Shown piece after piece: positions 1-64,000 of a stretch of 64,000 nt of DNA. A program made the translations under genes and the position numbers. The notes beneath the pieces were generated by a model that made no database searches, had not been told where the DNA came from, and was given only the letters and a program-made list of their open reading frames with translations. Source of the DNA: an uncultured Candidatus Binatia bacterium (GTDB lineage: Bacteria > Desulfobacterota > Binatia > UBA9968 > JAJDTQ01); the NCBI GenBank assembly GCA_965215605.1, contig OZ244070.1, forward strand, positions 2,848,001 through 2,912,000, written 5' to 3'. Within the stretch, counting starts at the first letter, position 1. Every line of letters begins with the position of its first letter.

Positions 1-597
1 GTCGAATGCGCGACGTTCCCACCCCTCGGGGATGCCATCGGTGATCTTGACGTGCTCGTGACCGGAGAAGCGGAAGTGAACGAACCACTCGCGGTAGAGT
101 AGCCGCGCCGCCTCCTCCAGCAACGCAATTCGCCGCCGGTTATTCTCGATCAGGTCATCGTATGCTGAGAGAAAGGCGACTATATGATCCTGAATACTCC
201 GATTTGGAATGTGGATGGGCAGAACATGGATATGGTTCCTGTTTAGCGTTGGATTTGCGCCCCCGACGTTGAAGCGCTCAAGTCCAAGACACTTGAGAGC
301 ATAGTAGACGAAACGCGCATTGTTTCCTTGGAGTGATTTGCTCCAAAGAGTTGTGTCATGTGGCCAGTAATCGCCCTCGGAGTAGTATACGGAACCAAGA
401 GTACCCTTACGGCCGATAATGACGCCTGGTCCCCTGGCCTTGGAAGCATTGTGCCAACTGCTCAGGCCACCAGACGAGAAGACGGGCACATCGCCCGCTT
501 TCTGTTGAGCCTTAGTGATGTCAAATCCGCGTTGCAGGAAAACCAGGTCTTGCAGGACCGCTGGCTTCCAACGCTGCGCACCGAGATACGCCGTCAT
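1..597 (-). CDS. hsdS: Type I restriction-modification specificity subunit (5' part; runs off the window start)
   Basis: Not in the ORF track. My translation from ATG at 597 gives [28 protein letters not shown]...IIGRKGTLG...[17 protein letters not shown]...[30 protein letters not shown]...GIPEGW, a typical HsdS TRD plus conserved helical spacer. It lies downstream of hsdM. Confidence 0.92.
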
Positions 598-662
598 ACC
601 CCCAACTCCTCGAAATTCCGGGGTATCGGTACGGCCAGTCCCATTGCCCCTTCGTCAACTCC
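593..662 (-). repeat. Degenerate copy of the hsdM 3' end (partner copy at 1659-1729)
   Basis: 27 of the first 30 nt are identical to 1659-1688. It encodes ...RNFEELGV* versus hsdM ...RNFEGLGV*, and its TGA overlaps the hsdS ATG. Confidence 0.85.
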
Positions 663-679
663 GCATTTCGCATACCGCG

Positions 680-1663
680 TCATCGCGCCACCGCCCGCCC
701 GCGCGCCGTGAGCCGATACCGCTGGTTCCTTGCCGTCGGCGACTCCGGGTGGGTCATTTCCACCAGAGCGTGCTTGAGGGCAGGAAGCAGGTAACGCTCC
801 CGGAAGGACTTCCGGTCGCTCAAGCCGAGTGCGTGCAGAATCTGCCGCGCCGACATCTCGCCTTTCAGGACAGAGAGCAGCCGCATTACTTGGGGGGTTA
901 TCTGAGGGGTTACTTGGGGGGTCGAGATCGCTTCGTGAATCGCCTCAAGCATGTAGGTGATGAACGGCGTGCTGTCACCGTTGGCCGAGCTCTCCCGGAT
1001 GGCCGCGTAGTAGTCGCTCTGGCGCGCATGGATCAGGCTCTCCACCGGAATCCAGGCGAACAGTTGGTTCCAGCGCGTCAGAATCAGGGTCTGCCAGAGC
1101 CTTCCCATGCGCCCGTTGCCGTCCTCGAAGGGATGGATGAACTCGAATTCGTAGTGGAATACGGAGCTCGCGATCAACGGATGCTCGTCCGTGCCGCTTA
1201 GCCAGGACAGCAGGTTCTCCATCAGATGCGGAACGCGATCGGCGGGAGGGCCGATGTGGTGTACTTGTCCTCCACCGGTCACGGCGACGCCGACACGCCG
1301 GTAGCGGCCGGGAGCGTCGAGCAACCCCATCATCAGCACTGCGTGCGCACGGAGCAGATCGGCTTCGCTGGTGGGACTCCACTCGTGGAAGACGTCGTAG
1401 GCGCTGAAGGCGTTGCGGACCTCCTGGATTTCCCGCGGCGGCGCGATCACCGGCCTGCCGTCGAGGAGGGTCGTGATCTCGTCTTCGGTGAGGGTGTTGC
1501 CTTCGATCGCGAGCGACCCTCGAATGGTGCGGATGCGGTTGATCCGCCGCAGGCGCAGGTCCTCGCCGACCGCCGCTTCCTCCGCCCGCCCGGTCGCTTC
1601 GCCGATCCGTATGGACAGGTCGAGAATCGCCGGGGTGATCGTGTAGGGCGGTGTCGTGGTCAC
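680..1663 (-). CDS. Fic-family protein (AMPylase) with inhibitory helix and C-terminal HTH-like domain
   Basis: Canonical HPFEDGNGRMGR motif and N-terminal SLAIEGN inhibitory motif. GTG start overlaps the hsdM stop. TPQV/TPQI 12-bp tandem repeat at 887-922. Confidence 0.93.
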   Translation of the reverse strand: MTTTPPYTITPAILDLSIRIGEATGRAEEAAVGEDLRLRRINRIRTIRGSLAIEGNTLTEDEITTLLDGRPVIAPPREIQEVRNAFSAYDVFHEWSPTSEADLLRAHAVLMMGLLDAPGRYRRVGVAVTGGGQVHHIGPPADRVPHLMENLLSWLSGTDEHPLIASSVFHYEFEFIHPFEDGNGRMGRLWQTLILTRWNQLFAWIPVESLIHARQSDYYAAIRESSANGDSTPFITYMLEAIHEAISTPQVTPQITPQVMRLLSVLKGEMSARQILHALGLSDRKSFRERYLLPALKHALVEMTHPESPTARNQRYRLTARGRAVAR

Positions 1664-3774
1664 ACCCCCAACCCCTCGAAGTTCCGGGCGATCCGCGCGG
1701 CCAGCTCCGCCGCTTCCTCGTTCAACTCCTTGAGGTCCGCGTGGATGGACTGCATCGCCTCCGCGAAGTCGAAGTTCTCGTCCTCCTCCTCGGGCGCGAT
1801 CCCGACATACCGGCCGGGCGTGAGGCTCCAGGCGTGCGCCTCGACCTCACCGCGGTCAACCAGCTTCACCAGGCCCTCGACGTCGCGGAGACGCGCCTCG
1901 GGGAAGCGTTCTTGCAGCCAGTCGGCCTGATGCACGAAATGGCGAGCCCGACTGAGCGCTTCGACGGCCGACCCTTGCGCGCTTTCCAGCGATCGGCGCG
2001 CCTTGTCGATCTCCGCACTGGGCCAGTGATCCGAGTCCCGAGCTTCCAGTTCCTTGACCGCCGTATCGACCACCCGGCCGGCGAGCTTCGCGGCTAGATC
2101 GATCTGCCTCGTCACGTTCCGGCCGCGCTCCGCCATGCCATGCAGGCTTTCGCGCGCCGCGTGGAGGGCGGGGTTGTCCCGCGCCTCGCCGTTGCCGCCC
2201 TCGTTCCAGTCGGCGGCGCGCTGCGCCACTTCGGCGGTAAACGCCGCACAATCGGCGGATACGGTGGTCCGAGCGGAGATGAGCACCTCCCAAGGTTCGG
2301 CAAGCGGGCCGGGGGCGTGCTGCCCGGTCGCGAACGGTTCGGCCAGATCGATCAGCCTGCCGAGCGCGCCCTCGAACGCGGCGAGCGGCTCTGCGGCGGC
2401 CCCACCTTCCGCGATGGACCGGGCGAGGTAGCTCTCGACCAGATCGAGGAACCGGTCCGACTGCCCCCGATACAGCCATACGATGGCGGCGATGTTCTTC
2501 TGCTGCTCGGGGCTGAAGTCGTAGACCGCGCGGGAGACCTTGCGATGGATGTTGCGGGCGTCGAGCATCAGGACACGGTCGGCCCGCTCGGGGTCTTGCT
2601 CCTTGGTGCGGTCGAAGAACCAGAGCTGGCAGGGTACGGCGCGGGTGTAGAAGAAGTTGCCGCGGACATCGATCATCACGTCCACGGCGCCCGTTTCCAC
2701 CAGCTTCCGGCGCACCTTGGCCTCGTCCCGCCCGGCGCTGGACGCCTGCGACGACATGACCACCCCCGCCCGTCCGGTCCCGTTCAGGTAGCTGTAGAAG
2801 TAGGAGAGCCACAGATAGTTGGCGTTGGAGACCTTCTTTGCCTTATTGACGCCCGGCAGGCCGAAGGGAAGGCGCTTGTCTCCCTTGACCTTCTCGGCGT
2901 CCACCTCGTCCACGTTGAACGGCGGGTTCGCCATGACGAAGTCGCACTTGCCCGCCAACTCGTGGGGGTCCTTGTAGTAGGTGATGGCCTCGTTGCCGGC
3001 GCGGATGCTGCCCTGGAGACCGTGAACGGCGAGGTTGACCTGAGCGAGCTTCGCGGTGGTCTCGTTCTTCTCGTGGCCGTAGAACGTGACCCGTTTCATG
3101 GTGTCCTCGCCCGCGTCCTCGATGAAGTGGCTCGACTGCACGAACATGCCGCCGGTGCCGCAGGCAGGGTCGAGAATGACGCCGTGGTCCGGTTCGATGA
3201 CGTTGACGATGGTCTGGACGATGGACGGCGGGGTGAAGAACTCGCCGTTGTCATGCGCCTTCTCCTTTGAGAATTCCGTAAGGAAGTACTCGTAGATGCG
3301 GCCGAAGACGTCGCCCGATGCCGTGCGCAACGCCTCGGCATCGAAGGTCCGCATCATCTCTTCCAGCACATCGTCCTCGAAGCGCTCGTAGTCCTTGGGC
3401 AACTGACCGGCGAGCGGCGGAAAGTGGCTTTCCACGGCCTCCATGGCGGCCGTCACCGCCGCCCCGAGGCTGCCGTCCTTGGGCATCCCCAGCAGCACGT
3501 CGTAGCGCGCCGTCTTGGGCAGCATCAGGGCGCGCCGCTGAGTGAAATCCGCCTCGATCAGTGGCCTCTCCGGCATCCTGCCTGCGGCCTTGTCCTTCCG
3601 GATGGCTTCCAGCGCCGCGTAATACCGGTTGGTCGCGTGCCGCAGGAAGATCAGCCCCAGGATGGGCAGGAAATACTCGTTCGACGCCAGGTTCGAATTG
3701 GCTCGCAGGTTGTCCGCGATCTTCCAGAGGTCCGCCTCGAACTGCCCGAGGCCGGCAAGAGGGTCCGCAGTCAT
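1660..3774 (-). CDS. hsdM: Type I restriction-modification N6-adenine methyltransferase subunit
   Basis: LWKIADNLRANS N-terminus, GEFFTP, DPACGTGG (motif I) and NPPF (motif IV). Start set at MTADPL (3774) rather than 3891. Confidence 0.95.
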   Translation of the reverse strand: MTADPLAGLGQFEADLWKIADNLRANSNLASNEYFLPILGLIFLRHATNRYYAALEAIRKDKAAGRMPERPLIEADFTQRRALMLPKTARYDVLLGMPKDGSLGAAVTAAMEAVESHFPPLAGQLPKDYERFEDDVLEEMMRTFDAEALRTASGDVFGRIYEYFLTEFSKEKAHDNGEFFTPPSIVQTIVNVIEPDHGVILDPACGTGGMFVQSSHFIEDAGEDTMKRVTFYGHEKNETTAKLAQVNLAVHGLQGSIRAGNEAITYYKDPHELAGKCDFVMANPPFNVDEVDAEKVKGDKRLPFGLPGVNKAKKVSNANYLWLSYFYSYLNGTGRAGVVMSSQASSAGRDEAKVRRKLVETGAVDVMIDVRGNFFYTRAVPCQLWFFDRTKEQDPERADRVLMLDARNIHRKVSRAVYDFSPEQQKNIAAIVWLYRGQSDRFLDLVESYLARSIAEGGAAAEPLAAFEGALGRLIDLAEPFATGQHAPGPLAEPWEVLISARTTVSADCAAFTAEVAQRAADWNEGGNGEARDNPALHAARESLHGMAERGRNVTRQIDLAAKLAGRVVDTAVKELEARDSDHWPSAEIDKARRSLESAQGSAVEALSRARHFVHQADWLQERFPEARLRDVEGLVKLVDRGEVEAHAWSLTPGRYVGIAPEEEDENFDFAEAMQSIHADLKELNEEAAELAARIARNFEGLGV

Positions 3775-3936
3775 CCGCTTCCTTCCGTAGTGGGGCTGAT
3801 TGCCCAATGTCGGCGAAATCGGTGCAAAGCGCAACGGATTGGGGAAAAAGCGCACAGTTCCCAAGCTGATCGCGAGGATCCCCGGAGACACGTCACTGCG
3901 CTACCTTCATTCGGCTTGAGTCCACTTTGGCAGGGC

Positions 3937-3981
3937 TTGCATATTCTCCCATATTGCCATATATTCATATTTCCATATTTC
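3937..3981 (+). promoter_or_regulatory. sigma70-like promoter overlapped by five CATAT(T/A) direct repeats
   Basis: TTGCAT (3937-3942)-N17-TATATT (3960-3965). Repeats start at 3940, 3950, 3958, 3966 and 3974. GGAGG precedes the ATG at 3998. Confidence 0.6.
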
Positions 3982-3997
3982 AGCACTGGAGGGTCCG

Positions 3998-4543
3998 ATG
4001 CCAGAAATTACCATTCAACGATCCACTTTCGAGCGGTTGCAGCGCTTCGCCAAACCGCTGGTTGATACGCCGGACACGATCATCGCCAAGGCGCTTGATG
4101 CTCTTGACCAGCTTGAAGGGCAGGGCACGTCCTTTGGCGAAGGGCAAGGTGGGAGCGAGCGTCAACTTGATCCTCATGCGTTGCCGAATCTGACGCATTC
4201 AAAAGTGCTCGATGCCAGGATTGGCGGAAGCCGCGTTGAGAAACCGAACTGGAATCGTGTGCTCGCAGAGGTACTGCGTCAAGCCATCAGGCGGGCAGGC
4301 AGCTTTGAAGGGGTGCAAGTATTGTGTCCGGCTAATACGGCCAAGGGACGTAAGGAGGATGATGGGTTCAGCTATCTGGCTGACGTAGATGTTTCGGTGC
4401 AGGGACAACCGGCAAACGGTGCCTGTCACGCAATGGTGGCGATGGCCGAAGCGTGTGGGATCCTCCTCGATGTCAGGGTCATGTGGCGGCTCAAGGAAGA
4501 GGCCGCCTATCCCGGTGAACGAGGCCGGTTCAAGGTAGGTTAA
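3998..4543 (+). CDS. Hypothetical protein with N-terminal ribbon-helix-helix-like segment (resembles proteins annotated as SepA family)
   Basis: 181-aa ORF with RBS. MPEITIQRSTFERLQ...TPDTIIAKALDAL has a beta-alpha-alpha pattern. The family label is from memory only. Confidence 0.6.
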   Translation: MPEITIQRSTFERLQRFAKPLVDTPDTIIAKALDALDQLEGQGTSFGEGQGGSERQLDPHALPNLTHSKVLDARIGGSRVEKPNWNRVLAEVLRQAIRRAGSFEGVQVLCPANTAKGRKEDDGFSYLADVDVSVQGQPANGACHAMVAMAEACGILLDVRVMWRLKEEAAYPGERGRFKVG

Positions 4544-4623
4544 ATGGGCTAAAGGGGTGGGATGGGATCCGATGCAGACCTGCAAGCGGGCGCACGAAGG
4601 CTGCACGACAAGGAGGCAGGTGC

Positions 4624-5343
4624 ATGACTGACACCAGAACGTTCAATGTCTACTGCGATGAGAGCTGTCATCTTGAACATGATCGAAGCCCTGTCATGGC
4701 TTGGGGGGCGGTCATTTGCGAAACGCAACGTGTTCGGGAACTTTCGGTCCGGATGCGAAAGCTCAAGACCGAGTACGGGTTGAAGTCCTCCTTTGAGGCA
4801 AAGTGGACGAAAATCTCACCAGGTAGAAGCGACTTCTACTTGGCTTTGGTCGACTTGTTTCTGAAGGATGATCGCTTGAAGTTCCGTGGTCTCGTAGTTC
4901 CCGACAAAGATCAGCTTGATCACGCAAGCTTCGACCAGTCTCATGATGATTGGTACTACAAGATGTACTTTACCATGCTCCGTCCGGTGTTTGACGGTGC
5001 CCAACGGTATCGCGTCTATCTTGATTTGAAGGACACAAGGGGTGGGCCCAAAACGAGGAGGCTCCACCAAGTACTTGCGAACAGTTTGCATGACCGTGAC
5101 CGGAAACGTGTTGAGCGAGTGCAACAGACAAGATCCGACGAGAGTGAACTGATGCAAATGTCCGATCTCCTTATTGGCGCGTTGACTTATGCCAATCGCG
5201 GACTTGCCGGCAGTCCAGCCAAGGGGGCCGTCATTGGGCGACTTCGCCAACAGCTTGGAGAGCAAGTGCTCTCGCGCACCTCACCCCTGGCCTCTGTGAA
5301 GTTCAACATACTGGTTTGGCGCGCGCGAGATCTGGTTGGATGA
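4624..5343 (+). CDS. DUF3800 domain protein (RNase H-like fold)
   Basis: N-terminal VYCDESCH, EAKWTK, YLD, and C-terminal SELMQMSDLLIGA (QxxD). AAGGAGG RBS. Confidence 0.85.
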   Translation: MTDTRTFNVYCDESCHLEHDRSPVMAWGAVICETQRVRELSVRMRKLKTEYGLKSSFEAKWTKISPGRSDFYLALVDLFLKDDRLKFRGLVVPDKDQLDHASFDQSHDDWYYKMYFTMLRPVFDGAQRYRVYLDLKDTRGGPKTRRLHQVLANSLHDRDRKRVERVQQTRSDESELMQMSDLLIGALTYANRGLAGSPAKGAVIGRLRQQLGEQVLSRTSPLASVKFNILVWRARDLVG

Positions 5344-5813
5344 AGCCACCCGAACTTCTCCTGTTCGACGCCTTCAATGGCGACTGGGACGCCTACGAGC
5401 ACGAGTTGTACGGAATCTTCCTCCGCGAGATCGCACGGAGCGGTCTGATGTTTCGTGGCAAGAATATCGTTTGTCGCCGCATACCGGAGACAGCGGGACG
5501 TTGGGCCTCCTTCTGGCATTTGGTCCAGGAGGGACGTGTGGAAGACGACCGGACTCCAGACCTGCGCCGTTGCGAACGCCTTCGCTGGATACGATGGGTC
5601 ATCCAGAACGCTGGGAGTCATCCCCAGATCGACGAATGGCAAAACAGGCGAAAGAACGTGCCCAACACGCTGCTGTGGTATCGGGAAGAGTACCTCGTGG
5701 TACTGTCCCAGCGAGGGGACTGCTGGCTCCTCAAGACTGCTTACTGCACCGACCAACGTCGGCGAATTCAGCAACTCCGTCGCGAGCGTGACGACTCTCG
5801 GCGTTTAGGGTGA
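5340..5813 (+). CDS. Hypothetical protein, putative RelE/barnase-like (PBECR-type) nuclease
   Basis: ATGA overlap with the DUF3800 stop. FWHL, DLRRCERLRWI and YLVVL...LLKTAY motifs give an H..R..R..TAY pattern typical of BECR-fold RNases (inference). Confidence 0.6.
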   Translation: MKPPELLLFDAFNGDWDAYEHELYGIFLREIARSGLMFRGKNIVCRRIPETAGRWASFWHLVQEGRVEDDRTPDLRRCERLRWIRWVIQNAGSHPQIDEWQNRRKNVPNTLLWYREEYLVVLSQRGDCWLLKTAYCTDQRRRIQQLRRERDDSRRLG

Positions 5814-5824
5814 GGTGGTAATCC

Positions 5825-5895
5825 AAAAGGCTGAAGCCGCCCAAGCAAACTCGGACGGCTTCGAATGCTCCTCCTACACGTGGCAGGTGAGACAC
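5825..5895 (-). ncRNA. Candidate small structured RNA convergent with the DUF3800 operon
   Basis: On the minus strand GAAGCCGUCCGAG-UUUG-CUUGGGCGGCUUC forms an uninterrupted 13-bp stem. Its two G-U pairs are C-A mismatches on the plus strand. A second hairpin CCUGC/GUAGG is closed by CUC/GAG, followed by a UUUU tail. Perfect TTGACA at 5928-5923. Confidence 0.6.
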
Positions 5896-6053
5896 CGTCT
5901 ATATGCGACTGCGTGGGTCGATTGTCAAGAGGGTATCCGATGGTGAGTGAAGCGAAGGCGTAAGGCCCCCGCGTCATCTCCTGCTAAGGCAGACACCTTT
6001 GTGTTATCCTCGGCGAGATGGGTGAACAGGGATCAGCCGAAGCGGTCGGCATT

Positions 6054-7754
6054 ATGAAGGCCGCCGATTTTCGCCTCGAGGCGGCCCGGGTCATGGCGCG
6101 GCACGCGGAGTTGGAGCCGGAGGCGGTGGATCGCATGTTGACGACTCCGCCGAAGCCGGACATGGGCGATTTCGCCTTCCCGTGCTTCACGCTGGCCAAG
6201 AAGCTGCGCAAGGCCCCTCCGGTGATCGCGAAAGAGATCGCGGAGAAAGCGTCCGGTGACCTGGAACTCCTGTGCGGCGCCCAGGCCGCCGGCGGCTACG
6301 TCAACCTTTCTGTGGACCGCACCCGCTTCGCCGACGCGGTGCTGCGCGAGGCGGCATCGGCGGGCGAGGCCTACGGCACCTGCGCGGACGGGACCGGCCA
6401 GACCATCGCCATCGACTACTCCTCCCCCAACATCGCCAAGCCTTTTCACGTGGGCCATTTGCGCTCCACCATCATCGGCGGCGCGTTGGTGCGGATCTTC
6501 GAGACCCTGGGCTACGAGGTCGTCGGCATCAACCACGTGGGCGACTGGGGCACCCAGTTCGGCCGGCAGATCGTGGGCCTCAAGCGGTTCGGGAAGCCCG
6601 AGGACGCCGACGACCTGATGAGCCTCAACCGCCTCTACGTCCAGTTCCACGAGGCGGCGGAAAGCGACCGGGAGTTGGTGGAGGAGGCGCGGGAGTGGTT
6701 CCGCCGCCAGGAGGCGGGGGACCAGGTGGCGCTGGCGCTGTGGCGCCGCATCCGCGATACCAGCCTCGACTACTTCAAGCGCATCTACGACCGGCTGGGG
6801 GTACGCTTCGACTCCTACACGGGCGAGTCGTTCTTCAACGACAAGATGGACGTGGTCATCGAGGAGGCCCGGGCCAAGGGCCTGGCCGAGGTGTCCGACG
6901 GCGCCCTCATCATCGACCTTTCGGAGGAGGGCATCGACACCCCGGCGCTGCTGGAGAAGGCCGACGGCACCACCCTCTACCTCACCCGTGACGTGGCCGC
7001 GGCCCGGTACCGCCACGACACCTACGGCTGCGACCGCATCGTCTACGTGGTGGCCAGCGGCCAGTCGCTGCATTTCAAGCAGCTCTTCACGGTGCTGAAG
7101 CTGCTCGGGCACCCTTGGGCCAAGGACTGCGTGCACGTGAACTTCGGGCTGGTGCAGGGCATGTCCACCCGCAAGGGCAACGTCATCTACCTGGAGGAAC
7201 TGCTGGACGAAGCCCGGGACCGGGCGCTGGCCTACATGCAAGGCGAGATCGAGAAGCGGCTGGAGCTCGAGGACGAGGAGACCGTGGCCGAGGCCGTAGG
7301 CATCGCCGCCATCTTCTTCGCCGACCTGTCCAAGCAGCGGATCAAGGACTACCGTTTCGACTGGGACCTGGCCATATCCTTCGACGGCGACACCGGGCCG
7401 TACCTCATGAGCGCCCACGCGCGCATTGCCGGCATCCTGCGCAACTGCGGGCTCGACCCGGACCCCGATGCCGACGTGAGCCCGCTGGTGGAGCCGGAGG
7501 CCCACCGGCTGGTGAGCCTGGTGGCCCGCTACCCCGACGTGCTGCGGGAGGCCGGGCGGCTGTACGAGCCTTCGGTGCTGGCCAACTACCTGCTGGAGCT
7601 GGCACGGGGCCTGCACGCCAGCTACACGGTGCTGCGGGTCAAGGGCGAGGAAACCGGCAGGGCGCAGGCCCGACTCCTGCTCTTCACCGCGGTGAAGCAG
7701 GTGCTCCGGAGCGGCCTGACCATCCTCGGCATCCAGCCCCTGGAGCGGATGTAG
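6054..7754 (+). CDS. argS: Arginine--tRNA ligase
   Basis: DYSSPNIAKPFHVGHLRST (HIGH-like), GDWGTQFG, GMSTRKG, GDTGPYL and C-terminal LERM. Confidence 0.97.
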   Translation: MKAADFRLEAARVMARHAELEPEAVDRMLTTPPKPDMGDFAFPCFTLAKKLRKAPPVIAKEIAEKASGDLELLCGAQAAGGYVNLSVDRTRFADAVLREAASAGEAYGTCADGTGQTIAIDYSSPNIAKPFHVGHLRSTIIGGALVRIFETLGYEVVGINHVGDWGTQFGRQIVGLKRFGKPEDADDLMSLNRLYVQFHEAAESDRELVEEAREWFRRQEAGDQVALALWRRIRDTSLDYFKRIYDRLGVRFDSYTGESFFNDKMDVVIEEARAKGLAEVSDGALIIDLSEEGIDTPALLEKADGTTLYLTRDVAAARYRHDTYGCDRIVYVVASGQSLHFKQLFTVLKLLGHPWAKDCVHVNFGLVQGMSTRKGNVIYLEELLDEARDRALAYMQGEIEKRLELEDEETVAEAVGIAAIFFADLSKQRIKDYRFDWDLAISFDGDTGPYLMSAHARIAGILRNCGLDPDPDADVSPLVEPEAHRLVSLVARYPDVLREAGRLYEPSVLANYLLELARGLHASYTVLRVKGEETGRAQARLLLFTAVKQVLRSGLTILGIQPLERM

Positions 7755-7757
7755 TTC

Positions 7758-8498
7758 GTGAAGCTGCTGCTGACCAACGACGACGGCATCGACGCTCCGG
7801 GCCTGGAGGTGCTGGAGCGGACCGTGCGCGAGTGGGGCGAGGTCGTCGTCGTGGCGCCGGCGGAAGCGCAGTCCGGCGTCGGCCACAAGCTCACCACGGA
7901 CCGGCCGATCCCGGTGGAGAGAGTCGCCGCCGGGCGTTACAGCGTCCAGGCCAGTCCCGCGGACTGCGTCCGGATAGCGCTCACCGAGATCGTGCCGGAT
8001 GCGTCGTGGGTGCTGGCGGGCATCAACCGGGGAGCGAACCTCGGCGCCGACGTCTACACCTCGGGCACGGTGGCGGCGGCGCGAGAGGCCGCGCTGCTGG
8101 GCTGCCGCTCCCTTGCCATCTCACAGTACGTGGCCAAGGGCCGGCCGGTGGACTGGGATGTCACCCATCGCCGGGCGGCCCCTGTGCTCCGGGAACTGTT
8201 GGCCGGCGAACCGGCCCGGGGCGAGTACTGGAACGTGAACCTGCCGCACCCGCCCGCCGGCGGCGCGGTGGACCTGGCGTTCTGCGCCCTGGACACGGGG
8301 CCCCTCGGCGTGGCCTACCGGAAGGAAGAAGGCGCGTTCGTGTACGAGGCGGTGTACCACCAACGCCCGCGGCAGCCCGGGCGGGACGTGGACGTGTGTC
8401 TGGGCGGGCGCGTCGCGGTGACGAAGCTGGTGCTGGAAATCGCCGGGCCGGCCGTGAACCCCGGCTCTGCCGGACCGGAAGAAGGACCCTTGCCGTGA
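7758..8498 (+). CDS. surE: 5'/3'-nucleotidase SurE
   Basis: LLTNDDGIDAPG, QSG, GINRGANLG and SGTVAAAREA motifs. Confidence 0.95.
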   Translation: MKLLLTNDDGIDAPGLEVLERTVREWGEVVVVAPAEAQSGVGHKLTTDRPIPVERVAAGRYSVQASPADCVRIALTEIVPDASWVLAGINRGANLGADVYTSGTVAAAREAALLGCRSLAISQYVAKGRPVDWDVTHRRAAPVLRELLAGEPARGEYWNVNLPHPPAGGAVDLAFCALDTGPLGVAYRKEEGAFVYEAVYHQRPRQPGRDVDVCLGGRVAVTKLVLEIAGPAVNPGSAGPEEGPLP

Positions 8499-8746
8499 AC
8501 TACGTCGACGTGTTTCGGACGGTGGACGTCTCCACCCTGGCCGTGGTCAAGTCCGTCCTGGAGAGCGCCGGTATCACCTACGTGGTCCAGGGCGAATCGG
8601 CGCTGACCCTGCTGCCGGTGGGGCCGTTGTGGGGCGCCTTCGGCTCGGCCGGAGCGGCCGCCGTCATCCAGGTGCCGGAAGAAGAGGCCGAGGCGGCCCT
8701 GGAAATGCTGCAGGAAGTCGCCGATCCGGATTCGGGTACGGAATGA
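8495..8746 (+). CDS. DUF2007-like (PII-like) small protein
   Basis: GTG overlaps the surE stop. VVKSVLESAGI...QGE...IQVPEEEAEAALEML pattern. This is the C-terminal part of the 7115 ORF. Confidence 0.75.
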   Translation: MNYVDVFRTVDVSTLAVVKSVLESAGITYVVQGESALTLLPVGPLWGAFGSAGAAAVIQVPEEEAEAALEMLQEVADPDSGTE

Positions 8747-8764
8747 CGCCGGCGCCCGATATCG

Positions 8765-9601
8765 TCATTCCGCCCTCCTTCCGTCATTCCCGCGAAAGCG
8801 GGAATCCAGGGGCGAGGAGCGCCTGCGCTCGGCCACGAGCTGGAACAGCTCCGGATAGAGTGACGGATTGGCGGCGATGACGCCGTTGCGCAGCGTGTCG
8901 GGCTGATTGAAAGCGAAGGGCCGCCCGTCCAGGTCCGTGACCCTGGCCCCGGCTTCCTCCGCCAGCAGCACTCCCGCGCACACGTCCCATTCGTTCTTGG
9001 GCGCCAGGCTTACGGTGAGGTCGGCGCGTCCGCCGGCAAACTCCGCGAGCTTGTGGGCGATGCTGCCTGTCGGCGTGATTTTGATCGTCCCCTCCAACCC
9101 CGCCAAGAGGCCCCTCCGGGTCTCGCTCCGGCTGGCCAGTGCGGTGGCCCCCGCCAGTCCCGGGCGGTCCGATACGCGCACGGGCCGGTCGTTCCGGAAC
9201 GTCCCGGAGCCCTGACGGCAATGGGTCATGCACCCGGTGGCCGGGTTGTACGTCACTGCCACCACCGGCGTCGCGCCGCGCACCAGGGCCACGGACACGG
9301 CAAACTCGTCTATCCCCTTGATGAACTCCACGGTCCCGTCCAGGGGGTCCACGATCCACACCCACTCCCGTTGCAGCCGTTTGCCGTCATCGGATGATTC
9401 CTCCGACAGCCAGCCGGATTCGGGGAAGGCGCCGAGCAGGGCTTCCCGCAACAAGGTGTTGGCCTCGATGTCGGCGGTGGTGACCGGGTTCCCCCCGCCC
9501 TTGTGCCGGATGGTGTATTCCGACGTGTAGAAGGAGAGGAGCTTCTCTCCGGCGTGATGCGCCGCCCCTCGGGCCGTTGCCAGTGCGTTCTCGAGGTTCA
9601 T
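8765..9601 (-). CDS. Inositol monophosphatase/CysQ-family phosphatase
   Basis: LSEE, WIVDPLDGT and WDVCAG motifs. Confidence 0.9.
   Translation of the reverse strand: MNLENALATARGAAHHAGEKLLSFYTSEYTIRHKGGGNPVTTADIEANTLLREALLGAFPESGWLSEESSDDGKRLQREWVWIVDPLDGTVEFIKGIDEFAVSVALVRGATPVVAVTYNPATGCMTHCRQGSGTFRNDRPVRVSDRPGLAGATALASRSETRRGLLAGLEGTIKITPTGSIAHKLAEFAGGRADLTVSLAPKNEWDVCAGVLLAEEAGARVTDLDGRPFAFNQPDTLRNGVIAANPSLYPELFQLVAERRRSSPLDSRFRGNDGRRAE
8783..8809. repeat. Palindromic repeat GTCATTCCCGCGAAAGCGGGAATCCAG (dRS3/RPE-like)
   Basis: ATTCCC-N8-GGGAAT core, with a near-identical copy at 18293-18319. Confidence 0.85.
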
Positions 9602-9670
9602 TTTCCCTGATGTTCGTGATTCGTGAGGACCGCCGGCACGAACTCCGGGTTGGATGTCGCCACGCCGCCC

Positions 9671-10429
9671 TCAGGCCACCCGGATCACCCGCTTGCCTTG
9701 CATGAGCTCGGGGTCGTGGTTGGGGAACGACAACTCCGGGCGCGACGCCGTCTCGAGCGCCCGGTCCAGTGCCACCACCGAGTCCGGCAGGTTGAAGTAC
9801 CATCCCACCGGAAGGCGCTCGCGCAAGTTCCGGTAGGTGTAGGCGATGTCGCCGCACAGCACCGCCTTGCCCGGGGCCGTGTCCACTGCCACCATCTGCG
9901 AGCCCGGGGTGTGGCCGCCGGCCTTGAGCAACTCCACGCCCGGCGCGAGCGCATGGTCCCCGTCCACCAGGGTGACCCGGCCGTCGTCCACCAGCCGTTG
10001 CAGCGCCGGCCGCACCTTGGGGCGCACCAGCTTGTTGAGGTAGTCGAAACGCATCATCGGCCCGGTCCAGAAATCGTACTCGTCCTTCTGGATGACGAAG
10101 TCCGCCTTGGGGAAGAAGTCGAAGCCGGTGAAGTGGTCCACGTGGAAGTGGGTCACGATGACCGTGGCCACGTCTTCCGGCCGGATGCCGATCTCGCCAA
10201 GCAACCGCGCCGGCTCGCGGAACTGGTTCCCCTGGGCCCACTCCGCGGTGACGTAGTCGGGGTGGTAGGCCGTGTCCACCACCACCGGGCCGTCCGGGGT
10301 CTCGATGCACCAGATGATGTAGGGGACCGGCTCGTCCCGCTCGGCGTCGCTGCGGATGCACGGCATGATGCCGGAGTGGCGCCAATTCTCGGCGATGCCG
10401 ACGGTCATGGCAAAGATCTTGTGGTCCAT
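9671..10429 (-). CDS. Metallo-beta-lactamase-fold hydrolase (N-acyl-homoserine lactonase-like)
   Basis: THFHVDH, GHTPGSQ, CGD and terminal HDP. Start at MDHKIF after GGGAGG. Confidence 0.88.
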   Translation of the reverse strand: MDHKIFAMTVGIAENWRHSGIMPCIRSDAERDEPVPYIIWCIETPDGPVVVDTAYHPDYVTAEWAQGNQFREPARLLGEIGIRPEDVATVIVTHFHVDHFTGFDFFPKADFVIQKDEYDFWTGPMMRFDYLNKLVRPKVRPALQRLVDDGRVTLVDGDHALAPGVELLKAGGHTPGSQMVAVDTAPGKAVLCGDIAYTYRNLRERLPVGWYFNLPDSVVALDRALETASRPELSFPNHDPELMQGKRVIRVA

Positions 10430-10850
10430 GAAAGCCTCCCTGTCGCGGCGCGGGTCGCCGTTGGTAACCCTAACAGCGGCACCGCCGGCCGTCCACTGTG
10501 GGGCACAGCCGCCGAACCCGGCACCCGTCCCGACGTCATCTGGTCTGGACGGTCGCAGACGGTGATCCAACACCGCCCGTCCACGCCATCCAGGGCCTTC
10601 GCAGGTCTCCGCTGCGATTCGGCGGCTTGCGGGCGTTGTCGAGGGTGCACTTCCTGACCGACATGTACCCTTGTATGCGCATGCCAGTTGGTAATAGAAC
10701 TTCTCAATAGATCAATCCGGGGGATCATGGATTCGGCAGTCGATGGTAGGTTCCTGCGTGACCATAAGAGGCAGGCTGTGCCCACCATAGCTGTCGTGCT
10801 CCCCGCCGGCTGATCCCGGGTGTCACATCCCAGATTGCCAAGCGGGTTCG

Positions 10851-11492
10851 ATGCATCACACCGACGATTGGTACGCAATTCTGCAGGTTGCCGCCGCCGC
10901 TGAGCCGGAGGTTGTCGAGGCCGCATACAAGCGTCTGGCTCAAAAGTACCATCCGGATGTGAATGCTGATCCCGACGCCACGGCGATCATGCAGCGACTG
11001 AACGAGGCGTATGAGGTCCTGAGCGATCCAAAAAAACGATCCGCCTACGATCGGCAGCGGCGGCGCGAGGCGCGGCAGGCTCAACAGCAACGGCAAGCGC
11101 GAACCGGACCCTCCCCACCACGACCAGATGAGCAGGGTCCCGATATGCGGGACCGGAAGGAACAACACGCACGGGAACAACGATCCTCGGGCGCCCAGTC
11201 GTCAGCGGCGTGGAATCCACATTGGCTCACAGCCTTGCTCACGGCCTTGTTTCGCTTCACAGTCTGGGGACCCGCATGGCCACTGCGATCCTTGGGCGCC
11301 CAGTGGTCAGCGTGGACTCCACATTGGCTCACAGCCCTGACTCGCTTCACAGTCTGGAGCTTGGTGGCGCTCGCCCGCCTATCTCTCCTATTCATTTTTG
11401 TCCTTCTTTTTCTTTATGTCCTTCTAGCCTTTCTTGAAGCTCTACGTGAGGCCATCTTATTCCACCAGAGGATGTCCTGGCTTCTTGGATAG
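10851..11492 (+). CDS. J-domain (DnaJ-like) protein with duplicated segment and C-terminal transmembrane helix
   Basis: WYAILQV...AYKRLAQKYHPD...LNEAYEVLSDPKKRSAYD and a hydrophobic C-terminus. Confidence 0.85.
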   Translation: MHHTDDWYAILQVAAAAEPEVVEAAYKRLAQKYHPDVNADPDATAIMQRLNEAYEVLSDPKKRSAYDRQRRREARQAQQQRQARTGPSPPRPDEQGPDMRDRKEQHAREQRSSGAQSSAAWNPHWLTALLTALFRFTVWGPAWPLRSLGAQWSAWTPHWLTALTRFTVWSLVALARLSLLFIFVLLFLYVLLAFLEALREAILFHQRMSWLLG

Positions 11493-11628
11493 GATGGCGG
11501 CTGAGTTACTTGACGCCATTGGCTGACCATACCCTTACCCGCCAACCCTTTCTTAAGGCTTCGGGCCGGACCGCGCACCCCGCAATGCGGCTCAAAGGCC
11601 GGCGGGCGAGGCTTTGCAGCGGCCAGCC

Positions 11629-11770
11629 CTCCGATACAAAGACGGCGATGTTCAAGGTGCCCAGCGCCAGGACGCCGGCCAATGCCTGCCATGCGATGGC
11701 GTAGGAGCCCGTCGCGTCGACAATGTAACCGAAGGTGGGCGTACCCACCACGGTCCGCGCTCCGGCGGAG
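11629..11770 (-). pseudogene. Remnant of the last two helices of an MFS transporter
   Basis: [33 protein letters not shown] resembles MFS TM11-12 (GxxxDxxGSY). The rest of the gene is absent. Confidence 0.55.
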
Positions 11771-11875
11771 CTACTCCCCGGCGCCGGCCTCGTTTCCCTG
11801 CATCCGGGGCAAGGTGTATAATCCCCCAATGGGGTGCCAGCAGGCCATGGCGGGGAGTGGGCGGAGGGTTTGCCG

Positions 11876-12727
11876 GTGAACGCAGCGCCCGCCGCCCCGG
11901 AGTTGCGGGAGATGCTGTCCGAGGCCTGCGCCATCGTCCGGGAGACCCGCTCTCTCATCGAGGCCGCGCTGGAGAAGGGCTTCACGCACCGCTCCAAGGC
12001 CGACGGCAGCTTCGTGACGGACGTGGATATCGCGGTGGAGGAGAAGGCCCGGACGCTGCTGGCGTCACGCTTCCCGGCCCACCGCATCGTCGGCGAGGAG
12101 CTCCCCGAAGGCGGCGGGGTGCACGAACTCACCTGGGTCATCGATCCCATCGACGGTACCAAGAGCTTCCGGCACGGGGTGCCGTTGTACGGCACGCTGC
12201 TGGCCCTGCTTCACGGCGAGGAGCCGATCCTCGGCGTCATCGACTTGCCCGGGCTGGACAGGATATACAGCGCGGCCAAGGGCCTCGGCGCCCGCTGCAA
12301 CGGCCGGGACGTGACGCTGGAAGACCTGCCCGTAGACGGATCGCTGGAGAAGGAGATCCTCGGCATCGGCGACCGCCAGCAGTTCGTCAGCGCCGGCCGT
12401 CCCGAGGTCTTCGATACGTTGATGCAGGCTCATCCCGCCGTGCGGACCTATACCGACTGCTTCGGCCACGCGCTGGCCCTCCAGGGTGCGGTGGGGGCCA
12501 TGGTGGACTTCGATCTGCGGCTCTGGGATACCATGGCCAGCAAGGTGTTGATGGAGGAGGCCGGCGGCCGTTACGCGTGCTTCCAACGGACCGGCGAGGA
12601 ACTGCGCGACAGCCGTTTCGACGTCATACTGGGCAAGCCCCGGGTCGTGGAATGGGTCCTCGACCGCATCGCCGCCCAAGGGCGCGCTCCGGGCGCCCCG
12701 AAACAAACGCCAGGAGGTATTTCTTGA
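11876..12727 (+). CDS. Inositol monophosphatase family (HisN-like histidinol-phosphate phosphatase)
   Basis: [23 protein letters not shown] and LWD motifs. GTG start after GGAGG. Confidence 0.85.
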
Positions 12728-13320
12728 AACAGCATGGTGCGGCACTCAAGTGCCTGGTAACCGCAATCGTTCTATTCCTGGGCGCGGCGGCGTCCAGTCC
12801 AACAGCAGAGGGAGGAGACAGGCCTGTGGTAACTTTTTCAACGTCGATGGGTGACATCACGATCGAGTTCCTTTCCGAGGAAGCGCCGATCACCACCAAG
12901 AACTTCCTGGAGTACGTCGATGCCGGCTTCTTCGACGGCACCATCTTCCACCGGGTCATTCCCGGCTTCGTGATCCAGGGCGGCGGCTTCACCGAGGACA
13001 TGAACCAGAAGGATACCCGGGCGCCCATCAAGAACGAGGCCGACAACGGCGTCAAGAACAGCCGGGGCACGCTGTCCATGGCGCGCACGTCGGACATCAA
13101 CAGCGCCACCTCCCAGTTCTTCATCAACCTCAAGGACAATGAGTTCCTCGACCACGGCAGCCGGGACTTCGGCTACGCGGTGTTCGCCAAGGTCGTCGAA
13201 GGCATGGACGTGGTGGACAAGATCGCCGGCGTCAAGACCGGCGACCGGGGCCATCACAGCGACGTGCCGATGGAGCCCGTCGTCACCAACACCGCCCGGC
13301 GGAAGGAGGCCGCGAAGTAG
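12724..13320 (+). CDS. Cyclophilin-type peptidyl-prolyl isomerase with signal peptide
   Basis: [28 protein letters not shown] and GYAVF motifs. TTG start after AGGAGG. Confidence 0.93.
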
Positions 13321-13341
13321 CCGGGGCGGCCGGGTGTCGAT

Positions 13342-14058
13342 TCACTCTCCGCCGGGCAGTGCCTGACGCCACCGGCCGATGGCTTCCACCACCTCCTGCC
13401 AGATGTCCTCGGGCTCGCGGCCCAGCCGCTTGGGGACGCGGAAGTCGTGGTTGCCGCCCTCGATGATGTGGGTCCGGGTCGGCGCCTGGGCCCGTTCCAG
13501 CACCTCTCCCAGAAGGTCGAGGCGGCAGAAGGGGTCGTTGGTGCCTTCCACGAACAGCATGGGCGCGGTGATCTTCACCAGGTTGTCGGCGCGCAGCTTG
13601 TCGTGGCGCTTGGGCGCGTGTAGCGGGTACCCCAGGAAGACCAGGCCCGCGAGGTTCTGTTCGCCCGCCTCCGCTTCCTTGGCCGCGACGTTGGCGGCGA
13701 TGCGGCCGCCCATGGACTTGCCGCCGATGAAGAGCCGGCCCGGCGCCGGACGAAGGTCGGACCGCACGCGGTCCAGCACGCGTTCGTAGGCGTCTTCCAG
13801 CCGGGCGGCCGGGTCGGGGGCCTTCCGGCCCAGTTCCTTGTAGGGGAAGTTGAACTTCACCGAGAGCCAGCCCGCCCGGGCCAGCGCCTCGTGAAAGAAG
13901 GTCATGAACGGGTGGTGCATGTCCGCTCCGGCGCCGTGGGCGAGGACGATGACGGCGGCCTCGCCGTCGCCGCGGCCTTCCGGCTCCGCCACCACCGCTG
14001 ACACCTCCATGCCCCGGTCCACGGGAATCTTCTCGGTGTGCTGCCGAGGATGGGTCAC
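13342..14058 (-). CDS. Alpha/beta hydrolase (KANL3/Tex30-like)
   Basis: AHGAG, GGKSMGGR, GYPLH, GTNDPF and GGNH. GTG overlaps the panE stop. Confidence 0.87.
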   Translation of the reverse strand: MTHPRQHTEKIPVDRGMEVSAVVAEPEGRGDGEAAVIVLAHGAGADMHHPFMTFFHEALARAGWLSVKFNFPYKELGRKAPDPAARLEDAYERVLDRVRSDLRPAPGRLFIGGKSMGGRIAANVAAKEAEAGEQNLAGLVFLGYPLHAPKRHDKLRADNLVKITAPMLFVEGTNDPFCRLDLLGEVLERAQAPTRTHIIEGGNHDFRVPKRLGREPEDIWQEVVEAIGRWRQALPGGE

Positions 14059-15002
14059 GATGCCGTTCCTCCGAGCCGGCGCGCCGCCTGCAGGTCCTCC
14101 AGCTTCAGCGTGTCGTAGAGGTAGTCGTTGAGGGGCGTGGCGACCCCGTGGACCCGGCCCATGCGCGAGACGTAGCCGCACAGGGAGTCGATTTCGAGAC
14201 GCCGTCCGGCCTCCACGTCATGGCACATGCTGCCCTTGCCGGAGGGGTCCTGTTGCGCCATGAAGCGGTAGTTGGCGGCATCGGACTCCGGCTCCAGCGG
14301 AACCCCCATGGCCAGGGCCAGTTGAAAGACCTCCCGCATCACCTCCCGGGCCATGCGCGCGGTGCCGTCATAGCCGAGGATCTCACCCAGCGGCCGCCGC
14401 GTCAGCGCAGTCATGCCGCTCACCGCGCAGATCAGGATGAACTTGTTCCACAGCTCGACGCGGATGTCGGCGGAGAGGCGCGCGTCCACCTGCCCCTGGC
14501 GCATGGCCTCCACGATCCGCTTCCCTTCGGGGGTGGCACCACCGCCGAGGTTGCCGAACACGATCCGCCGCGGCCCGGCGGTCTGATGAATGCGGCCCGG
14601 CGCGACGATGGCGCTGAAGACGTAGGCGGCTCCCTCCATGACCCGGTGCCCGCCGTACTCCCGGGCCAGCAACTCGCCGTTGTCGACGCCGTTCTGGAGG
14701 GAGATGACCACCGAATCCGGTCCCATCATCGGCCGCATGAAGGGAATCGCCTCGTCGTTGGCGGGCGTCTTGACGCAGTAGAGGATCACGTCGCACGGCC
14801 CGGCCTCGGCCGGATCGTCCGTGAACATCGCGTCGCGCACCTTGAACGCGCCGGGTTCCACCGATTCCACCGCCAAGCCGTGTTGCTTCAAGGCCTGAAG
14901 ATGTTCGCCCCGGGCGATGAAGCACACCGGCAGCCCCGCCCGGGCCAACAGGCCTCCGAAATAACCTCCGACCCCGCCGGTCCCCACGATGCCGAATCGC
15001 AT
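14055..15002 (-). CDS. panE: 2-dehydropantoate 2-reductase family
   Basis: GTGGVGGYFG, VK, LQNG, WNK and SMxxDxxxGRxLEID motifs. Confidence 0.9.
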   Translation of the reverse strand: MRFGIVGTGGVGGYFGGLLARAGLPVCFIARGEHLQALKQHGLAVESVEPGAFKVRDAMFTDDPAEAGPCDVILYCVKTPANDEAIPFMRPMMGPDSVVISLQNGVDNGELLAREYGGHRVMEGAAYVFSAIVAPGRIHQTAGPRRIVFGNLGGGATPEGKRIVEAMRQGQVDARLSADIRVELWNKFILICAVSGMTALTRRPLGEILGYDGTARMAREVMREVFQLALAMGVPLEPESDAANYRFMAQQDPSGKGSMCHDVEAGRRLEIDSLCGYVSRMGRVHGVATPLNDYLYDTLKLEDLQAARRLGGTAS

Positions 15003-15027
15003 GTTCGTCCATGCCTGAAGATCGGAA

Positions 15028-15978
15028 CTACGGCGCCAGCACGATCTTGCCGAAGAACTCGCTGCGCTCCATCAACTCGTGGGCTCGGGCGGCCTCGCTC
15101 AGCGGCAGCACCTCGGACACCACGCCGCGCAGCTTGCGCTCGCTTACCAGCTTCATGACCTCGGGCATGTCCTCGCGCGGCCGCATGGTGGTGCCCATGA
15201 TGGTGAGCTCACGGGTCCAGAGCTGACCCAGGTGAAACTCCACGCGGTGGCCGGCAGTGACCCCGGAGTTGATGAACCGGCCGCCGCGCCGGAGGCTGGC
15301 GAAGCACTCCCGCCACACCGGCGCGCCCACGTGCTCGAAGATCACGTGCACGCCCTCGCCGCCGGTGAACTCCTTCACCTTCTGACTGAATTCGGGGGAT
15401 TCCTTGTAGTTGATGCCCTCGTCGGCGCCCAGCTCGGCGGCCTTGTCGAGCTTCCACTGCGAGCTTGCGGTGGTGATCACCCGGGCGCCCAGCAGCTTGC
15501 AGAGCTGGATGGCACCGCTGCCGATGCCGCTGCCCGCGGCCATGACCAGGACATCCTCGCCGGCCTGGACCTTGGCCCGGACCACCAGCATGCGCCAGGC
15601 GGTGCCGAAGGGCACGGCGATGCACGCGGCCTCCTCGAACGGCATCCATTCCGGGAAGAGGTAGGCGTCGGCGGCTTCCATACGCGCCAGCTCCGCGTAT
15701 CCGCCGCCCCGGCAGCGTCCCAGCACCCGGTCGCCGGCCTTGAAGCCGGTGGTCTCGGCTCCGGCCTCCGCCACCTCGCCCGCTACCTCCAGGCCGGGAA
15801 CGTGGGGCAGCGGCGGCTTGACGCCGTGGCTTCCCTCCCGGGCGAACAGGTCCCGGCGGTTGAGCGCCGCGGCCTTGACCCGGACCAGCAGGTCCGCGGC
15901 GCCGATCTCCGGCTCGGCAACCTCGCCGTAGGTCAGCACTTCCGGGCCGCCGGTTTCGGGGATGTAGACCGCTTTCAT
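15028..15978 (-). CDS. Medium-chain dehydrogenase/quinone oxidoreductase (zeta-crystallin-like)
   Basis: GGPEVL, PGLEVAG, GGYAE, AAGSGIG and GKIVL motifs. Confidence 0.9.
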   Translation of the reverse strand: MKAVYIPETGGPEVLTYGEVAEPEIGAADLLVRVKAAALNRRDLFAREGSHGVKPPLPHVPGLEVAGEVAEAGAETTGFKAGDRVLGRCRGGGYAELARMEAADAYLFPEWMPFEEAACIAVPFGTAWRMLVVRAKVQAGEDVLVMAAGSGIGSGAIQLCKLLGARVITTASSQWKLDKAAELGADEGINYKESPEFSQKVKEFTGGEGVHVIFEHVGAPVWRECFASLRRGGRFINSGVTAGHRVEFHLGQLWTRELTIMGTTMRPREDMPEVMKLVSERKLRGVVSEVLPLSEAARAHELMERSEFFGKIVLAP

Positions 15979-16053
15979 CTTCCTGGTCGCCTCGCTCGCT
16001 GTACGATGGTTCCGGTGGAACTTCTTCCGGCATCCGTCGCGACCGGACGCCGC

Positions 16054-16830
16054 TCAGCAACGCGCCTTCTGCAACTCGTCGAGAAGCTCCGTGTACGCTT
16101 CCTCGCCGCCGCCCTCCCAGCGTTCCAGCAGCGCCGACCCGATGACGGCGATCTCGCAGCTTCCGTGAAGCTTTCGCACGTCGTTGCCGCCGGCGATGCC
16201 GAAGCCCAGGGCCAGGGGCACGTCGGTGGCCGCGCGGTAGCGGGCTATCAGCGGGCCGATGCCGGCCTTCAGGTCGGTGCGCTTGCCGGTGACGCCGCGC
16301 CGCGCCACGCCATAGACGAACCCCTGGCCGCGGCGGCCGATCTCGGCCAGACGCGCATCGGAGTTGGTGGGCGTGAACAGCGCGATGGGGTTCAACCCGT
16401 GCTCGTCGCTCAGGCGGAAGAGGTCGTGGTACTCCTCGATGGGGAGGTCGGGGACGATGAACCCCGCGGCTCCGGACCGGCTCAGGCGTTCGCAGAAAGT
16501 GCGGTGGGTGAGCCGGAACACGGTGTTGTAATACCCCATCATCAGGTGCGGAAACCCGAACCGTTCGGTGGCCCTTGCCATGAAATCGAAGTACTGGTCG
16601 ACGGAAAGGCCCTGCCTGAGGGCCTCCTGGTTGGCCCGGGCGAACACCGGCCCGTCGGCGATGGGCTCGCTGAAGGGCATCTGCAACTCCACCAAGTCCA
16701 CGTCCGCCCGCTCCATCCGCTCCAGCATGCGCCAGTTCACGTCGAGGGACGGATAGCCCACGATGACGTGGGTCATCAGCAGGATCTTCCGCGAAACGAG
16801 GCGGCTCTGTATGTAGGCGTGCAGATTCAC
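16054..16830 (-). CDS. trpA: Tryptophan synthase alpha chain
   Basis: GYPS, ELQMPFSEPIADGP, PDLP, RRGVTG and GFGI. GTG overlaps the trpB stop. Confidence 0.95.
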   Translation of the reverse strand: MNLHAYIQSRLVSRKILLMTHVIVGYPSLDVNWRMLERMERADVDLVELQMPFSEPIADGPVFARANQEALRQGLSVDQYFDFMARATERFGFPHLMMGYYNTVFRLTHRTFCERLSRSGAAGFIVPDLPIEEYHDLFRLSDEHGLNPIALFTPTNSDARLAEIGRRGQGFVYGVARRGVTGKRTDLKAGIGPLIARYRAATDVPLALGFGIAGGNDVRKLHGSCEIAVIGSALLERWEGGGEEAYTELLDELQKARC

Positions 16831-18074
16831 CGGCCGGCTTTCCGTTCGAGGAACCGTTGCCAGCCGGGGTCGTTCAACGCCTCGGCGATGGTGAAGATGT
16901 CCTTGTCGCCGCGGCCGGACAGGGTGACCAGGACGTTCGTGCCGCGGCCCATGCCCGGCGCCTCCCGGATGGCCCCGGCGACGGCATGGGCGCTCTCCAG
17001 CGCGGCGATGATGCCTTCCCGGCGCAGCAGCGTCTGGAACGCCGCCAGCACCTCTTCGTCGGTGGCCGCCTCGAACCGGGCCCGCCCGCTCTCCCGCAGG
17101 CAGGCCAGGATCGGGCTTACCCCGATGTAGTCCAGTCCGGCGGCCACGGAGTGGGTGTGGCGCATCTGCCCTTCCTCGTCCTGGAGGAAGTAGGTCTTGT
17201 ACCCCTGGGCCACGCCGGGACTGCCGCCGGCGCCGGCCAGCCGGGCGGCGTGCCGCCCCGAGTCGAGCCCTTCGCCGCCCGCCTCGATGCCCACCAGCTC
17301 CACTTCGGCGTCGTCGACGAAACCCAGGAACGTGCCGGTGGCGTTGGAGCCGCCGCCGACGCAGCAGTACACCCGGTCCGGCAACCGGCCGGTGGCGGCG
17401 AGCATCTGCTCGCGGCACTCCTGACCGATGATCTGCTGGAACCAGGCGACCATCTGCGGGAACGGGTGCGGGCCGCAGGCGGTTCCCAGCACGTAGTGGG
17501 TGTCGTCCATGGAAAAGGCCCAGTCCCGCAGGCACTGGTTGATGGCGTCCTTGAGGGTGGCCGAGCCGTCCTCCACCGACACCACCTTGGCTCCGAGGCG
17601 TTCCATCCAGAAGACGTTGGGGCGCTGTCGCTCCACGTCCACCGCGCCCATGTAGATGGTGCAGTCGAGCCCCAGCCGCGCGGCCATGGTGGCGGTGGCG
17701 ACGCCGTGCTGCCCGGCGCCGGTCTCGGCGATGACGCGCTTCTTGCCCATGCGCGTCACCAGCAGCCCCTGGCCCATGACGTTGTTGATCTTGTGTGAGC
17801 CGGTCTGGTTGAGATCTTCCCGCTTCATGTAGATCGCGGGACCCCCCAGCGCTTCGCTCAGGTTCTTGAGATGGGTAATGGGCGTGGGCCGGCAGGAGTA
17901 TGTCTGCATCACCTCCTGGAACTCCTCCCAGAACGACGGGTCCTTGCGCGCCTCGGCGAAGGCGGCGATCAACTCGTCCAGAGTCGTGCGCAGGATCTCC
18001 GGCGTGAATGCGCCGCCGTAGGCGCCGAAGTAGCCGGTGCGCTCTTCCACGTTTTTCAGAAGGCTGTCCAGCAT
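16827..18074 (-). CDS. trpB: Tryptophan synthase beta chain
   Basis: KREDLNQTGSHKINN (PLP lysine), AETGAGQHG, GGGSN, AGLDY and LSGRGDKD. Confidence 0.97.
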   Translation of the reverse strand: MLDSLLKNVEERTGYFGAYGGAFTPEILRTTLDELIAAFAEARKDPSFWEEFQEVMQTYSCRPTPITHLKNLSEALGGPAIYMKREDLNQTGSHKINNVMGQGLLVTRMGKKRVIAETGAGQHGVATATMAARLGLDCTIYMGAVDVERQRPNVFWMERLGAKVVSVEDGSATLKDAINQCLRDWAFSMDDTHYVLGTACGPHPFPQMVAWFQQIIGQECREQMLAATGRLPDRVYCCVGGGSNATGTFLGFVDDAEVELVGIEAGGEGLDSGRHAARLAGAGGSPGVAQGYKTYFLQDEEGQMRHTHSVAAGLDYIGVSPILACLRESGRARFEAATDEEVLAAFQTLLRREGIIAALESAHAVAGAIREAPGMGRGTNVLVTLSGRGDKDIFTIAEALNDPGWQRFLERKAGR

Positions 18075-18201
18075 TGTTCCGAGGACTCACACGCAAGGAG
18101 GAGGTGGCTTCCCGAGGCCCACGCTTACGGAAGGTTTAAGGAGACTTGGCAGTTAAGTCAAACAGCGTGGGGTCCAAGGATGCGGTGTAGGTGCTATTAT
18201 A
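18075..18201 (-). promoter_or_regulatory. Putative -10 box and structured trpB leader
   Basis: TATAAT at 18201-18196. An 8-bp stem (18118-18125/18164-18171) encloses a GACTT/AAGTC hairpin. Confidence 0.4.
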
Positions 18202-18292
18202 GAACAAGAGCCACAAATTGGAGCGATAAATCAGAGTTCATGAATTACAGCCACAATTTACAGCCGCAATTCGTCGTTTCCGGCCCCCCTCC

Positions 18293-18319
18293 GTCATTCC
18301 CGCGCAAGCGGGAATCCAG
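18293..18319. repeat. Second dRS3/RPE-like palindromic repeat
   Basis: GTCATTCCCGCGCAAGCGGGAATCCAG, one difference from 8783-8809. Confidence 0.85.
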
Positions 18320-18363
18320 GTGGGGCGGCAGACGGCCTTGCCGTGAACGAAGGGAGCCCACTC

Positions 18364-19260
18364 ATGAAGATACTTGTGACCGGAGCGACCGGGCTGGTCG
18401 GCAGCGCCCTGGTCCCGCTTCTCTCCGGCGGCGGTCATGAGGTGGCGCGGCTGGGCCGCGCCGCGGCGGGAACGGGCGACCTCCGCTGGGACCCGGACGC
18501 CGGCGTGCTCGAGGCGGCCGCGCTGGAGGGGTTCGACGGCGTGGTACACCTGGCCGGGGAGAACATCGCGTCCGGCCGCTGGACCGAGGCCAGGAAGCAG
18601 CGCATCAAGGAAAGCCGCGTAACCGGCACGCGCTTGCTTGCCGAGACACTCGCGGGCCTGGAGCGGCCGCCGCGGGTGCTGGTGTCGGCCTCCGCCATCG
18701 GCTTCTACGGCGACCGCGGCGAGGAGGAGCTCACGGAAGGGAGCCCGGCGGGCGCCGGCTTCCTTTCCGAGGTGTGCCGCGAATGGGAGGCGGCCACCGA
18801 GGCGGCGGAAGGAAAGGGCATCCGGGTCGCCCACGCGCGGCTGGGCGTGGTGCTCACCCGGGACGGCGGCGTCTTGGGCAAGATGCTGACCCCCTTCAGG
18901 CTCGGCGCCGGCGGCGTTCTCGGCAACGGCCGGCAGTACATGAGCTGGATCACCCTCGACGACACCGTTACGGCCATCGGCCACCTGCTCGGCACGGAGG
19001 CCGCGTCCGGTCCGGTGAACGTGGTGGCGCCGGCGGCGGTGACCAACCGCGAGTTCACCAAGACCTTGGGCCGCGTGCTGCGGCGTCCAACCCTGTTCCC
19101 CGTGCCCGGCTTCGCCGCCCGGCTGGCGTTCGGCGAGATGGCCGACGCGTTGCTGTTGGCCAGCACCCGTGTGAAGCCCGCCGGTCTGCTGGGCTCCGGG
19201 TACGCCTTCCGCCATGGCTCGCTGGAAGAGGGGCTGCGCCACGTCCTCGGCGCGCGTTGA
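18364..19260 (+). CDS. TIGR01777-family NAD-dependent epimerase (YfcH-like)
   Basis: TGATGLVG, HLAGENI, SASAIGFYG and GRQYMSWI motifs. Confidence 0.92.
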   Translation: MKILVTGATGLVGSALVPLLSGGGHEVARLGRAAAGTGDLRWDPDAGVLEAAALEGFDGVVHLAGENIASGRWTEARKQRIKESRVTGTRLLAETLAGLERPPRVLVSASAIGFYGDRGEEELTEGSPAGAGFLSEVCREWEAATEAAEGKGIRVAHARLGVVLTRDGGVLGKMLTPFRLGAGGVLGNGRQYMSWITLDDTVTAIGHLLGTEAASGPVNVVAPAAVTNREFTKTLGRVLRRPTLFPVPGFAARLAFGEMADALLLASTRVKPAGLLGSGYAFRHGSLEEGLRHVLGAR

Positions 19261-19958
19261 TGGACCCGGCCGCGCTTACCTTCATCGGCGTCTCGAAGGT
19301 GTACGAAGGGGCGGGTTCCGCGGAGCGCTACGCGTTGCGGGACGTCAGCTTCGAGATCGCCTCGGGCCGGACCGTGGCCATCGTCGGCCGCAGCGGCAGC
19401 GGCAAGTCCACGCTGCTGCACCTGGCCGCCGGCATCGACGTGCCCACCCGCGGGTCGGTGGCGGTGCGCGGCACGCCCCTGGAGGGTCTCAACGAGACAG
19501 CGCGCACCCGACTACGCCGCCACGAGATAGGTTTCGTCTTTCAGCTTTTCCATCTTCTTCCCCATTTGACGGTGCGGGACAACGTGGCCCTGCCGGAGCT
19601 CATCGCCGGCGCCCGGGAGCGTTCCTTCCGGGCGCGGGTGGCGGCGCTGCTGGAAAGGGTCGGGCTGCCGGACCGCGCGGACGATCCGGTGGCCGGGCTC
19701 AGCGGCGGCGAGATGCAGCGGGTGGCCATCTGCCGGGCCTTGTTGCGGCGTCCCCGCCTGTTGCTGGCGGACGAGCCCACCGGAAGCCTGGACGACGCCA
19801 GCGGTCAGGTGGTGATGGAGTTGATGCTGCAGATGGTGGCGGAGGAGGGGGCGACGCTGATCTACGCCACCCACAGCCGTGAGTTGGCGGCGATGGCCGA
19901 CCACACCCTGCGGCTCCACAGCGGGACCCTGGAGCCGGAACCGGACGCCGCGGGATAG
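19260..19958 (+). CDS. ABC transporter ATP-binding protein (LolD/MacB-like)
   Basis: [18 protein letters not shown] and LLADEPTG. The ATG overlaps the previous stop. Confidence 0.93.
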
Positions 19959-19967
19959 GCCCGGACC

Positions 19968-22518
19968 ATGCTGCGCTACTTCTACAGGACCGTTTCGGCG
20001 CACTGGCGCACCAACCCGGTGCTCTACGGCCTGACCGTCCTGGGCGTGGCGCTGGGAGTGGCCTCGGTCATCAGCATCCGCATCCTCAACCAGAGCGCCA
20101 TCGCCTCGTTCGCCGCGGGCGTCCGCACCATCGGCGGCGCCGCCGACGTGGTGGTCACCGGCAAGGGCGGGACCCTGCCCGACACGTTCTACCCGCGTGT
20201 CCGAGGCACCCCGGAGGTGGCCGCGGCCTGGCCGGTCTTCGAGACTACCGTGGGCCTGGAGGGATCTCCCGGCACCTTCGTGCGGTTGCTGGGCGTCGAT
20301 CTGCTGGCGCCCGCCCGAGACTTTTGGGAAGCGCTTTCCGGACTGCGGTCCGAAGCGGAGTCCGGAGCGGCCGTGCGCGGCCGGAGCGGCCGTGCGCGGC
20401 CGGGGCTGGGCGGCGGTGACGCCGGAACTGGCGGCGGCCATGGGCTGGACCGTGGGCGACCGGTTCCAGGTCCGTGACGGCGCCCGCGTGCGCACGCTCC
20501 GGGTCGGTGCGTTCATCGACTTCCAGCGCTGGGGGGCTTCCGGGGGCCGCCGCGCCCTGGTGACGGACATCGCCGAGGCCCAGTCCCTGTTCGGCGGCGC
20601 CGGGACGCTCCACCGCATCGGCGTTACGGCCGCGGAGGGCGCCGACCTCGCGGCGCTGGCGGACCGCATCGAGCGCGGGCTGGGCGGCCGCGTGGACGCC
20701 GTCACCCCGTCGGAGCGCACCGGGCAGGCGCAGCAGCTACTCGGCGCCTTCCGCTTGAATCTCACCGCCTTGAGCATGGTCAGCCTGCTGGTGGGCACGT
20801 TCCTCGTGTTCAGCAGCATGCGCGCCTGTCTGGTGTGGCAGCGGAGGGAGTTCGGGGTGCTGCGCTCCCTGGGCTCCACCCCGGCGCAGGTGCTGGCGCT
20901 GATCCTGGGGGAGGCGGCGCTGCTGGGGGTCATGGGGGTGGTCATCGGCATTGTCGCCGGCTACTGGACCGCCATCTGGAATCTGGACGCGGTAAGCTCG
21001 ACCCTGACCAACGTCTACATGCTCCAGGAGATCGAGTCGCTGGAAGTGTCGGGCGGCACCCTGGCGCTGGCCGTGTTCGCGGGCCTGGGGGGAGCCCTGA
21101 GCGGTACGCTGCTGCCGGCCCTGGACGTGTGGCGAAGGGACACCCGGGCCCTGTTGGATACGTTCCCGACGCAGTCCGCCGGGGTCGTTGCCGCCCGCAT
21201 GCTCTTCCGTTCCGGCCTCGTGCTGGTGGCCGGCGCCCTGGCTTGGTACTGGCTCGCGGGCTGGCGTTGGCGGCCGTCGGGTTTCATCCTCGCCACCGCC
21301 ATGATGCTGTGCCTGCCGCTGCTCGCGCCCTGGCTGGTGCAGCGCCTGACCGGCCGCGTCCGGGTGCCGAACTTCGGTTTCCGGTACGGCGTCCGGAGCC
21401 TGGGGGCGACCCTGGCCAACACCTCCTTCTCGGTATCGTCCCTGGCCATGGCCGTGTGCCTGCTGGTGGGTATTACCTTGCTGGTGGAGAGCTTCCGCGA
21501 GACCCTGGTGCGCTGGGTGGACCGCTCGTTGCGCGCGGACGTCTACGTGACCGCCACCGTCGCGGCACGGCCCGGACCGGGCGCCACTCTCAGTGCGCCG
21601 CTGGTGGAACGGCTGGCCCGGGAGCCCGAGGTGGAAGGCCTCGATCCTCTCCGCCGCCTGTTCCTGCCCGTGGGCGGCCGGCGCGTGGCGGTGGTGGGGG
21701 TGGACCTGAGCCGCCCGGCGGAGCAGCGGCGCTTGGGGCTGCTTTCCGGCGGCGATGCCGTGGACAGGGCGGTGCGGGACCGCGGCGTGCTCATCGGCGA
21801 GCCGTTGTCCCGGAGCGCGTCGTTGAAGGTAGGGGACCGCGTGGAAATCGAAGGCCCGGAGGGACCGGTGCTGCTGCCCGTGTCCGGCATCTACCGCGAC
21901 TACACCGAGGGCGGCTCGGTCACCCTGGACCTCGGCCTGATGGCGGATAAACTCGGGGCCGGCCCCCTCACCAGCATCGCCCTTCACCTGAAGCCCGGCG
22001 CCGATGCCGAAGCCGTGGCCGCCGGCATCGAGAGCCGGCACCCTCGAGACTCCCTCAGGGTCCGAAGCAACCAACGCCTCAAGGACGACGTGCTTCACGT
22101 CTTCGACCAGACCTTCGCGGTGACCCGCATCCTCCAGGTCATGAGCCTCATCATCGCTGCCTGCGCCATCACCCTGACCCTGCTGGTGGTGGCCCAGGAA
22201 AAGGCCAGCGAGATCGCCCTCTACCGCACTCTGGGCGCCTACCGCCGGCAGGTGTTCCTGCTGTTCGTGAGCAAGGGCACCGCCATGGCCTTCCTCGGCC
22301 TGGCCATGGGCTACGCCGCCGGCGTCGCCCTCGGCATGATCCTGATCTTCGTCATCCAGAAGAGCTACTTCGGCTGGAGCATCGAGTGGACCTGGCCCTG
22401 GCTCCCCCTGGCCGGCGAAGCCCTTGCCATCGTTTGCGCCGCGGTGCTGGCGAGCCTGTACCCGGCGTTCAGAGCCAGCCGCACGCCGGCCAACGAGTTG
22501 TGTCATGCGGATGCGTGA
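19968..22518 (+). pseudogene. FtsX/MacB-type ABC permease, frameshifted by a 19-bp tandem duplication
   Basis: ORFs 19968 and 20197 are the two halves. CCGGAGCGGCCGTGCGCGG occurs twice (20362-20380 and 20381-20399). Removing one copy gives a continuous 843-aa protein. Confidence 0.85.
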
Positions 22519-23662
22519 GCGGAAAGCCGGGCGCCCCTCGGGTCTGCTGGCATGGGTGCTCATGCTGGCGGGCGTCATGCTCTGGTCCGACGCCACGGTC
22601 CACGCCTGGACCCCGGCCCAGCCCGGCTACGTCTGGTCGTTCCCGCGCGACCATTGGGCCCGGGACGGCTACAAGACCGAATGGTGGTACTTCACCGGCC
22701 ACCTGCGCACCGTCGAGGAGCCCGCGCGCCGTTTCGGTTTTCAGTTCACCTTCTTCAGGATCGGCGTGTCGCAGGAGCTGCCCGACAGCGGCTCCGCGTG
22801 GAGCGCCGGCAACCTCATCATGGGTCACGCCGCCCTGACCGACCTGGAGACCGGCCGGCATCGCTTCAGCGAGCTGGTGGTACGGGCGGCCCCGCTGCTG
22901 GCCGGTTTCGGACGCCACCCGGACCCCCGGCTGGCCTGGAGCGTCGGCCCTCCGGGGACCCCGGAGCCGTGGGAGCTCCGGTGGAACGGTAACGGTTTCG
23001 ACTTCACCATGGCCGACGCGGGAAAGTCCTTTGGCTTCAGCCTGTCCACGCGCCCCCTCAAGCCGGTGGTGTTCCAGGGCCCCGGCGGCCTCAGCCGGAA
23101 GGGGGAGGGCGCCACCGAGGCCAGTCACTACTACAGCTTCACCCGCATGGCCACCACCGGCACGGTCCGCGTGGACGGCAAGGAGTTGGATGTCGGCGGG
23201 ACGAGCTGGATGGACAAGGAGTTCGGGTCCAACCAGCTCGGCGAGGACACGCAAGGGTGGGACTGGTTCAGCCTCCAGCTCGACGACGGGCGTGAGGTCA
23301 TGCTCTATCTGCTCCGGAGCCGTGACGGCGGTACTCGCTACGCCGGCGCCACGCTGGTGGACCCCGAGGGCGGCGGCCGCTACCTGCGCTCCGGTGAATG
23401 GATGTTGAACGCCACCGGCCAATGGACGAGCCCTGTCACCGATGCCACCTATCCTGCCGGCTGGACCCTCGATATCCCCACCGCCGCCATCCGCGCGGTC
23501 ATCAGCCCCGAGTTCGCCGATCAAGAAAACCGCAGCGCGCTGATCCCGAACCTGTTCTACTGGGAAGGCTCCGTCCGGGTCGAGGATGGGCAGCACAGGC
23601 GTATCGGACAAGGTTACGTGGAACTGACGGGGTACGGGGAGAACAGCCGCCCGCCGATTTGA
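22511..23662 (+). CDS. AttH/CrtC-like lipocalin-fold protein with signal peptide
   Basis: FPRDH, TEWWYFTG, QFTFFR, WMDKEF, GWDWF, YWEG and GYVELTGY motifs. Confidence 0.88.
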   Translation: MRERKAGRPSGLLAWVLMLAGVMLWSDATVHAWTPAQPGYVWSFPRDHWARDGYKTEWWYFTGHLRTVEEPARRFGFQFTFFRIGVSQELPDSGSAWSAGNLIMGHAALTDLETGRHRFSELVVRAAPLLAGFGRHPDPRLAWSVGPPGTPEPWELRWNGNGFDFTMADAGKSFGFSLSTRPLKPVVFQGPGGLSRKGEGATEASHYYSFTRMATTGTVRVDGKELDVGGTSWMDKEFGSNQLGEDTQGWDWFSLQLDDGREVMLYLLRSRDGGTRYAGATLVDPEGGGRYLRSGEWMLNATGQWTSPVTDATYPAGWTLDIPTAAIRAVISPEFADQENRSALIPNLFYWEGSVRVEDGQHRRIGQGYVELTGYGENSRPPI

Positions 23663-23867
23663 ACTCCAGGGTGTAGAAACGGGGAGCGCTTTGGGTGTCG
23701 GGTCGGAGAGTCGTACAATGGAGGGCACGTCAGAGGCGACGAGAACCCTCGACGGCTGTATCGTTACCGCAAGCCGTGGTCTGGGCTCTTTGATCGCCAT
23801 GTCACAAGAAATATGAAGCTCGGACCGCCGAGGGGGGTGTCTGGCAAGGATGTGATTTGGCTTGTAA

Positions 23868-24686
23868 CGAGTACTCTTTTCCGATAACCCGGAACGCTAT
23901 GTTGCCGGCGCCTGCGTCAAGATCGGCTTCTTCGTGACCAATGACGATTTGCGGTATCAGGACGAGATTCACGGCAACCTGTTCAGCCAAGCTGAGAAAA
24001 CACTTGAGCTTCTGTTCTCCAAGTACCTGAAAGCCTATATCAGCTATGTGGGAATCCAGCGGCGGGAGAAGTTCCTGTTTCCCTACCAAGCCGTGCGTGA
24101 AGCGCTGCTCAATGCGGTTGTGCACAAGGATTACGGCAGCGGTATACCGATCCAGATCAGGGTTTATGACGACAAGGTAGTGCTGTGGAATTCCGGACAG
24201 CTACCGCAGGAATGGACGCTCGAACGACTTTTGGGCGAACACCCCTCAGCACCCTACAACCCACTCATCGCCAGCGCCTTTTTCCGCGCCGGCTACATAG
24301 AATCCTGGGGCCGCGGCATCGATAAGATTGATCGCGAATGCCGCGAACATGACATTGATCCACCTCGGTATGACAACAGCATGTCGGGGCTGATGCTGAC
24401 TTTTCAGGCGAACCCCGCGCATCTGGCAGCTACTCCTCATGCCGTCGGTGCGGAGGTGAATGCAGGGGTAGTGTCGGTAGAAACGCAGGTAGAAACGCAG
24501 GTAGAAACGCGGGACAGAATTGTCGAACTGCTCCGGGCACACCCGCATTTGACGTTGGCTGAGATAGCCGCTCAACTTGGCAAGTCAGTCTCGGCCATTG
24601 AGCGGGCAAGCGCCAAACTGACCCGCGAAGGACGGCTTCGCCGAGTTGGCCCCCGTAAAGGCGGCCACTGGGAAGTGATGAAATGA
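23868..24686 (+). pseudogene. N-terminally truncated ATP-binding transcriptional regulator (HATPase-like plus HTH; AlbA domain missing)
   Basis: AVREALLNAVVHKDY, NPLIA, IESWGRG and C-terminal HTH ...GGHWEV. Homology extends upstream only to the in-frame TAA at 23865. 12-bp VETQ repeats at 24477-24510. Confidence 0.75.
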
Positions 24687-24757
24687 CCAGCACCGGCGGT
24701 GTCGGTCAACCCGAACGCACCACCCAGAATCGGGTGGTCGCCCTGTTCCGCGACCAA
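24683..24757 (+). pseudogene. First ~25 codons of a type I restriction HsdR
   Basis: MTSTGGVGQPERTTQNRVVALFRDQ resembles an HsdR N-terminus (recalled pattern VGQxERxTQNRVxxLF). ATGA overlap with the previous gene. Confidence 0.6.
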
Positions 24758-24861
24758 CCCGCAGTAAGGCGACCTGAGCTGCATTCACTTCGCGCGGCTG
24801 CTGGAAAGGACCTTCCGCGGCTTCGTGCCGCCGCCCGTCCGCGTCCAGAAGGGAGGATTCC

Positions 24862-25410
24862 ATGAAGACATCCGTGGCAATCGTCGTCGCGGCGTTGGCG
24901 TGGGCCGGCGCGTTTGGCTCCGTAGCGGCGGAGGCACCCGCCGGGCCGGTGGTGCTGACCGTCGCGGGCGACATCGCGACGGCCAACCGGCCTGCCTACG
25001 ACGAAGAACGCGACGTGTTCCTCAAGTATCACAAGCGCACCTTCGACAGGGCGTTCGCGTTCGACCGCGCCATGTTGGAGAGCCTGGGGGTCAGAAAGGT
25101 CCGCGCCGGCGAGAGTTGGGCCGGCCCCAGGACCGTGACCGGCCCGCGTCTGGCGGACGTTCTGGAAGCCGCGGGTTGCCGTGGCAGGGCGCTCGAATTC
25201 CTGGCCCTCGACGGATTCCGTTTCAGTTTGTCCAGGGAGGATGTCGAAGCGCGCGAGTGGGTGGTCGCGACCCGGGCCGACGGCCGGCCCCTTGGCCTGG
25301 GGGACCGGGGTCCCCTCTGGCTGGTTATCGATCCCCCCGGCGAACGGCCGGCCACGGCAAAGGAGATCGGCCACGGGCCCTGGGCGCTGTTCTTCATCGA
25401 GTGTCAATAG
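24862..25410 (+). CDS. Exported molybdopterin-oxidoreductase-like domain protein
   Basis: Signal peptide; VVLTVAG, GPRLADVL, ALDG and GDRGPLWLV motifs; GGAGG RBS. Confidence 0.7.
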   Translation: MKTSVAIVVAALAWAGAFGSVAAEAPAGPVVLTVAGDIATANRPAYDEERDVFLKYHKRTFDRAFAFDRAMLESLGVRKVRAGESWAGPRTVTGPRLADVLEAAGCRGRALEFLALDGFRFSLSREDVEAREWVVATRADGRPLGLGDRGPLWLVIDPPGERPATAKEIGHGPWALFFIECQ

Positions 25411-25511
25411 GCACGGTTTGGTGTTTGTACGGCGCCCCGGAACCGTCTGGGATTTTTCATGGGCATTCGTTTGTCCGCCGGTTCTCAAGACAGGCCAACG
25501 GGAGGGGATTG

Positions 25512-26339
25512 ATGTCGGATATCAACGAAGTCGGCGCCACCGCCTTTCTCATCGCGGGCATCCGGGAGCAGGAGAAGGACCGGGAACACCCGCTCTTCAA
25601 GGATCCCTACGCGGAGTGGTTCGTCAATGACGAAATCCGGGCGAAGCTCCGGCAGGTGTTCACGGCCTTGCCCGAGGGGATGGAACTGGTCCGTTACCGT
25701 TCCGCCCTGTTCGATGACATCATCCGGCGCGAGACCGGCAACGGCATGCGCCAAGTGGTCATTCTCGGCTCCGGGTTCGACATGCGGCCGCATGTGTTTC
25801 AGGCCGAGGGCGTACGGTTCTGCGACGTGGACCAGGCCGCGGTGCTGGCGTTCAAGGGCAGGGTGCTGGAAGGCCACGGCCTGACCCCTTGCGCGGCCAT
25901 CCCGTGCAACTATCTCGAAGTCGACCTGCCCGCGAAGCTGGCGGAGGCGGGGTTCGATCCGGATGCGCCGATGCTGATCGTCTGGGAGGGAAACACCATG
26001 TACCTGCCGGAGGAACTCATCCACGGCTTCCTCAACCGGCTGCGCCAGGGGATACGGTCCTTCAGGATCGCCTTCGACTTCTTCGCCAGAAGCGTCATCG
26101 ACCGCACCACCGGCGACGAGAACATCACCGCCACCACCGATGCCTTCGAGAACACTCTGAACGTGAAATGGCTGACGGGCTTCGACGACCTTTCCGTTCT
26201 GGAGGAGCGCACCGGCTTGAAAGCGGTGGAGTTCGGGAGCCTGCTGGACTTCGGCAAACGGTTGGCGCCGGATTACCCGACGGATATTCCGCAGTTGGAC
26301 CTGTACCATTACGGAATCATGAGTCACGGGGAGGGCTGA
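25512..26339 (+). CDS. SAM-dependent methyltransferase (LCM/TIGR00027-like)
   Basis: LFKDPYA, QVVILGSGFDMR, DVD and WEGNTMYL motifs. Confidence 0.88.
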   Translation: MSDINEVGATAFLIAGIREQEKDREHPLFKDPYAEWFVNDEIRAKLRQVFTALPEGMELVRYRSALFDDIIRRETGNGMRQVVILGSGFDMRPHVFQAEGVRFCDVDQAAVLAFKGRVLEGHGLTPCAAIPCNYLEVDLPAKLAEAGFDPDAPMLIVWEGNTMYLPEELIHGFLNRLRQGIRSFRIAFDFFARSVIDRTTGDENITATTDAFENTLNVKWLTGFDDLSVLEERTGLKAVEFGSLLDFGKRLAPDYPTDIPQLDLYHYGIMSHGEG

Positions 26340-26456
26340 GCAGCGCCCCGGGGCTTCCGCGATTCTCCATGAGCCCGCCGATCCGGACTTTCCCGAGCTC
26401 TCCAAGGCGGCCGCGGCGTTCCTTTGACAGCGTGCAGGGCGTGGTACCCTGAAAGC

Positions 26457-26903
26457 ATGAAGACCTACACCCTGCATTCGGAGCTGTGGCTTCCCCGACC
26501 GGTTGCCGAGGTGTTCCCGTTCTTTGCCGACGCGGCCAACCTGCAACGGATCACGCCGCCCTGGCTCCGGTTCGAGGTTAAGACGCCGGCTCCGTTGGAA
26601 ATGAGGGTGGGGGCCTTGATCGATTACCGTCTCCGCGTGCGCGGCTTCCCCATCCGGTGGCGTTCGGAGATCACCTGCTGGGATCCGCCGCGGCGGTTCG
26701 TGGACGAGCAGCGGCGCGGACCCTACCGGCTCTGGGTCCACGAGCACACGTTCACGGAGCTGGACGGCGGCACCCGGGTGGAGGATACGGTGGACTATGC
26801 GGTCCATTTCGGCGGCCTTGTCCAGAGGTTCCTGGTGGGGCCGGACCTCCGAAGGATCTTCGAGTACCGGAAGAGGAAGCTGCAGGAGTTGATGGAGCGC
26901 TAG
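26457..26903 (+). CDS. SRPBCC (START-like) family protein
   Basis: FFADAANLQRITPP, FVDEQRRGPY..WVHEH and IFEYR motifs. Confidence 0.88.
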   Translation: MKTYTLHSELWLPRPVAEVFPFFADAANLQRITPPWLRFEVKTPAPLEMRVGALIDYRLRVRGFPIRWRSEITCWDPPRRFVDEQRRGPYRLWVHEHTFTELDGGTRVEDTVDYAVHFGGLVQRFLVGPDLRRIFEYRKRKLQELMER

Positions 26904-26921
26904 TGTCCGTGGAGTCCGGGC

Positions 26922-27854
26922 TCACGGATCCGAGCCCGGCCGGCGCAGGAAGCTCTGGCGCAGCACGTACGCGGCCCCGTGTTCTGTGGCGTGGCGGCGT
27001 ATCAGGTCTACGGGCGCGGACAGTGGAACCCGTCCCAGGCGATAGTCGTCCACCAGCGCAGCGAGCTGTTTCCGCCCTTCGGGGTCGAGCCGCGCGGAGA
27101 GGAAGCCCGCCAGGTGCTGCAGCGCGTTGGTGTTGGTCTTCCTCGTCGCCGGCTGTTTCAGGGCTTCCATGAACATGCTGCCGTATCGAGCCGTCACCGC
27201 TTCCAGGGAGCCGCCGCCGGCTTCGGCCAGCAGGCGGCCGAGGAGCCGCAGACGGCGCTCGCTGTGGGCCAGAAGGGTCAGCTTGTGGGATGCATGGAAG
27301 TCCGTGAGTCCCGCCAGCGACGGCCCCGAGCCGGCGCACTCACGCCATTCGCGGTACCCGTGGACGCGCTCGATGAAGTTCTCGCACAGCGCCTCATCGT
27401 CCAGGCGGTCTTCCGCTTCCACCGGCAGCAGCGGCAGGGCGCCGGCCAGCGCCCGGGCGAACAGGCCGGCGCCCGCGGGGCTCGCCGTCCCGGCTTCCGA
27501 ACGGACCGGGACGCGGTCCGGCCCGCAACTCGGCGAGCCCGTCTTCAGGACGAACCCGCAGACCTCGAGCCGCTCGATCTCGGCCGCCCGTTCTCGCCCG
27601 TAGCGCCGCATGATCCCGGTCCAGTCCCGGCCGGAACGCTTTCCGACCATGCGGGGCGCACGGGGGTCTCCGACCAGGTCCACGGGTTCCCGCGGCACGC
27701 CCATTCCCACCTCCATCTCCGGGCAGACGGCAACGATCTCGAAGGAGCGGTACAACGTATCGGTGACGGTCGGGTGGCGCTTGTGGCCGCCGTCGTGACG
27801 GACGGGGTGGCCCAGCAGGCAACTGCTGACGCCGATGCGGGGCTTGATCGACAT
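26922..27854 (-). CDS. YbgA-family DUF523/DUF1722 protein
   Basis: GVSSCLLGHPVRHDGGH, CPE..GMGVPRE, SPSCG, FHASHKL and NALQHLAG motifs. Confidence 0.9.
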   Translation of the reverse strand: MSIKPRIGVSSCLLGHPVRHDGGHKRHPTVTDTLYRSFEIVAVCPEMEVGMGVPREPVDLVGDPRAPRMVGKRSGRDWTGIMRRYGRERAAEIERLEVCGFVLKTGSPSCGPDRVPVRSEAGTASPAGAGLFARALAGALPLLPVEAEDRLDDEALCENFIERVHGYREWRECAGSGPSLAGLTDFHASHKLTLLAHSERRLRLLGRLLAEAGGGSLEAVTARYGSMFMEALKQPATRKTNTNALQHLAGFLSARLDPEGRKQLAALVDDYRLGRVPLSAPVDLIRRHATEHGAAYVLRQSFLRRPGSDP

Positions 27855-27981
27855 GGTGAACAGGGAAGAGGCCGGACGGGAGGAGTGGCCGTCGTTTTTC
27901 CTTGGCCGGACACGCTTCCGGGATGGATTATAGCGCAGTGTCCCCTGTAAACTAGTGTGGGACCGGAATCGGAAAGCGAAG

Positions 27982-29517
27982 ATGTCCAGAATCACCCGAG
28001 GATACCTCCAGCGACAGCCCTCCGCCGCCGTCATCGGCAGCGGCTTCGGCGGGTTGGCCGCGGCCATCCGCCTCCAGGCCGCGGGTTTCCGCACGGTGGT
28101 CTTCGAGAAGCGGGACCTGCCGGGAGGCAGGGCTTATGTCTACCGCCAGGACGGCTTCACCTTCGACGCCGGCCCCACCGTCATCACGGCGCCGGAGTGC
28201 CTGGAGGAACTGTTCGCGCTGGCCGGCCGGAACATGCGCGAGCATGTCACGCTGGTGCCGGTGCGTCCGTTCTACCGCCTTTTCTGGGACGACGGCACGC
28301 GGTTCGACTACGGCAACGACGACGAGCAGACGTTCGCGCAGATCCGCGCCCGGTCGCCCGGCGACGTGCAGGGCTACCGTGACTTCCTGCGCTACTGCGA
28401 AGCGGTGTTCCGGGAAGGCTACGAGAAGCTCGGACACGTGCCGTTTCCGAACCTCTGGAGCATGGTCCGGGTGGCGCCGCAACTGGCGGCGCTGGCTTCC
28501 TACCGGTCGGTCTACGGCACCGTGTCCCGGTACATCCGGGACCCCCGGCTCCGTCAGGCCCTGAGCTTTCATTCGCTGCTGGTGGGCGGCAACCCCCTGA
28601 CGGCCTCTTCCATCTACACGTTGATCCACTACCTGGAGCGAAAGTGGGGCGTATGGTTCCCCATGGGCGGCACCGGCGCCCTGGTGCGCAGCTTGGTGCG
28701 GCTGTTCGAGGGCCTGGGCGGCGAGTTGAGGTTGGAGTCGGAGGTGGCGTCCATTCCAACGGACCGGGGCGGGGTCCGCGGCGTCGCGGTGCGGGACGCC
28801 GAGCCCGAGGCCTTCGACGTGGTGGTCAGCAACGCCGACGTCGTGCACACGTATGGCCGGCTGCTGGGGCACCACCGGGCGGGAGCGCGCGCCGCGCGCC
28901 GGCTCAGGCGCATGAAGCACGGCATGTCCCTGTTCCTGGTCTACTTCGGCACCCGCAGGCGCTACCCGGGCATCGAGCACCACAACATCCTGTTCGGGCC
29001 GCGCTACCGGGAACTGTTGGCGGACATCTTCGAGCGCGGGGTGCTGCCAGCGGACTTCTCGCTCTATCTGCACGCGCCGAGCTACACCGACCCGTCGCTT
29101 GCGCCGCCGGGCTGCCACGCCTACTACGTCCTCGCCCCGGTGCCCCACCTCGGCAAGGCGGACATCGACTGGGCGTCGGCGGCGCCGCGCTATGCCCGGC
29201 AACTGTTGTCCTGCCTGGAGGAACGGCTGATGCCCGGCCTCGCCGGCGACCTGGTGACGCAACGCATCTTCACCCCGCTGGATTTCAGCCAGGAACTGAA
29301 CGCCCATCTGGGCTCGGCCTTCTCCCTGGAGCCCCGGCTCACCCAGAGCGCCTGGTTCCGGGTGCACAACCGCGACCGGCGCATCCGGGGCCTGTACTTC
29401 GTGGGCGCCGGAACCCACCCCGGCGCCGGCGTGCCGGGCGTGATCAACTCCGCCAAGGCCACGGCCGGGATCATACTGGACGATTGGCGCGGCCGGCTGG
29501 ACGTACCGGCGCCATGA
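27982..29517 (+). CDS. crtI: Phytoene desaturase
   Basis: GSGFGGLA, FDAGPTVIT, LLVGGNP and YFVGAGTHPGAGVPGV motifs. Confidence 0.96.
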   Translation: MSRITRGYLQRQPSAAVIGSGFGGLAAAIRLQAAGFRTVVFEKRDLPGGRAYVYRQDGFTFDAGPTVITAPECLEELFALAGRNMREHVTLVPVRPFYRLFWDDGTRFDYGNDDEQTFAQIRARSPGDVQGYRDFLRYCEAVFREGYEKLGHVPFPNLWSMVRVAPQLAALASYRSVYGTVSRYIRDPRLRQALSFHSLLVGGNPLTASSIYTLIHYLERKWGVWFPMGGTGALVRSLVRLFEGLGGELRLESEVASIPTDRGGVRGVAVRDAEPEAFDVVVSNADVVHTYGRLLGHHRAGARAARRLRRMKHGMSLFLVYFGTRRRYPGIEHHNILFGPRYRELLADIFERGVLPADFSLYLHAPSYTDPSLAPPGCHAYYVLAPVPHLGKADIDWASAAPRYARQLLSCLEERLMPGLAGDLVTQRIFTPLDFSQELNAHLGSAFSLEPRLTQSAWFRVHNRDRRIRGLYFVGAGTHPGAGVPGVINSAKATAGIILDDWRGRLDVPAP

Positions 29518-30452
29518 GGTCCGCCATGCCGGACGACGTGGCCGGCGCCATCGAGCATTGCGCGGCCGTGATCCGGGACGGCTCCAAGAGCTTCGCCCTG
29601 GCCGCGCGGCTCTTCGACCGTGCCACCCTGAACGCCGCCGTCTCGCTCTACGGCTGGTGCCGGCACTGCGACGACCGGATCGACTCGGCCGGGAGCGAAC
29701 CGGCCGCCGCCCAACGCCTGGAGGAGCTTCGCCGCCGGACCGTGGATACCCTCGCCGGCCGGCCGCAAGGCGCTCCCGTCTTCATCGCGTTCCAGCATGT
29801 CGCGGCCGCGTACGGCGTGCCGCATCACTACCCGCTGGAGCTTATCGAAGGCATGGCCATGGACGCCCGCGGGCAGCGCTACGAGACCCTGGACGACCTG
29901 TTGCTCTACTGCTATCGCGTGGCCGGCACCGTGGGGCTGATGATGACCCACGTCATGGGGGTCAGCGACGAAAAGGCGCTGAGCCACGCCGCGGCCATGG
30001 GAACGGCCATGCAACTCACCAACATCGCCCGGGACGTCATCGAGGACCACGAGCGGGGACGCATCTACCTGCCGCTTTCCTGGCTGGCCGAGGCCGACCT
30101 TCCGCCCGAGGAGCTGGCCCTGGCCGCGCGGCGCCGCGAGCTCGCGGGCCTGGCCCGGCGGCTGCTGTCCGTGGCTGACGACTACTACCGTACGGGCGAC
30201 GCCGGCCTCCGCTACCTGCCCCTGCGCTCGGCGTGCGCGGTGGCCGCGGCGCGGCGGATCTACGCGGGCATCGGCGGCCGGGTGCTGCGGCGGAAGGAAC
30301 GGGCCTGGGACGGCCGGACCTACACCACCGGCCCGCGCAAGCTGGCGCTGGCCGCCCGGGGGTTGGGCCAGGTGGCCGCCACGCTGCCCCGAAGGGTCGC
30401 GCATCCGTGGTCCGCGGCGCCCATCCGCGCGGTGTGGCGCTTCTCGCCATGA
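29514..30452 (+). CDS. crtB: Phytoene synthase
   Basis: SKSFALA, WCRHCDDRID, YCYRVAGTVG and QLTNIARDVIED..RGRIYLP motifs. Confidence 0.96.
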   Translation: MRSAMPDDVAGAIEHCAAVIRDGSKSFALAARLFDRATLNAAVSLYGWCRHCDDRIDSAGSEPAAAQRLEELRRRTVDTLAGRPQGAPVFIAFQHVAAAYGVPHHYPLELIEGMAMDARGQRYETLDDLLLYCYRVAGTVGLMMTHVMGVSDEKALSHAAAMGTAMQLTNIARDVIEDHERGRIYLPLSWLAEADLPPEELALAARRRELAGLARRLLSVADDYYRTGDAGLRYLPLRSACAVAAARRIYAGIGGRVLRRKERAWDGRTYTTGPRKLALAARGLGQVAATLPRRVAHPWSAAPIRAVWRFSP

Positions 30453-31960
30453 AGTCTTTGCTGAGGACATGGATCCGCGGGCGGCTGCACGGTTATCGGG
30501 AGCTGGTCAATCAGGTGGACCCTTCCAAACCGCTCCGGGGCGGGCCGGCTCGGACCGTGGCGGTGGTGGGAGGCGGCCTCGCCGGCATCGCGGCGGCTTC
30601 GGTGCTGGGAGAGCGTGGTTTTGGCGTCCGCCTGTTCGAACGCAATTCCTACCTCGGAGGCAAGGTGGGGAGTTGGACGGTGGAGTTCCCGGACGGCTTC
30701 CGCGCCCGGGTGGACCACGGCTTCCACGCCTTCTTCCGCCACTACTACAACCTGTCGCGGTTCCTGGAAAAGACCGGCGCCAGCCGTCATCTCGAGGCCA
30801 TCGAGGATTACCTGATCCTTGGCCGGGACGGGCGCCGGTACGGTTTCGCCGGGGTGGAGACGACCCCGGTCCTCAACATCCTTTCCCTGATGCGCCGTGG
30901 ATTCTTTGGTCTGAGGGACGTGGCCTTCAACCCGCGGCTGGCGGGGTTGCGCGCGTTGCTGCGGTTCGACCTGCGCCGCACGTTCGAGGAATGGGACGGC
31001 GTCAGCTACGATGAATTCGCCGCCCGGGTCCGGCTTCCCGAGGGATTGAAGCTGGTGTTCGGCGCCTTCGCCAGGGCTTTCTTCACTCCGGGAGACCGCA
31101 TCAGCGCCGCGGAGCTCATCAAGAGCTTCCACTTCTTCTATCTCGCCCATGACCGCGGCCTGTTGTACGACTACTTCGACCGCGACTACCAGGAGGCGTT
31201 GATCGAGCCGGTGACGGCGCGGCTCTCGGCCGCGGGGGTCCGGGTGGAGACGGGCACGCCGGTGGAGAGTCTGGGGCGCGGGGACGGGCGATTCATGGTC
31301 AACGGGCAGCCGTTCGATTACGTGGTGCTGGCCGCGGACACGGCGGGGACGCGGCGGTTGGCCGAGCGGTCGGCTTGGTTGCGCAAGAACGCGCCGGAGT
31401 TGCACCGGCGGCTGACCGGGCTGCGATCGTCGTCCGGGTACGCGATTCTGCGCGTCTGGCTCGACCGGCGCGCCGGCGAGGACTGGCCCGTGTTCGTGGT
31501 CACCGAGAAACGGCAGGTGCTGGACTCGGTGACCCTCTACCACCGGTTCGACGCCGGCGCCCGTGAGTGGGCCGGGAAGACCGGAGGAGGGGTCTACGAG
31601 CTCCATTGCTACGCGGTGCCGCCCGAGCTGCCCGCCGAAGCCGAGGTCCGGGAGGCGTTTCTGCGGGAGCTGCATCACTACCTGCCGGCCCTGCGGGACG
31701 CCCGCGTGCTGTACGAGCACCTCCAGCTCCGCCGCGACTTCACCGCCTTCGACCGCAACCTCTACGACGAGCGGCCGTGGTACGATCCCGGCGTGCCCAA
31801 CCTCTATCTGGCCGGGGACTGGGTGAAGCTGCCGGTGCCGGCCATGCTGATGGAAGCGGCGTTCACCTCGGGCCTCATGAGCGCCAACGCGGTGCTGGCA
31901 GCCAACGGGTTGCGGGAAGAACCGGTGTGGTCCGTGCCGCGCAAGGGCATCCTGGCTTGA
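30449..31960 (+). CDS. crtU: CrtU-like carotene desaturase/methyl-shifting enzyme (isorenieratene synthase type)
   Basis: GGGLAG, HGFHAFFRHYYNL, ELHCYA, LAGDWV and LMEAA motifs; lies inside the crt operon. Confidence 0.75.
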   Translation: MKSLLRTWIRGRLHGYRELVNQVDPSKPLRGGPARTVAVVGGGLAGIAAASVLGERGFGVRLFERNSYLGGKVGSWTVEFPDGFRARVDHGFHAFFRHYYNLSRFLEKTGASRHLEAIEDYLILGRDGRRYGFAGVETTPVLNILSLMRRGFFGLRDVAFNPRLAGLRALLRFDLRRTFEEWDGVSYDEFAARVRLPEGLKLVFGAFARAFFTPGDRISAAELIKSFHFFYLAHDRGLLYDYFDRDYQEALIEPVTARLSAAGVRVETGTPVESLGRGDGRFMVNGQPFDYVVLAADTAGTRRLAERSAWLRKNAPELHRRLTGLRSSSGYAILRVWLDRRAGEDWPVFVVTEKRQVLDSVTLYHRFDAGAREWAGKTGGGVYELHCYAVPPELPAEAEVREAFLRELHHYLPALRDARVLYEHLQLRRDFTAFDRNLYDERPWYDPGVPNLYLAGDWVKLPVPAMLMEAAFTSGLMSANAVLAANGLREEPVWSVPRKGILA

Positions 31961-31963
31961 GAC

Positions 31964-32695
31964 ATGCGCTACACCTACCTCGCCATCGATCTTCTCATCC
32001 TGATCGTTCCCCTGCTCTACACGTTCCACCCGCGCATCCGGTACGACCGATGCATCCCCGCCCTTGCCCTGTCGGTGGCAGTGGTGAGTCCTTGCTATCT
32101 CGCGTGGGACGCGCTGGCGGCGGGCTGGGGAGAATGGAGTTTCAATCCTCGATACGTGACCGGCCTCGATATCCTGGGCCTGCCGGCGGAGGAGGTCCTT
32201 TTCTTCGTGGTGGTGCCCTACAGTTGCCTGTTCATCTACGAGGCATTGGGCCGCTTGCGCTGGCGCCGGGCGCTGCCGTTGCGGCGGAGGTGGCTCACCG
32301 CCGCGGCCCTGCTCCTGGCGCTGCCGGCGCTGCTCTCGGCCAGCCGCGGCTACACCTGGAAGGCGCTGGGGTCGTGTGCCGGATTCCTCTTGTGCGGCCC
32401 CTTCGTCAAGCGGGATTTCATCACCGGCGCACGCTACTGGGTCTGGCTCGGAATCTGTTACATTCCTTTCCTGGTGTTCAATTCCGTCCTCACCCTGCTG
32501 CCGGTGGTGGAGTACGACGCCGGCGCCATCCTGGGTCCCCGGGTGGGGACCATCCCGGTGGAAGATTTTCTCTACAACTACTCGTTGCTGTCGTTCTACG
32601 GGTTGTTTTACGCCCGGTTCAGGGATGGGTCCGGACGGCGGGAAGCCGGACGAATCGTCCCCAAGGCCGGAGGTGCGCACCTTGACGCGAGGTGA
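31964..32695 (+). CDS. Membrane lycopene cyclase (fused CrtYc/Yd type)
   Basis: Two repeats with LPAEE and IPVED (PxE(E/D)) motifs; highly hydrophobic. Confidence 0.88.
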   Translation: MRYTYLAIDLLILIVPLLYTFHPRIRYDRCIPALALSVAVVSPCYLAWDALAAGWGEWSFNPRYVTGLDILGLPAEEVLFFVVVPYSCLFIYEALGRLRWRRALPLRRRWLTAAALLLALPALLSASRGYTWKALGSCAGFLLCGPFVKRDFITGARYWVWLGICYIPFLVFNSVLTLLPVVEYDAGAILGPRVGTIPVEDFLYNYSLLSFYGLFYARFRDGSGRREAGRIVPKAGGAHLDAR

Positions 32696-33797
32696 CGCCA
32701 ACGAGGGTATAGCGGGGGCAGGCACGAGGCCGGACATCGGAGGCCGTGAGCCCGTTCGCGAAGCCTCCATAAACCCCGATCACTGGTACGCGGTGGCCCG
32801 GACCGACGAGGTGCGCCGCGAACCGCTGGGGGCGGCGATATGGGACCGGCCCGTGTGCGTTTTCCGCGACGCGGGCGGTGCCGTGCGCGCGCTGGAAGAC
32901 CGCTGTCCGCACCGTCGGGTGCGCCTGAGCCTCGGACGGGTGACAGGCGACGGCATCGAGTGCGGCTACCACGGCTGGCGGTTCACGAACGACGGCCGGT
33001 GCTTGCACGTTCCGGGCCTGGACCCGGCGAGGATCCCCGAGGGCGCGCACGCGAAGGTTCTTCCCGTCCGAGAGCAGGACGGTTTCGTGTGGGTCTTCCC
33101 GGGCCGCCGGGAGTCGGCGGAGAGCGTGCGGCCCATGCCGATGCCGGAATGGGACGATCTCGACTTCATCGCCAGCGTCGCCCCCATGTCCTGTGAAGCC
33201 CACTTCTCGTTCGTCATCGAGAACCTCATGGACATGTACCACGACCGCCTGCACCAGCGGCACCAACCCTGGAGCGCCGGTGCCCTCCTGGAGGTGACCC
33301 GGGGCGAGGGCCGGGTGGAGGCCCGCTATTCCGCCACCGCCTACTACCGGATCGACCGCATCTGGTCGGCACTGCAGTTGGCGCTGCCGGCGCTGCGCAG
33401 GCCCCACCCCGCGCCGCTGGTGGTGACCTACGAGTACCCCCACTGGAAGGCCCGGCTGGGAGACGACTTCACGCTCTACGGGGTATTTTGTCCGGCGGGT
33501 CCGCGCCGGACACGGGTCCATCTGGTGCATTTCACCTCGCTGCACCGTCTGGACTCCTTCAGGAAGGCGCCCGCGTCCGTTCGGCGGGCGGTGAAGCGGT
33601 GCCTCCACAACATCGCCCGAGGGCTGCTGAAACGGCTCATCGACCAGGACGTTCCCATGGTCGAGGAGGAGCAACGGGCGTACGACGGGGCGCCGGAGCG
33701 CCAGCCGCTGGAACTGAACCGGACCCTCCATGCGGTGCAACGGCTGGTCCGGAACGAGGCCCGGCGGGCCGCGCGGGCTTCGCAGCAGGGACGTTAA
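32682..33797 (+). CDS. Rieske non-heme iron oxygenase
   Basis: CPH...CGYH Rieske motif and ENLMDMYHxxLH mononuclear iron motif. TTG start after GGAGGT, overlapping the cyclase end. Confidence 0.88.
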   Translation: MTRGDANEGIAGAGTRPDIGGREPVREASINPDHWYAVARTDEVRREPLGAAIWDRPVCVFRDAGGAVRALEDRCPHRRVRLSLGRVTGDGIECGYHGWRFTNDGRCLHVPGLDPARIPEGAHAKVLPVREQDGFVWVFPGRRESAESVRPMPMPEWDDLDFIASVAPMSCEAHFSFVIENLMDMYHDRLHQRHQPWSAGALLEVTRGEGRVEARYSATAYYRIDRIWSALQLALPALRRPHPAPLVVTYEYPHWKARLGDDFTLYGVFCPAGPRRTRVHLVHFTSLHRLDSFRKAPASVRRAVKRCLHNIARGLLKRLIDQDVPMVEEEQRAYDGAPERQPLELNRTLHAVQRLVRNEARRAARASQQGR

Positions 33798-33894
33798 GCG
33801 GTAAGATGGAAGCATGGACCGCCGCCCGTGGCTCCGGACATCCTTCGGCCACTGGGGCCGCGAAACCAAAGTCGGGCCGGCCTGGAGGTGTCTT

Positions 33895-34884
33895 GTGAGA
33901 AAGAGGGGTCTCCTTGTCATTCTCGCTCTCGTGCTGGCGCTTCCGGCGCACGCTCGCGGCCAGGAGTTTTCCGCCGAGACCTTCAATTCCGTGGTGAAGG
34001 TGCGGGCGGAGGTTCCCGGGGCCGCGCGCACCGCGGCTTCACTGGGGCCGCTGCGTGAGGGCAGCGGCGTCGTCATCGACTCTGGCGGTCTCATCCTCAC
34101 CATCGGCTACCTGATCCTCGAGGCGTCGCGGGTCGAGGTGACCGATTTCGCCGGGAAGACGGTGCCGGCCAGGATCCTGGGTTACGATCACGCCACGGGT
34201 TTCGGGCTGCTCCGGGCCCGCTCTTCGGCGGCGGCGGCTGCCCGGCCGTTGCCGTTGGGGTTGTCCAAGGACCTGGCCCGGGGCGCGGAGGTGCTGATCC
34301 TGAGCTGGGCCGAGAAAGGGCCGTCGGGGCAGGGCGCCTACGTGGTATCGCGCCGGGAGTTCGCCGGTTACTGGGAATACCTCCTGGAACGGGCGATTTT
34401 CACCGCGCCGCACAACGCCAACTTCGGCGGCGCCGCGTTGATCGACAAGGGAGGCAGCCTGCTGGGCATCGGCTCGCTTCAGGTGCCGCAGGCGATTCCC
34501 GGTCAACCCGTGCCGGGCAACATGTTCGTGCCCATCGACCTGCTCAAGCCGATTCTTTCGGACCTCACACGGAAGGGGAGATCCGGCGCCAGCCCCAGGC
34601 CCTGGCTGGGCGCCCAGATGGAAGAAGCGGGTGGACACGTCATCGTCCGTCGTGTATCCAAGGGAGGGCCGGCCGCGCGGTACGGACTCAAAACGGGCGA
34701 CCTTGTGGCGGGAGTCGGGGGAGTCGCCGTGAAGGGGCTCGCGGACGTGTACCGCAAGATCTGGGCCTTGGGCGCTCCCGGGGTCAGCGTGCCGCTCAAC
34801 ATCCTCAAAGGGGTTCGCGTCGAGGAGGTGCGGGTCGTGTCCGGCGACCGCTACGACTACTTGCGACTGGACCCAAGCCATTGA
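33895..34884 (+). CDS. S1C (HtrA-like) trypsin-fold plus PDZ protein with degenerate catalytic triad
   Basis: GSGVVID, TIGYL (His to Tyr), NFGGAAL (no Ser) and a C-terminal PDZ (PWLG); signal peptide. Confidence 0.8.
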   Translation: MRKRGLLVILALVLALPAHARGQEFSAETFNSVVKVRAEVPGAARTAASLGPLREGSGVVIDSGGLILTIGYLILEASRVEVTDFAGKTVPARILGYDHATGFGLLRARSSAAAAARPLPLGLSKDLARGAEVLILSWAEKGPSGQGAYVVSRREFAGYWEYLLERAIFTAPHNANFGGAALIDKGGSLLGIGSLQVPQAIPGQPVPGNMFVPIDLLKPILSDLTRKGRSGASPRPWLGAQMEEAGGHVIVRRVSKGGPAARYGLKTGDLVAGVGGVAVKGLADVYRKIWALGAPGVSVPLNILKGVRVEEVRVVSGDRYDYLRLDPSH

Positions 34885-34948
34885 ACCGCGGCGTCGGTCC
34901 GGGGCTCTCCCGAGCGCCGATGACGCGGTTGCCGCCAAGGGAGAGACC

Positions 34949-35806
34949 GTGACCTTGACCGAACGCCGCCGACAGTTTCGCCAGCTCCTCCAGGGTTCGG
35001 GTTGCATCCACCCGGCGTCGGTGTTCGATCCGGTATCGGCCCGGCTCGCCGAGGCAGCCGGCTTCGAGACCGGCATGCTGGCGGGCTCCATTGCCTCGGC
35101 CACGGTGCTGGGCGCCCCGGACATCGTGGTGCTGACCCTGACGGAGCTGGCGGAGCAGGCCCGCCGCATCGTCCGGGCCGGCGGGCTGCCGCTGATGGTG
35201 GACGCGGACCACGGCTACGGCAACGCCCTCAGCGTCATGCGGACGGTGGCCGAGCTGGAGGGCGCGGGAGTGGCTGCCCTGACCATCGAGGACACGCGGC
35301 TTCCCAGGGGTTTCGGCGCGCGGCGGGACGAGTTCATTTCGCTGGAGGAGTTCGCCGGCAAGATGCGCGCGGCCGTGGCGGCGCGGTCGGATCCGGCGCT
35401 GGTGATCCTGGGGCGGACCGGCGTGCTGCCGGCCCAGGGCGAGGCGGCGCTGGCGGAACGCGTGAAGGCGTGCGAAGAGGCGGGCGCCGACGGCGTCTTC
35501 TTCACCGGCGTCCGCTCCCGCGAGCAGGTGGCTGCCATCCACGCCATGACCGGCCTGCCGGTGGTGCTGGGCACCACTCCGCCGGAACTCCATGACCGGG
35601 AGTTTCTGGCTGCCAACGGCGTCCGCATCGCCCTCCAGGGCCACATGCCGTTCCAGGTGTCGGTGCAGGCCCTCCAGGCGTCTTACGCGCACCTGCGCGC
35701 CGGGCGCCCGCCCGCCGGGCTCAAGGAGCAGGCCGCCTCCCCGGCGTTGATGAAGCTCGTGCTGGGCCAGGATCGATACGACGCGTGGACCGACGAGTTC
35801 CTGTAG
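34949..35806 (+). CDS. Isocitrate lyase/PEP mutase family, oxaloacetate decarboxylase-like
   Basis: SVFDPVSAR, DADHGYGNA and TIED motifs. It lacks the KCGH loop of lyases. Confidence 0.82.
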   Translation: MTLTERRRQFRQLLQGSGCIHPASVFDPVSARLAEAAGFETGMLAGSIASATVLGAPDIVVLTLTELAEQARRIVRAGGLPLMVDADHGYGNALSVMRTVAELEGAGVAALTIEDTRLPRGFGARRDEFISLEEFAGKMRAAVAARSDPALVILGRTGVLPAQGEAALAERVKACEEAGADGVFFTGVRSREQVAAIHAMTGLPVVLGTTPPELHDREFLAANGVRIALQGHMPFQVSVQALQASYAHLRAGRPPAGLKEQAASPALMKLVLGQDRYDAWTDEFL

Positions 35807-35814
35807 TCCCGAGT

Positions 35815-35942
35815 CCGTCATCCCGCAATAGCCTCAGTCACGCCGATGTGCCCTCCGTACCCCCCGGACTTCGGGCCAAGCCCGGGGCACGCTTGATCCG
35901 GGGTCCAGGAGCGACGGAGCGGGGAGACTCGCGGAGACTCGC
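35815..35942. repeat. Nested palindromic element plus 10-bp tandem repeat
   Basis: CCCCGGA...TCCGGGGTCCAG stem interrupted by a CGGGC/GCCCG hairpin. GGAGACTCGC occurs twice at 35923-35942. The GTCATCCC start resembles the dRS3-like family. Confidence 0.5.
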
Positions 35943-35967
35943 GGATTCACGAAGGAGGTAGAGTAAC

Positions 35968-37200
35968 ATTCAAACCTCAACCGCCACGAGGACGCAGCGC
36001 ATCGGCCAGGTCGCCCTAGGCTTTCTGCACATGGGTTTCAATCGCGGCATTCGGGGCACCTACGCGGTGTTCTATGTCGCCCTGTTTCGGGCCTTCGGGT
36101 GGTCCCGCGGGGTCACCGCCACGGCGTTGTCCATCTCGGTCCTGGTGGAAGGGATATCCATGCCGGTGGCGGGCTCCCTGGTGGATCGCTGGGGGTCGCG
36201 CAAGACCCTGGTGCTGGGGGGGTTGCTGCTCGCCGTGGGACTGGGGTTCAGCGGCACGGTCTCGTCGTTGTGGCAGCTTTATCTCTGGGTCGGGGTGGTC
36301 ACGGCGCTGGGCCTCGGCCTCATGGGCATGGTGCCCCACGTGGCCATCATCGCCCGGCAGTTCACCCGGCGCCGGGGACTGGCCATGGGGCTGGCGTGGG
36401 CCGGCGGAGGCCTCGGCATCGCCGCGCTCCTGCCAGTGGCCCAGTTCCTGATAGACATCTGGGGTTGGCGGCTGGCCTACGTGGGCATGGGGGTCATGGC
36501 CTTCCTGTTCGTCGTGTTGCCCTCGGGCGTTCTGATGCCACGGGACAAGCCCGCGCCGAAGGAAACCGCCGAACAATCCGCGGCGGAGGCCGGCGAGTGG
36601 ACCGTCTGGGAGGCGCTCACCAGCACCATGTTCTGGTTGCTCTTCGTCTCGCGGGTGGTCGCCAGCATGGGCAACCAGGTCATCACCAACCATCAGGTGG
36701 CCCATGCCATCGACATCGGCTACAGCCCGATTTTCGCGGCCGCCGTCCTGGGTCTGATGGGCGTGTTCAGCATCTTCGGCAGGGTCCTCTTCGGCTACCT
36801 GACCGACGTGCTGAGCCACCAGTGGGTGTACACGCTGGTCCAGGCGGTTTCGTCGGCGGGGATCCTGGCGCTGGTGGCGGCGGACAGCACCGAATACCCC
36901 GTATTGCTCTACCTGTACGCGGCCTGCTACGGACTCGGCCAGGGATCCAGGGCGCTGGTGTTGTCGGCCATCTCCGCCGATGTCTTCCTCGGCCGCAACT
37001 TCGGGGCCATCTACGGCTACTTCACCATGAGCATCGGATTCGGCGGCGCGGTGGGGATATGGCTCGGGGGCTACCTGCACGACGTCTACGGCAACTACAC
37101 GGTGCCGTTCATGATCGCTTTCGGAAACTTCATGGTCTCCATCCTGATGGTGTGGGGGATTCGTTTCCTGAAGGGCACGCGGGAACAGGCGTTCAGATGA
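35968..37200 (+). CDS. MFS transporter (MCT/OFA-like); probable ATT start, first ATG at 36031
   Basis: GSLVDRWGSR motif A, RRGLAMG and GYLHDVYGNY; about 12 hydrophobic segments. Confidence 0.88.
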   Translation: MQTSTATRTQRIGQVALGFLHMGFNRGIRGTYAVFYVALFRAFGWSRGVTATALSISVLVEGISMPVAGSLVDRWGSRKTLVLGGLLLAVGLGFSGTVSSLWQLYLWVGVVTALGLGLMGMVPHVAIIARQFTRRRGLAMGLAWAGGGLGIAALLPVAQFLIDIWGWRLAYVGMGVMAFLFVVLPSGVLMPRDKPAPKETAEQSAAEAGEWTVWEALTSTMFWLLFVSRVVASMGNQVITNHQVAHAIDIGYSPIFAAAVLGLMGVFSIFGRVLFGYLTDVLSHQWVYTLVQAVSSAGILALVAADSTEYPVLLYLYAACYGLGQGSRALVLSAISADVFLGRNFGAIYGYFTMSIGFGGAVGIWLGGYLHDVYGNYTVPFMIAFGNFMVSILMVWGIRFLKGTREQAFR

Positions 37201-37247
37201 GTCGCGGCGTGGCTGCTCAGACGCCGTTATCCATGCGGTGATTGCGG

Positions 37248-37694
37248 ATGTTCTACCGGTTCGAATTCGAGGCGGCCTTCTATCCCGCCCTGGAGCGGGT
37301 GCCGTTCCACGTGAGGATGAAGCTCGACCTGGCAGGCGTCCGCGTGTCGTTGAACACCTGGCGCGCGTTCAGCATGGAAGAGCGCCGGGTGTTGTGCCAT
37401 CTCCCGGCGGACACGGACGAGGAGAAAGAAGTGTTCGCCGCGTTCCTCTCGGCCCTGGCGCCGGCCCGGGCGGGAGTCGAGGCCGAGCGTTGTCCGCCGC
37501 TGGACGCGGACGAGTGGGCTGTGCCCGAGACCGTAGCGGTGCGTAGCGAAGCGGAGGGAGTGCGCGTGACCCCCGCCGAGTGGAGCCGCTGGGCGGGTCA
37601 CGAACGTTATGCCCTCCACAAGACCGCCCTGTCCAAGGACCCCACGCTGTTCCAACAGGCGCTCAAGGAATTGCGGCAGAGGCTCAGCTCCTGA
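37248..37694 (+). CDS. Nitrate-reductase-associated family protein
   Basis: FEFE...VPFHVRMKLDLAGV.VSL..W and W......RYALHK pattern; next to Moco genes. Confidence 0.7.
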   Translation: MFYRFEFEAAFYPALERVPFHVRMKLDLAGVRVSLNTWRAFSMEERRVLCHLPADTDEEKEVFAAFLSALAPARAGVEAERCPPLDADEWAVPETVAVRSEAEGVRVTPAEWSRWAGHERYALHKTALSKDPTLFQQALKELRQRLSS

Positions 37695-37816
37695 CCAGTC
37701 TATACAGGCCGTCCCCGGTCCCCATCTCCGCTTGTGCTCGTGCAACCATCGTGAAATCATTCAGTTGAGTTCCGCGGGAGTATGGTCTCCCATGGGGCTC
37801 CGAGGCAAACCGGCGA

Positions 37817-38713
37817 ATGAGCGGTGAAACGGACAAGGTTGGCTCGGCCATCGTTCTGGCCGGCGGCAAGAGCAGCCGCATGGGGCGGCCCAAGGCCATG
37901 CTCCCCTTCGGCGGAGAGCCCCTGATCGTGCAGGTGGTCCGGCGGCTGGGCCTGCTGTTTCCGGACATCGTGGTGGTGGCGGCGCCGGAGCAGGGACTGC
38001 CCGAGCTGCGGGCCACGCTGGTGCGCGACGAGGTGGCGTACCAGGGCCCGGTGGGCGGCATCTGCTACGGACTCGGGGCATGCGGCAGCGCCGCCGCGTT
38101 CGTGACCTCCTGCGATGTGCCGTTCCTCAGTCTTGCCATGGTCTCCCATCTTACATCCCGGCTTCCGGATCACGACGTGGTGGTGCCCTGCTGGGAAGGG
38201 CGCCTGCAACCGTTGCACGCCGTGTACCGGCGCTCGGTGCTGCCGTTGCTGGAGCGGCAGCTCGAGCGGGGCGAGCTGCGGCCGGTGTCTCTCTACGACA
38301 GGGTCCGCACCTTGAAGGTCGAGGAGGACGAGATCCGCACCGTCGATCCGGACGGGTCGAGCTTTTTCAACATGAATTCCCCGGAAGACTACGCCGCCGC
38401 GCTGGCGCGTTGGCAGGATACGGACCCGGCGCCCGGGCGCTGCGAGGTGGAGCTGCTCGGCGTGGCCCGGCTGCGGGCTCGGACCGGCCGGGTTTCGGTG
38501 GAGCTGCCGGAGCCGGCGACACTGGCGCAGGTGCTGTCGGTACTGGCCCGCATGCTGCCGGCGCTGGTGGGTCCGGTCATCACGGCGGCGGGGGACGGCC
38601 TCACCGCCGGCCACGTGTGCAACCTCAACGGGCGCGACTTCGTGCGGGACACCAGCCGCTCGGTAGCGCCCGGGGACCGGCTGCTCATCATGTCCAGCGA
38701 TGCCGGGGGATGA
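37817..38713 (+). CDS. mobA: Molybdenum cofactor guanylyltransferase fused to a C-terminal MoaD/ThiS-like domain
   Basis: LAGGKSSRMG.PKA, GPVGGI, CDVP, QPLHAVY and FNMNSPED, then a ubiquitin-like domain ending DAGG. Confidence 0.88.
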   Translation: MSGETDKVGSAIVLAGGKSSRMGRPKAMLPFGGEPLIVQVVRRLGLLFPDIVVVAAPEQGLPELRATLVRDEVAYQGPVGGICYGLGACGSAAAFVTSCDVPFLSLAMVSHLTSRLPDHDVVVPCWEGRLQPLHAVYRRSVLPLLERQLERGELRPVSLYDRVRTLKVEEDEIRTVDPDGSSFFNMNSPEDYAAALARWQDTDPAPGRCEVELLGVARLRARTGRVSVELPEPATLAQVLSVLARMLPALVGPVITAAGDGLTAGHVCNLNGRDFVRDTSRSVAPGDRLLIMSSDAGG

Positions 38714-40524
38714 ACGTGCACGGGTTTCACGACAGCCTGCTGCACGTGGATCTGGGCACCGGCCGTCACCGCCGGCAGGCCATCGGTGAGCATCGTCTGC
38801 GGGCCTTCCTCGGCGGCATCGGCCTCGGCACGAGCCTGCTCTACGACTTCGCGCCGCCGGGCGTGGAGCCGCTGGCGCCGGAGAACCCCCTGATCTTCGC
38901 CAGCGCGCCGCTGGCGGGAACCGGACTTACCACCACCGCCAAGTACGCGGTGGTGACGAAGTCCCCCCTCACCGGTTTCATCGCCGACTCGCTGTCGTCC
39001 AGCTTCTTCGCGCTGGAGCTCAAGGCGGTGGGCGTCGACGCGGTGGTGGTCACCGGCCGGGCTCCGGTCCCGTCCTGTCTGTACATCGACAACGGCGGCG
39101 TGGAGGTACGGGACGCGCGTCACCTCTGGGGGCGGAGCGCCGCCGACTCCGAGACCGCCATCCGCGCGGAGCTTCACAACGATGCCGTGAGGGTAGCCGC
39201 GGTGGGCGCCGCCGGCGAGAACCGGGTGCGTTTCGCCACCATCAGCAACGAGGGCCGGCACGCGGGACGGGGCGGCGTGGGCGCCGTCATGGGCTCCAAG
39301 AACCTCAAGGCCATCGCCTTGTCCGGCAACGCCCGGGTGCCGGTGGCGGACCCCGGGGGGGTGGCCGCGGCGGCCGCGGCCCTGCGGCAACGGAGCCTGG
39401 GGGAGCACACCGCCAAGTACCGGGAGATCGGCACCGTCGCCAACCTGGCGGTATTCGACCGGCTCGGCGCCTTGCCCACCCGCAATTTCCAGCAGCCCAC
39501 CTTTGCCGAAGCCGACAGCCTCAGCGGCGAGAGCCTCACCGAGAACAGTTTCAGCCGCCGGCACGGCTGCGCTTCCTGCACCATACGCTGCGAGCGCCTG
39601 TTCAAGTCGTTGTCCGGGAACGAGCAGCGCATGGAGTACGAGACCCTGTTCGCCCTGGGGCCGCTGTGCGGCCTCGAAGACCCGGAGGCGGTGCTGGAGG
39701 CGGCCCGGCTGTGCGACGCGTACGGGCTCGACAGCATCAGCACCGGCGGCACTCTGGCCTGGGCCATGGAGTGCGTGGAACGGGGCCTGCTGCCGGAGGC
39801 CGGCGACCTGCGCTTCGGCTCGGCGGAGGCCGTGCTGGCCGCCATTCCGGCCATCGCCGAACGCCGGGGCGTCGGCGACCTCCTGGCCGAGGGCTCCCGG
39901 CGAGCGGCGTTGGCTTTGGGCCGCGGTTCCCTGGACTGGGCGATGCAGGTGAAGGGGTTGGAGTTGCCGGGCTACGAGCCCCGGAGCCTCAAGACCATGG
40001 CCCTGGGCTTGGCGGTGAGCCCCCGGGGCGCCTGCCACAACCGGTCCGGCGCCTACGAGGCCGATTTTTCCGGCGAGGTGGACCGTCTGAGCTCCGGGCC
40101 GGGCCGGGGCGCGCTGGTGGCGGCCTCGGAAGACCATGCCGCCGCGCAGGACTCCCTCATCGTGTGCAAGTTCCTGAGGCGGTGCTTCCACGACTTTTAC
40201 GGCGAGGCCGCAGACCTGCTGGCGAAGGTCACGGGCTGGGACTACAGCGCGGACGAGCTGCGGCGCACGGCGGAACGGATCCATACCCTCAAGCGCTGGT
40301 TCAACCAGCGCGAGGGCTGGCGCCCGGAGGATGACGGGCTGCCGCCCCGGGTGCTCACGGAATCCCTGGCCACGGGGGTGGCCCAAGGGACACGCCTCAC
40401 CCGCGACGAGCTTCAGGGGATGATCCGGGACTACTACGGCGCCCGCCGGTGGGACGAGAGCGGCCGCATCCCGGAGGCCAGGCTGAGAGAGCTGGATCTG
40501 CCGGGCGGCCGGGAGGGGGCCTGA
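38710..40524 (+). CDS. Aldehyde:ferredoxin oxidoreductase (tungsten AOR family)
   Basis: KSPLTG, GRGGVGAVMGSKNLKAI, CASCTIRC, EYET, GLDSISTG and RGACH motifs. Confidence 0.93.
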   Translation: MNVHGFHDSLLHVDLGTGRHRRQAIGEHRLRAFLGGIGLGTSLLYDFAPPGVEPLAPENPLIFASAPLAGTGLTTTAKYAVVTKSPLTGFIADSLSSSFFALELKAVGVDAVVVTGRAPVPSCLYIDNGGVEVRDARHLWGRSAADSETAIRAELHNDAVRVAAVGAAGENRVRFATISNEGRHAGRGGVGAVMGSKNLKAIALSGNARVPVADPGGVAAAAAALRQRSLGEHTAKYREIGTVANLAVFDRLGALPTRNFQQPTFAEADSLSGESLTENSFSRRHGCASCTIRCERLFKSLSGNEQRMEYETLFALGPLCGLEDPEAVLEAARLCDAYGLDSISTGGTLAWAMECVERGLLPEAGDLRFGSAEAVLAAIPAIAERRGVGDLLAEGSRRAALALGRGSLDWAMQVKGLELPGYEPRSLKTMALGLAVSPRGACHNRSGAYEADFSGEVDRLSSGPGRGALVAASEDHAAAQDSLIVCKFLRRCFHDFYGEAADLLAKVTGWDYSADELRRTAERIHTLKRWFNQREGWRPEDDGLPPRVLTESLATGVAQGTRLTRDELQGMIRDYYGARRWDESGRIPEARLRELDLPGGREGA

Positions 40525-40528
40525 CAAC

Positions 40529-42226
40529 ATGGCCGGCCAACAGCCGCCGCGGCGAAGGCACCCCGGCGCGGGCCGGCGCCGCGGCCGCGACCGTCCCAGG
40601 GGGCGGCAGGTCGACCCGGAAGCGCTGGAGCAGGTCCGCGCGCTGCTGGGTGACCGGCCGCGGCGCCGGGACCTCCTGATCGAGCACCTGCACCGCATCC
40701 AGGACCGGTACCACATGCTGTCGGCGCCCCATCTGTCGGCGCTGGCGGACGAGATGCGCCTGCCCCTGGCGGAGGTCTACGAGGTGGCGACGTTCTACGC
40801 CCACTTCGACGTGGCCCGGGACGGCAAGGCCCCGGCCGCGGAGCTCACCGTGCGGGTGTGCGACGGCCTGGTGTGCGAGATGATGGGCGCCGGGGGACTG
40901 CTGGAGGGGCTGCCCGGCGCGCTGGGAGAGGACGTTCGAGTGGCGCCGGGGCCCTGCATGGGCGGCTGTGACTGCGCTCCAATGGTGCGGGTGGAGCGCC
41001 GCACCGTGGTGAGGGCCACCGTGGACGGGGTGGCGGCCTCGGTCCGGCGTCGAGACGTGGAGCCCGAGATGCCGCCGTACAGGGACTACCGGGAATACGT
41101 GGCGGACGGCGGCTACACGCTCCTGAAGGCGTGCCTCGGGGGCGCCCCGAGCCGGGAGGAGGTGGTGGAGAAGGTGACTGCGTCCGGGCTTCGGGGTCTG
41201 GGCGGCGCCGGCTTTCCCACCGGCCGCAAGTGGCAGATCGTGCGCGGCTATCCCGGCCCGCGGCTCATGACCGTGAACGCGGACGAGGGCGAGCCCGGCA
41301 CCTTCAAGGACCGCTACTTCATGGAGGGCGACCCGCACCGGTTCCTGGAGGGGGTGCTGGTGGCGGCGTGGGCGGTGGAAGCGGAAGCCGCCTACATCTA
41401 TCTGCGGGACGAGTACGCGGAGGCCCGGGAGATCCTGTCGCGGGAGTTGCCGAAGCTTCGGGACGCCGGGCTGGACGCGCATTCGGAGGTGCATCTCCGC
41501 CGCGGCGCCGGAGCGTACATCTGCGGCGAGGAGTCGGCCATGATCGAGAGCATCGAGGGCAAGCGCGGGCTGCCGCGGCACCGGCCGCCCTACGTCGCCG
41601 AGACAGGCCTGTTCGGCCGGCCCACCCTGGTGCAGAACGTCGAGACCCTCTACTGGATACGGGACATCGTCGAGAAGGGCCCGGAGTGGTTCACGGCCCA
41701 GGGCCGCAACGGCGGCGCCGGCCTCCATGCCTACTCGGTGTCAGGCCGGGTGGCGCGACCGGGAGTGAAGATCGCGCCCACCGGCATCACCGCGCGGGAA
41801 CTGATCGACGAGTATTGCGGCGGCATGCTGCCGGGCCACCGGCTCAAGGGCTACCTTCCCGGCGGCGCCTCGGGCGGCATGTTGCCGGCCTCCATGGCGG
41901 ACCTTCCGCTCCAGTTCGGGTCTTTGGAGCAGCACGGTTGTTTCGTCGGTTCTCACGGCGTCGTGGTCCTGAGCGACCATGACGACGTCAAGGCGGTGGT
42001 CCGCAACCTGATGCGGTTCTTCAAGCACGAGAGCTGCGGCCAGTGCACGCCGTGCCGGGTGGGGACGGAAAAGGCCGTGACGCTGCTGGAGCGGCCCTCG
42101 TGGGACGAGCCCCTGCTGGAGGCGCTGGGCGACGCCATGACCGACGCCTCCATCTGCGGCCTCGGACAGGCGGCGCCCAACTCGGTGCGCTGCGCCTTCC
42201 GCTACTTCCGGGAGGATCTGTCGTGA
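40529..42226 (+). CDS. NAD-linked formate dehydrogenase flavin subunit (NuoE/NuoF fusion)
   Basis: YEVATFY, GLRGLGGAGFPTG.KW, NADEGEPGTFKD, YICGEE and ESCGQCTPCR motifs. Confidence 0.93.
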   Translation: MAGQQPPRRRHPGAGRRRGRDRPRGRQVDPEALEQVRALLGDRPRRRDLLIEHLHRIQDRYHMLSAPHLSALADEMRLPLAEVYEVATFYAHFDVARDGKAPAAELTVRVCDGLVCEMMGAGGLLEGLPGALGEDVRVAPGPCMGGCDCAPMVRVERRTVVRATVDGVAASVRRRDVEPEMPPYRDYREYVADGGYTLLKACLGGAPSREEVVEKVTASGLRGLGGAGFPTGRKWQIVRGYPGPRLMTVNADEGEPGTFKDRYFMEGDPHRFLEGVLVAAWAVEAEAAYIYLRDEYAEAREILSRELPKLRDAGLDAHSEVHLRRGAGAYICGEESAMIESIEGKRGLPRHRPPYVAETGLFGRPTLVQNVETLYWIRDIVEKGPEWFTAQGRNGGAGLHAYSVSGRVARPGVKIAPTGITARELIDEYCGGMLPGHRLKGYLPGGASGGMLPASMADLPLQFGSLEQHGCFVGSHGVVVLSDHDDVKAVVRNLMRFFKHESCGQCTPCRVGTEKAVTLLERPSWDEPLLEALGDAMTDASICGLGQAAPNSVRCAFRYFREDLS

Positions 42227-44970
42227 GCGGGCCCGTGCGGTTCATCCTCGACGGCCGCGAGGTGGAGGCCGCCGCCGGCGAGACCATCTGGCAGGCGGCC
42301 GAGCGCAACGGCACGGTGCTGCCGCACCTGTGCTACGACCCGCAACCCGGCTACCGGCCGGACGGAAACTGCCGCGCCTGCATGGTGGAGGTGGAAGGGG
42401 AGCGCGCGCTGGCCGCTTCGTGCATCCGGCGCCCGACGTCCGGCATGACCGTGAGCACCGGCAGCGAACGGGCCCGGAAGGCGCGCGGGATGGTGCTGGA
42501 GCTGTTGATGGCGGACCAGCCCCGGCGCGAGGCGGCACACGACTCCCGGTCGCGTTTGTGGCAGTGGGCCGAACGGCTGGAGGTGACGGGAAGCCGGTTC
42601 CCGGCCCGCGAGGCCCCCGCGCCCGACGCCAGCCATCCGGCCATGCGGGTGGCGCTCGACGCCTGCATCCACTGCACCCTGTGCGTGCGCGCCTGCCGCG
42701 AGGTGCAGGTGAACGACGTCATCGGCATGGCCTACCGCGGCGCCGGCGCCAAGGTGGTGTTCGACTTCGATGACCCCATGGGCGAGAGCACCTGCGTGGC
42801 CTGCGGGGAGTGCGTGCAGGCCTGTCCCACCGGCGCCCTGACGCCCGCGTCGCTGGTGGACGCCGCCGGCGTGGACAAGCGCGAGGCCCTCGACGAGGTG
42901 CCCAGCGTCTGCCCTTATTGCGGCGTGGGCTGCCAGATCGACTACCTGGTGAAGGACAATGCCATCGCCGCGGTGCGGGGGCGCCAGGGACCGTCCAACC
43001 GCGGCCGGCTGTGCGTCAAGGGGCGTTTCGGTTTCGACTACGTCAGCCATCCGCACCGGCTCACCGTCCCGCTCATCCGCCGGGAGGACGCGCCCAAGGA
43101 TGCCTCGGCCGACATCGACCCGGCGAATCCCTACAGCCATTTCCGGGAGGCCAGCTGGGAGGAGGCGTTGGACGCGGCCGCCGGCGGTCTCCGGAAGATA
43201 CGGGACCGGGACGGCGGCGGCGCCTTGGCGGGTTACGGCTCCGCCAAGGGCTCCAACGAGGAGGCGTACCTGGTGCAGAAGCTCGTGCGCACGGGCTTCG
43301 GCACCAACAACGTGGATCATTGCACCCGGCTCTGCCACGCCTCCTCGGTGGCGGCGTTGATGGAGGGCATCGGCTCCGCCGCGGTGACCGCGCCCTTCAC
43401 CGCCTGCGAGGACTCCGACGTCATCGTCGTCATCGGCGCCAACCCCACGGAGAACCATCCGGTGGCGGCCACCTATTTCAAGCAGGCCGCCAAACGCGGG
43501 GCCGAGCTTATCGTCCTGGATCCCCGGGGCCAAGCCTTGCGGCGGCACGCCACCTGGATGCTCCAGTTCAAGCCCGGCGCCGACGTGGCGCTGCTCAACG
43601 CGCTGCTCAACGTTATCGTCGAGGAAGGGCTCTACGACCGCGACTACGTGGCCGCCCACACCGAAGGTTTCGAGGAGCTGAAGCGGCACGTGGCCGAGTT
43701 CACGCCGGAAGCCATGGCGGCCGTGTGCGGCGTGGACGCCGGCACCCTGCGCTCGGTGGCGCGGCTCTACGCCGGCGCCGCCGCCGCCATGATCTTCTGG
43801 GGCATGGGCATCTCGCAGCACATCCACGGCACCGACAACGCCCGCTGCCTCATCGCCCTGGCGCTGGTCACCGGACAGGTGGGGAGGCCCGGCACCGGGC
43901 TGCACCCGCTGCGCGGCCAGAACAACGTGCAGGGAGCGTCCGACGCTGGCCTCATTCCCATGTTCTATCCCGACTACCGGCCGGTGGAGGAAGCCGGCAC
44001 GCGCCGGCGTTTCGAGGAAGTCTGGGAGATGGCGCTGGATCCAGGGCAGGGGCTCACGGTGATGGAGATCATGGACGCGGTGCATGCCGGCCAGATCAAG
44101 GGCATCTACATCATGGGCGAGAACCCGGCCATGTCGGACCCCGACGTCCGGCACGCGCGGGAAGGCCTCGCCAGGCTCGAGCATCTGGTGGTGCAGGAGA
44201 TCTTCCTCACCGAGACGGCCTTTCACGCGGACGTGGTGCTGCCGGCCTCGGCGTGGCCGGAAAAGACCGGCACCGTCACCAACAGCAACCGCCAGGTGCA
44301 GATGGGGCGGGCGGCGCTGCAGCCCCCCGCCGGTGTCCGGCAGGACTGGTGGATCATCCAGGAGCTGGCGCGGCGCATGGGCCTCGAATGGAACTACGCC
44401 GGGCCGGCCGACGTCTTCGCGGAGATGAAACGGGTCATGCCGTCCCTCGACCACATCACTTGGGACCGGGTGGAGCGGGAAAGCTCGGTGACCTATCCGT
44501 GCACGGCCCCGGACCTGCCGGGTGCCGACATCGTGTTCGGCGAGGGGTTTCCCACGGCAAGCGGACGGGGGAGGCTCGTGCCCGTGGACATCATCCCCCC
44601 CGACGAGCAACCCGACGAGGCGTTCCCGATGATCCTCAGCACCGGCCGGCAACTGGAGCACTGGCATACCGGCGCCATCACGCGGCGCGCCAGCGTGCTG
44701 GACGAGCTGGAGCCCGAGGCGGTGGCCAATCTCTCCCCCGGGGAGTTGCGCCGGCTAGGCGTGTCCCCCGGAGCGCTGGTGCGCGTATCGACCCGCCGGG
44801 GCTTCATCGAGATCAAGTCGCGGGTGGACAGCGCGGTCCCCGACGGATGCGTCTTCATTCCCTTCTGTTTCGCCGAGGCGGCGGTCAACCTTTTGACCAA
44901 CCCGGCGCTGGATCCCTACGGCAAGATTCCCGAGTACAAGTTCTGCGCGGCGCGTGTGGAGCCGCTGTAG
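42223..44970 (+). CDS. fdhF: Formate dehydrogenase alpha subunit (Cys-type, Mo/W-bisPGD)
   Basis: 2Fe-2S and 4Fe-4S motifs, CPYCGVGC, DHCTRLCHAS, LRGQNNVQG and KIPEYK. GTG overlaps the previous stop. Confidence 0.94.
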   Translation: MSGPVRFILDGREVEAAAGETIWQAAERNGTVLPHLCYDPQPGYRPDGNCRACMVEVEGERALAASCIRRPTSGMTVSTGSERARKARGMVLELLMADQPRREAAHDSRSRLWQWAERLEVTGSRFPAREAPAPDASHPAMRVALDACIHCTLCVRACREVQVNDVIGMAYRGAGAKVVFDFDDPMGESTCVACGECVQACPTGALTPASLVDAAGVDKREALDEVPSVCPYCGVGCQIDYLVKDNAIAAVRGRQGPSNRGRLCVKGRFGFDYVSHPHRLTVPLIRREDAPKDASADIDPANPYSHFREASWEEALDAAAGGLRKIRDRDGGGALAGYGSAKGSNEEAYLVQKLVRTGFGTNNVDHCTRLCHASSVAALMEGIGSAAVTAPFTACEDSDVIVVIGANPTENHPVAATYFKQAAKRGAELIVLDPRGQALRRHATWMLQFKPGADVALLNALLNVIVEEGLYDRDYVAAHTEGFEELKRHVAEFTPEAMAAVCGVDAGTLRSVARLYAGAAAAMIFWGMGISQHIHGTDNARCLIALALVTGQVGRPGTGLHPLRGQNNVQGASDAGLIPMFYPDYRPVEEAGTRRRFEEVWEMALDPGQGLTVMEIMDAVHAGQIKGIYIMGENPAMSDPDVRHAREGLARLEHLVVQEIFLTETAFHADVVLPASAWPEKTGTVTNSNRQVQMGRAALQPPAGVRQDWWIIQELARRMGLEWNYAGPADVFAEMKRVMPSLDHITWDRVERESSVTYPCTAPDLPGADIVFGEGFPTASGRGRLVPVDIIPPDEQPDEAFPMILSTGRQLEHWHTGAITRRASVLDELEPEAVANLSPGELRRLGVSPGALVRVSTRRGFIEIKSRVDSAVPDGCVFIPFCFAEAAVNLLTNPALDPYGKIPEYKFCAARVEPL

Positions 44971-45028
44971 CGGATGCGGACGAGGATGTTCGATGGCCGC
45001 CGGCAGGAGTTCCAGCGACGGCCCGGGA

Positions 45029-45100
45029 TCAGTATTCGAGCAGTACGGCGATGGCGAGGCTGACGGCGATGGACAGACCTATGACGAGCCAGACTTCCAA
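45029..45100 (-). CDS. Putative 23-aa single-pass membrane micropeptide MEVWLVIGLSIAVSLAIAVLLEY
   Basis: AAGGAGGT (45112-45105) lies 4 nt before the TTG. The peptide has a continuous hydrophobic stretch and is below the ORF-track size cutoff. Confidence 0.6.
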   Translation of the reverse strand: MEVWLVIGLSIAVSLAIAVLLEY

Positions 45101-45127
45101 GACGACCTCCTTTAAAGTAACTCTAAC

Positions 45128-45156
45128 AAAAAAAATTCTGTAAGTCAAACTTACAG
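45128..45156 (-). terminator. Intrinsic terminator/attenuator upstream of the micropeptide
   Basis: CTGTAAGT-TTG-ACTTACAG 8-bp stem followed by AA and T8. Confidence 0.7.
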
Positions 45157-45291
45157 CACTGATTCTGCGAAACCAATTCTCCGATTCAGGGTGAAACCGA
45201 GACGGCGCGTACCGGGAAACAGTCGCTTCAACGCAGATGGGAAAGGACTCCCGGCGACCGGGAGCTCAGACGGCTGACAACTCGTGAAGTC
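45128..45291 (-). ncRNA. Candidate sRNA or riboswitch-like leader (~165 nt)
   Basis: Bounded by a promoter and a terminator. Stems: CTCCCGG/CCGGGAG (45248-45264), TCTGCG/CGCAGA (45164-45169/45232-45237), and a basal stem 45266-45276/45154-45162. Confidence 0.5.
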
Positions 45292-45297
45292 TTTTTA

Positions 45298-45326
45298 AAT
45301 TTAACTGGTTAGAGGGCTTTTTTCAA
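45298..45326 (-). promoter_or_regulatory. sigma70-like promoter
   Basis: TTGAAA (45326-45321)-N17-TAAATT (45303-45298) in an AT-rich patch. Confidence 0.6.
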
Positions 45327-45421
45327 GTAGAGTGGACGGATCCGCCGGTCATTCTTTCAAATTGGCTAAAACGGTTGACGTTACCGTCGGCGGAGCTGCG
45401 GCGGTGTTTCGTATCGCGTCC

Positions 45422-45994
45422 TCAGAAGCTCACTTTCGGCGTCTCTCGGGCCGCTTCCTCCACCCTGAAGTACTCGGCCTTCTCAACGCCGGCCAGGTCC
45501 GCGTAGAACCGGCCCGGCAGCCTTCGCACGAACGTATTGACCGCGGTGACGCTGTCGTTGAACCGCTTTCGCTCCACCGCCAGGCGGTTCTCTGTGCCTT
45601 CGAGTTGGTCCTGGAGCTTCAGGAACGACTGGTTGGACTTCAGCTGCGGGTATTGTTCCCGAAGCACGAGCAGCCGGGACAATGCCCGCTCGAAGCCGAC
45701 GGCGGCCTGGGCCTTCTGGTTGACCGTGTTGGCCTGGAAGTAGGCTTTGCGGGCGTTGGCCACGCCCAGGAAGATCTTCTCCTCCTGCTTGGCGACCCCC
45801 TTGACCGTTTCCAGCAGGTTGGGAATCAGCTCGAAGCGCCGCTGGAGCTGGTTCTCCACCTGCGCCCACTGGTTCTTGACCCCCTCGTCCAGGGTGATGG
45901 CGCGGTTGTAGCCGTTGAGGACACAGCCGCCCGCCAGCAACACCATCCCGACGATGGCAGCCAGCCCCACCAGCAAAATTCTCGATGCGCTCAA
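45422..45994 (-). CDS. lemA: LemA family protein
   Basis: YN, WAQVENQLQRRFELIPNL, EQYPQLKSN and LEGTENR motifs. Confidence 0.94.
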   Translation of the reverse strand: MSASRILLVGLAAIVGMVLLAGGCVLNGYNRAITLDEGVKNQWAQVENQLQRRFELIPNLLETVKGVAKQEEKIFLGVANARKAYFQANTVNQKAQAAVGFERALSRLLVLREQYPQLKSNQSFLKLQDQLEGTENRLAVERKRFNDSVTAVNTFVRRLPGRFYADLAGVEKAEYFRVEEAARETPKVSF

Positions 45995-46106
45995 CCTTCT
46001 CTCCCTTCCCCTACGAGTTATCCACGGATCGTGCAGCCAGTCAACGTACGCGCCGGTTCCAAACCCGTCCGTGCCACGTCCGACAGGGAGCCGCGATCAG
46101 TGGGTG

Positions 46107-46952
46107 TCACCAGCCGGCTCCGCCGCCACCACCCCCGAAGCCGCCGCCGCCGCCGAAGGAACCCCCGAAGCCGCCGCCGAAGCCCCCTCCGAGACCTCCG
46201 CCTGAGCCACCCCAGGAACGCCCGCCGCCTCCGAGGAGGCTACCGAGGACCGCTCCCATCAGCAAACCGGAAGCCGCGCCCCGGCCTCCCCACGCCGTGC
46301 GATGACGGCGCCGGCGTAGCGAGCTCAGGAAGAACAGGCCTATCAGCACGGGCATCAGCGAGCCGCCGATGCCCGTGCCGGTCACGCGCCGCCGGCCGCT
46401 GCGGATTCGGTAGTCGGGCGCTCCGGTGAGCTTCACCCGCGCCGCGTCCGCCACCCGGTTGGCCGTGGCGACGGTGAGGGCAAACAAACCCTCGGCATAT
46501 TTTCCTGTCCTGAAGAAATCCTGGGCCACCCGTCGCGAAGCGGTGCCGGCCCAGGAGTCGGGCAGCACCCCTTCAAGGCCGTACCCGGTGTGTACCCGCA
46601 CCCTCCGCTCCTTCACGGTCAAGGTGATGAGCGCGCCGTTGTCCTTGCCCTTGCGGCCGAGCTTCCAGGCCTCGGCGTGGCGCTGCACGAAGCCGAAGAA
46701 GTCTTCTCCGTCCGTCGTGGGAACGGTCAGGACCTTGACTTGGGCCGTGGTCTTCCGCTCCAGCTCCCGCAGCCACCCCTCCATCCGCCGTTCGGTGGCG
46801 GCGTCGATGAGACCGGCCTTGTCCACCACGTACGTTCCCGGATCCTTGACCGTGACCGCCGCGCCCGCCGCCGAAGCGAGCAGCGCCAGTGCGGCAAGGC
46901 ACACGGCCAGCAGCACCGGCCCGAGCGGGAAGCGGGCGAGCCTACCAGGCAT
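46107..46952 (-). CDS. TPM-domain protein with Gly-rich tail (YgcG-like)
   Basis: VVDKAG, WKLG.KG.DNG, GYGLEG.LPD and a tail ending GGGGAGW. Confidence 0.9.
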   Translation of the reverse strand: MPGRLARFPLGPVLLAVCLAALALLASAAGAAVTVKDPGTYVVDKAGLIDAATERRMEGWLRELERKTTAQVKVLTVPTTDGEDFFGFVQRHAEAWKLGRKGKDNGALITLTVKERRVRVHTGYGLEGVLPDSWAGTASRRVAQDFFRTGKYAEGLFALTVATANRVADAARVKLTGAPDYRIRSGRRRVTGTGIGGSLMPVLIGLFFLSSLRRRRHRTAWGGRGAASGLLMGAVLGSLLGGGGRSWGGSGGGLGGGFGGGFGGSFGGGGGFGGGGGGAGW

Positions 46953-47664
46953 TGATATGAGTCCTCAGGGCGTCCACGTCCGCGTAAAGGGTCTTGAACT
47001 CCTCCCATCCGTGACCACTGCTGTTGTCGACGGCGCTTCGAACCCCCGGCAGCGATCGCTGAATGCCGCCCTCGACAGCCGCCACCGCATCCAGCGCCGC
47101 CCTGGGCTCGGTGTCGCCGTGCAGCCACAGCAATCCACGCAGGGACCGCAACAGGCGCTCCCCCACGTCCACCTCCACGGTCGTCAGGGCCTTGTCCCGG
47201 CCCGCCGCGGCCAGCAGTGCCTGCCGCATGCCGAGCTGGATGGTCTTGATCTCCCGCTCGCACTCGTGCCTTATGTCCGCGGCCTGGAGGGGCAGCTCCC
47301 GGAAGTAGTCCTCGCCGAACACGCAAATGTGGTGCTGGGCGATCTCCAGGAACTCGAGCGGAAAGGTATCCATGGACGCGTCGATGTATTCCGGCGTCAT
47401 GATGAGCGGCGCGGCGATGCGCGCCTTCCCGAGCCGTGGACCCTGCCGCGCCAACCGGTGCAGCATGTCCAGATCCACATCGCCCACCACGAAGACGCTC
47501 CGGGCCGTGTGGGACCGGGCATTGAAGGTGCCGGCGGCAACGGCGCCGAACAGCGTCAACGACCGGGCGTTGTCACCGGCGAGTTCCTTGAGGGTCTCCG
47601 CGTAGCGCCCGAGCGGCGCGCGCATGGATTCCGGTGCGCCTTCCAGGTTGTATTCTTCCGGCAT
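46942..47664 (-). CDS. Hypothetical protein, degenerate nucleotidyltransferase-like, in the lemA operon
   Basis: LFGAVA..G, DTFPLEFLEI..H...FGED and CERE motifs; GGAGG RBS. Confidence 0.7.
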   Translation of the reverse strand: MPEEYNLEGAPESMRAPLGRYAETLKELAGDNARSLTLFGAVAAGTFNARSHTARSVFVVGDVDLDMLHRLARQGPRLGKARIAAPLIMTPEYIDASMDTFPLEFLEIAQHHICVFGEDYFRELPLQAADIRHECEREIKTIQLGMRQALLAAAGRDKALTTVEVDVGERLLRSLRGLLWLHGDTEPRAALDAVAAVEGGIQRSLPGVRSAVDNSSGHGWEEFKTLYADVDALRTHINAW

Positions 47665-47796
47665 GTCCTGTCGCCTCCGTTGACCGAATTGCGTGTCGCT
47701 TCACTGTACCCGTAAACCGCCGGTTCCGACAGCCGGGCCGGCGCCGGTTGAACAGGCGGCACCCCGTGGGATATTCTGAACCGACGGTCAGGAGGG

Positions 47797-48090
47797 TTGA
47801 GATTGACAACCACCGGCATCCGCCACCAACCCGACGAAACGCCCCCGCTGGCCGCCTCCCTGGGCCTTGGCCTGCAACTCGCGGTGCCGAGCGCTACCGT
47901 CACCATCCTGATTCCCACGGTTTTGGGGACGGTGATCATGCTCATTGCCGCGGCCGTGGACGGGCTCGGCAACCTGGTCTCCGGCTTCGCCGGAACGGTC
48001 CCCAACACGGCCTACACCACCGCGGTATCGGTGGCTGAGCTAACCGGCGTCGCCGCCGGCGGTCTCGGGGTGGCCGCCGGCCCGCCACGG
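47797..48090 (+). pseudogene. Internally deleted xanthine/uracil (NCS2) permease remnant
   Basis: N-terminal QPDETPP...LGLQ is joined directly to the DGLGNLVSGFAGTVPNTAY...TGVAA signature region, so most helices are missing. Confidence 0.65.
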
Positions 48091-48316
48091 CTAGTGTGGT
48101 GCCTGGTTGATTCGCATAACAATCCGCGGGTCTTTTTCGCCGTCGGCAGCGTGGTAAGGTGCGCAGGAGTTCTTTTGTCGGCACGTGTGTACTGCTCTTG
48201 CGGGAATGGCAGGAAGCGCAAGCGCGGTGGTCGCGAAAGGCGGCTGTACGAAATGCCTGCGACCCGTTGCGTTTCGTCGCGCACGATGGATCAAGGAATT
48301 CGCGGAGGGCGAAGAG

Positions 48317-51300
48317 ATGAAGAGCAAGGACCGTTCCCCGTCGTCCCGAGCGCCGGGCGTACGGGCGAAGAGTTCCGACCGCCGGGCTTCCGGGACCGCC
48401 GAGCCCATCGCCATCGTCGGCATGGCGTGCCGGTTCCCCGGCGCGCCGGACATTTCCTCCTTCTGGCGCCTGCTCGAAGCCGGCGGCAACTCCATCACCG
48501 AAAGCACACCGGCTTTCGGTGTCGGGCGCGTGGGCCAGATTTTCCCTGACGGTACGGTGCCCCGCGAAGCCTGCCGTTTCGGCGCCTTCGTCGACGACAT
48601 CGAGCTGTTCGACGCCGGTTTCTTCCGGATCTCGCCGGTGGAAGCCCAACTGCTGGACCCGCAACAGCGCATGATGCTGGAGACCAGTTGGCAGGCCCTG
48701 GAGGACGCGGGGATCGACCCGGACCGGCTCAAGGAGAGCCTCACCGGCGTGTACACCGGCATCAGCAACGACGAGTACCGGATGCTGGTGGTGGATTCGA
48801 CCAAGCCTTCCGGGGCCGCCGAGTGCCTCTATGCCCTGAGCGGTACCAACCTGAACGGCACCAGCGGGCGCGTCTCCTTCGTGCTGGGCCTCATGGGGCC
48901 GGCGAAAGCGGTGGACGCCGCCTGCGCCTCGTCCCTGGTGTCGGTACACGACGCGGTGGCGGACCTCCAGCAGGGGAAGGCGGACCTGGCCATTGCCGGC
49001 GGGGTCCAGGCCATGCTGAACAGCCGCATCTACGAGCTGCGGGCGGACGCCATGATGCTGTCCCCGGACGGACAGAGCAAGGCGTTCGACGCCTCCGCCA
49101 ACGGCTACGTTCGGGGCGAGGGTTGCGGGGTCGTGGTGCTGAAGCGCCTGAGCGACGCGGAGGCCGACGGCGACCGGATCTGGGCGGTGATCCGAGGCGC
49201 GGCGGTGAACCACGGCGGCGCCAGCTCCGGTCTGACGGTGCCGCACACGCCCGCCTTGGTGCAGGTCATCGAAACGGCGCTGTCGCAGGCGGGAATACCA
49301 CCGGCGGAGGTGGACTACCTGGAGGCTCACGGCACCGGCACGGCCGTGGGCGACCCCATCGAGATCAACGCCGTGGCCGATGTCTACGGCAGGGGACGCG
49401 ACCCCGACCACCCGCTTCTGGTGGCTTCGGTGAAGACCAACATCGGCCATCTGGAGTCGGCGGCCGGGATCGCCGGCCTGATCAAGACGGCGCTTGTGGT
49501 CAATCGGGGCGTCCTTCCGAAGCACCTGCATTTCCGGGATCCCAATCCCCGTCTCGACTGGAACCGTCTGCCGCTGCGCATCACCACGGCCCTGATGGAC
49601 TGGCCCAACCGTCCCGGCCGGCCGCGCCGCGCCGGCGTGAACTCCTTCGGGATATCCGGCACCAACGCCCATATCGTGGTGGAGGAGTATCTCGCCCCGG
49701 AGGAGACGTCCGGAGAGGAACACCGGGCCGTCGGCCCGGCCCGGGTGGTGGCGGTCTCGCTGCCCGAGACCGCGGCGGACCTGCCGTTGCCGGAGCAGGG
49801 GCTCGGTCCACGGTCGGCCCGTTTCCTGCCGCTCTCGGGCAAGTCGCCGGCTGCACTCCGGGAACTCGCGGCACGGTATCTGTCGTGGCTCGACGAACCC
49901 CCGGAGAACCTGTCGGCCGAAGGCGCGGCTTCGGAGCCGGCGCTGTCGGACATGGCATGGACGGCCGGGGTGGGACGGAGCCACTTCGATCAACGCGCCG
50001 GCGTGGTCTTCCACGATGCCAGCTCCTTGCGCGAGGGGCTGAAGGCCCTGACCCAGTCGGGCGAGGACGCCGGGCCGGCGGCCAACACGGTGGCATTCGC
50101 CTACACCGGACAGGGAAGCCAGTGGGTCGGCATGGGCCGGACGCTCTACGAGAGCGAGCCGGTGGCGCGGGCGGTGCTCGACCGGTGCGAGTCGGTGTTC
50201 CGGGAGCAGCGGGGGACCTCCCTGCTGGACGTGATGTTCGGCAGGACCGGAGGGGAAGGGGACCTGGGCGATACGGCCTGGGAACAGCCGGCGCTCTATG
50301 CGCTGGAGTGTGCGCTCACCGCGCTGTGGGCGAGCGTGGGTGTCCGGCCCGCGGCCGTCCTCGGGCACAGCGTGGGCGAAATCGCGGCGGCCCAGGCCGC
50401 GGGCGTGTTCAGCCTGGAGGACGGGATGAGGCTGGCGGCGACGCGGGGCACTCTCCTGTCCGGCATCGATCCGGGCGCCATGGCCGCGGTCTTTGCGCCG
50501 GCGGCGCGCGTGGCGGCCGTGGTCGAGGCGGCCAACGACGCATCGGCTGGAGTCGGTGTCAACATCTCGGCGGATAATGGAACCCACCAAGTGGTCAGCG
50601 GACCGGTGGCGGGCATCGAAAACCTCTCGAAGCGCTTCGATTCGGAAGGCATCCGGGTCAGGCGGCTGAACACGACCAAAGCGTTCCACAGCGCGCTGGT
50701 GGAGCCAGCTCTGGACGCGCTGGAAGCGTTCCTGGGCGGCGTGACCGTCGAGTCCCCCTCCCTGGCGGCGGTGGTCAGCAACCTGACCGGCCGGGTGGTG
50801 GAGGCGGGCGAGAGGCTGGACGGGGTCTACTGGCGGCGGCATGCACGGGAGCCGGTGGCGTTCGCGTCCGGCGTCCGCACGTTGGCGGAGTTCGGCGTGG
50901 ACCTCGTGGTGGAGATCGGCCCGCACTCGGTGTTGGCCCCGATGGCGGTGTCGGCCTGGCCCGAGTCCCCTGGGAGGCCGGCGCCAAGGGTGCTGCCGAG
51001 CCTGTCCAGACCGTCCGGCGACGACCCGGCCGACCCGGATGACGGCTTCGTCGAGGCGGTGGCCGGGGCGTACCGGGCGGGGCTGCCGGTTCGTTTCGAG
51101 GGGCTCTTCGCGGGAGAGGCGCGGCGACGCATCCCGTTGCCGGGGTATCCGTTTCAACGGGAACGCCATTGGCTGGAGGCGCCGAAACAACGGCGCGGGA
51201 GCGACGGCCACCCGCTGCTGGGCGTCCGGCATGAGTCCGCTCGCGGCGAGATCTCCTTCGAGACGGAAGTCTTCCCGTCGGATCCCGCGTGGCTGAGCGA

Positions 51301-54300
51301 CCACCGGCTGTTCGGGCGGGTGGTGGCCCCGGCCGCGCTCTACGGCGCCATGGCGGCAACGGCGGCCCTCGCCGAGGGCGGCGGAGCGGTGGTGGAAGAC
51401 ATGCAACTGCACAACCCGCTGGTGTTTCCGGAGCAGGAGTCCGGGGACGGTGCGGGTGAGGACGGCCGGAGAGTCCAGGTCGTGCTCGACGCTCCCGGGC
51501 AGGCGGCGTCCCGCGGCGTCCAGCTCTTCAGCAAGGGGAGTGATGGGGAATGGACGGTGCACGTGGAGGGACGCGTGCCGTCGGGCGCCCCCGCGCCGCA
51601 ACCGGTGACTCGGGTGGATCTGGACGGTCTGAAGGCCGGCATGGCGCCGGTGGAGGTGGCGGACTACTATCGGGCCAGGGCAGAAACGGGGATCGACCTC
51701 GGTCCGTCCTTCCGCAGCCTCGGGAGAATCTGGGCGCGACCGGGCGAGGCGTTGGGCGAGGTCTCCTTTCCGGAAGCGCTCGGGCGCAACGGCCTGGATG
51801 TCCACCCGCTGGTGCTGGACGGTTGCTTTCAGGTCGTGGGGGCCGCACGCGGCCTCACCGGAACCCAGGGTGCGACCACGTACCTGCCGTTCGGATGGGA
51901 GCGCTTGTGGCTGGCGGGGCGGCTGCCGGAGAGGGTCGTCTGCCACGTGCGCATGAACATGGCATCCCCGGAGCCGGAGGAGGTGACGGGTGAAGCGCCG
52001 GAGGTCCTGAGCGGGGACCTGAACATCTACGACCCCGACGGGGTGCTGCTCGGCGTATTGAGCGGATACACGGTGAAGCGGGCCACGCGGGAGGCGCTGC
52101 TGTCGGCGGTCGAAGGCGTGAAGGATCTGTTGTACGAAGTCGTGTGGCGCGACTCCGCCCTCGCCCCGGGCCTGTTGCCGGCGGACTTCTTCCCGAGTCC
52201 GGCCACCGTCGCCGCGGCCTCGCAGTCGTTCTCCGGCTACCTGACCGGCGCGGACGTGGATCCCGAGGACCGGTGTGCCTTGCTGGAGGACCTGGAGCGG
52301 TGGTCCTGGTCCTACGCGCTCGCGACCCTCGACAAGCTGCGCTGGCGGCGCAGGGCGGGCGAGGTGGTGGATCCCGAAGACCTGCGTCAACGGCTGGGCG
52401 TCAAGGAGGAGCACAAGCGCCTCTTTCGGCGGATGCTCGAGATGCTCGCCAGATCAGGCGTCCTGGAGGAAGCCGGCGACGGGTTCACCGTGGTGGTGGG
52501 TTCGAGGGACCGGTGGCCGGATGAAATGCCGCCCTATCCCGATTTGTTCGGCGAGCAGATGGCGGACCTGTACCCGGACGGCTCCATCGAGGTCGGGCTG
52601 TTCAGGAGGTCGGGAGCCGCCCTGGCCGACGTACTTCGCGGCCGGGCCGATCCGCTGACGCTCCTGTTCAGCAGCGGCGAGCCCACCGCGGCGGATCTGT
52701 ATCTCAAGGCGCCGGTGGCGCGCGTGGCCAACCGGATGCTGGCGGACGCGGTCCAGGTGCTGGTGGCCTGGATACCGGAAGGACGGCGGCTGCGGGTGCT
52801 GGAGATCGGAGCGGGCACGGGGTCGGCCACCGCGTCCGTGCTGCCGGAGCTTGCGGACGGCCGCTTCGACTACATCTACACGGATATCTCCGCGGGCTTC
52901 TTCGCGGAAGCCGAGGCGCGGTTCGGCAACGAGGGCATCGAGTACCGGCCGCTGGACATCGAGAAGGATCCCATCCCCCAAGGCTTCGAGTCCCACGGTT
53001 ACGACCTGTTGATCGCGTCCAACGTGCTGCACGCCACCCGGTACCTGCCGGCGACGCTGGGCCACTGCCTGGACCTGCTGGCGCCGTCGGGACACCTGAT
53101 CGCCCTCGAGAATCTCAGCGGCCTGGGCTGGATGGATCTGACCTTCGGACAGTTGGACGGGTGGTGGCGGTTCGCCGACGACTACCGCCCGCACCACGCC
53201 CTGGCGAACCCGGCGGTGTGGCGGCGGGCACTCGGCGACGCTGGCTTCACGGGAGCGGAAGTGCTGGGGCCGGACGAGTCCGAAACGGACAGGATGCCGG
53301 ACAAGGGCGTCATCGTGGCCCAAGGTCCGGCGCAGGTGACGGAACCCCCGGGCGTGTGGGTGCTCGCCGCGGACCACGGCGGTGTGGCGGCCGAGTTGGC
53401 AACCGAGCTGGCGGCGCGTAACCAGACCGTCGTGCTGGCGGATGGCGAAGCCTCGGGAAGCCTGGAGAACCACGGGGCCGGTGTTCTCAGGACGGCCGTG
53501 GACGCGGAGGACCGTGAGGCGTGGCGATCGCTGTTGGAGGGCCTGCCTCAAGACATACCGTTCAACGGGGTGGCACACCTGGCGGGGCTGGACGGTCACG
53601 GGGCCGAAGCCGAGGCCGCGGAGATCGCCGAGGACGTGAGCCGCGCCGGGGCAAGCGCGCTGGCGCTGACGCAGGCCGTGGCCGATGTCGACGTGACGCC
53701 GGCCAAGGGCGTCTGGTTCGTCACCCGCGGGGCGCAGGTGCTGGAACGGGAGCGCGGCGGCGAGCTTGCCGGCGCCATACTGTGGGGTTTCGGCAAGGCG
53801 GTGGCGCGGGAGGCGGCGCACCTCCAGCCGAGGATGATCGATCTGGACCCCGGAGACACGGCCCCCGTGCCCGATCTCCTGAGCGAGCTGCTGTATCCCG
53901 ATCCGGAGAACCACATCGCGTACCGCTCGGGACGCCGTCGGGTGGCGCGTCTGGTCCGGGCGGGCGCGGGGGTGGAACGGCTGTCCCTGCCGGAACAGCC
54001 GGAGTGGACGCTGGCCCCGGATCCGGCCGGCGTGTTCGAGAAACCGTACGTCATGCCACTGCCGGCGCGTCCCCTGGAGCCCAGGGAAGTCCGCGTCGCG
54101 GTGGACGCTGCTGGGCTCAACTTCTGGGACGTGTTTCGTTCCCTCGGCTTCATCGAGGAGGGGAATCTGGGCCGGGAGATGTGCGGCCGCATCGTCGATG
54201 TGGGTTCGGAGGTCTCCGCCGTGTCGGCGGGCGACCCGGTGGTGGGACTGGGGTTCGGCGCGTTCGCGGCGGAAATGATCACCCACGAGGAGCTGGTGGC

Positions 54301-57300
54301 CCCCGCGCCGCCGGGGATTCCGGTGACGGGGCTCGCCACGGTGCCCAGCGCGTTCGTGTCGGCGGCCTTGTCGTACGAGTTTACCGGGCTGGAAGCCGGC
54401 GACCGCGTGCTGATTCACGCCGGCGCCGGGGGCGTGGGGTTGGCGGCGATCCAGTTGGCGCAGGCGGCGGGAGCCGAGGTCTTCGCCACCGCCAGCGCGC
54501 CGGAGCAGGCGTATCTCCGGTCGCTGGGAGTGGATCATATCTACGACAGCCGTCAGACGGCGTTCGGGAAGGAGATACTCGACGACACGGATGGCGCGGG
54601 CATGGACGTGGTGCTGAACAGCCTGACGGGAGAAGGCTTCATCGACGCCAGCCTGTCCTGCCTGAAGCACGGCGGCCGGTTCGTGGAGCTGGCCCGGCGT
54701 GACATCCTGAGCGCGGACGAGATGGCGGCGGCGCGTCCGGACGTGGCCTACCTGATCTTGGACCTGGACGTACTCAAGAAGACCGACCCGGCGTGGGTAG
54801 GAAGGGTCCTGCGGGGGGTGATGGAGCGCTTGGTGGCGAAAGAGCTGGAACCCATCATTCACAGCAGGTGGCCGCTGTCCGAAGCGGGGGCCGCCTTGAG
54901 CTTCATGCGCTCGGCGCGGCACCTCGGCAAGATCGTCGTGACCGCCTCGCCGCTGGCGACGGGCCGGTTGCGGCAGGACCGGAGCTACCTGGTGACCGGC
55001 GGTCTGGGCGGAATCGGCTGCGCCGTGGCCGGTTGGCTGGCAGACCACGGAGCCGGGACCATCGTCCTCAACGGGCGCCGGGCTCCGGACGACGCCGCCG
55101 ACGAGGCCATCGACGCTCTCAGGGAACGCGGGGTGACGGTGCGGGTGGAGCTGGCGGACGTCAGCGACGCGGCCGCGGTGGACGCGATGCTGGAGCGGAT
55201 CGATGGCGAACTGCCGCCCCTCGGCGGCGTGATCCACAGCGTGGGCGTGCTGTCGGACGGCGCCCTGACCAACCAGAGCTGGGAGCGGTTCGAAACGGTG
55301 CTGTGGCCGAAAGTGCTGGGGGGCTGGCACCTGCACCGTGCGACCGCGGACCGTGATCTGGAGTTCTTCATCCTGTTTTCGAGTCGGGTCGGCGTCATGG
55401 GCAATCCCGGCCAGGCCAACCACGCTTCGGCCAATGCCTTTCTGGACCAGCTCGCCGGCCACCGCCGGGCGCTGGGGCTTCCGGGGCAGAGCATCGCCTG
55501 GGGGGCGTGGTCCGAGATCGGCGAGGCCGCGGAACAACGGGAACGCATCGACCTGCAACGGACGGCCTTGGGCGGGCGCTGGTTTACCCCGCAGCAGGGT
55601 CTCCGGGCATTGGACCAGTTGGTGCGGCAGGATGCCACCCACTCCGTGGTCATGGCGATGGACTGGTCGATGTTCGAAGAGGCGGTGGAAGACCGTCCGC
55701 TCTTTCTGGAAGACCTGCTGACCGCCGCGGCCGACGACGACGCCGGCACCGGGGCGTCGTCGGACGATCTGCTTTCCCGGCTGCGGGGAACCTCGGTGGG
55801 GTCGCCCGAAGAGTTGCTCGTGTCCTTCCTGCAACAGGAGGTCCGGGCGGTGCTGAGGCTGCCGGCAACGCCGGCCCCCACGGTGGGGTTCTTCGACCTG
55901 GGGATGGACTCGCTGATGGCGGTGGAGCTGCGAAACCGGCTGAACCGGGCGCTGGCGGACGTGTACACGGTGCCCAACACCGCGGTGTTCGACTACCCGG
56001 ACATCGCCGCCCTGGCGCGGCATCTGGTCGGGGAGCTTGGCGAAGTGGGCAGCGCGCTCGTTCCGCAGGCACAACCCGAGACACGGGCCGAGGCACAGCC
56101 CGCGGCACAGGCAACGCCGGCCGTGCGCCACGGGGACGACGGCATCGCCATCGTCGGCATGGCATGCCGCTTCCCCGGCGCTTCGGACCTGTCGGCCTTC
56201 TGGCGCCAGCTCGAAGCGGGCGAGAACGCGGTGACGGACCGGCGCCGGGATGCCGTTTCCTCGGACGATCTCGCCGCGGGCCTTCCCGCCGAGTATGCGG
56301 CTTACGCCCGGGGCGGGTTCGTGGATGGGATCGAAGGGTTCGACGCGGAATTCTTCCGGATTACGCCCATCGAGGCGCGCATGATGGATCCCCGGCAGCG
56401 CATGATGCTGGAGACCACTTGGCAGGCTGTCGAGGATGCCGGGATGGACCCGGGCGGGTTGAGGGGCAGCCGCACCGGAATCTACGCCGGCATCGGCACC
56501 AGCGAGTACCGGGACCTGATGACGGCCGGCGCTTACGGCGTGAGCTACCTGGGCACCGCCGCGAGCATGGCCGTTGGGCGGGTGGCTTTCCATCTGGGGG
56601 TGGAGGGGCCGACCATGCCGGTGGATCTCGACTGTGCGTCGTCGCTGGTGGCGGTGCATCACGCGTTGGCGGGTTTGCGTGGAGGTGAAGTGGACATGGC
56701 CCTGGTGGGCGGCGTGGCCGCGGTGCTGTCGCCGGGAATCACCCGGGAGATGGCCGATCTGGGGATGCTGTCGCGAGGAGGTCAGTGCAGGGCCTTCGAC
56801 GCCGCCGCGGATGGCTTCGTGCGCGGCGAGGGCTGCGGCATGGTGGTCCTCAAGCGGCTGGGCGACGCGGTAGCCGACGGCGATTGCATCTGGGGCGTGA
56901 TCCGTGGTTCGGCGGTGAACCAGAACGGCGCCAGCGCGGGGCCGACGGTGCCCAACGGCCGGGCGCAGGCGCGGGTGATCGAAGAGGCGCTGTCCCGGGC
57001 GGGTGTGGCGCCCTCCGAAGTGGATTATCTGGAGACCCACGGGGCGGGGTCGCAGTTGGGCGATACCATCGAGGTCCAGGCGGCGGCCGCGGTCTACGGC
57101 AAGGGGCGCAAGCCGGAGCAGCCGCTCCTGATCGGCTCGGTGAAGACCAACATCGGCCACCTGGAGCCGGCCGCCGGGGTCGCGGGCCTGATCAAGACGG
57201 TACTGGCCATGAAGCGAGGCGTGATCCCGAAGCAACTCCATTTCGACGCCCCGAATCCGAACGTGGATTGGGAGCGGTTGCCGGTGCGCGTGACGTCAGA

Positions 57301-58645
57301 GGCGGTGGCGTGGCCTGCCGGTTCCGACCGGCCGCCGTTGGCGGCGGTCAGCGCGTTCGGGATCTCGGGGACCAACGCGCATGTCGTGGTGGGGGGATAC
57401 GCGCCCCCGGGCGGGGGATCCGGTGGTTCGGATGAAGGGAATTGGCCGCAGGGTTCCGCCGTCTCCGTTCCCGTGCTGTTGCCGGACGCGGCTGCGCCAC
57501 CCGCCGGTGGGGAGGTTGTGGTACGCACCGTTCGGTTGTTGCCGCTGTCGGGAAAGACCGATGGCGCGCTCCGGGAGTCGGCGCGGCGGTACCTTTCGTG
57601 GCTGGACGAACGCGGGAACGAGCCTTCTTTGGAGGACGCCGCCCCGGAACGCCGGCTCTCGGACATGGCCTGGACGGCGGGCGTGGGGCGGAGCCATTTC
57701 GATTGCCGGAAGGCTCTCGTCTTCCGCGACGCCGCGTCGCTTCGGGAGGGATTGAAGAGCTTGGCGGAGGGGAGCGGGGAGGGCGAGCCGGTGACGGCGA
57801 CGAAGGTGGCTTTCGTTTATTCCGGCCAGGGCCGCCAGTGGGCCGGCATGGGCCGGGCGCTTTACGAAGACGAGCCCCTCGCGCGGGCGGTCCTGGACCG
57901 GTGTGAAGCGGTCGTGCGGCAGGAGCGTGACGCGTCGCTCCTGGACGTCATGTTCGGCGGGACGGGCGGCGAAGGGGGGCCGGACGAACCGGGATGGATG
58001 CGGCCGGCGGTCTACGCGCTGGAATGCACACTGACGGCGCTGTGGTCGAGCGTCGGGATTCGACCGGGCGTGGCAATGGGCCGTGGCCCGGGAGAACTTG
58101 CGGCGGCGCAGGCGGCCGGAGTGTTCGGTCTGGAAGAAGGGTTGCGTTTGGCCATGGCCTCGGCAAGGGAAGGCCGGGAACCGGGTCCGGGCGGTTTGGA
58201 GGCGGTCCTGGCCGGCGTCGCGTTGGCGCCGCCGTCCCTGGTGCTGGTGAGTGGCGAGACCGGGTGCGTCGTGGAGTCGGGTGATGTGCTCGACAAGGCC
58301 TACTGGACCAGGCAAGGGCGCGAGCCCGCCTCGTTCACCGAATGCGTCCAGGCGCTGGCGTCGATGGATGTGGACGTCGTGGTGGAGATCGGTGTGCCGG
58401 ATCCGGGGGAACGGGCGGATACGGGCGCGGACCGCGGGACGCCGGTGGTGCTGACGAGCCTCCGGCGTGATGCGCCGCCGGACAACGGGTTCGTCGAGGC
58501 GGTGGCCGGCGCCTACGAGGCGGGGCTGGAGGTGTCCTTTGCCGGCCTCTTCGCGGGAGAGAGCCGTCGCCGGATCTCGCTGCCCGGCTACCCGTTCGAG
58601 CGTCGCCGCTACTGGATCGAGGCGCGCAAACGGCCGCCCGCCTGA
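48317..58645 (+). CDS. Type I PKS/FAS, SupA-like: KS-AT-DH-cMT-ER-KR-ACP-KS-AT(inactive)
   Basis: KS1 DAACASS/HGTGT/NIGH; AT GHSVG/AFHS; DH HRLFGRVVAP; MT LEIGAGTG; ER HAGAGGVG; KR TGGLGGIG/GQANH; ACP GMDSL; KS2 DCASS/HGAGS/NIGH; AT2 GRGPG lacks the Ser. Start set at MKSKD. Confidence 0.93.
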   Translation: MKSKDRSPSSRAPGVRAKSSDRRASGTAEPIAIVGMACRFPGAPDISSFWRLLEAGGNSITESTPAFGVGRVGQIFPDGTVPREACRFGAFVDDIELFDAGFFRISPVEAQLLDPQQRMMLETSWQALEDAGIDPDRLKESLTGVYTGISNDEYRMLVVDSTKPSGAAECLYALSGTNLNGTSGRVSFVLGLMGPAKAVDAACASSLVSVHDAVADLQQGKADLAIAGGVQAMLNSRIYELRADAMMLSPDGQSKAFDASANGYVRGEGCGVVVLKRLSDAEADGDRIWAVIRGAAVNHGGASSGLTVPHTPALVQVIETALSQAGIPPAEVDYLEAHGTGTAVGDPIEINAVADVYGRGRDPDHPLLVASVKTNIGHLESAAGIAGLIKTALVVNRGVLPKHLHFRDPNPRLDWNRLPLRITTALMDWPNRPGRPRRAGVNSFGISGTNAHIVVEEYLAPEETSGEEHRAVGPARVVAVSLPETAADLPLPEQGLGPRSARFLPLSGKSPAALRELAARYLSWLDEPPENLSAEGAASEPALSDMAWTAGVGRSHFDQRAGVVFHDASSLREGLKALTQSGEDAGPAANTVAFAYTGQGSQWVGMGRTLYESEPVARAVLDRCESVFREQRGTSLLDVMFGRTGGEGDLGDTAWEQPALYALECALTALWASVGVRPAAVLGHSVGEIAAAQAAGVFSLEDGMRLAATRGTLLSGIDPGAMAAVFAPAARVAAVVEAANDASAGVGVNISADNGTHQVVSGPVAGIENLSKRFDSEGIRVRRLNTTKAFHSALVEPALDALEAFLGGVTVESPSLAAVVSNLTGRVVEAGERLDGVYWRRHAREPVAFASGVRTLAEFGVDLVVEIGPHSVLAPMAVSAWPESPGRPAPRVLPSLSRPSGDDPADPDDGFVEAVAGAYRAGLPVRFEGLFAGEARRRIPLPGYPFQRERHWLEAPKQRRGSDGHPLLGVRHESARGEISFETEVFPSDPAWLSDHRLFGRVVAPAALYGAMAATAALAEGGGAVVEDMQLHNPLVFPEQESGDGAGEDGRRVQVVLDAPGQAASRGVQLFSKGSDGEWTVHVEGRVPSGAPAPQPVTRVDLDGLKAGMAPVEVADYYRARAETGIDLGPSFRSLGRIWARPGEALGEVSFPEALGRNGLDVHPLVLDGCFQVVGAARGLTGTQGATTYLPFGWERLWLAGRLPERVVCHVRMNMASPEPEEVTGEAPEVLSGDLNIYDPDGVLLGVLSGYTVKRATREALLSAVEGVKDLLYEVVWRDSALAPGLLPADFFPSPATVAAASQSFSGYLTGADVDPEDRCALLEDLERWSWSYALATLDKLRWRRRAGEVVDPEDLRQRLGVKEEHKRLFRRMLEMLARSGVLEEAGDGFTVVVGSRDRWPDEMPPYPDLFGEQMADLYPDGSIEVGLFRRSGAALADVLRGRADPLTLLFSSGEPTAADLYLKAPVARVANRMLADAVQVLVAWIPEGRRLRVLEIGAGTGSATASVLPELADGRFDYIYTDISAGFFAEAEARFGNEGIEYRPLDIEKDPIPQGFESHGYDLLIASNVLHATRYLPATLGHCLDLLAPSGHLIALENLSGLGWMDLTFGQLDGWWRFADDYRPHHALANPAVWRRALGDAGFTGAEVLGPDESETDRMPDKGVIVAQGPAQVTEPPGVWVLAADHGGVAAELATELAARNQTVVLADGEASGSLENHGAGVLRTAVDAEDREAWRSLLEGLPQDIPFNGVAHLAGLDGHGAEAEAAEIAEDVSRAGASALALTQAVADVDVTPAKGVWFVTRGAQVLERERGGELAGAILWGFGKAVAREAAHLQPRMIDLDPGDTAPVPDLLSELLYPDPENHIAYRSGRRRVARLVRAGAGVERLSLPEQPEWTLAPDPAGVFEKPYVMPLPARPLEPREVRVAVDAAGLNFWDVFRSLGFIEEGNLGREMCGRIVDVGSEVSAVSAGDPVVGLGFGAFAAEMITHEELVAPAPPGIPVTGLATVPSAFVSAALSYEFTGLEAGDRVLIHAGAGGVGLAAIQLAQAAGAEVFATASAPEQAYLRSLGVDHIYDSRQTAFGKEILDDTDGAGMDVVLNSLTGEGFIDASLSCLKHGGRFVELARRDILSADEMAAARPDVAYLILDLDVLKKTDPAWVGRVLRGVMERLVAKELEPIIHSRWPLSEAGAALSFMRSARHLGKIVVTASPLATGRLRQDRSYLVTGGLGGIGCAVAGWLADHGAGTIVLNGRRAPDDAADEAIDALRERGVTVRVELADVSDAAAVDAMLERIDGELPPLGGVIHSVGVLSDGALTNQSWERFETVLWPKVLGGWHLHRATADRDLEFFILFSSRVGVMGNPGQANHASANAFLDQLAGHRRALGLPGQSIAWGAWSEIGEAAEQRERIDLQRTALGGRWFTPQQGLRALDQLVRQDATHSVVMAMDWSMFEEAVEDRPLFLEDLLTAAADDDAGTGASSDDLLSRLRGTSVGSPEELLVSFLQQEVRAVLRLPATPAPTVGFFDLGMDSLMAVELRNRLNRALADVYTVPNTAVFDYPDIAALARHLVGELGEVGSALVPQAQPETRAEAQPAAQATPAVRHGDDGIAIVGMACRFPGASDLSAFWRQLEAGENAVTDRRRDAVSSDDLAAGLPAEYAAYARGGFVDGIEGFDAEFFRITPIEARMMDPRQRMMLETTWQAVEDAGMDPGGLRGSRTGIYAGIGTSEYRDLMTAGAYGVSYLGTAASMAVGRVAFHLGVEGPTMPVDLDCASSLVAVHHALAGLRGGEVDMALVGGVAAVLSPGITREMADLGMLSRGGQCRAFDAAADGFVRGEGCGMVVLKRLGDAVADGDCIWGVIRGSAVNQNGASAGPTVPNGRAQARVIEEALSRAGVAPSEVDYLETHGAGSQLGDTIEVQAAAAVYGKGRKPEQPLLIGSVKTNIGHLEPAAGVAGLIKTVLAMKRGVIPKQLHFDAPNPNVDWERLPVRVTSEAVAWPAGSDRPPLAAVSAFGISGTNAHVVVGGYAPPGGGSGGSDEGNWPQGSAVSVPVLLPDAAAPPAGGEVVVRTVRLLPLSGKTDGALRESARRYLSWLDERGNEPSLEDAAPERRLSDMAWTAGVGRSHFDCRKALVFRDAASLREGLKSLAEGSGEGEPVTATKVAFVYSGQGRQWAGMGRALYEDEPLARAVLDRCEAVVRQERDASLLDVMFGGTGGEGGPDEPGWMRPAVYALECTLTALWSSVGIRPGVAMGRGPGELAAAQAAGVFGLEEGLRLAMASAREGREPGPGGLEAVLAGVALAPPSLVLVSGETGCVVESGDVLDKAYWTRQGREPASFTECVQALASMDVDVVVEIGVPDPGERADTGADRGTPVVLTSLRRDAPPDNGFVEAVAGAYEAGLEVSFAGLFAGESRRRISLPGYPFERRRYWIEARKRPPA

Positions 58646-58771
58646 AGGTCGGGTTCATTGACGCACCATCCCCGGAGGGCTGGCAGTCCAAGCCTCCGAC
58701 AGATGGCGAAGTTTCATACCCGTGTGTTATAGGTTACTGCCAACTCGATTTTGACGAAAGGAGACAACACC

Positions 58772-58996
58772 ATGGCATCAAGTGAAGACCGCATCAAGCA
58801 GCTTTTTCAGGAACAGTTGGGTCGCCCCGCGAATCCTGCGGCCAGCGTCGCCGATTCGGGCGTGTCGTCCCTGGACGCGGTAGCTTTCATCAAAGCGGTG
58901 GGCGAGGAGTTCGGCGTTACGATTCCTCCCGAAGAAATCGCGAAGTTCACCACCTTCGGGGATCTGATCGCCTACGTCGATTCCCACTCCGGGTGA
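58772..58996 (+). CDS. Free-standing acyl carrier protein (SupB-like)
   Basis: GVSSLD phosphopantetheine motif, EEFGVTIP and T.GDLI.YV; AAGGAG RBS. Confidence 0.9.
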   Translation: MASSEDRIKQLFQEQLGRPANPAASVADSGVSSLDAVAFIKAVGEEFGVTIPPEEIAKFTTFGDLIAYVDSHSG

Positions 58997-59012
58997 GGCC
59001 GTTCGGGAAACC

Positions 59013-59909
59013 GTGTGGGAGGTACCCGAGCCGCTTTCCACCCGTGACGTCCGCGTGGACGATGACACCGTCATCGTCCTGCGGCGTCACGGCAACCCCG
59101 CCGGTCCGCGCCTGGTCCTGAGCCACGGCAACGGTCTGGCCATCGACCTCTACTACCCTTTCTGGTCGCTGTTGGCCGATGATTTCGACTTGGTCGTCTA
59201 TGACCTCAGAAATCACGGCTGGAATGCTGTCGGCAAGTCGCAGAGTCACAACGTTGCGAGATTCGTCAGTGACCACGACCGGATTCTCCGGGCCATCGAC
59301 CACCACTACGGAAACAAACCCAAGATCGGGGTGTTCCATTCCGTCGCCGCCTTGGCCACACTCCTGTCGGCCAACCTGGGCAGCGAGTTCGCGGCCCGCG
59401 TTCTGTTCGATCCGCCCGTGTGCAAGCGCGGGCTGAACTACGCGGAATTCGATGCCGCCGCCGACCGCGTGGCGGGCATGGCCCGCCACCGCACACCCCG
59501 GTTCGAGAGCGTGCAACAGTTTGCCGAGATCCTGCCCTATCTGCCGGTATATCAACGGGCCGTTCCCGGCGTGTTCGATCTCGTCGCGCGGACGACCCTC
59601 CGCGAGTCGGTGGACGGGAACGGATACGAGCTCCGGTGTCCGCGTGATTACGAGGCACAGATCATCCAATACGCCGCGCCGTTCGCGGTGATGGTGGAAC
59701 TCGACAAGCTCCGTTGCCCGACCAAGGTCATCGGCGCCGATCCCACTCTGCCGCTTTCCTACCTGCCGACGCTGGACCTGAGTCATATCCTGACCGTGGA
59801 CTACGATTTCGTGCCCGAAACGACGCATTTTCTGCAGCTCGAAGAACCGGAGAGTTGCGTCGAGATCATGCGTGAGTTCCTGGACCGGCATGGCCTCTTG
59901 AATTCCTGA
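59013..59909 (+). CDS. Alpha/beta hydrolase associated with the PKS
   Basis: LSHGNG, DLRNHG, FHSVA nucleophile elbow and THFLQLE. Confidence 0.85.
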
Positions 59910-59938
59910 CGATTGCCCTGCATGTTTCACCCGTGGTG

Positions 59939-60538
<600 letters not shown>

Positions 60539-60583
60539 CGCGGAGGCGGCCGGAGCGCCGGAAGGGCAGGGGACGGCGGCGGG

Positions 60584-61705
60584 TCAGCCGAAGCGCGCGG
60601 GCGAGAAGTTGGGGTCCCCGTCCGCGCCGAACAGCACCCGGGCGGCCAGCGAGCCCACCGCGGCGCTGGTGGTGACGCCGTGCCCGCCGAGCCCGGCGAC
60701 CCAGAAGAAGCCCTCGATCCCGGGGTCCCAACCGATGACGAAGCGGTTGTCGTCCGTGAACGTCCGGAGCCCGGCCCAGTAGCGCCCGATGGGAACGTCG
60801 GGGAAGTCGGGGTAGGCCGCGGCAAGTCTCTCCGCCAGAAGCTCCAGGGCCTCGGGGCGGGTCGGAGGGTCGCCGGGCGCCACCTCGTCCTCGTCGCACG
60901 GGCACAGCATCAGTCCGCCGGAGCTCGGCTGGAAGTAGACCTCGTCGGAGACGTTGAGGACGAAGGGCCAGTCGGGCTTGACCCAGTCCAGCGGCGGGGT
61001 CACGAACAGGTGCCGCCGGCGCGGGTGAAGCGCGATGGGCACGGCGCCGGCCATGACGCCCACGGGTCCGGCCCAGGGTCCGGCCGCGTTGACCACCACG
61101 TCCGCCTCGACGAAACCCTGATCCGTGGCGACCCCCTGCACGCGCCCCTCGCCGGCCCGCACTTCCGTCACCGTCGCGCCGTAGCGAATCACCGCGCCGC
61201 CGCTCTGAGCCGTCTTGAGATAGCCCGACAAGAGCGCGGCGATGTCGATGACGCCGTCCGAAGCGCACCACACCGCCCCGTCCACGACGGCGCCCTCGAT
61301 GAGCGGCATGGTCGCCACGGTCTTCTCGGGAGACCAGCACTCCACCTTGAGGCCGCGCTCGCGCGCCAGCTCGGCGTCGCGGCACACGGCTTCCCACTGT
61401 TGGCCGCGTGCGACGATCAGGGAGCCGATGGTGTTGTAGGAAACCGGGACCGGCCAGCCCGGCGGGGGGTTGCGGATGAATTCGGCCGACCGCGCGGCCA
61501 AGTCCCCCACCGAGGGCTCGGACAGGACTTGGCGTATGAACCCCGCGTTCCGGCCGGAGGAGTGGAAGCCGGGCACCGCCTCCTGCTCCAGGATCACGAC
61601 TTGCCGGGCGCCCTGGAATGCCAAGTGACACGCCGTCGCGGCTCCCGCGAACCCGGCGCCTATGATGACGTACCGTGCATCCTCGGGCCGCGCGTGAGCG
61701 TCCAC
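60584..61705 (-). CDS. FAD-dependent oxidoreductase (DAO/sarcosine oxidase-like)
   Basis: IIGAGFAG, SGRNAG, NAAGPWA, WAGLRTFTDD and GLGGHG motifs. Confidence 0.9.
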   Translation of the reverse strand: MDAHARPEDARYVIIGAGFAGAATACHLAFQGARQVVILEQEAVPGFHSSGRNAGFIRQVLSEPSVGDLAARSAEFIRNPPPGWPVPVSYNTIGSLIVARGQQWEAVCRDAELARERGLKVECWSPEKTVATMPLIEGAVVDGAVWCASDGVIDIAALLSGYLKTAQSGGAVIRYGATVTEVRAGEGRVQGVATDQGFVEADVVVNAAGPWAGPVGVMAGAVPIALHPRRRHLFVTPPLDWVKPDWPFVLNVSDEVYFQPSSGGLMLCPCDEDEVAPGDPPTRPEALELLAERLAAAYPDFPDVPIGRYWAGLRTFTDDNRFVIGWDPGIEGFFWVAGLGGHGVTTSAAVGSLAARVLFGADGDPNFSPARFG

Positions 61706-61710
61706 CAACC

Positions 61711-62744
<1,034 letters not shown>

Positions 62745-62748
<4 letters not shown>

Positions 62749-63791
62749 GGCGTGTCCCGACCGGCGGCAGGGACCTTGAAATCCCGTACCACCTGACCGG
62801 ATCGGCCGGCTGGCGGAAGCTCCTCGCCGTTCAACGAGAGTCGAACCCCCCCGGCGTTGCCGAAGGTGATGACGAAGCCGGTTTGCGCCGCCAGTGTCCT
62901 GCTCTCGCCGGGCGCCAGCAGCATGTCTTTCGGCCGTTGGTCATCGACCCAGACCCGCAGCCACGCCTTCTGGTCGGCGGCGATGGTCAGGGTGTGGTTC
63001 CCCGAAACGTCGGCCTCGGGCGCGGCCGGCGTGGTTGCCGTGGCCGCCACGGGTGTTTCCGGTGTGCCGGAGCCGCCCGGAAGCGGTTGCCGGGCGGCGC
63101 CCGTTCCCGCCGTCGCCTCGGGGGGCGACAGAGGCGCCTGCGTACCGGCCGGGGGAGAAGCTTCCTCCGGCGACCCGGGGGCCGCGGCGGCGGTCACGGG
63201 AGCGGCGGGTTCTCCGGTCCCGGCCGGCGATTGGGCGTCGGGCGCCGCCAGCCGGGTTTCCGGGGGAGCGGTTTCGTCGGCTTCGGGCTGCAGCACCGAA
63301 CTGTTGGCGTCGTCCGGCGCGGGTTCCGTGACGGCGACATTGGGCGCCGGCGCAACGGCCTCTTCCGCCGGAGGGGCGGGATTGGCCGTCGATACGACCG
63401 CCGGCTGCTCCAAGGCGGACCGTTGGAAGTCGGTGAGCCCGGGTACCAGCAGGTAGACGCCCGCGCCGGCTGCCGCCAGGGCCGCGGCGCCGGCCAGGAC
63501 GATGGCGCCCCGCGAGCGACGGCGAGCGGGCGCCGGCGCCACGGCGGCTTCCACGCGGCGGTTCTCACGGACAAACTGCGCCGCAAGAGTCTCGACCTCC
63601 ACCTCAAGATAGGCGGCATAGCCGCGCAGAAAGTGGACCATGTAGAGACGATCGGAAACCAGACGATCATCGCCGCCGCCTTCGAGGATTTCGAGGTAGT
63701 AGCGCGGGATGCGCGTCGCCTCTTCCACCTGCCCCAGCGTAAGCCCCTTCTCTTCCCGCGCTTCACGGATGTAATCGCCAGTTGCGCTCAC
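62745..63791 (-). CDS. rodZ: RodZ-like cell-shape protein (HTH-TM-Pro/Ala linker-DUF4115)
   Basis: G..IREARE..GLTL..V...TRI...YL..LE, FLRGYA.YL, a TM helix, and C-terminal GNAGGV.L.LNG. Confidence 0.88.
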
Positions 63792-63868
63792 CGGTCCCGG
63801 AATCCCTTTCGTGGTTTGTGGTGAATGGATGTGCTTCCAGCCAGATATATAAAAGTTTTCCCATGGAG

Positions 63869-63895
63869 ACTAGTGTTACGTTCCGCAACACTAGT
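63869..63895 (-). terminator. Hairpin at the end of the upstream partial gene
   Basis: ACTAGTGTTGCG-GAA-CGTAACACTAGT, a 12-bp stem with one G-U pair and no U-tract. Confidence 0.4.
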
Positions 63896-63998
63896 TCGCG
63901 CCCTCGTATATGGGCGCACCCGGATAGAAAGCGGCGAAGCGTTCGTTCAGGATCGGGTTGTAGAGAAGCTGCCGGAGCTTCCGTCCCTTGAGCTCACC
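63891..63998 (-). CDS. Possible 3' end of a gene entering from beyond the window
   Basis: Open frame GELKGRKLRQLLYNPILNERFAAFYPGAPIYEGAN* with GC3-rich codons; too short to identify. Confidence 0.4.
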   Translation of the reverse strand, partial: GELKGRKLRQLLYNPILNERFAAFYPGAPIYEGAN

Positions 63999-64000
63999 CC

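What the first reader, a model, noticed from the sequence alone, without database searches (positions are those of the whole stretch)
45029..45326. Hidden unit: promoter, structured leader with switchable terminator, and a 23-aa membrane micropeptide
Seen on the minus strand, in order: TTGAAA-N17-TAAATT; a ~165-nt multi-stem RNA; an intrinsic terminator (8-bp stem plus T8); AAGGAGGT; then TTG-started MEVWLVIGLSIAVSLAIAVLLEY*. The 3' strand of the basal stem (CAGC..CTGA / TCAG.GCTG) overlaps the first 3 nt of the terminator stem, so the two structures partly compete, as in a transcriptional ON-riboswitch. I cannot match it to a known riboswitch class. Inference: a novel riboswitch/attenuator controlling a small membrane protein, a type I toxin-like locus, or a stand-alone sRNA.
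Basis: partly seen in the sequence, partly recalled or inferred. Interest (0 to 1): 0.75.

Follow-up and report, generated by a model that had tools for sequence, protein, structure and literature searches.

The report
Hidden 23-residue membrane peptide gene
The real feature here is a tiny, unannotated gene for a 23-residue membrane peptide with its own strong promoter, kept in most species of one uncultured Binatia genus; the proposed riboswitch in front of it is not supported.

Summary
The reading as one riboswitch-controlled unit fails.

The 23-codon ORF at 45100..45029 (-) is the conserved core. It is intact in 21 of 28 genomes of the genus, always 23 codons and always TTG-started. Its pN/pS is about 0.33. 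It is the only frame open in all 21 genomes.

The ORF has its own near-consensus sigma-70 promoter, P2: TTGACT-17-TGnTAGAGT at 45148..45120. The canonical positions of P2 are invariant in all 21 genomes. P2 lies downstream of the "leader" and overlaps the "terminator".

- The hairpin is stable in only 2 of 21 genomes.
- The leader is missing in 13 of 21 ORF-bearing genomes.
- The leader folds no better than shuffles, z = -1.3.
- It shows no net covariation and matches no Rfam family.

The peptide has no Pfam or NCBIfam family. No match was found outside the genus in 301 genomes of the class.

Best reading: an orphan single-pass small membrane protein gene. A type I toxin role is not excluded. 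No RNA data were available. Interest is modest.

The parts
45029..45100 (-). 23-codon ORF (TTG start at 45100..45098, TGA stop at 45031..45029) encoding MEVWLVIGLSIAVSLAIAVLLEY, a predicted single-pass membrane micropeptide.
   Evidence: Intact, 23 codons and TTG-started in 21 of 28 genus genomes. 13 of 23 residues are invariant. pN/pS about 0.33. It is the only frame open in 21 of 21 genomes. Mean Kyte-Doolittle hydropathy of residues 3-21 is 2.4-2.8.
45105..45112 (-). Shine-Dalgarno AAGGAGGT, 4 nt upstream of the TTG start.
   Evidence: An A/G-GGAG core is aligned at this position in all 21 genomes.
45120..45148 (-). Proximal promoter P2: -35 TTGACT (45148..45143), 17-nt spacer, TG (45128..45127), -10 TAGAGT (45125..45120). 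It leaves a 5' UTR of only about 13 nt.
   Evidence: In the 21-genome alignment, TTTGA of the -35 and T, A and final T of the -10 are invariant while the flanks are unalignable. It is the only promoter-like site in 1.5 kb in G019 and G009. It is one of 6 matches to TTGAC-N15-TGnTAnnnT in the 4.06-Mb genome, against 1 for the reversed control.
45128..45156 (-). 8-bp hairpin CTGTAAGT-TTG-ACTTACAG (45156..45138) plus AA and T8 (45135..45128). It is terminator-like and lineage-specific. Its loop and 3' arm are the -35 of P2 and its T-run is the P2 spacer.
   Evidence: 1 site found against 1.6 expected in shuffles. Hairpin energy is -8.3 kcal/mol in G000 and -12.8 in G014. It is 0 to -7.6 in the other 19 genomes, where the predicted pairings differ. 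68% of cells are paired over the 7 leader-bearing sequences.
45157..45291 (-). Variable 'leader' between P1 and P2. Only its first ~50 nt, including the hairpin CTCCCGG-TCG-CCGGGAG at 45264..45248, are moderately conserved.
   Evidence: It is present (whole, divergent or partial) in 7 of 21 ORF-bearing genomes. Identity between G000 and G012 is 87% in the first 54 columns and 55% in the rest. No Rfam hit. The 26-codon frame inside it is broken by a 1-nt deletion in G014 (read from the alignment).
45298..45326 (-). Distal promoter-like site P1: TTGAAA-17-TAAATT.
   Evidence: Both hexamers are kept in 6 of 21 genomes: G000, G014, G022, G012, G004, G024. It is deleted in G017 and absent from the rest.
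45422..45994 (-). lemA (LemA family), the upstream neighbour on the same strand. It is the last gene of a unit made of a 240-aa ORF, a TPM-domain gene and lemA.
   Evidence: Pfam PF04011, E = 1.4e-51. lemA lies upstream of the micropeptide gene wherever the upstream flank was held: 74-325 nt away, or 1455 nt in G003.
42043..44970 (+). Convergent formate dehydrogenase alpha-like gene. Its stop codon lies 58 nt from the micropeptide stop.
   Evidence: Pfam Molybdopterin, Molydop_binding, Fer2_4 and Fer4 domains. The convergent arrangement is kept in most genomes. Only 11-12 nt separate the two stop codons in 7 of 21.

Best explanation
The region holds a self-contained, unannotated gene for a 23-residue hydrophobic peptide, MEVWLVI..SIA.SL.IA.LL.Y. 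It is transcribed from its own strong sigma-70-type promoter with an extended -10 (P2, 45148..45120). It is translated from a TTG start behind a strong Shine-Dalgarno on a very short 5' UTR.

The peptide most likely inserts into the cytoplasmic membrane as one helix. It most likely acts by packing against a larger membrane protein through its invariant small-residue face (S10, S14, A18). This step is inference. The adjacent LemA/TPM membrane proteins are the first candidates for a partner.

The gene is restricted to one genus of uncultured Candidatus Binatia. It was probably present in the genus ancestor and has since been lost several times.

The sequence upstream (P1 plus 'leader') is a separate, older and decaying element, not a riboswitch for this ORF. 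The hairpin plus T-run exists only in the window's own sublineage. There it may end transcripts coming from P1 or lemA just in front of P2.
For: ORF:
- 21 of 28 genus genomes hold it, always with 23 codons and a TTG start.
- There are no indels, although the flanks have many.
- The stop codon is kept, as TGA in 20 genomes and TAA in 1.
- Among 19 distinct sequences, variable columns by codon position are 12, 5 and 15 of 22.
- Mean pS is 0.312 and pN 0.102, against lemA pS 0.395 and pN 0.044, over the same 210 genome pairs.
- All replacements are hydrophobic for hydrophobic, or polar E/Q/H/R at position 22.
- Frame +0 alone is open in 21 of 21 genomes.
- A decayed remnant with a premature stop lies in G013: alignment score 53 against a null maximum of 36 in 200 shuffles.

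Promoter P2:
- Invariant TTTGA...17...TTA..T in 21 of 21 genomes.
- Found by the scan in the window, G019 and G009.
- One of 6 such sites in the genome.

Autonomy:
- In G003 an IS1-like remnant separates the unit from lemA by 1455 nt.
- In G012, G003 and one further genome, HEAT-repeat and DNA-methylase genes separate it from fdhA.
- The P2-SD-ORF unit stays intact in all these cases.

Against a riboswitch.
Against: - There is no transcript, ribosome or peptide evidence of any kind.
- The genus is fairly shallow: LemA proteins are 88-99% identical. Conservation over 69 nt therefore carries limited weight.
- pN/pS of 0.33 is three times that of lemA.
- Frame +2 is also open in 20 of 21 genomes.
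- Synonymous sites of codons 2-7 hardly vary. This could reflect a constraint at the RNA level.
- Seven of 28 genomes do without the gene while keeping lemA, the TPM gene and the 240-aa ORF. It is therefore not an obligatory partner of these.
- P2 in G012 (TAGGCT) falls below the scan threshold.
- The membrane topology and the partner are inferred only. The peptide is too short for the structure and complex tools.
Confidence: 0.7

Rival explanations
1. P1 drives a ~165-nt ligand-sensing leader whose basal stem competes with an intrinsic terminator, giving riboswitch or attenuator control of the micropeptide.
For: - All elements stand in the right order in the window.
- The 3' strand of the proposed basal stem overlaps the hairpin by 3 nt.
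- The CTGA/TCAG half of the stem is paired in 87.5% of cells, with one compensatory change.
- P1 is kept in 6 genomes across deep splits.
Against: - A conserved promoter (P2) lies between the leader and the ORF and overlaps the terminator.
- The leader is absent in 13 of 21 ORF-bearing genomes. In G024 P1 is kept but the leader is deleted.
- The fold has z = -1.3.
- The alifold covariation term is +1.22.
- Helix 1 is 58% paired and the terminator 68% paired.
- The hairpin is stable in 2 of 21 genomes.
- The 3' two-thirds of the leader are 50-55% identical across the deep splits, near the neutral expectation given lemA pS of about 0.4.
- No Rfam match.
Confidence: 0.04
2. The peptide is a type I toxin: a small membrane-damaging peptide whose mRNA is held in check by an antisense RNA. 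The antisense partner would be read-through of the convergent fdhA transcript or an undetected sRNA.
For: - It is a 23-aa, highly hydrophobic peptide.
- Its distribution in the genus is patchy, with repeated loss and decayed remnants.
- It has no known family.
- Only 11-12 nt separate the convergent stop codons in 7 of 21 genomes, so the two mRNAs should overlap.
Against: - No promoter-like site was found on the + strand in or next to the ORF.
- The upstream leader RNA has no special complementarity to the ORF mRNA: the duplex energy is weaker than that of shuffles.
- The gene is single-copy and vertically inherited in fixed synteny, unlike many type I loci (recalled).
- It has a very strong promoter and SD, with no sequestering 5' UTR.
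- The unit persists where fdhA is displaced by insertions.
Confidence: 0.12
3. The conserved 130 nt is a non-coding or dual-function sRNA made from P2. The open frame is incidental, and conservation reflects base-pairing or structure.
For: - Near-invariance of the first 20 nt, including synonymous sites.
- pS is slightly lower than in lemA, 0.312 against 0.395.
- Frame +2 is open in 20 of 21 genomes.
Against: - A strong SD at fixed spacing and conserved start and stop codons, including a TGA-to-TAA change that keeps the stop.
- No indels in 69 nt.
- Second codon positions vary least: 5 of 22, against 12 and 15.
- Replacements are conservative for a membrane helix.
- pN is lower than pS.
Confidence: 0.1
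4. This reading is not exclusive of the best explanation. In the G000/G014 lineage, P1 makes a stand-alone sRNA of about 150-165 nt that ends at the hairpin plus U8. Elsewhere P1 is a second, distal promoter of the micropeptide mRNA.
For: - P1 hexamers are kept in 6 genomes across deep splits.
- The first ~54 nt after P1 are 87% identical between G000 and G012.
- The hairpin plus T-run is present and compensated within the G014-like group.
Against: - The element is lost in most genomes.
- No structure is supported.
- There are no paralogues in the genome.
- There are no RNA data.
Confidence: 0.3

Closest known systems
Bacterial small membrane proteins of under 50 aa, such as AcrZ, KdpF, CydX, MgrB and YohP of Escherichia coli (recalled from the literature; none was compared here).
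   Same: A very short ORF with its own SD, and one hydrophobic helix with polar ends. Such genes are missed by gene callers. They usually work by binding a larger membrane protein.
   Different: There is no sequence relation to any Pfam or NCBIfam family. The gene is restricted to one Binatia genus. At 23 aa it is at the short extreme. The TTG start is invariant. No partner is known.
Type I toxins, such as the 18-19-aa Ibs peptides with Sib antisense RNAs, or ShoB/OhsC (recalled).
   Same: The size and hydrophobicity of the peptide, its patchy presence among close relatives, and its location in an intergenic spacer.
   Different: No antisense or complementary sRNA gene was found. The gene is single-copy in fixed synteny. 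It has a strong promoter and an unoccluded SD.
Transcriptional riboswitches and attenuators.
   Same: In the window alone, the order is the same: promoter, structured leader, hairpin plus U-run, SD, ORF.
   Different: There is no conserved aptamer, no covariation, no conserved terminator and no Rfam family. An independent conserved promoter lies downstream of the leader.

Membership tests
Riboswitch / transcription attenuator | A conserved, structured sensor domain with covarying helices. | tested here: not met
   Fold z = -1.30. RNAalifold gives -12.75 kcal/mol with a covariation term of +1.22 on 7 sequences. The proposed helices are 58%, 87.5% and 83% paired, with 3 double-sided changes against 1.3 in shuffles (38 of 500 shuffles as high). 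The 3' two-thirds are 50-55% identical across deep splits.
Riboswitch / transcription attenuator | The element lies in the 5' UTR of the regulated gene, with no promoter between it and the gene, and accompanies the gene in relatives. | tested here: not met
   The conserved promoter P2 lies between the leader and the SD. The leader is absent in 13 of 21 ORF-bearing genomes.
Riboswitch / transcription attenuator | A conserved expression platform (terminator and antiterminator). | tested here: not met
   The hairpin is stable in G000 (-8.3) and G014 (-12.8) only, of 21 genomes. 68% of cells are paired. There is no terminator-like site next to the ORF in G019, G009 or G012.
Any Rfam 15 family | A score at or above the family's gathering threshold. 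| tested here: not met
   0 hits in the whole window. At E <= 10 the only hit is a chance + strand match to toga_FSE, 22.5 bits against a threshold of 40. No relevant hit in 6 relatives' loci.
Small membrane protein (a kind, not a homology family) | A short ORF with a ribosome-binding site, kept open and under purifying selection in relatives. | tested here: met
Small membrane protein (a kind, not a homology family) | One hydrophobic segment long enough to span a membrane. | tested here: met
   Residues 3-21 have a mean Kyte-Doolittle hydropathy of 2.4-2.8 in all 21 genomes. This is a hydropathy calculation only. No dedicated topology predictor was available.
Small membrane protein (a kind, not a homology family) | The peptide is actually made and sits in the membrane. 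| not testable with these tools
   No RNA or proteome data are available. The peptide is under the 30-aa minimum of the structure, complex and atlas tools, by their stated limits.
Type I toxin-antitoxin | A small hydrophobic toxin peptide. | tested here: met
Type I toxin-antitoxin | A cognate antisense or partially complementary sRNA gene. | tested here: inconclusive
   There is no + strand promoter-like site in or beside the ORF. Leader-mRNA duplex energy is not better than that of shuffles. Read-through from the convergent fdhA could serve but cannot be tested.
Type I toxin-antitoxin | Toxicity on overexpression. | not testable with these tools
   This needs an experiment.
Sigma-70-type promoter (P2) | A -35 TTGACA-like and a -10 TATAAT-like hexamer, 16-18 nt apart, with the key positions conserved in relatives. 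| tested here: met
   Activity was not tested.
Pfam / NCBIfam protein families | A significant profile match. | tested here: not met
   0 families at E <= 1 for the 23-aa peptide in both libraries.

The most novel reading that the evidence does not exclude
The micropeptide gene arose within this Binatia genus, in the spacer between the convergent lemA and fdhA genes. It works as an antisense-coupled pair with formate dehydrogenase. In 7 of 21 genomes only 11-12 nt separate the two stop codons, so the two mRNAs must overlap. Transcription of fdh would then silence a strongly promoted, membrane-active peptide, giving a type-I-toxin-like switch without a dedicated antitoxin gene. P1 and the leader would be the relic of an earlier layer of control.
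Probability: 0.08. Interest if true: 0.55.

Novelty: new member of a known kind. Interest (0 to 1): 0.3.

Why it matters
The result adds one well-supported, unannotated small membrane protein gene to an uncultured phylum-level lineage (Binatia/Binatota) for which no small proteins have been described. This rests on two checks: the peptide motif is in no paper of the searched library, and the exact sequence is not in the 15-billion-protein collection.

It is also a cautionary case. A promoter, leader, hairpin plus T-run, SD and ORF in a row can look like a riboswitch in a single sequence. Comparison across 21 genomes showed that the 'terminator' is mostly the -35 and spacer of the gene's own promoter.

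The function of the peptide is open, as is any link to the widespread but poorly understood LemA/TPM membrane proteins. It is not a new kind of system.

Tried and rejected
- Rfam at gathering and at permissive thresholds, on the window and on six relatives' loci, gave nothing relevant.
- Pfam and NCBIfam on the peptide gave nothing.
- The look-up of sequencing runs: no RNA holder is listed. The four holders are of unknown kind, from one study, and may be the source sample.
- A profile search of 301 genomes of the class found no member outside the genus. The nine weak matches (16.6-19.1 bits) were rejected as chance: seven lie inside open frames of 147-594 aa and two in frames of 26 and 46 aa.
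- The genome contigs pattern scan gave 18 hits. Sixteen are MAGs labelled Binatia, Deltaproteobacteria, Syntrophobacterales or Thermodesulfobacteriota and carry the same locus. The hits in a Parapedobacter and a Clostridia genome were dropped as chance. The Parapedobacter frame is 57 aa and unrelated downstream. The Clostridia locus gave no open frame with the regex.
- The metagenome scan gave only 4 contigs, near-copies of loci already held.
- Leader as a pseudogene or second small ORF: the 26-codon frame is broken in G014 (alignment).
- Leader as a repeat or mobile element: there is one copy in its own genome and no plasmid match.
- Leader as a trans-acting antitoxin: the duplex energy is not better than that of shuffles. 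The shuffles were mononucleotide, and duplexfold on such long RNAs is crude.
- A G005 remnant of the ORF is only suggestive: score 41, null mean 24, null maximum 42. A G002 remnant is not supported: score 30, null maximum 30.
- The literature searches on LemA and TPM returned nothing usable: 0 papers and 1 irrelevant listing. For Binatota I saw only the search listing and abstract starts.
- Structure prediction, complex prediction and the ESM Atlas were not attempted, because the peptide is below their stated 30-aa minimum.
- Supplements of papers were not consulted.
Full report
**Observation**

On the minus strand the window reads, in order:
- lemA stop (45422);
- a promoter-like TTGAAA-17-TAAATT (P1, 45326..45298);
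- about 135 nt of sequence;
- an 8-bp hairpin (45156..45138) followed by AA and T8;
- AAGGAGGT (45112..45105);
- a TTG-started 23-codon ORF (45100..45029) giving MEVWLVIGLSIAVSLAIAVLLEY;
- 58 nt further on, the stop of the convergent formate dehydrogenase alpha-like gene.

The region has about 45-52% G+C, in a context of about 65-73%.

Three things qualify the description.
- The leader folds no better than shuffled sequence: -50.6 against -45.5 +/- 3.9 kcal/mol, z = -1.30.
- One terminator-like site in 2.5 kb is no more than the 1.6 +/- 1.2 seen in shuffles.
- The scan finds a second promoter-like site, TTGACT-17-TAGAGT with an upstream TG, at 45148..45120. Its -35 is the loop and 3' arm of the 'terminator', and its spacer is the T-run.

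**What is conserved**

The genome belongs to a genus of uncultured bacteria whose public records are labelled mostly Candidatus Binatia.

A 431-nt query of the whole spacer matched 19 of 41 related genomes, all in the genus. One of these, G010, was a spurious 25-nt match. There were 0 matches in 16 genomes of two sister families. In most genomes only query positions 279-407 matched, which is window 45152..45024.

With that 129-nt piece, 24 of 28 genus genomes matched at E <= 0.01. Twenty-one of them carry a full ORF. The three weak matches (G010, G002, G005) lie elsewhere in the genome.

In all 21 genomes the ORF has exactly 23 codons and a TTG start. Among 18 distinct peptides, 13 positions are invariant: M1 E2 V3 W4 L5 I7 S10 A12 L15 A18 L20 L21 Y23.

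**Coding test**

- Among 19 distinct nucleotide versions, the variable columns by codon position are 12, 5 and 15 of 22.
- Over the 210 pairs of the 21 genomes, pS is 0.312 and pN 0.102. For lemA in the same pairs they are 0.395 and 0.044.
- Replacements are hydrophobic for hydrophobic, or E/Q/H/R at position 22. The hydropathy of residues 3-21 stays at 2.4-2.8.
- Frame +0 is the only one of six frames open in all 21 genomes. Frame +2 is open in 20.
- One genome has TAA in place of TGA.
- There is no indel in the 69 nt, while the flanks are full of them.

The seven genus genomes without the ORF all keep lemA, the TPM gene and the 240-aa ORF. G013 holds a decayed copy with a premature stop, scoring 53 against a null maximum of 36. 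G005 may hold a remnant, scoring 41 against a null maximum of 42.

On a lemA nucleotide tree the ORF occurs in all four major clades, and its absence needs at least three changes on well-supported branches. The tree is a quick build from 570 columns with many unresolved forks, rooted on two long outgroup rows. This points to an ancestral gene lost repeatedly.

I conclude that the ORF is very probably a real protein-coding gene. Its constraint is looser than that of lemA.

**Its own promoter**

In the alignment of the 72 nt upstream of the ORF from the 21 genomes, almost nothing is alignable. The exceptions are AA(A/G)TTTGA(C/T)..., a 17-nt spacer, (T/G)GTTA(G/T)A.T, and the SD. The invariant columns are TTTGA of the -35, and T, A and the final T of the -10. 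These are the positions that define a sigma-70 promoter.

The scan reports this site as the only promoter-like site in 1.5 kb around the ORF in G019 and G009, and finds no terminator-like site there. In G012 the -10 is TAGGCT, which falls below the scan threshold.

In the window's 4.06-Mb genome, TTGAC-N15-TGnTAnnnT occurs only six times, against once for the reversed control. P2 is one of the six.

The -10 ends 7 nt before AAGGAGG, so the 5' UTR is about 13 nt. That leaves no room for a sensor. Five genomes carry an extra 13-16 nt here.

The unit is autonomous.
- In G003 an IS1-like remnant puts 1455 nt between lemA and the unit.
- In G012, G003 and one further genome, HEAT-repeat and DNA-methylase genes lie between the unit and fdhA.
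- P2, SD and ORF are untouched in all of these.

**The 'leader' and the 'terminator'**

The distance from the lemA stop to the ORF ranges from 74 to 325 nt. P1 and/or a homologue of the leader is found in 8 of the 21 genomes:
- complete in G000, G014, G022 and G012;
- divergent in G004;
- without P1 in G011;
- only the 3' part in G017;
- in G024, P1 is present but nearly the whole leader is deleted.

Thirteen genomes have none of it. On the lemA tree these eight fall in three of the four clades. The element is therefore old and is being lost, mostly by deletion.

Between G000 and G012 the first 54 aligned columns after P1 are 87% identical. These include the hairpin CTCCCGG-TCG-CCGGGAG. The remaining 106 columns are 55% identical. 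Against G011 and G004 the remainder is 50% and 51% identical. That is about what unconstrained DNA should show, given lemA pS of about 0.4.

- RNAalifold on 7 sequences gives -12.75 kcal/mol with a covariation term of +1.22, so there is no net support.
The CTGA/TCAG half is paired in 87.5%, with one compensatory A-U to G-C change. The hairpin is paired in 83%. Overall there are 3 double-sided changes against 1.3 in shuffles, and 38 of 500 shuffles are as high.
- The terminator stem is paired in 68% of cells.
- Folded alone, the segment gives -8.3 kcal/mol in G000 and -12.8 in G014. The close relative G022 gives only -2.3, and the other 18 give 0 to -7.6 with different pairings.
- A G014-like metagenome contig keeps the hairpin through a change that turns a G-U pair into G-C.
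- No Rfam family matches, in the window or in six relatives' loci.
- The leader has no paralogue in its own genome and no plasmid match.
- It has no special complementarity to the ORF mRNA.
- Its 26-codon frame is broken in G014.

The riboswitch or attenuator reading is therefore rejected. What remains possible is narrower. P1 may be a second, distal promoter. In the G000/G014 sublineage its transcript, or read-through from lemA, may stop at the hairpin plus U8 just in front of P2.

**What the peptide is**

It has no Pfam or NCBIfam family. The exact 23-aa sequence, and the window's 39-aa extended frame, are not in the 15-billion-protein collection, so gene callers have missed the gene.

A profile of the 18 peptides scores 46-53 bits in 16 of the 22 genus genomes sampled. 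Among 301 genomes and 118 genera of the class, nothing outside the genus scores above 19.1 bits. In a sister family, TPM-lemA is followed by an unrelated 210-aa membrane protein.

The peptide is an 18-19-residue hydrophobic stretch between E2 and a polar residue plus Y at the C-terminus. It has an invariant S10-x3-S14-x3-A18 small-residue face.

By analogy with characterised bacterial small membrane proteins (recalled, not tested), the most likely mechanism is this: the peptide inserts as a single helix and modulates a larger membrane protein. The co-located LemA and TPM proteins are membrane-anchored and are the obvious first candidates. However, seven genomes keep them without the peptide. 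Within one genus, synteny is also weak evidence.

A type I toxin role cannot be excluded. The size, the hydrophobicity, the repeated loss and the convergent overlap with fdhA all fit; only 11-12 nt separate the stop codons in 7 of 21 genomes. But no antitoxin RNA was found, and the locus is single-copy and vertically inherited.

**Limits**

- There are no RNA data (see Tried and rejected).
- The structure, complex and atlas tools require at least 30 aa.
- The leader alignment has only 7 sequences, so the covariation tests have little power either way. The case against the riboswitch rests mainly on P2, on the absence of the leader from most genomes, and on the near-neutral divergence of its 3' two-thirds.

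**Verdict**

The micropeptide is real. The riboswitch is not.

The finding is a new member of a known kind: an orphan, genus-restricted small membrane protein gene with a strong private promoter. Interest is 0.3.

Noticed in passing
window 48185-58645 (+): A 3486-aa modular type I polyketide synthase with domains KS-AT-DH-MT-ER-KR-ACP-KS-AT (Pfam). It starts about 0.5 kb beyond the operon made of the 240-aa ORF, the TPM gene and lemA.
   Followed up: partly
window 45371-45388 (-), and the lemA-proximal spacer in L006, L009, L010, L011, L025: Just after the lemA stop there is a small hairpin, ACGGT-AACGTCA-ACCGT, followed by TTT. In the clade without the leader, a different hairpin at the same place changes on both sides (GGCTGG/CCAGCC in G019, GGTCGG/CCGACC in G042). 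It is possibly the 3' end of the lemA operon transcript. This was read by eye and not tested.
   Followed up: no
window 45126-45142 (-), P2 spacer; alignment A4: The P2 spacer is unusually conserved: AAC-TTTT..-GTTA, a TAAC-N7-GTTA inverted repeat by my own count in about 15 of 21 genomes. It could be an operator for a repressor, or it may only reflect the promoter. The window's own copy reads GAAT instead of TAAC.
   Followed up: no
window 45274-45301 (+): A promoter-like site CTGACA-16-TAAATT lies on the opposite strand. It shares the palindromic TTTAAATTTAA with the -10 of P1 and points antisense into the 3' end of lemA. Its conservation was not examined.
   Followed up: no
L044 (G003) and L024, L053 (G012 and one further genome): Insertions flank the micropeptide unit. 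An IS1-like transposase remnant lies between lemA and the unit in G003. A HEAT-repeat protein gene and DNA methylase genes (N6_N4_Mtase) lie between the unit and fdhA.
   Followed up: partly
window 46107-46952 (-): The TPM-domain protein ends in a long Gly-rich tail, GGGGRSWGGSGGGLGGGFGGGFGGSFGGGGGFGGGGGGAGW, after a hydrophobic segment. The sister-family homologue in L104 has the same kind of tail.
   Followed up: no
window 45328-45356 (+): A weak Rfam match to the togavirus frameshift element: 22.5 bits against a gathering score of 40, E = 0.058. This is a chance hairpin around a GGATCC palindrome.
   Followed up: yes
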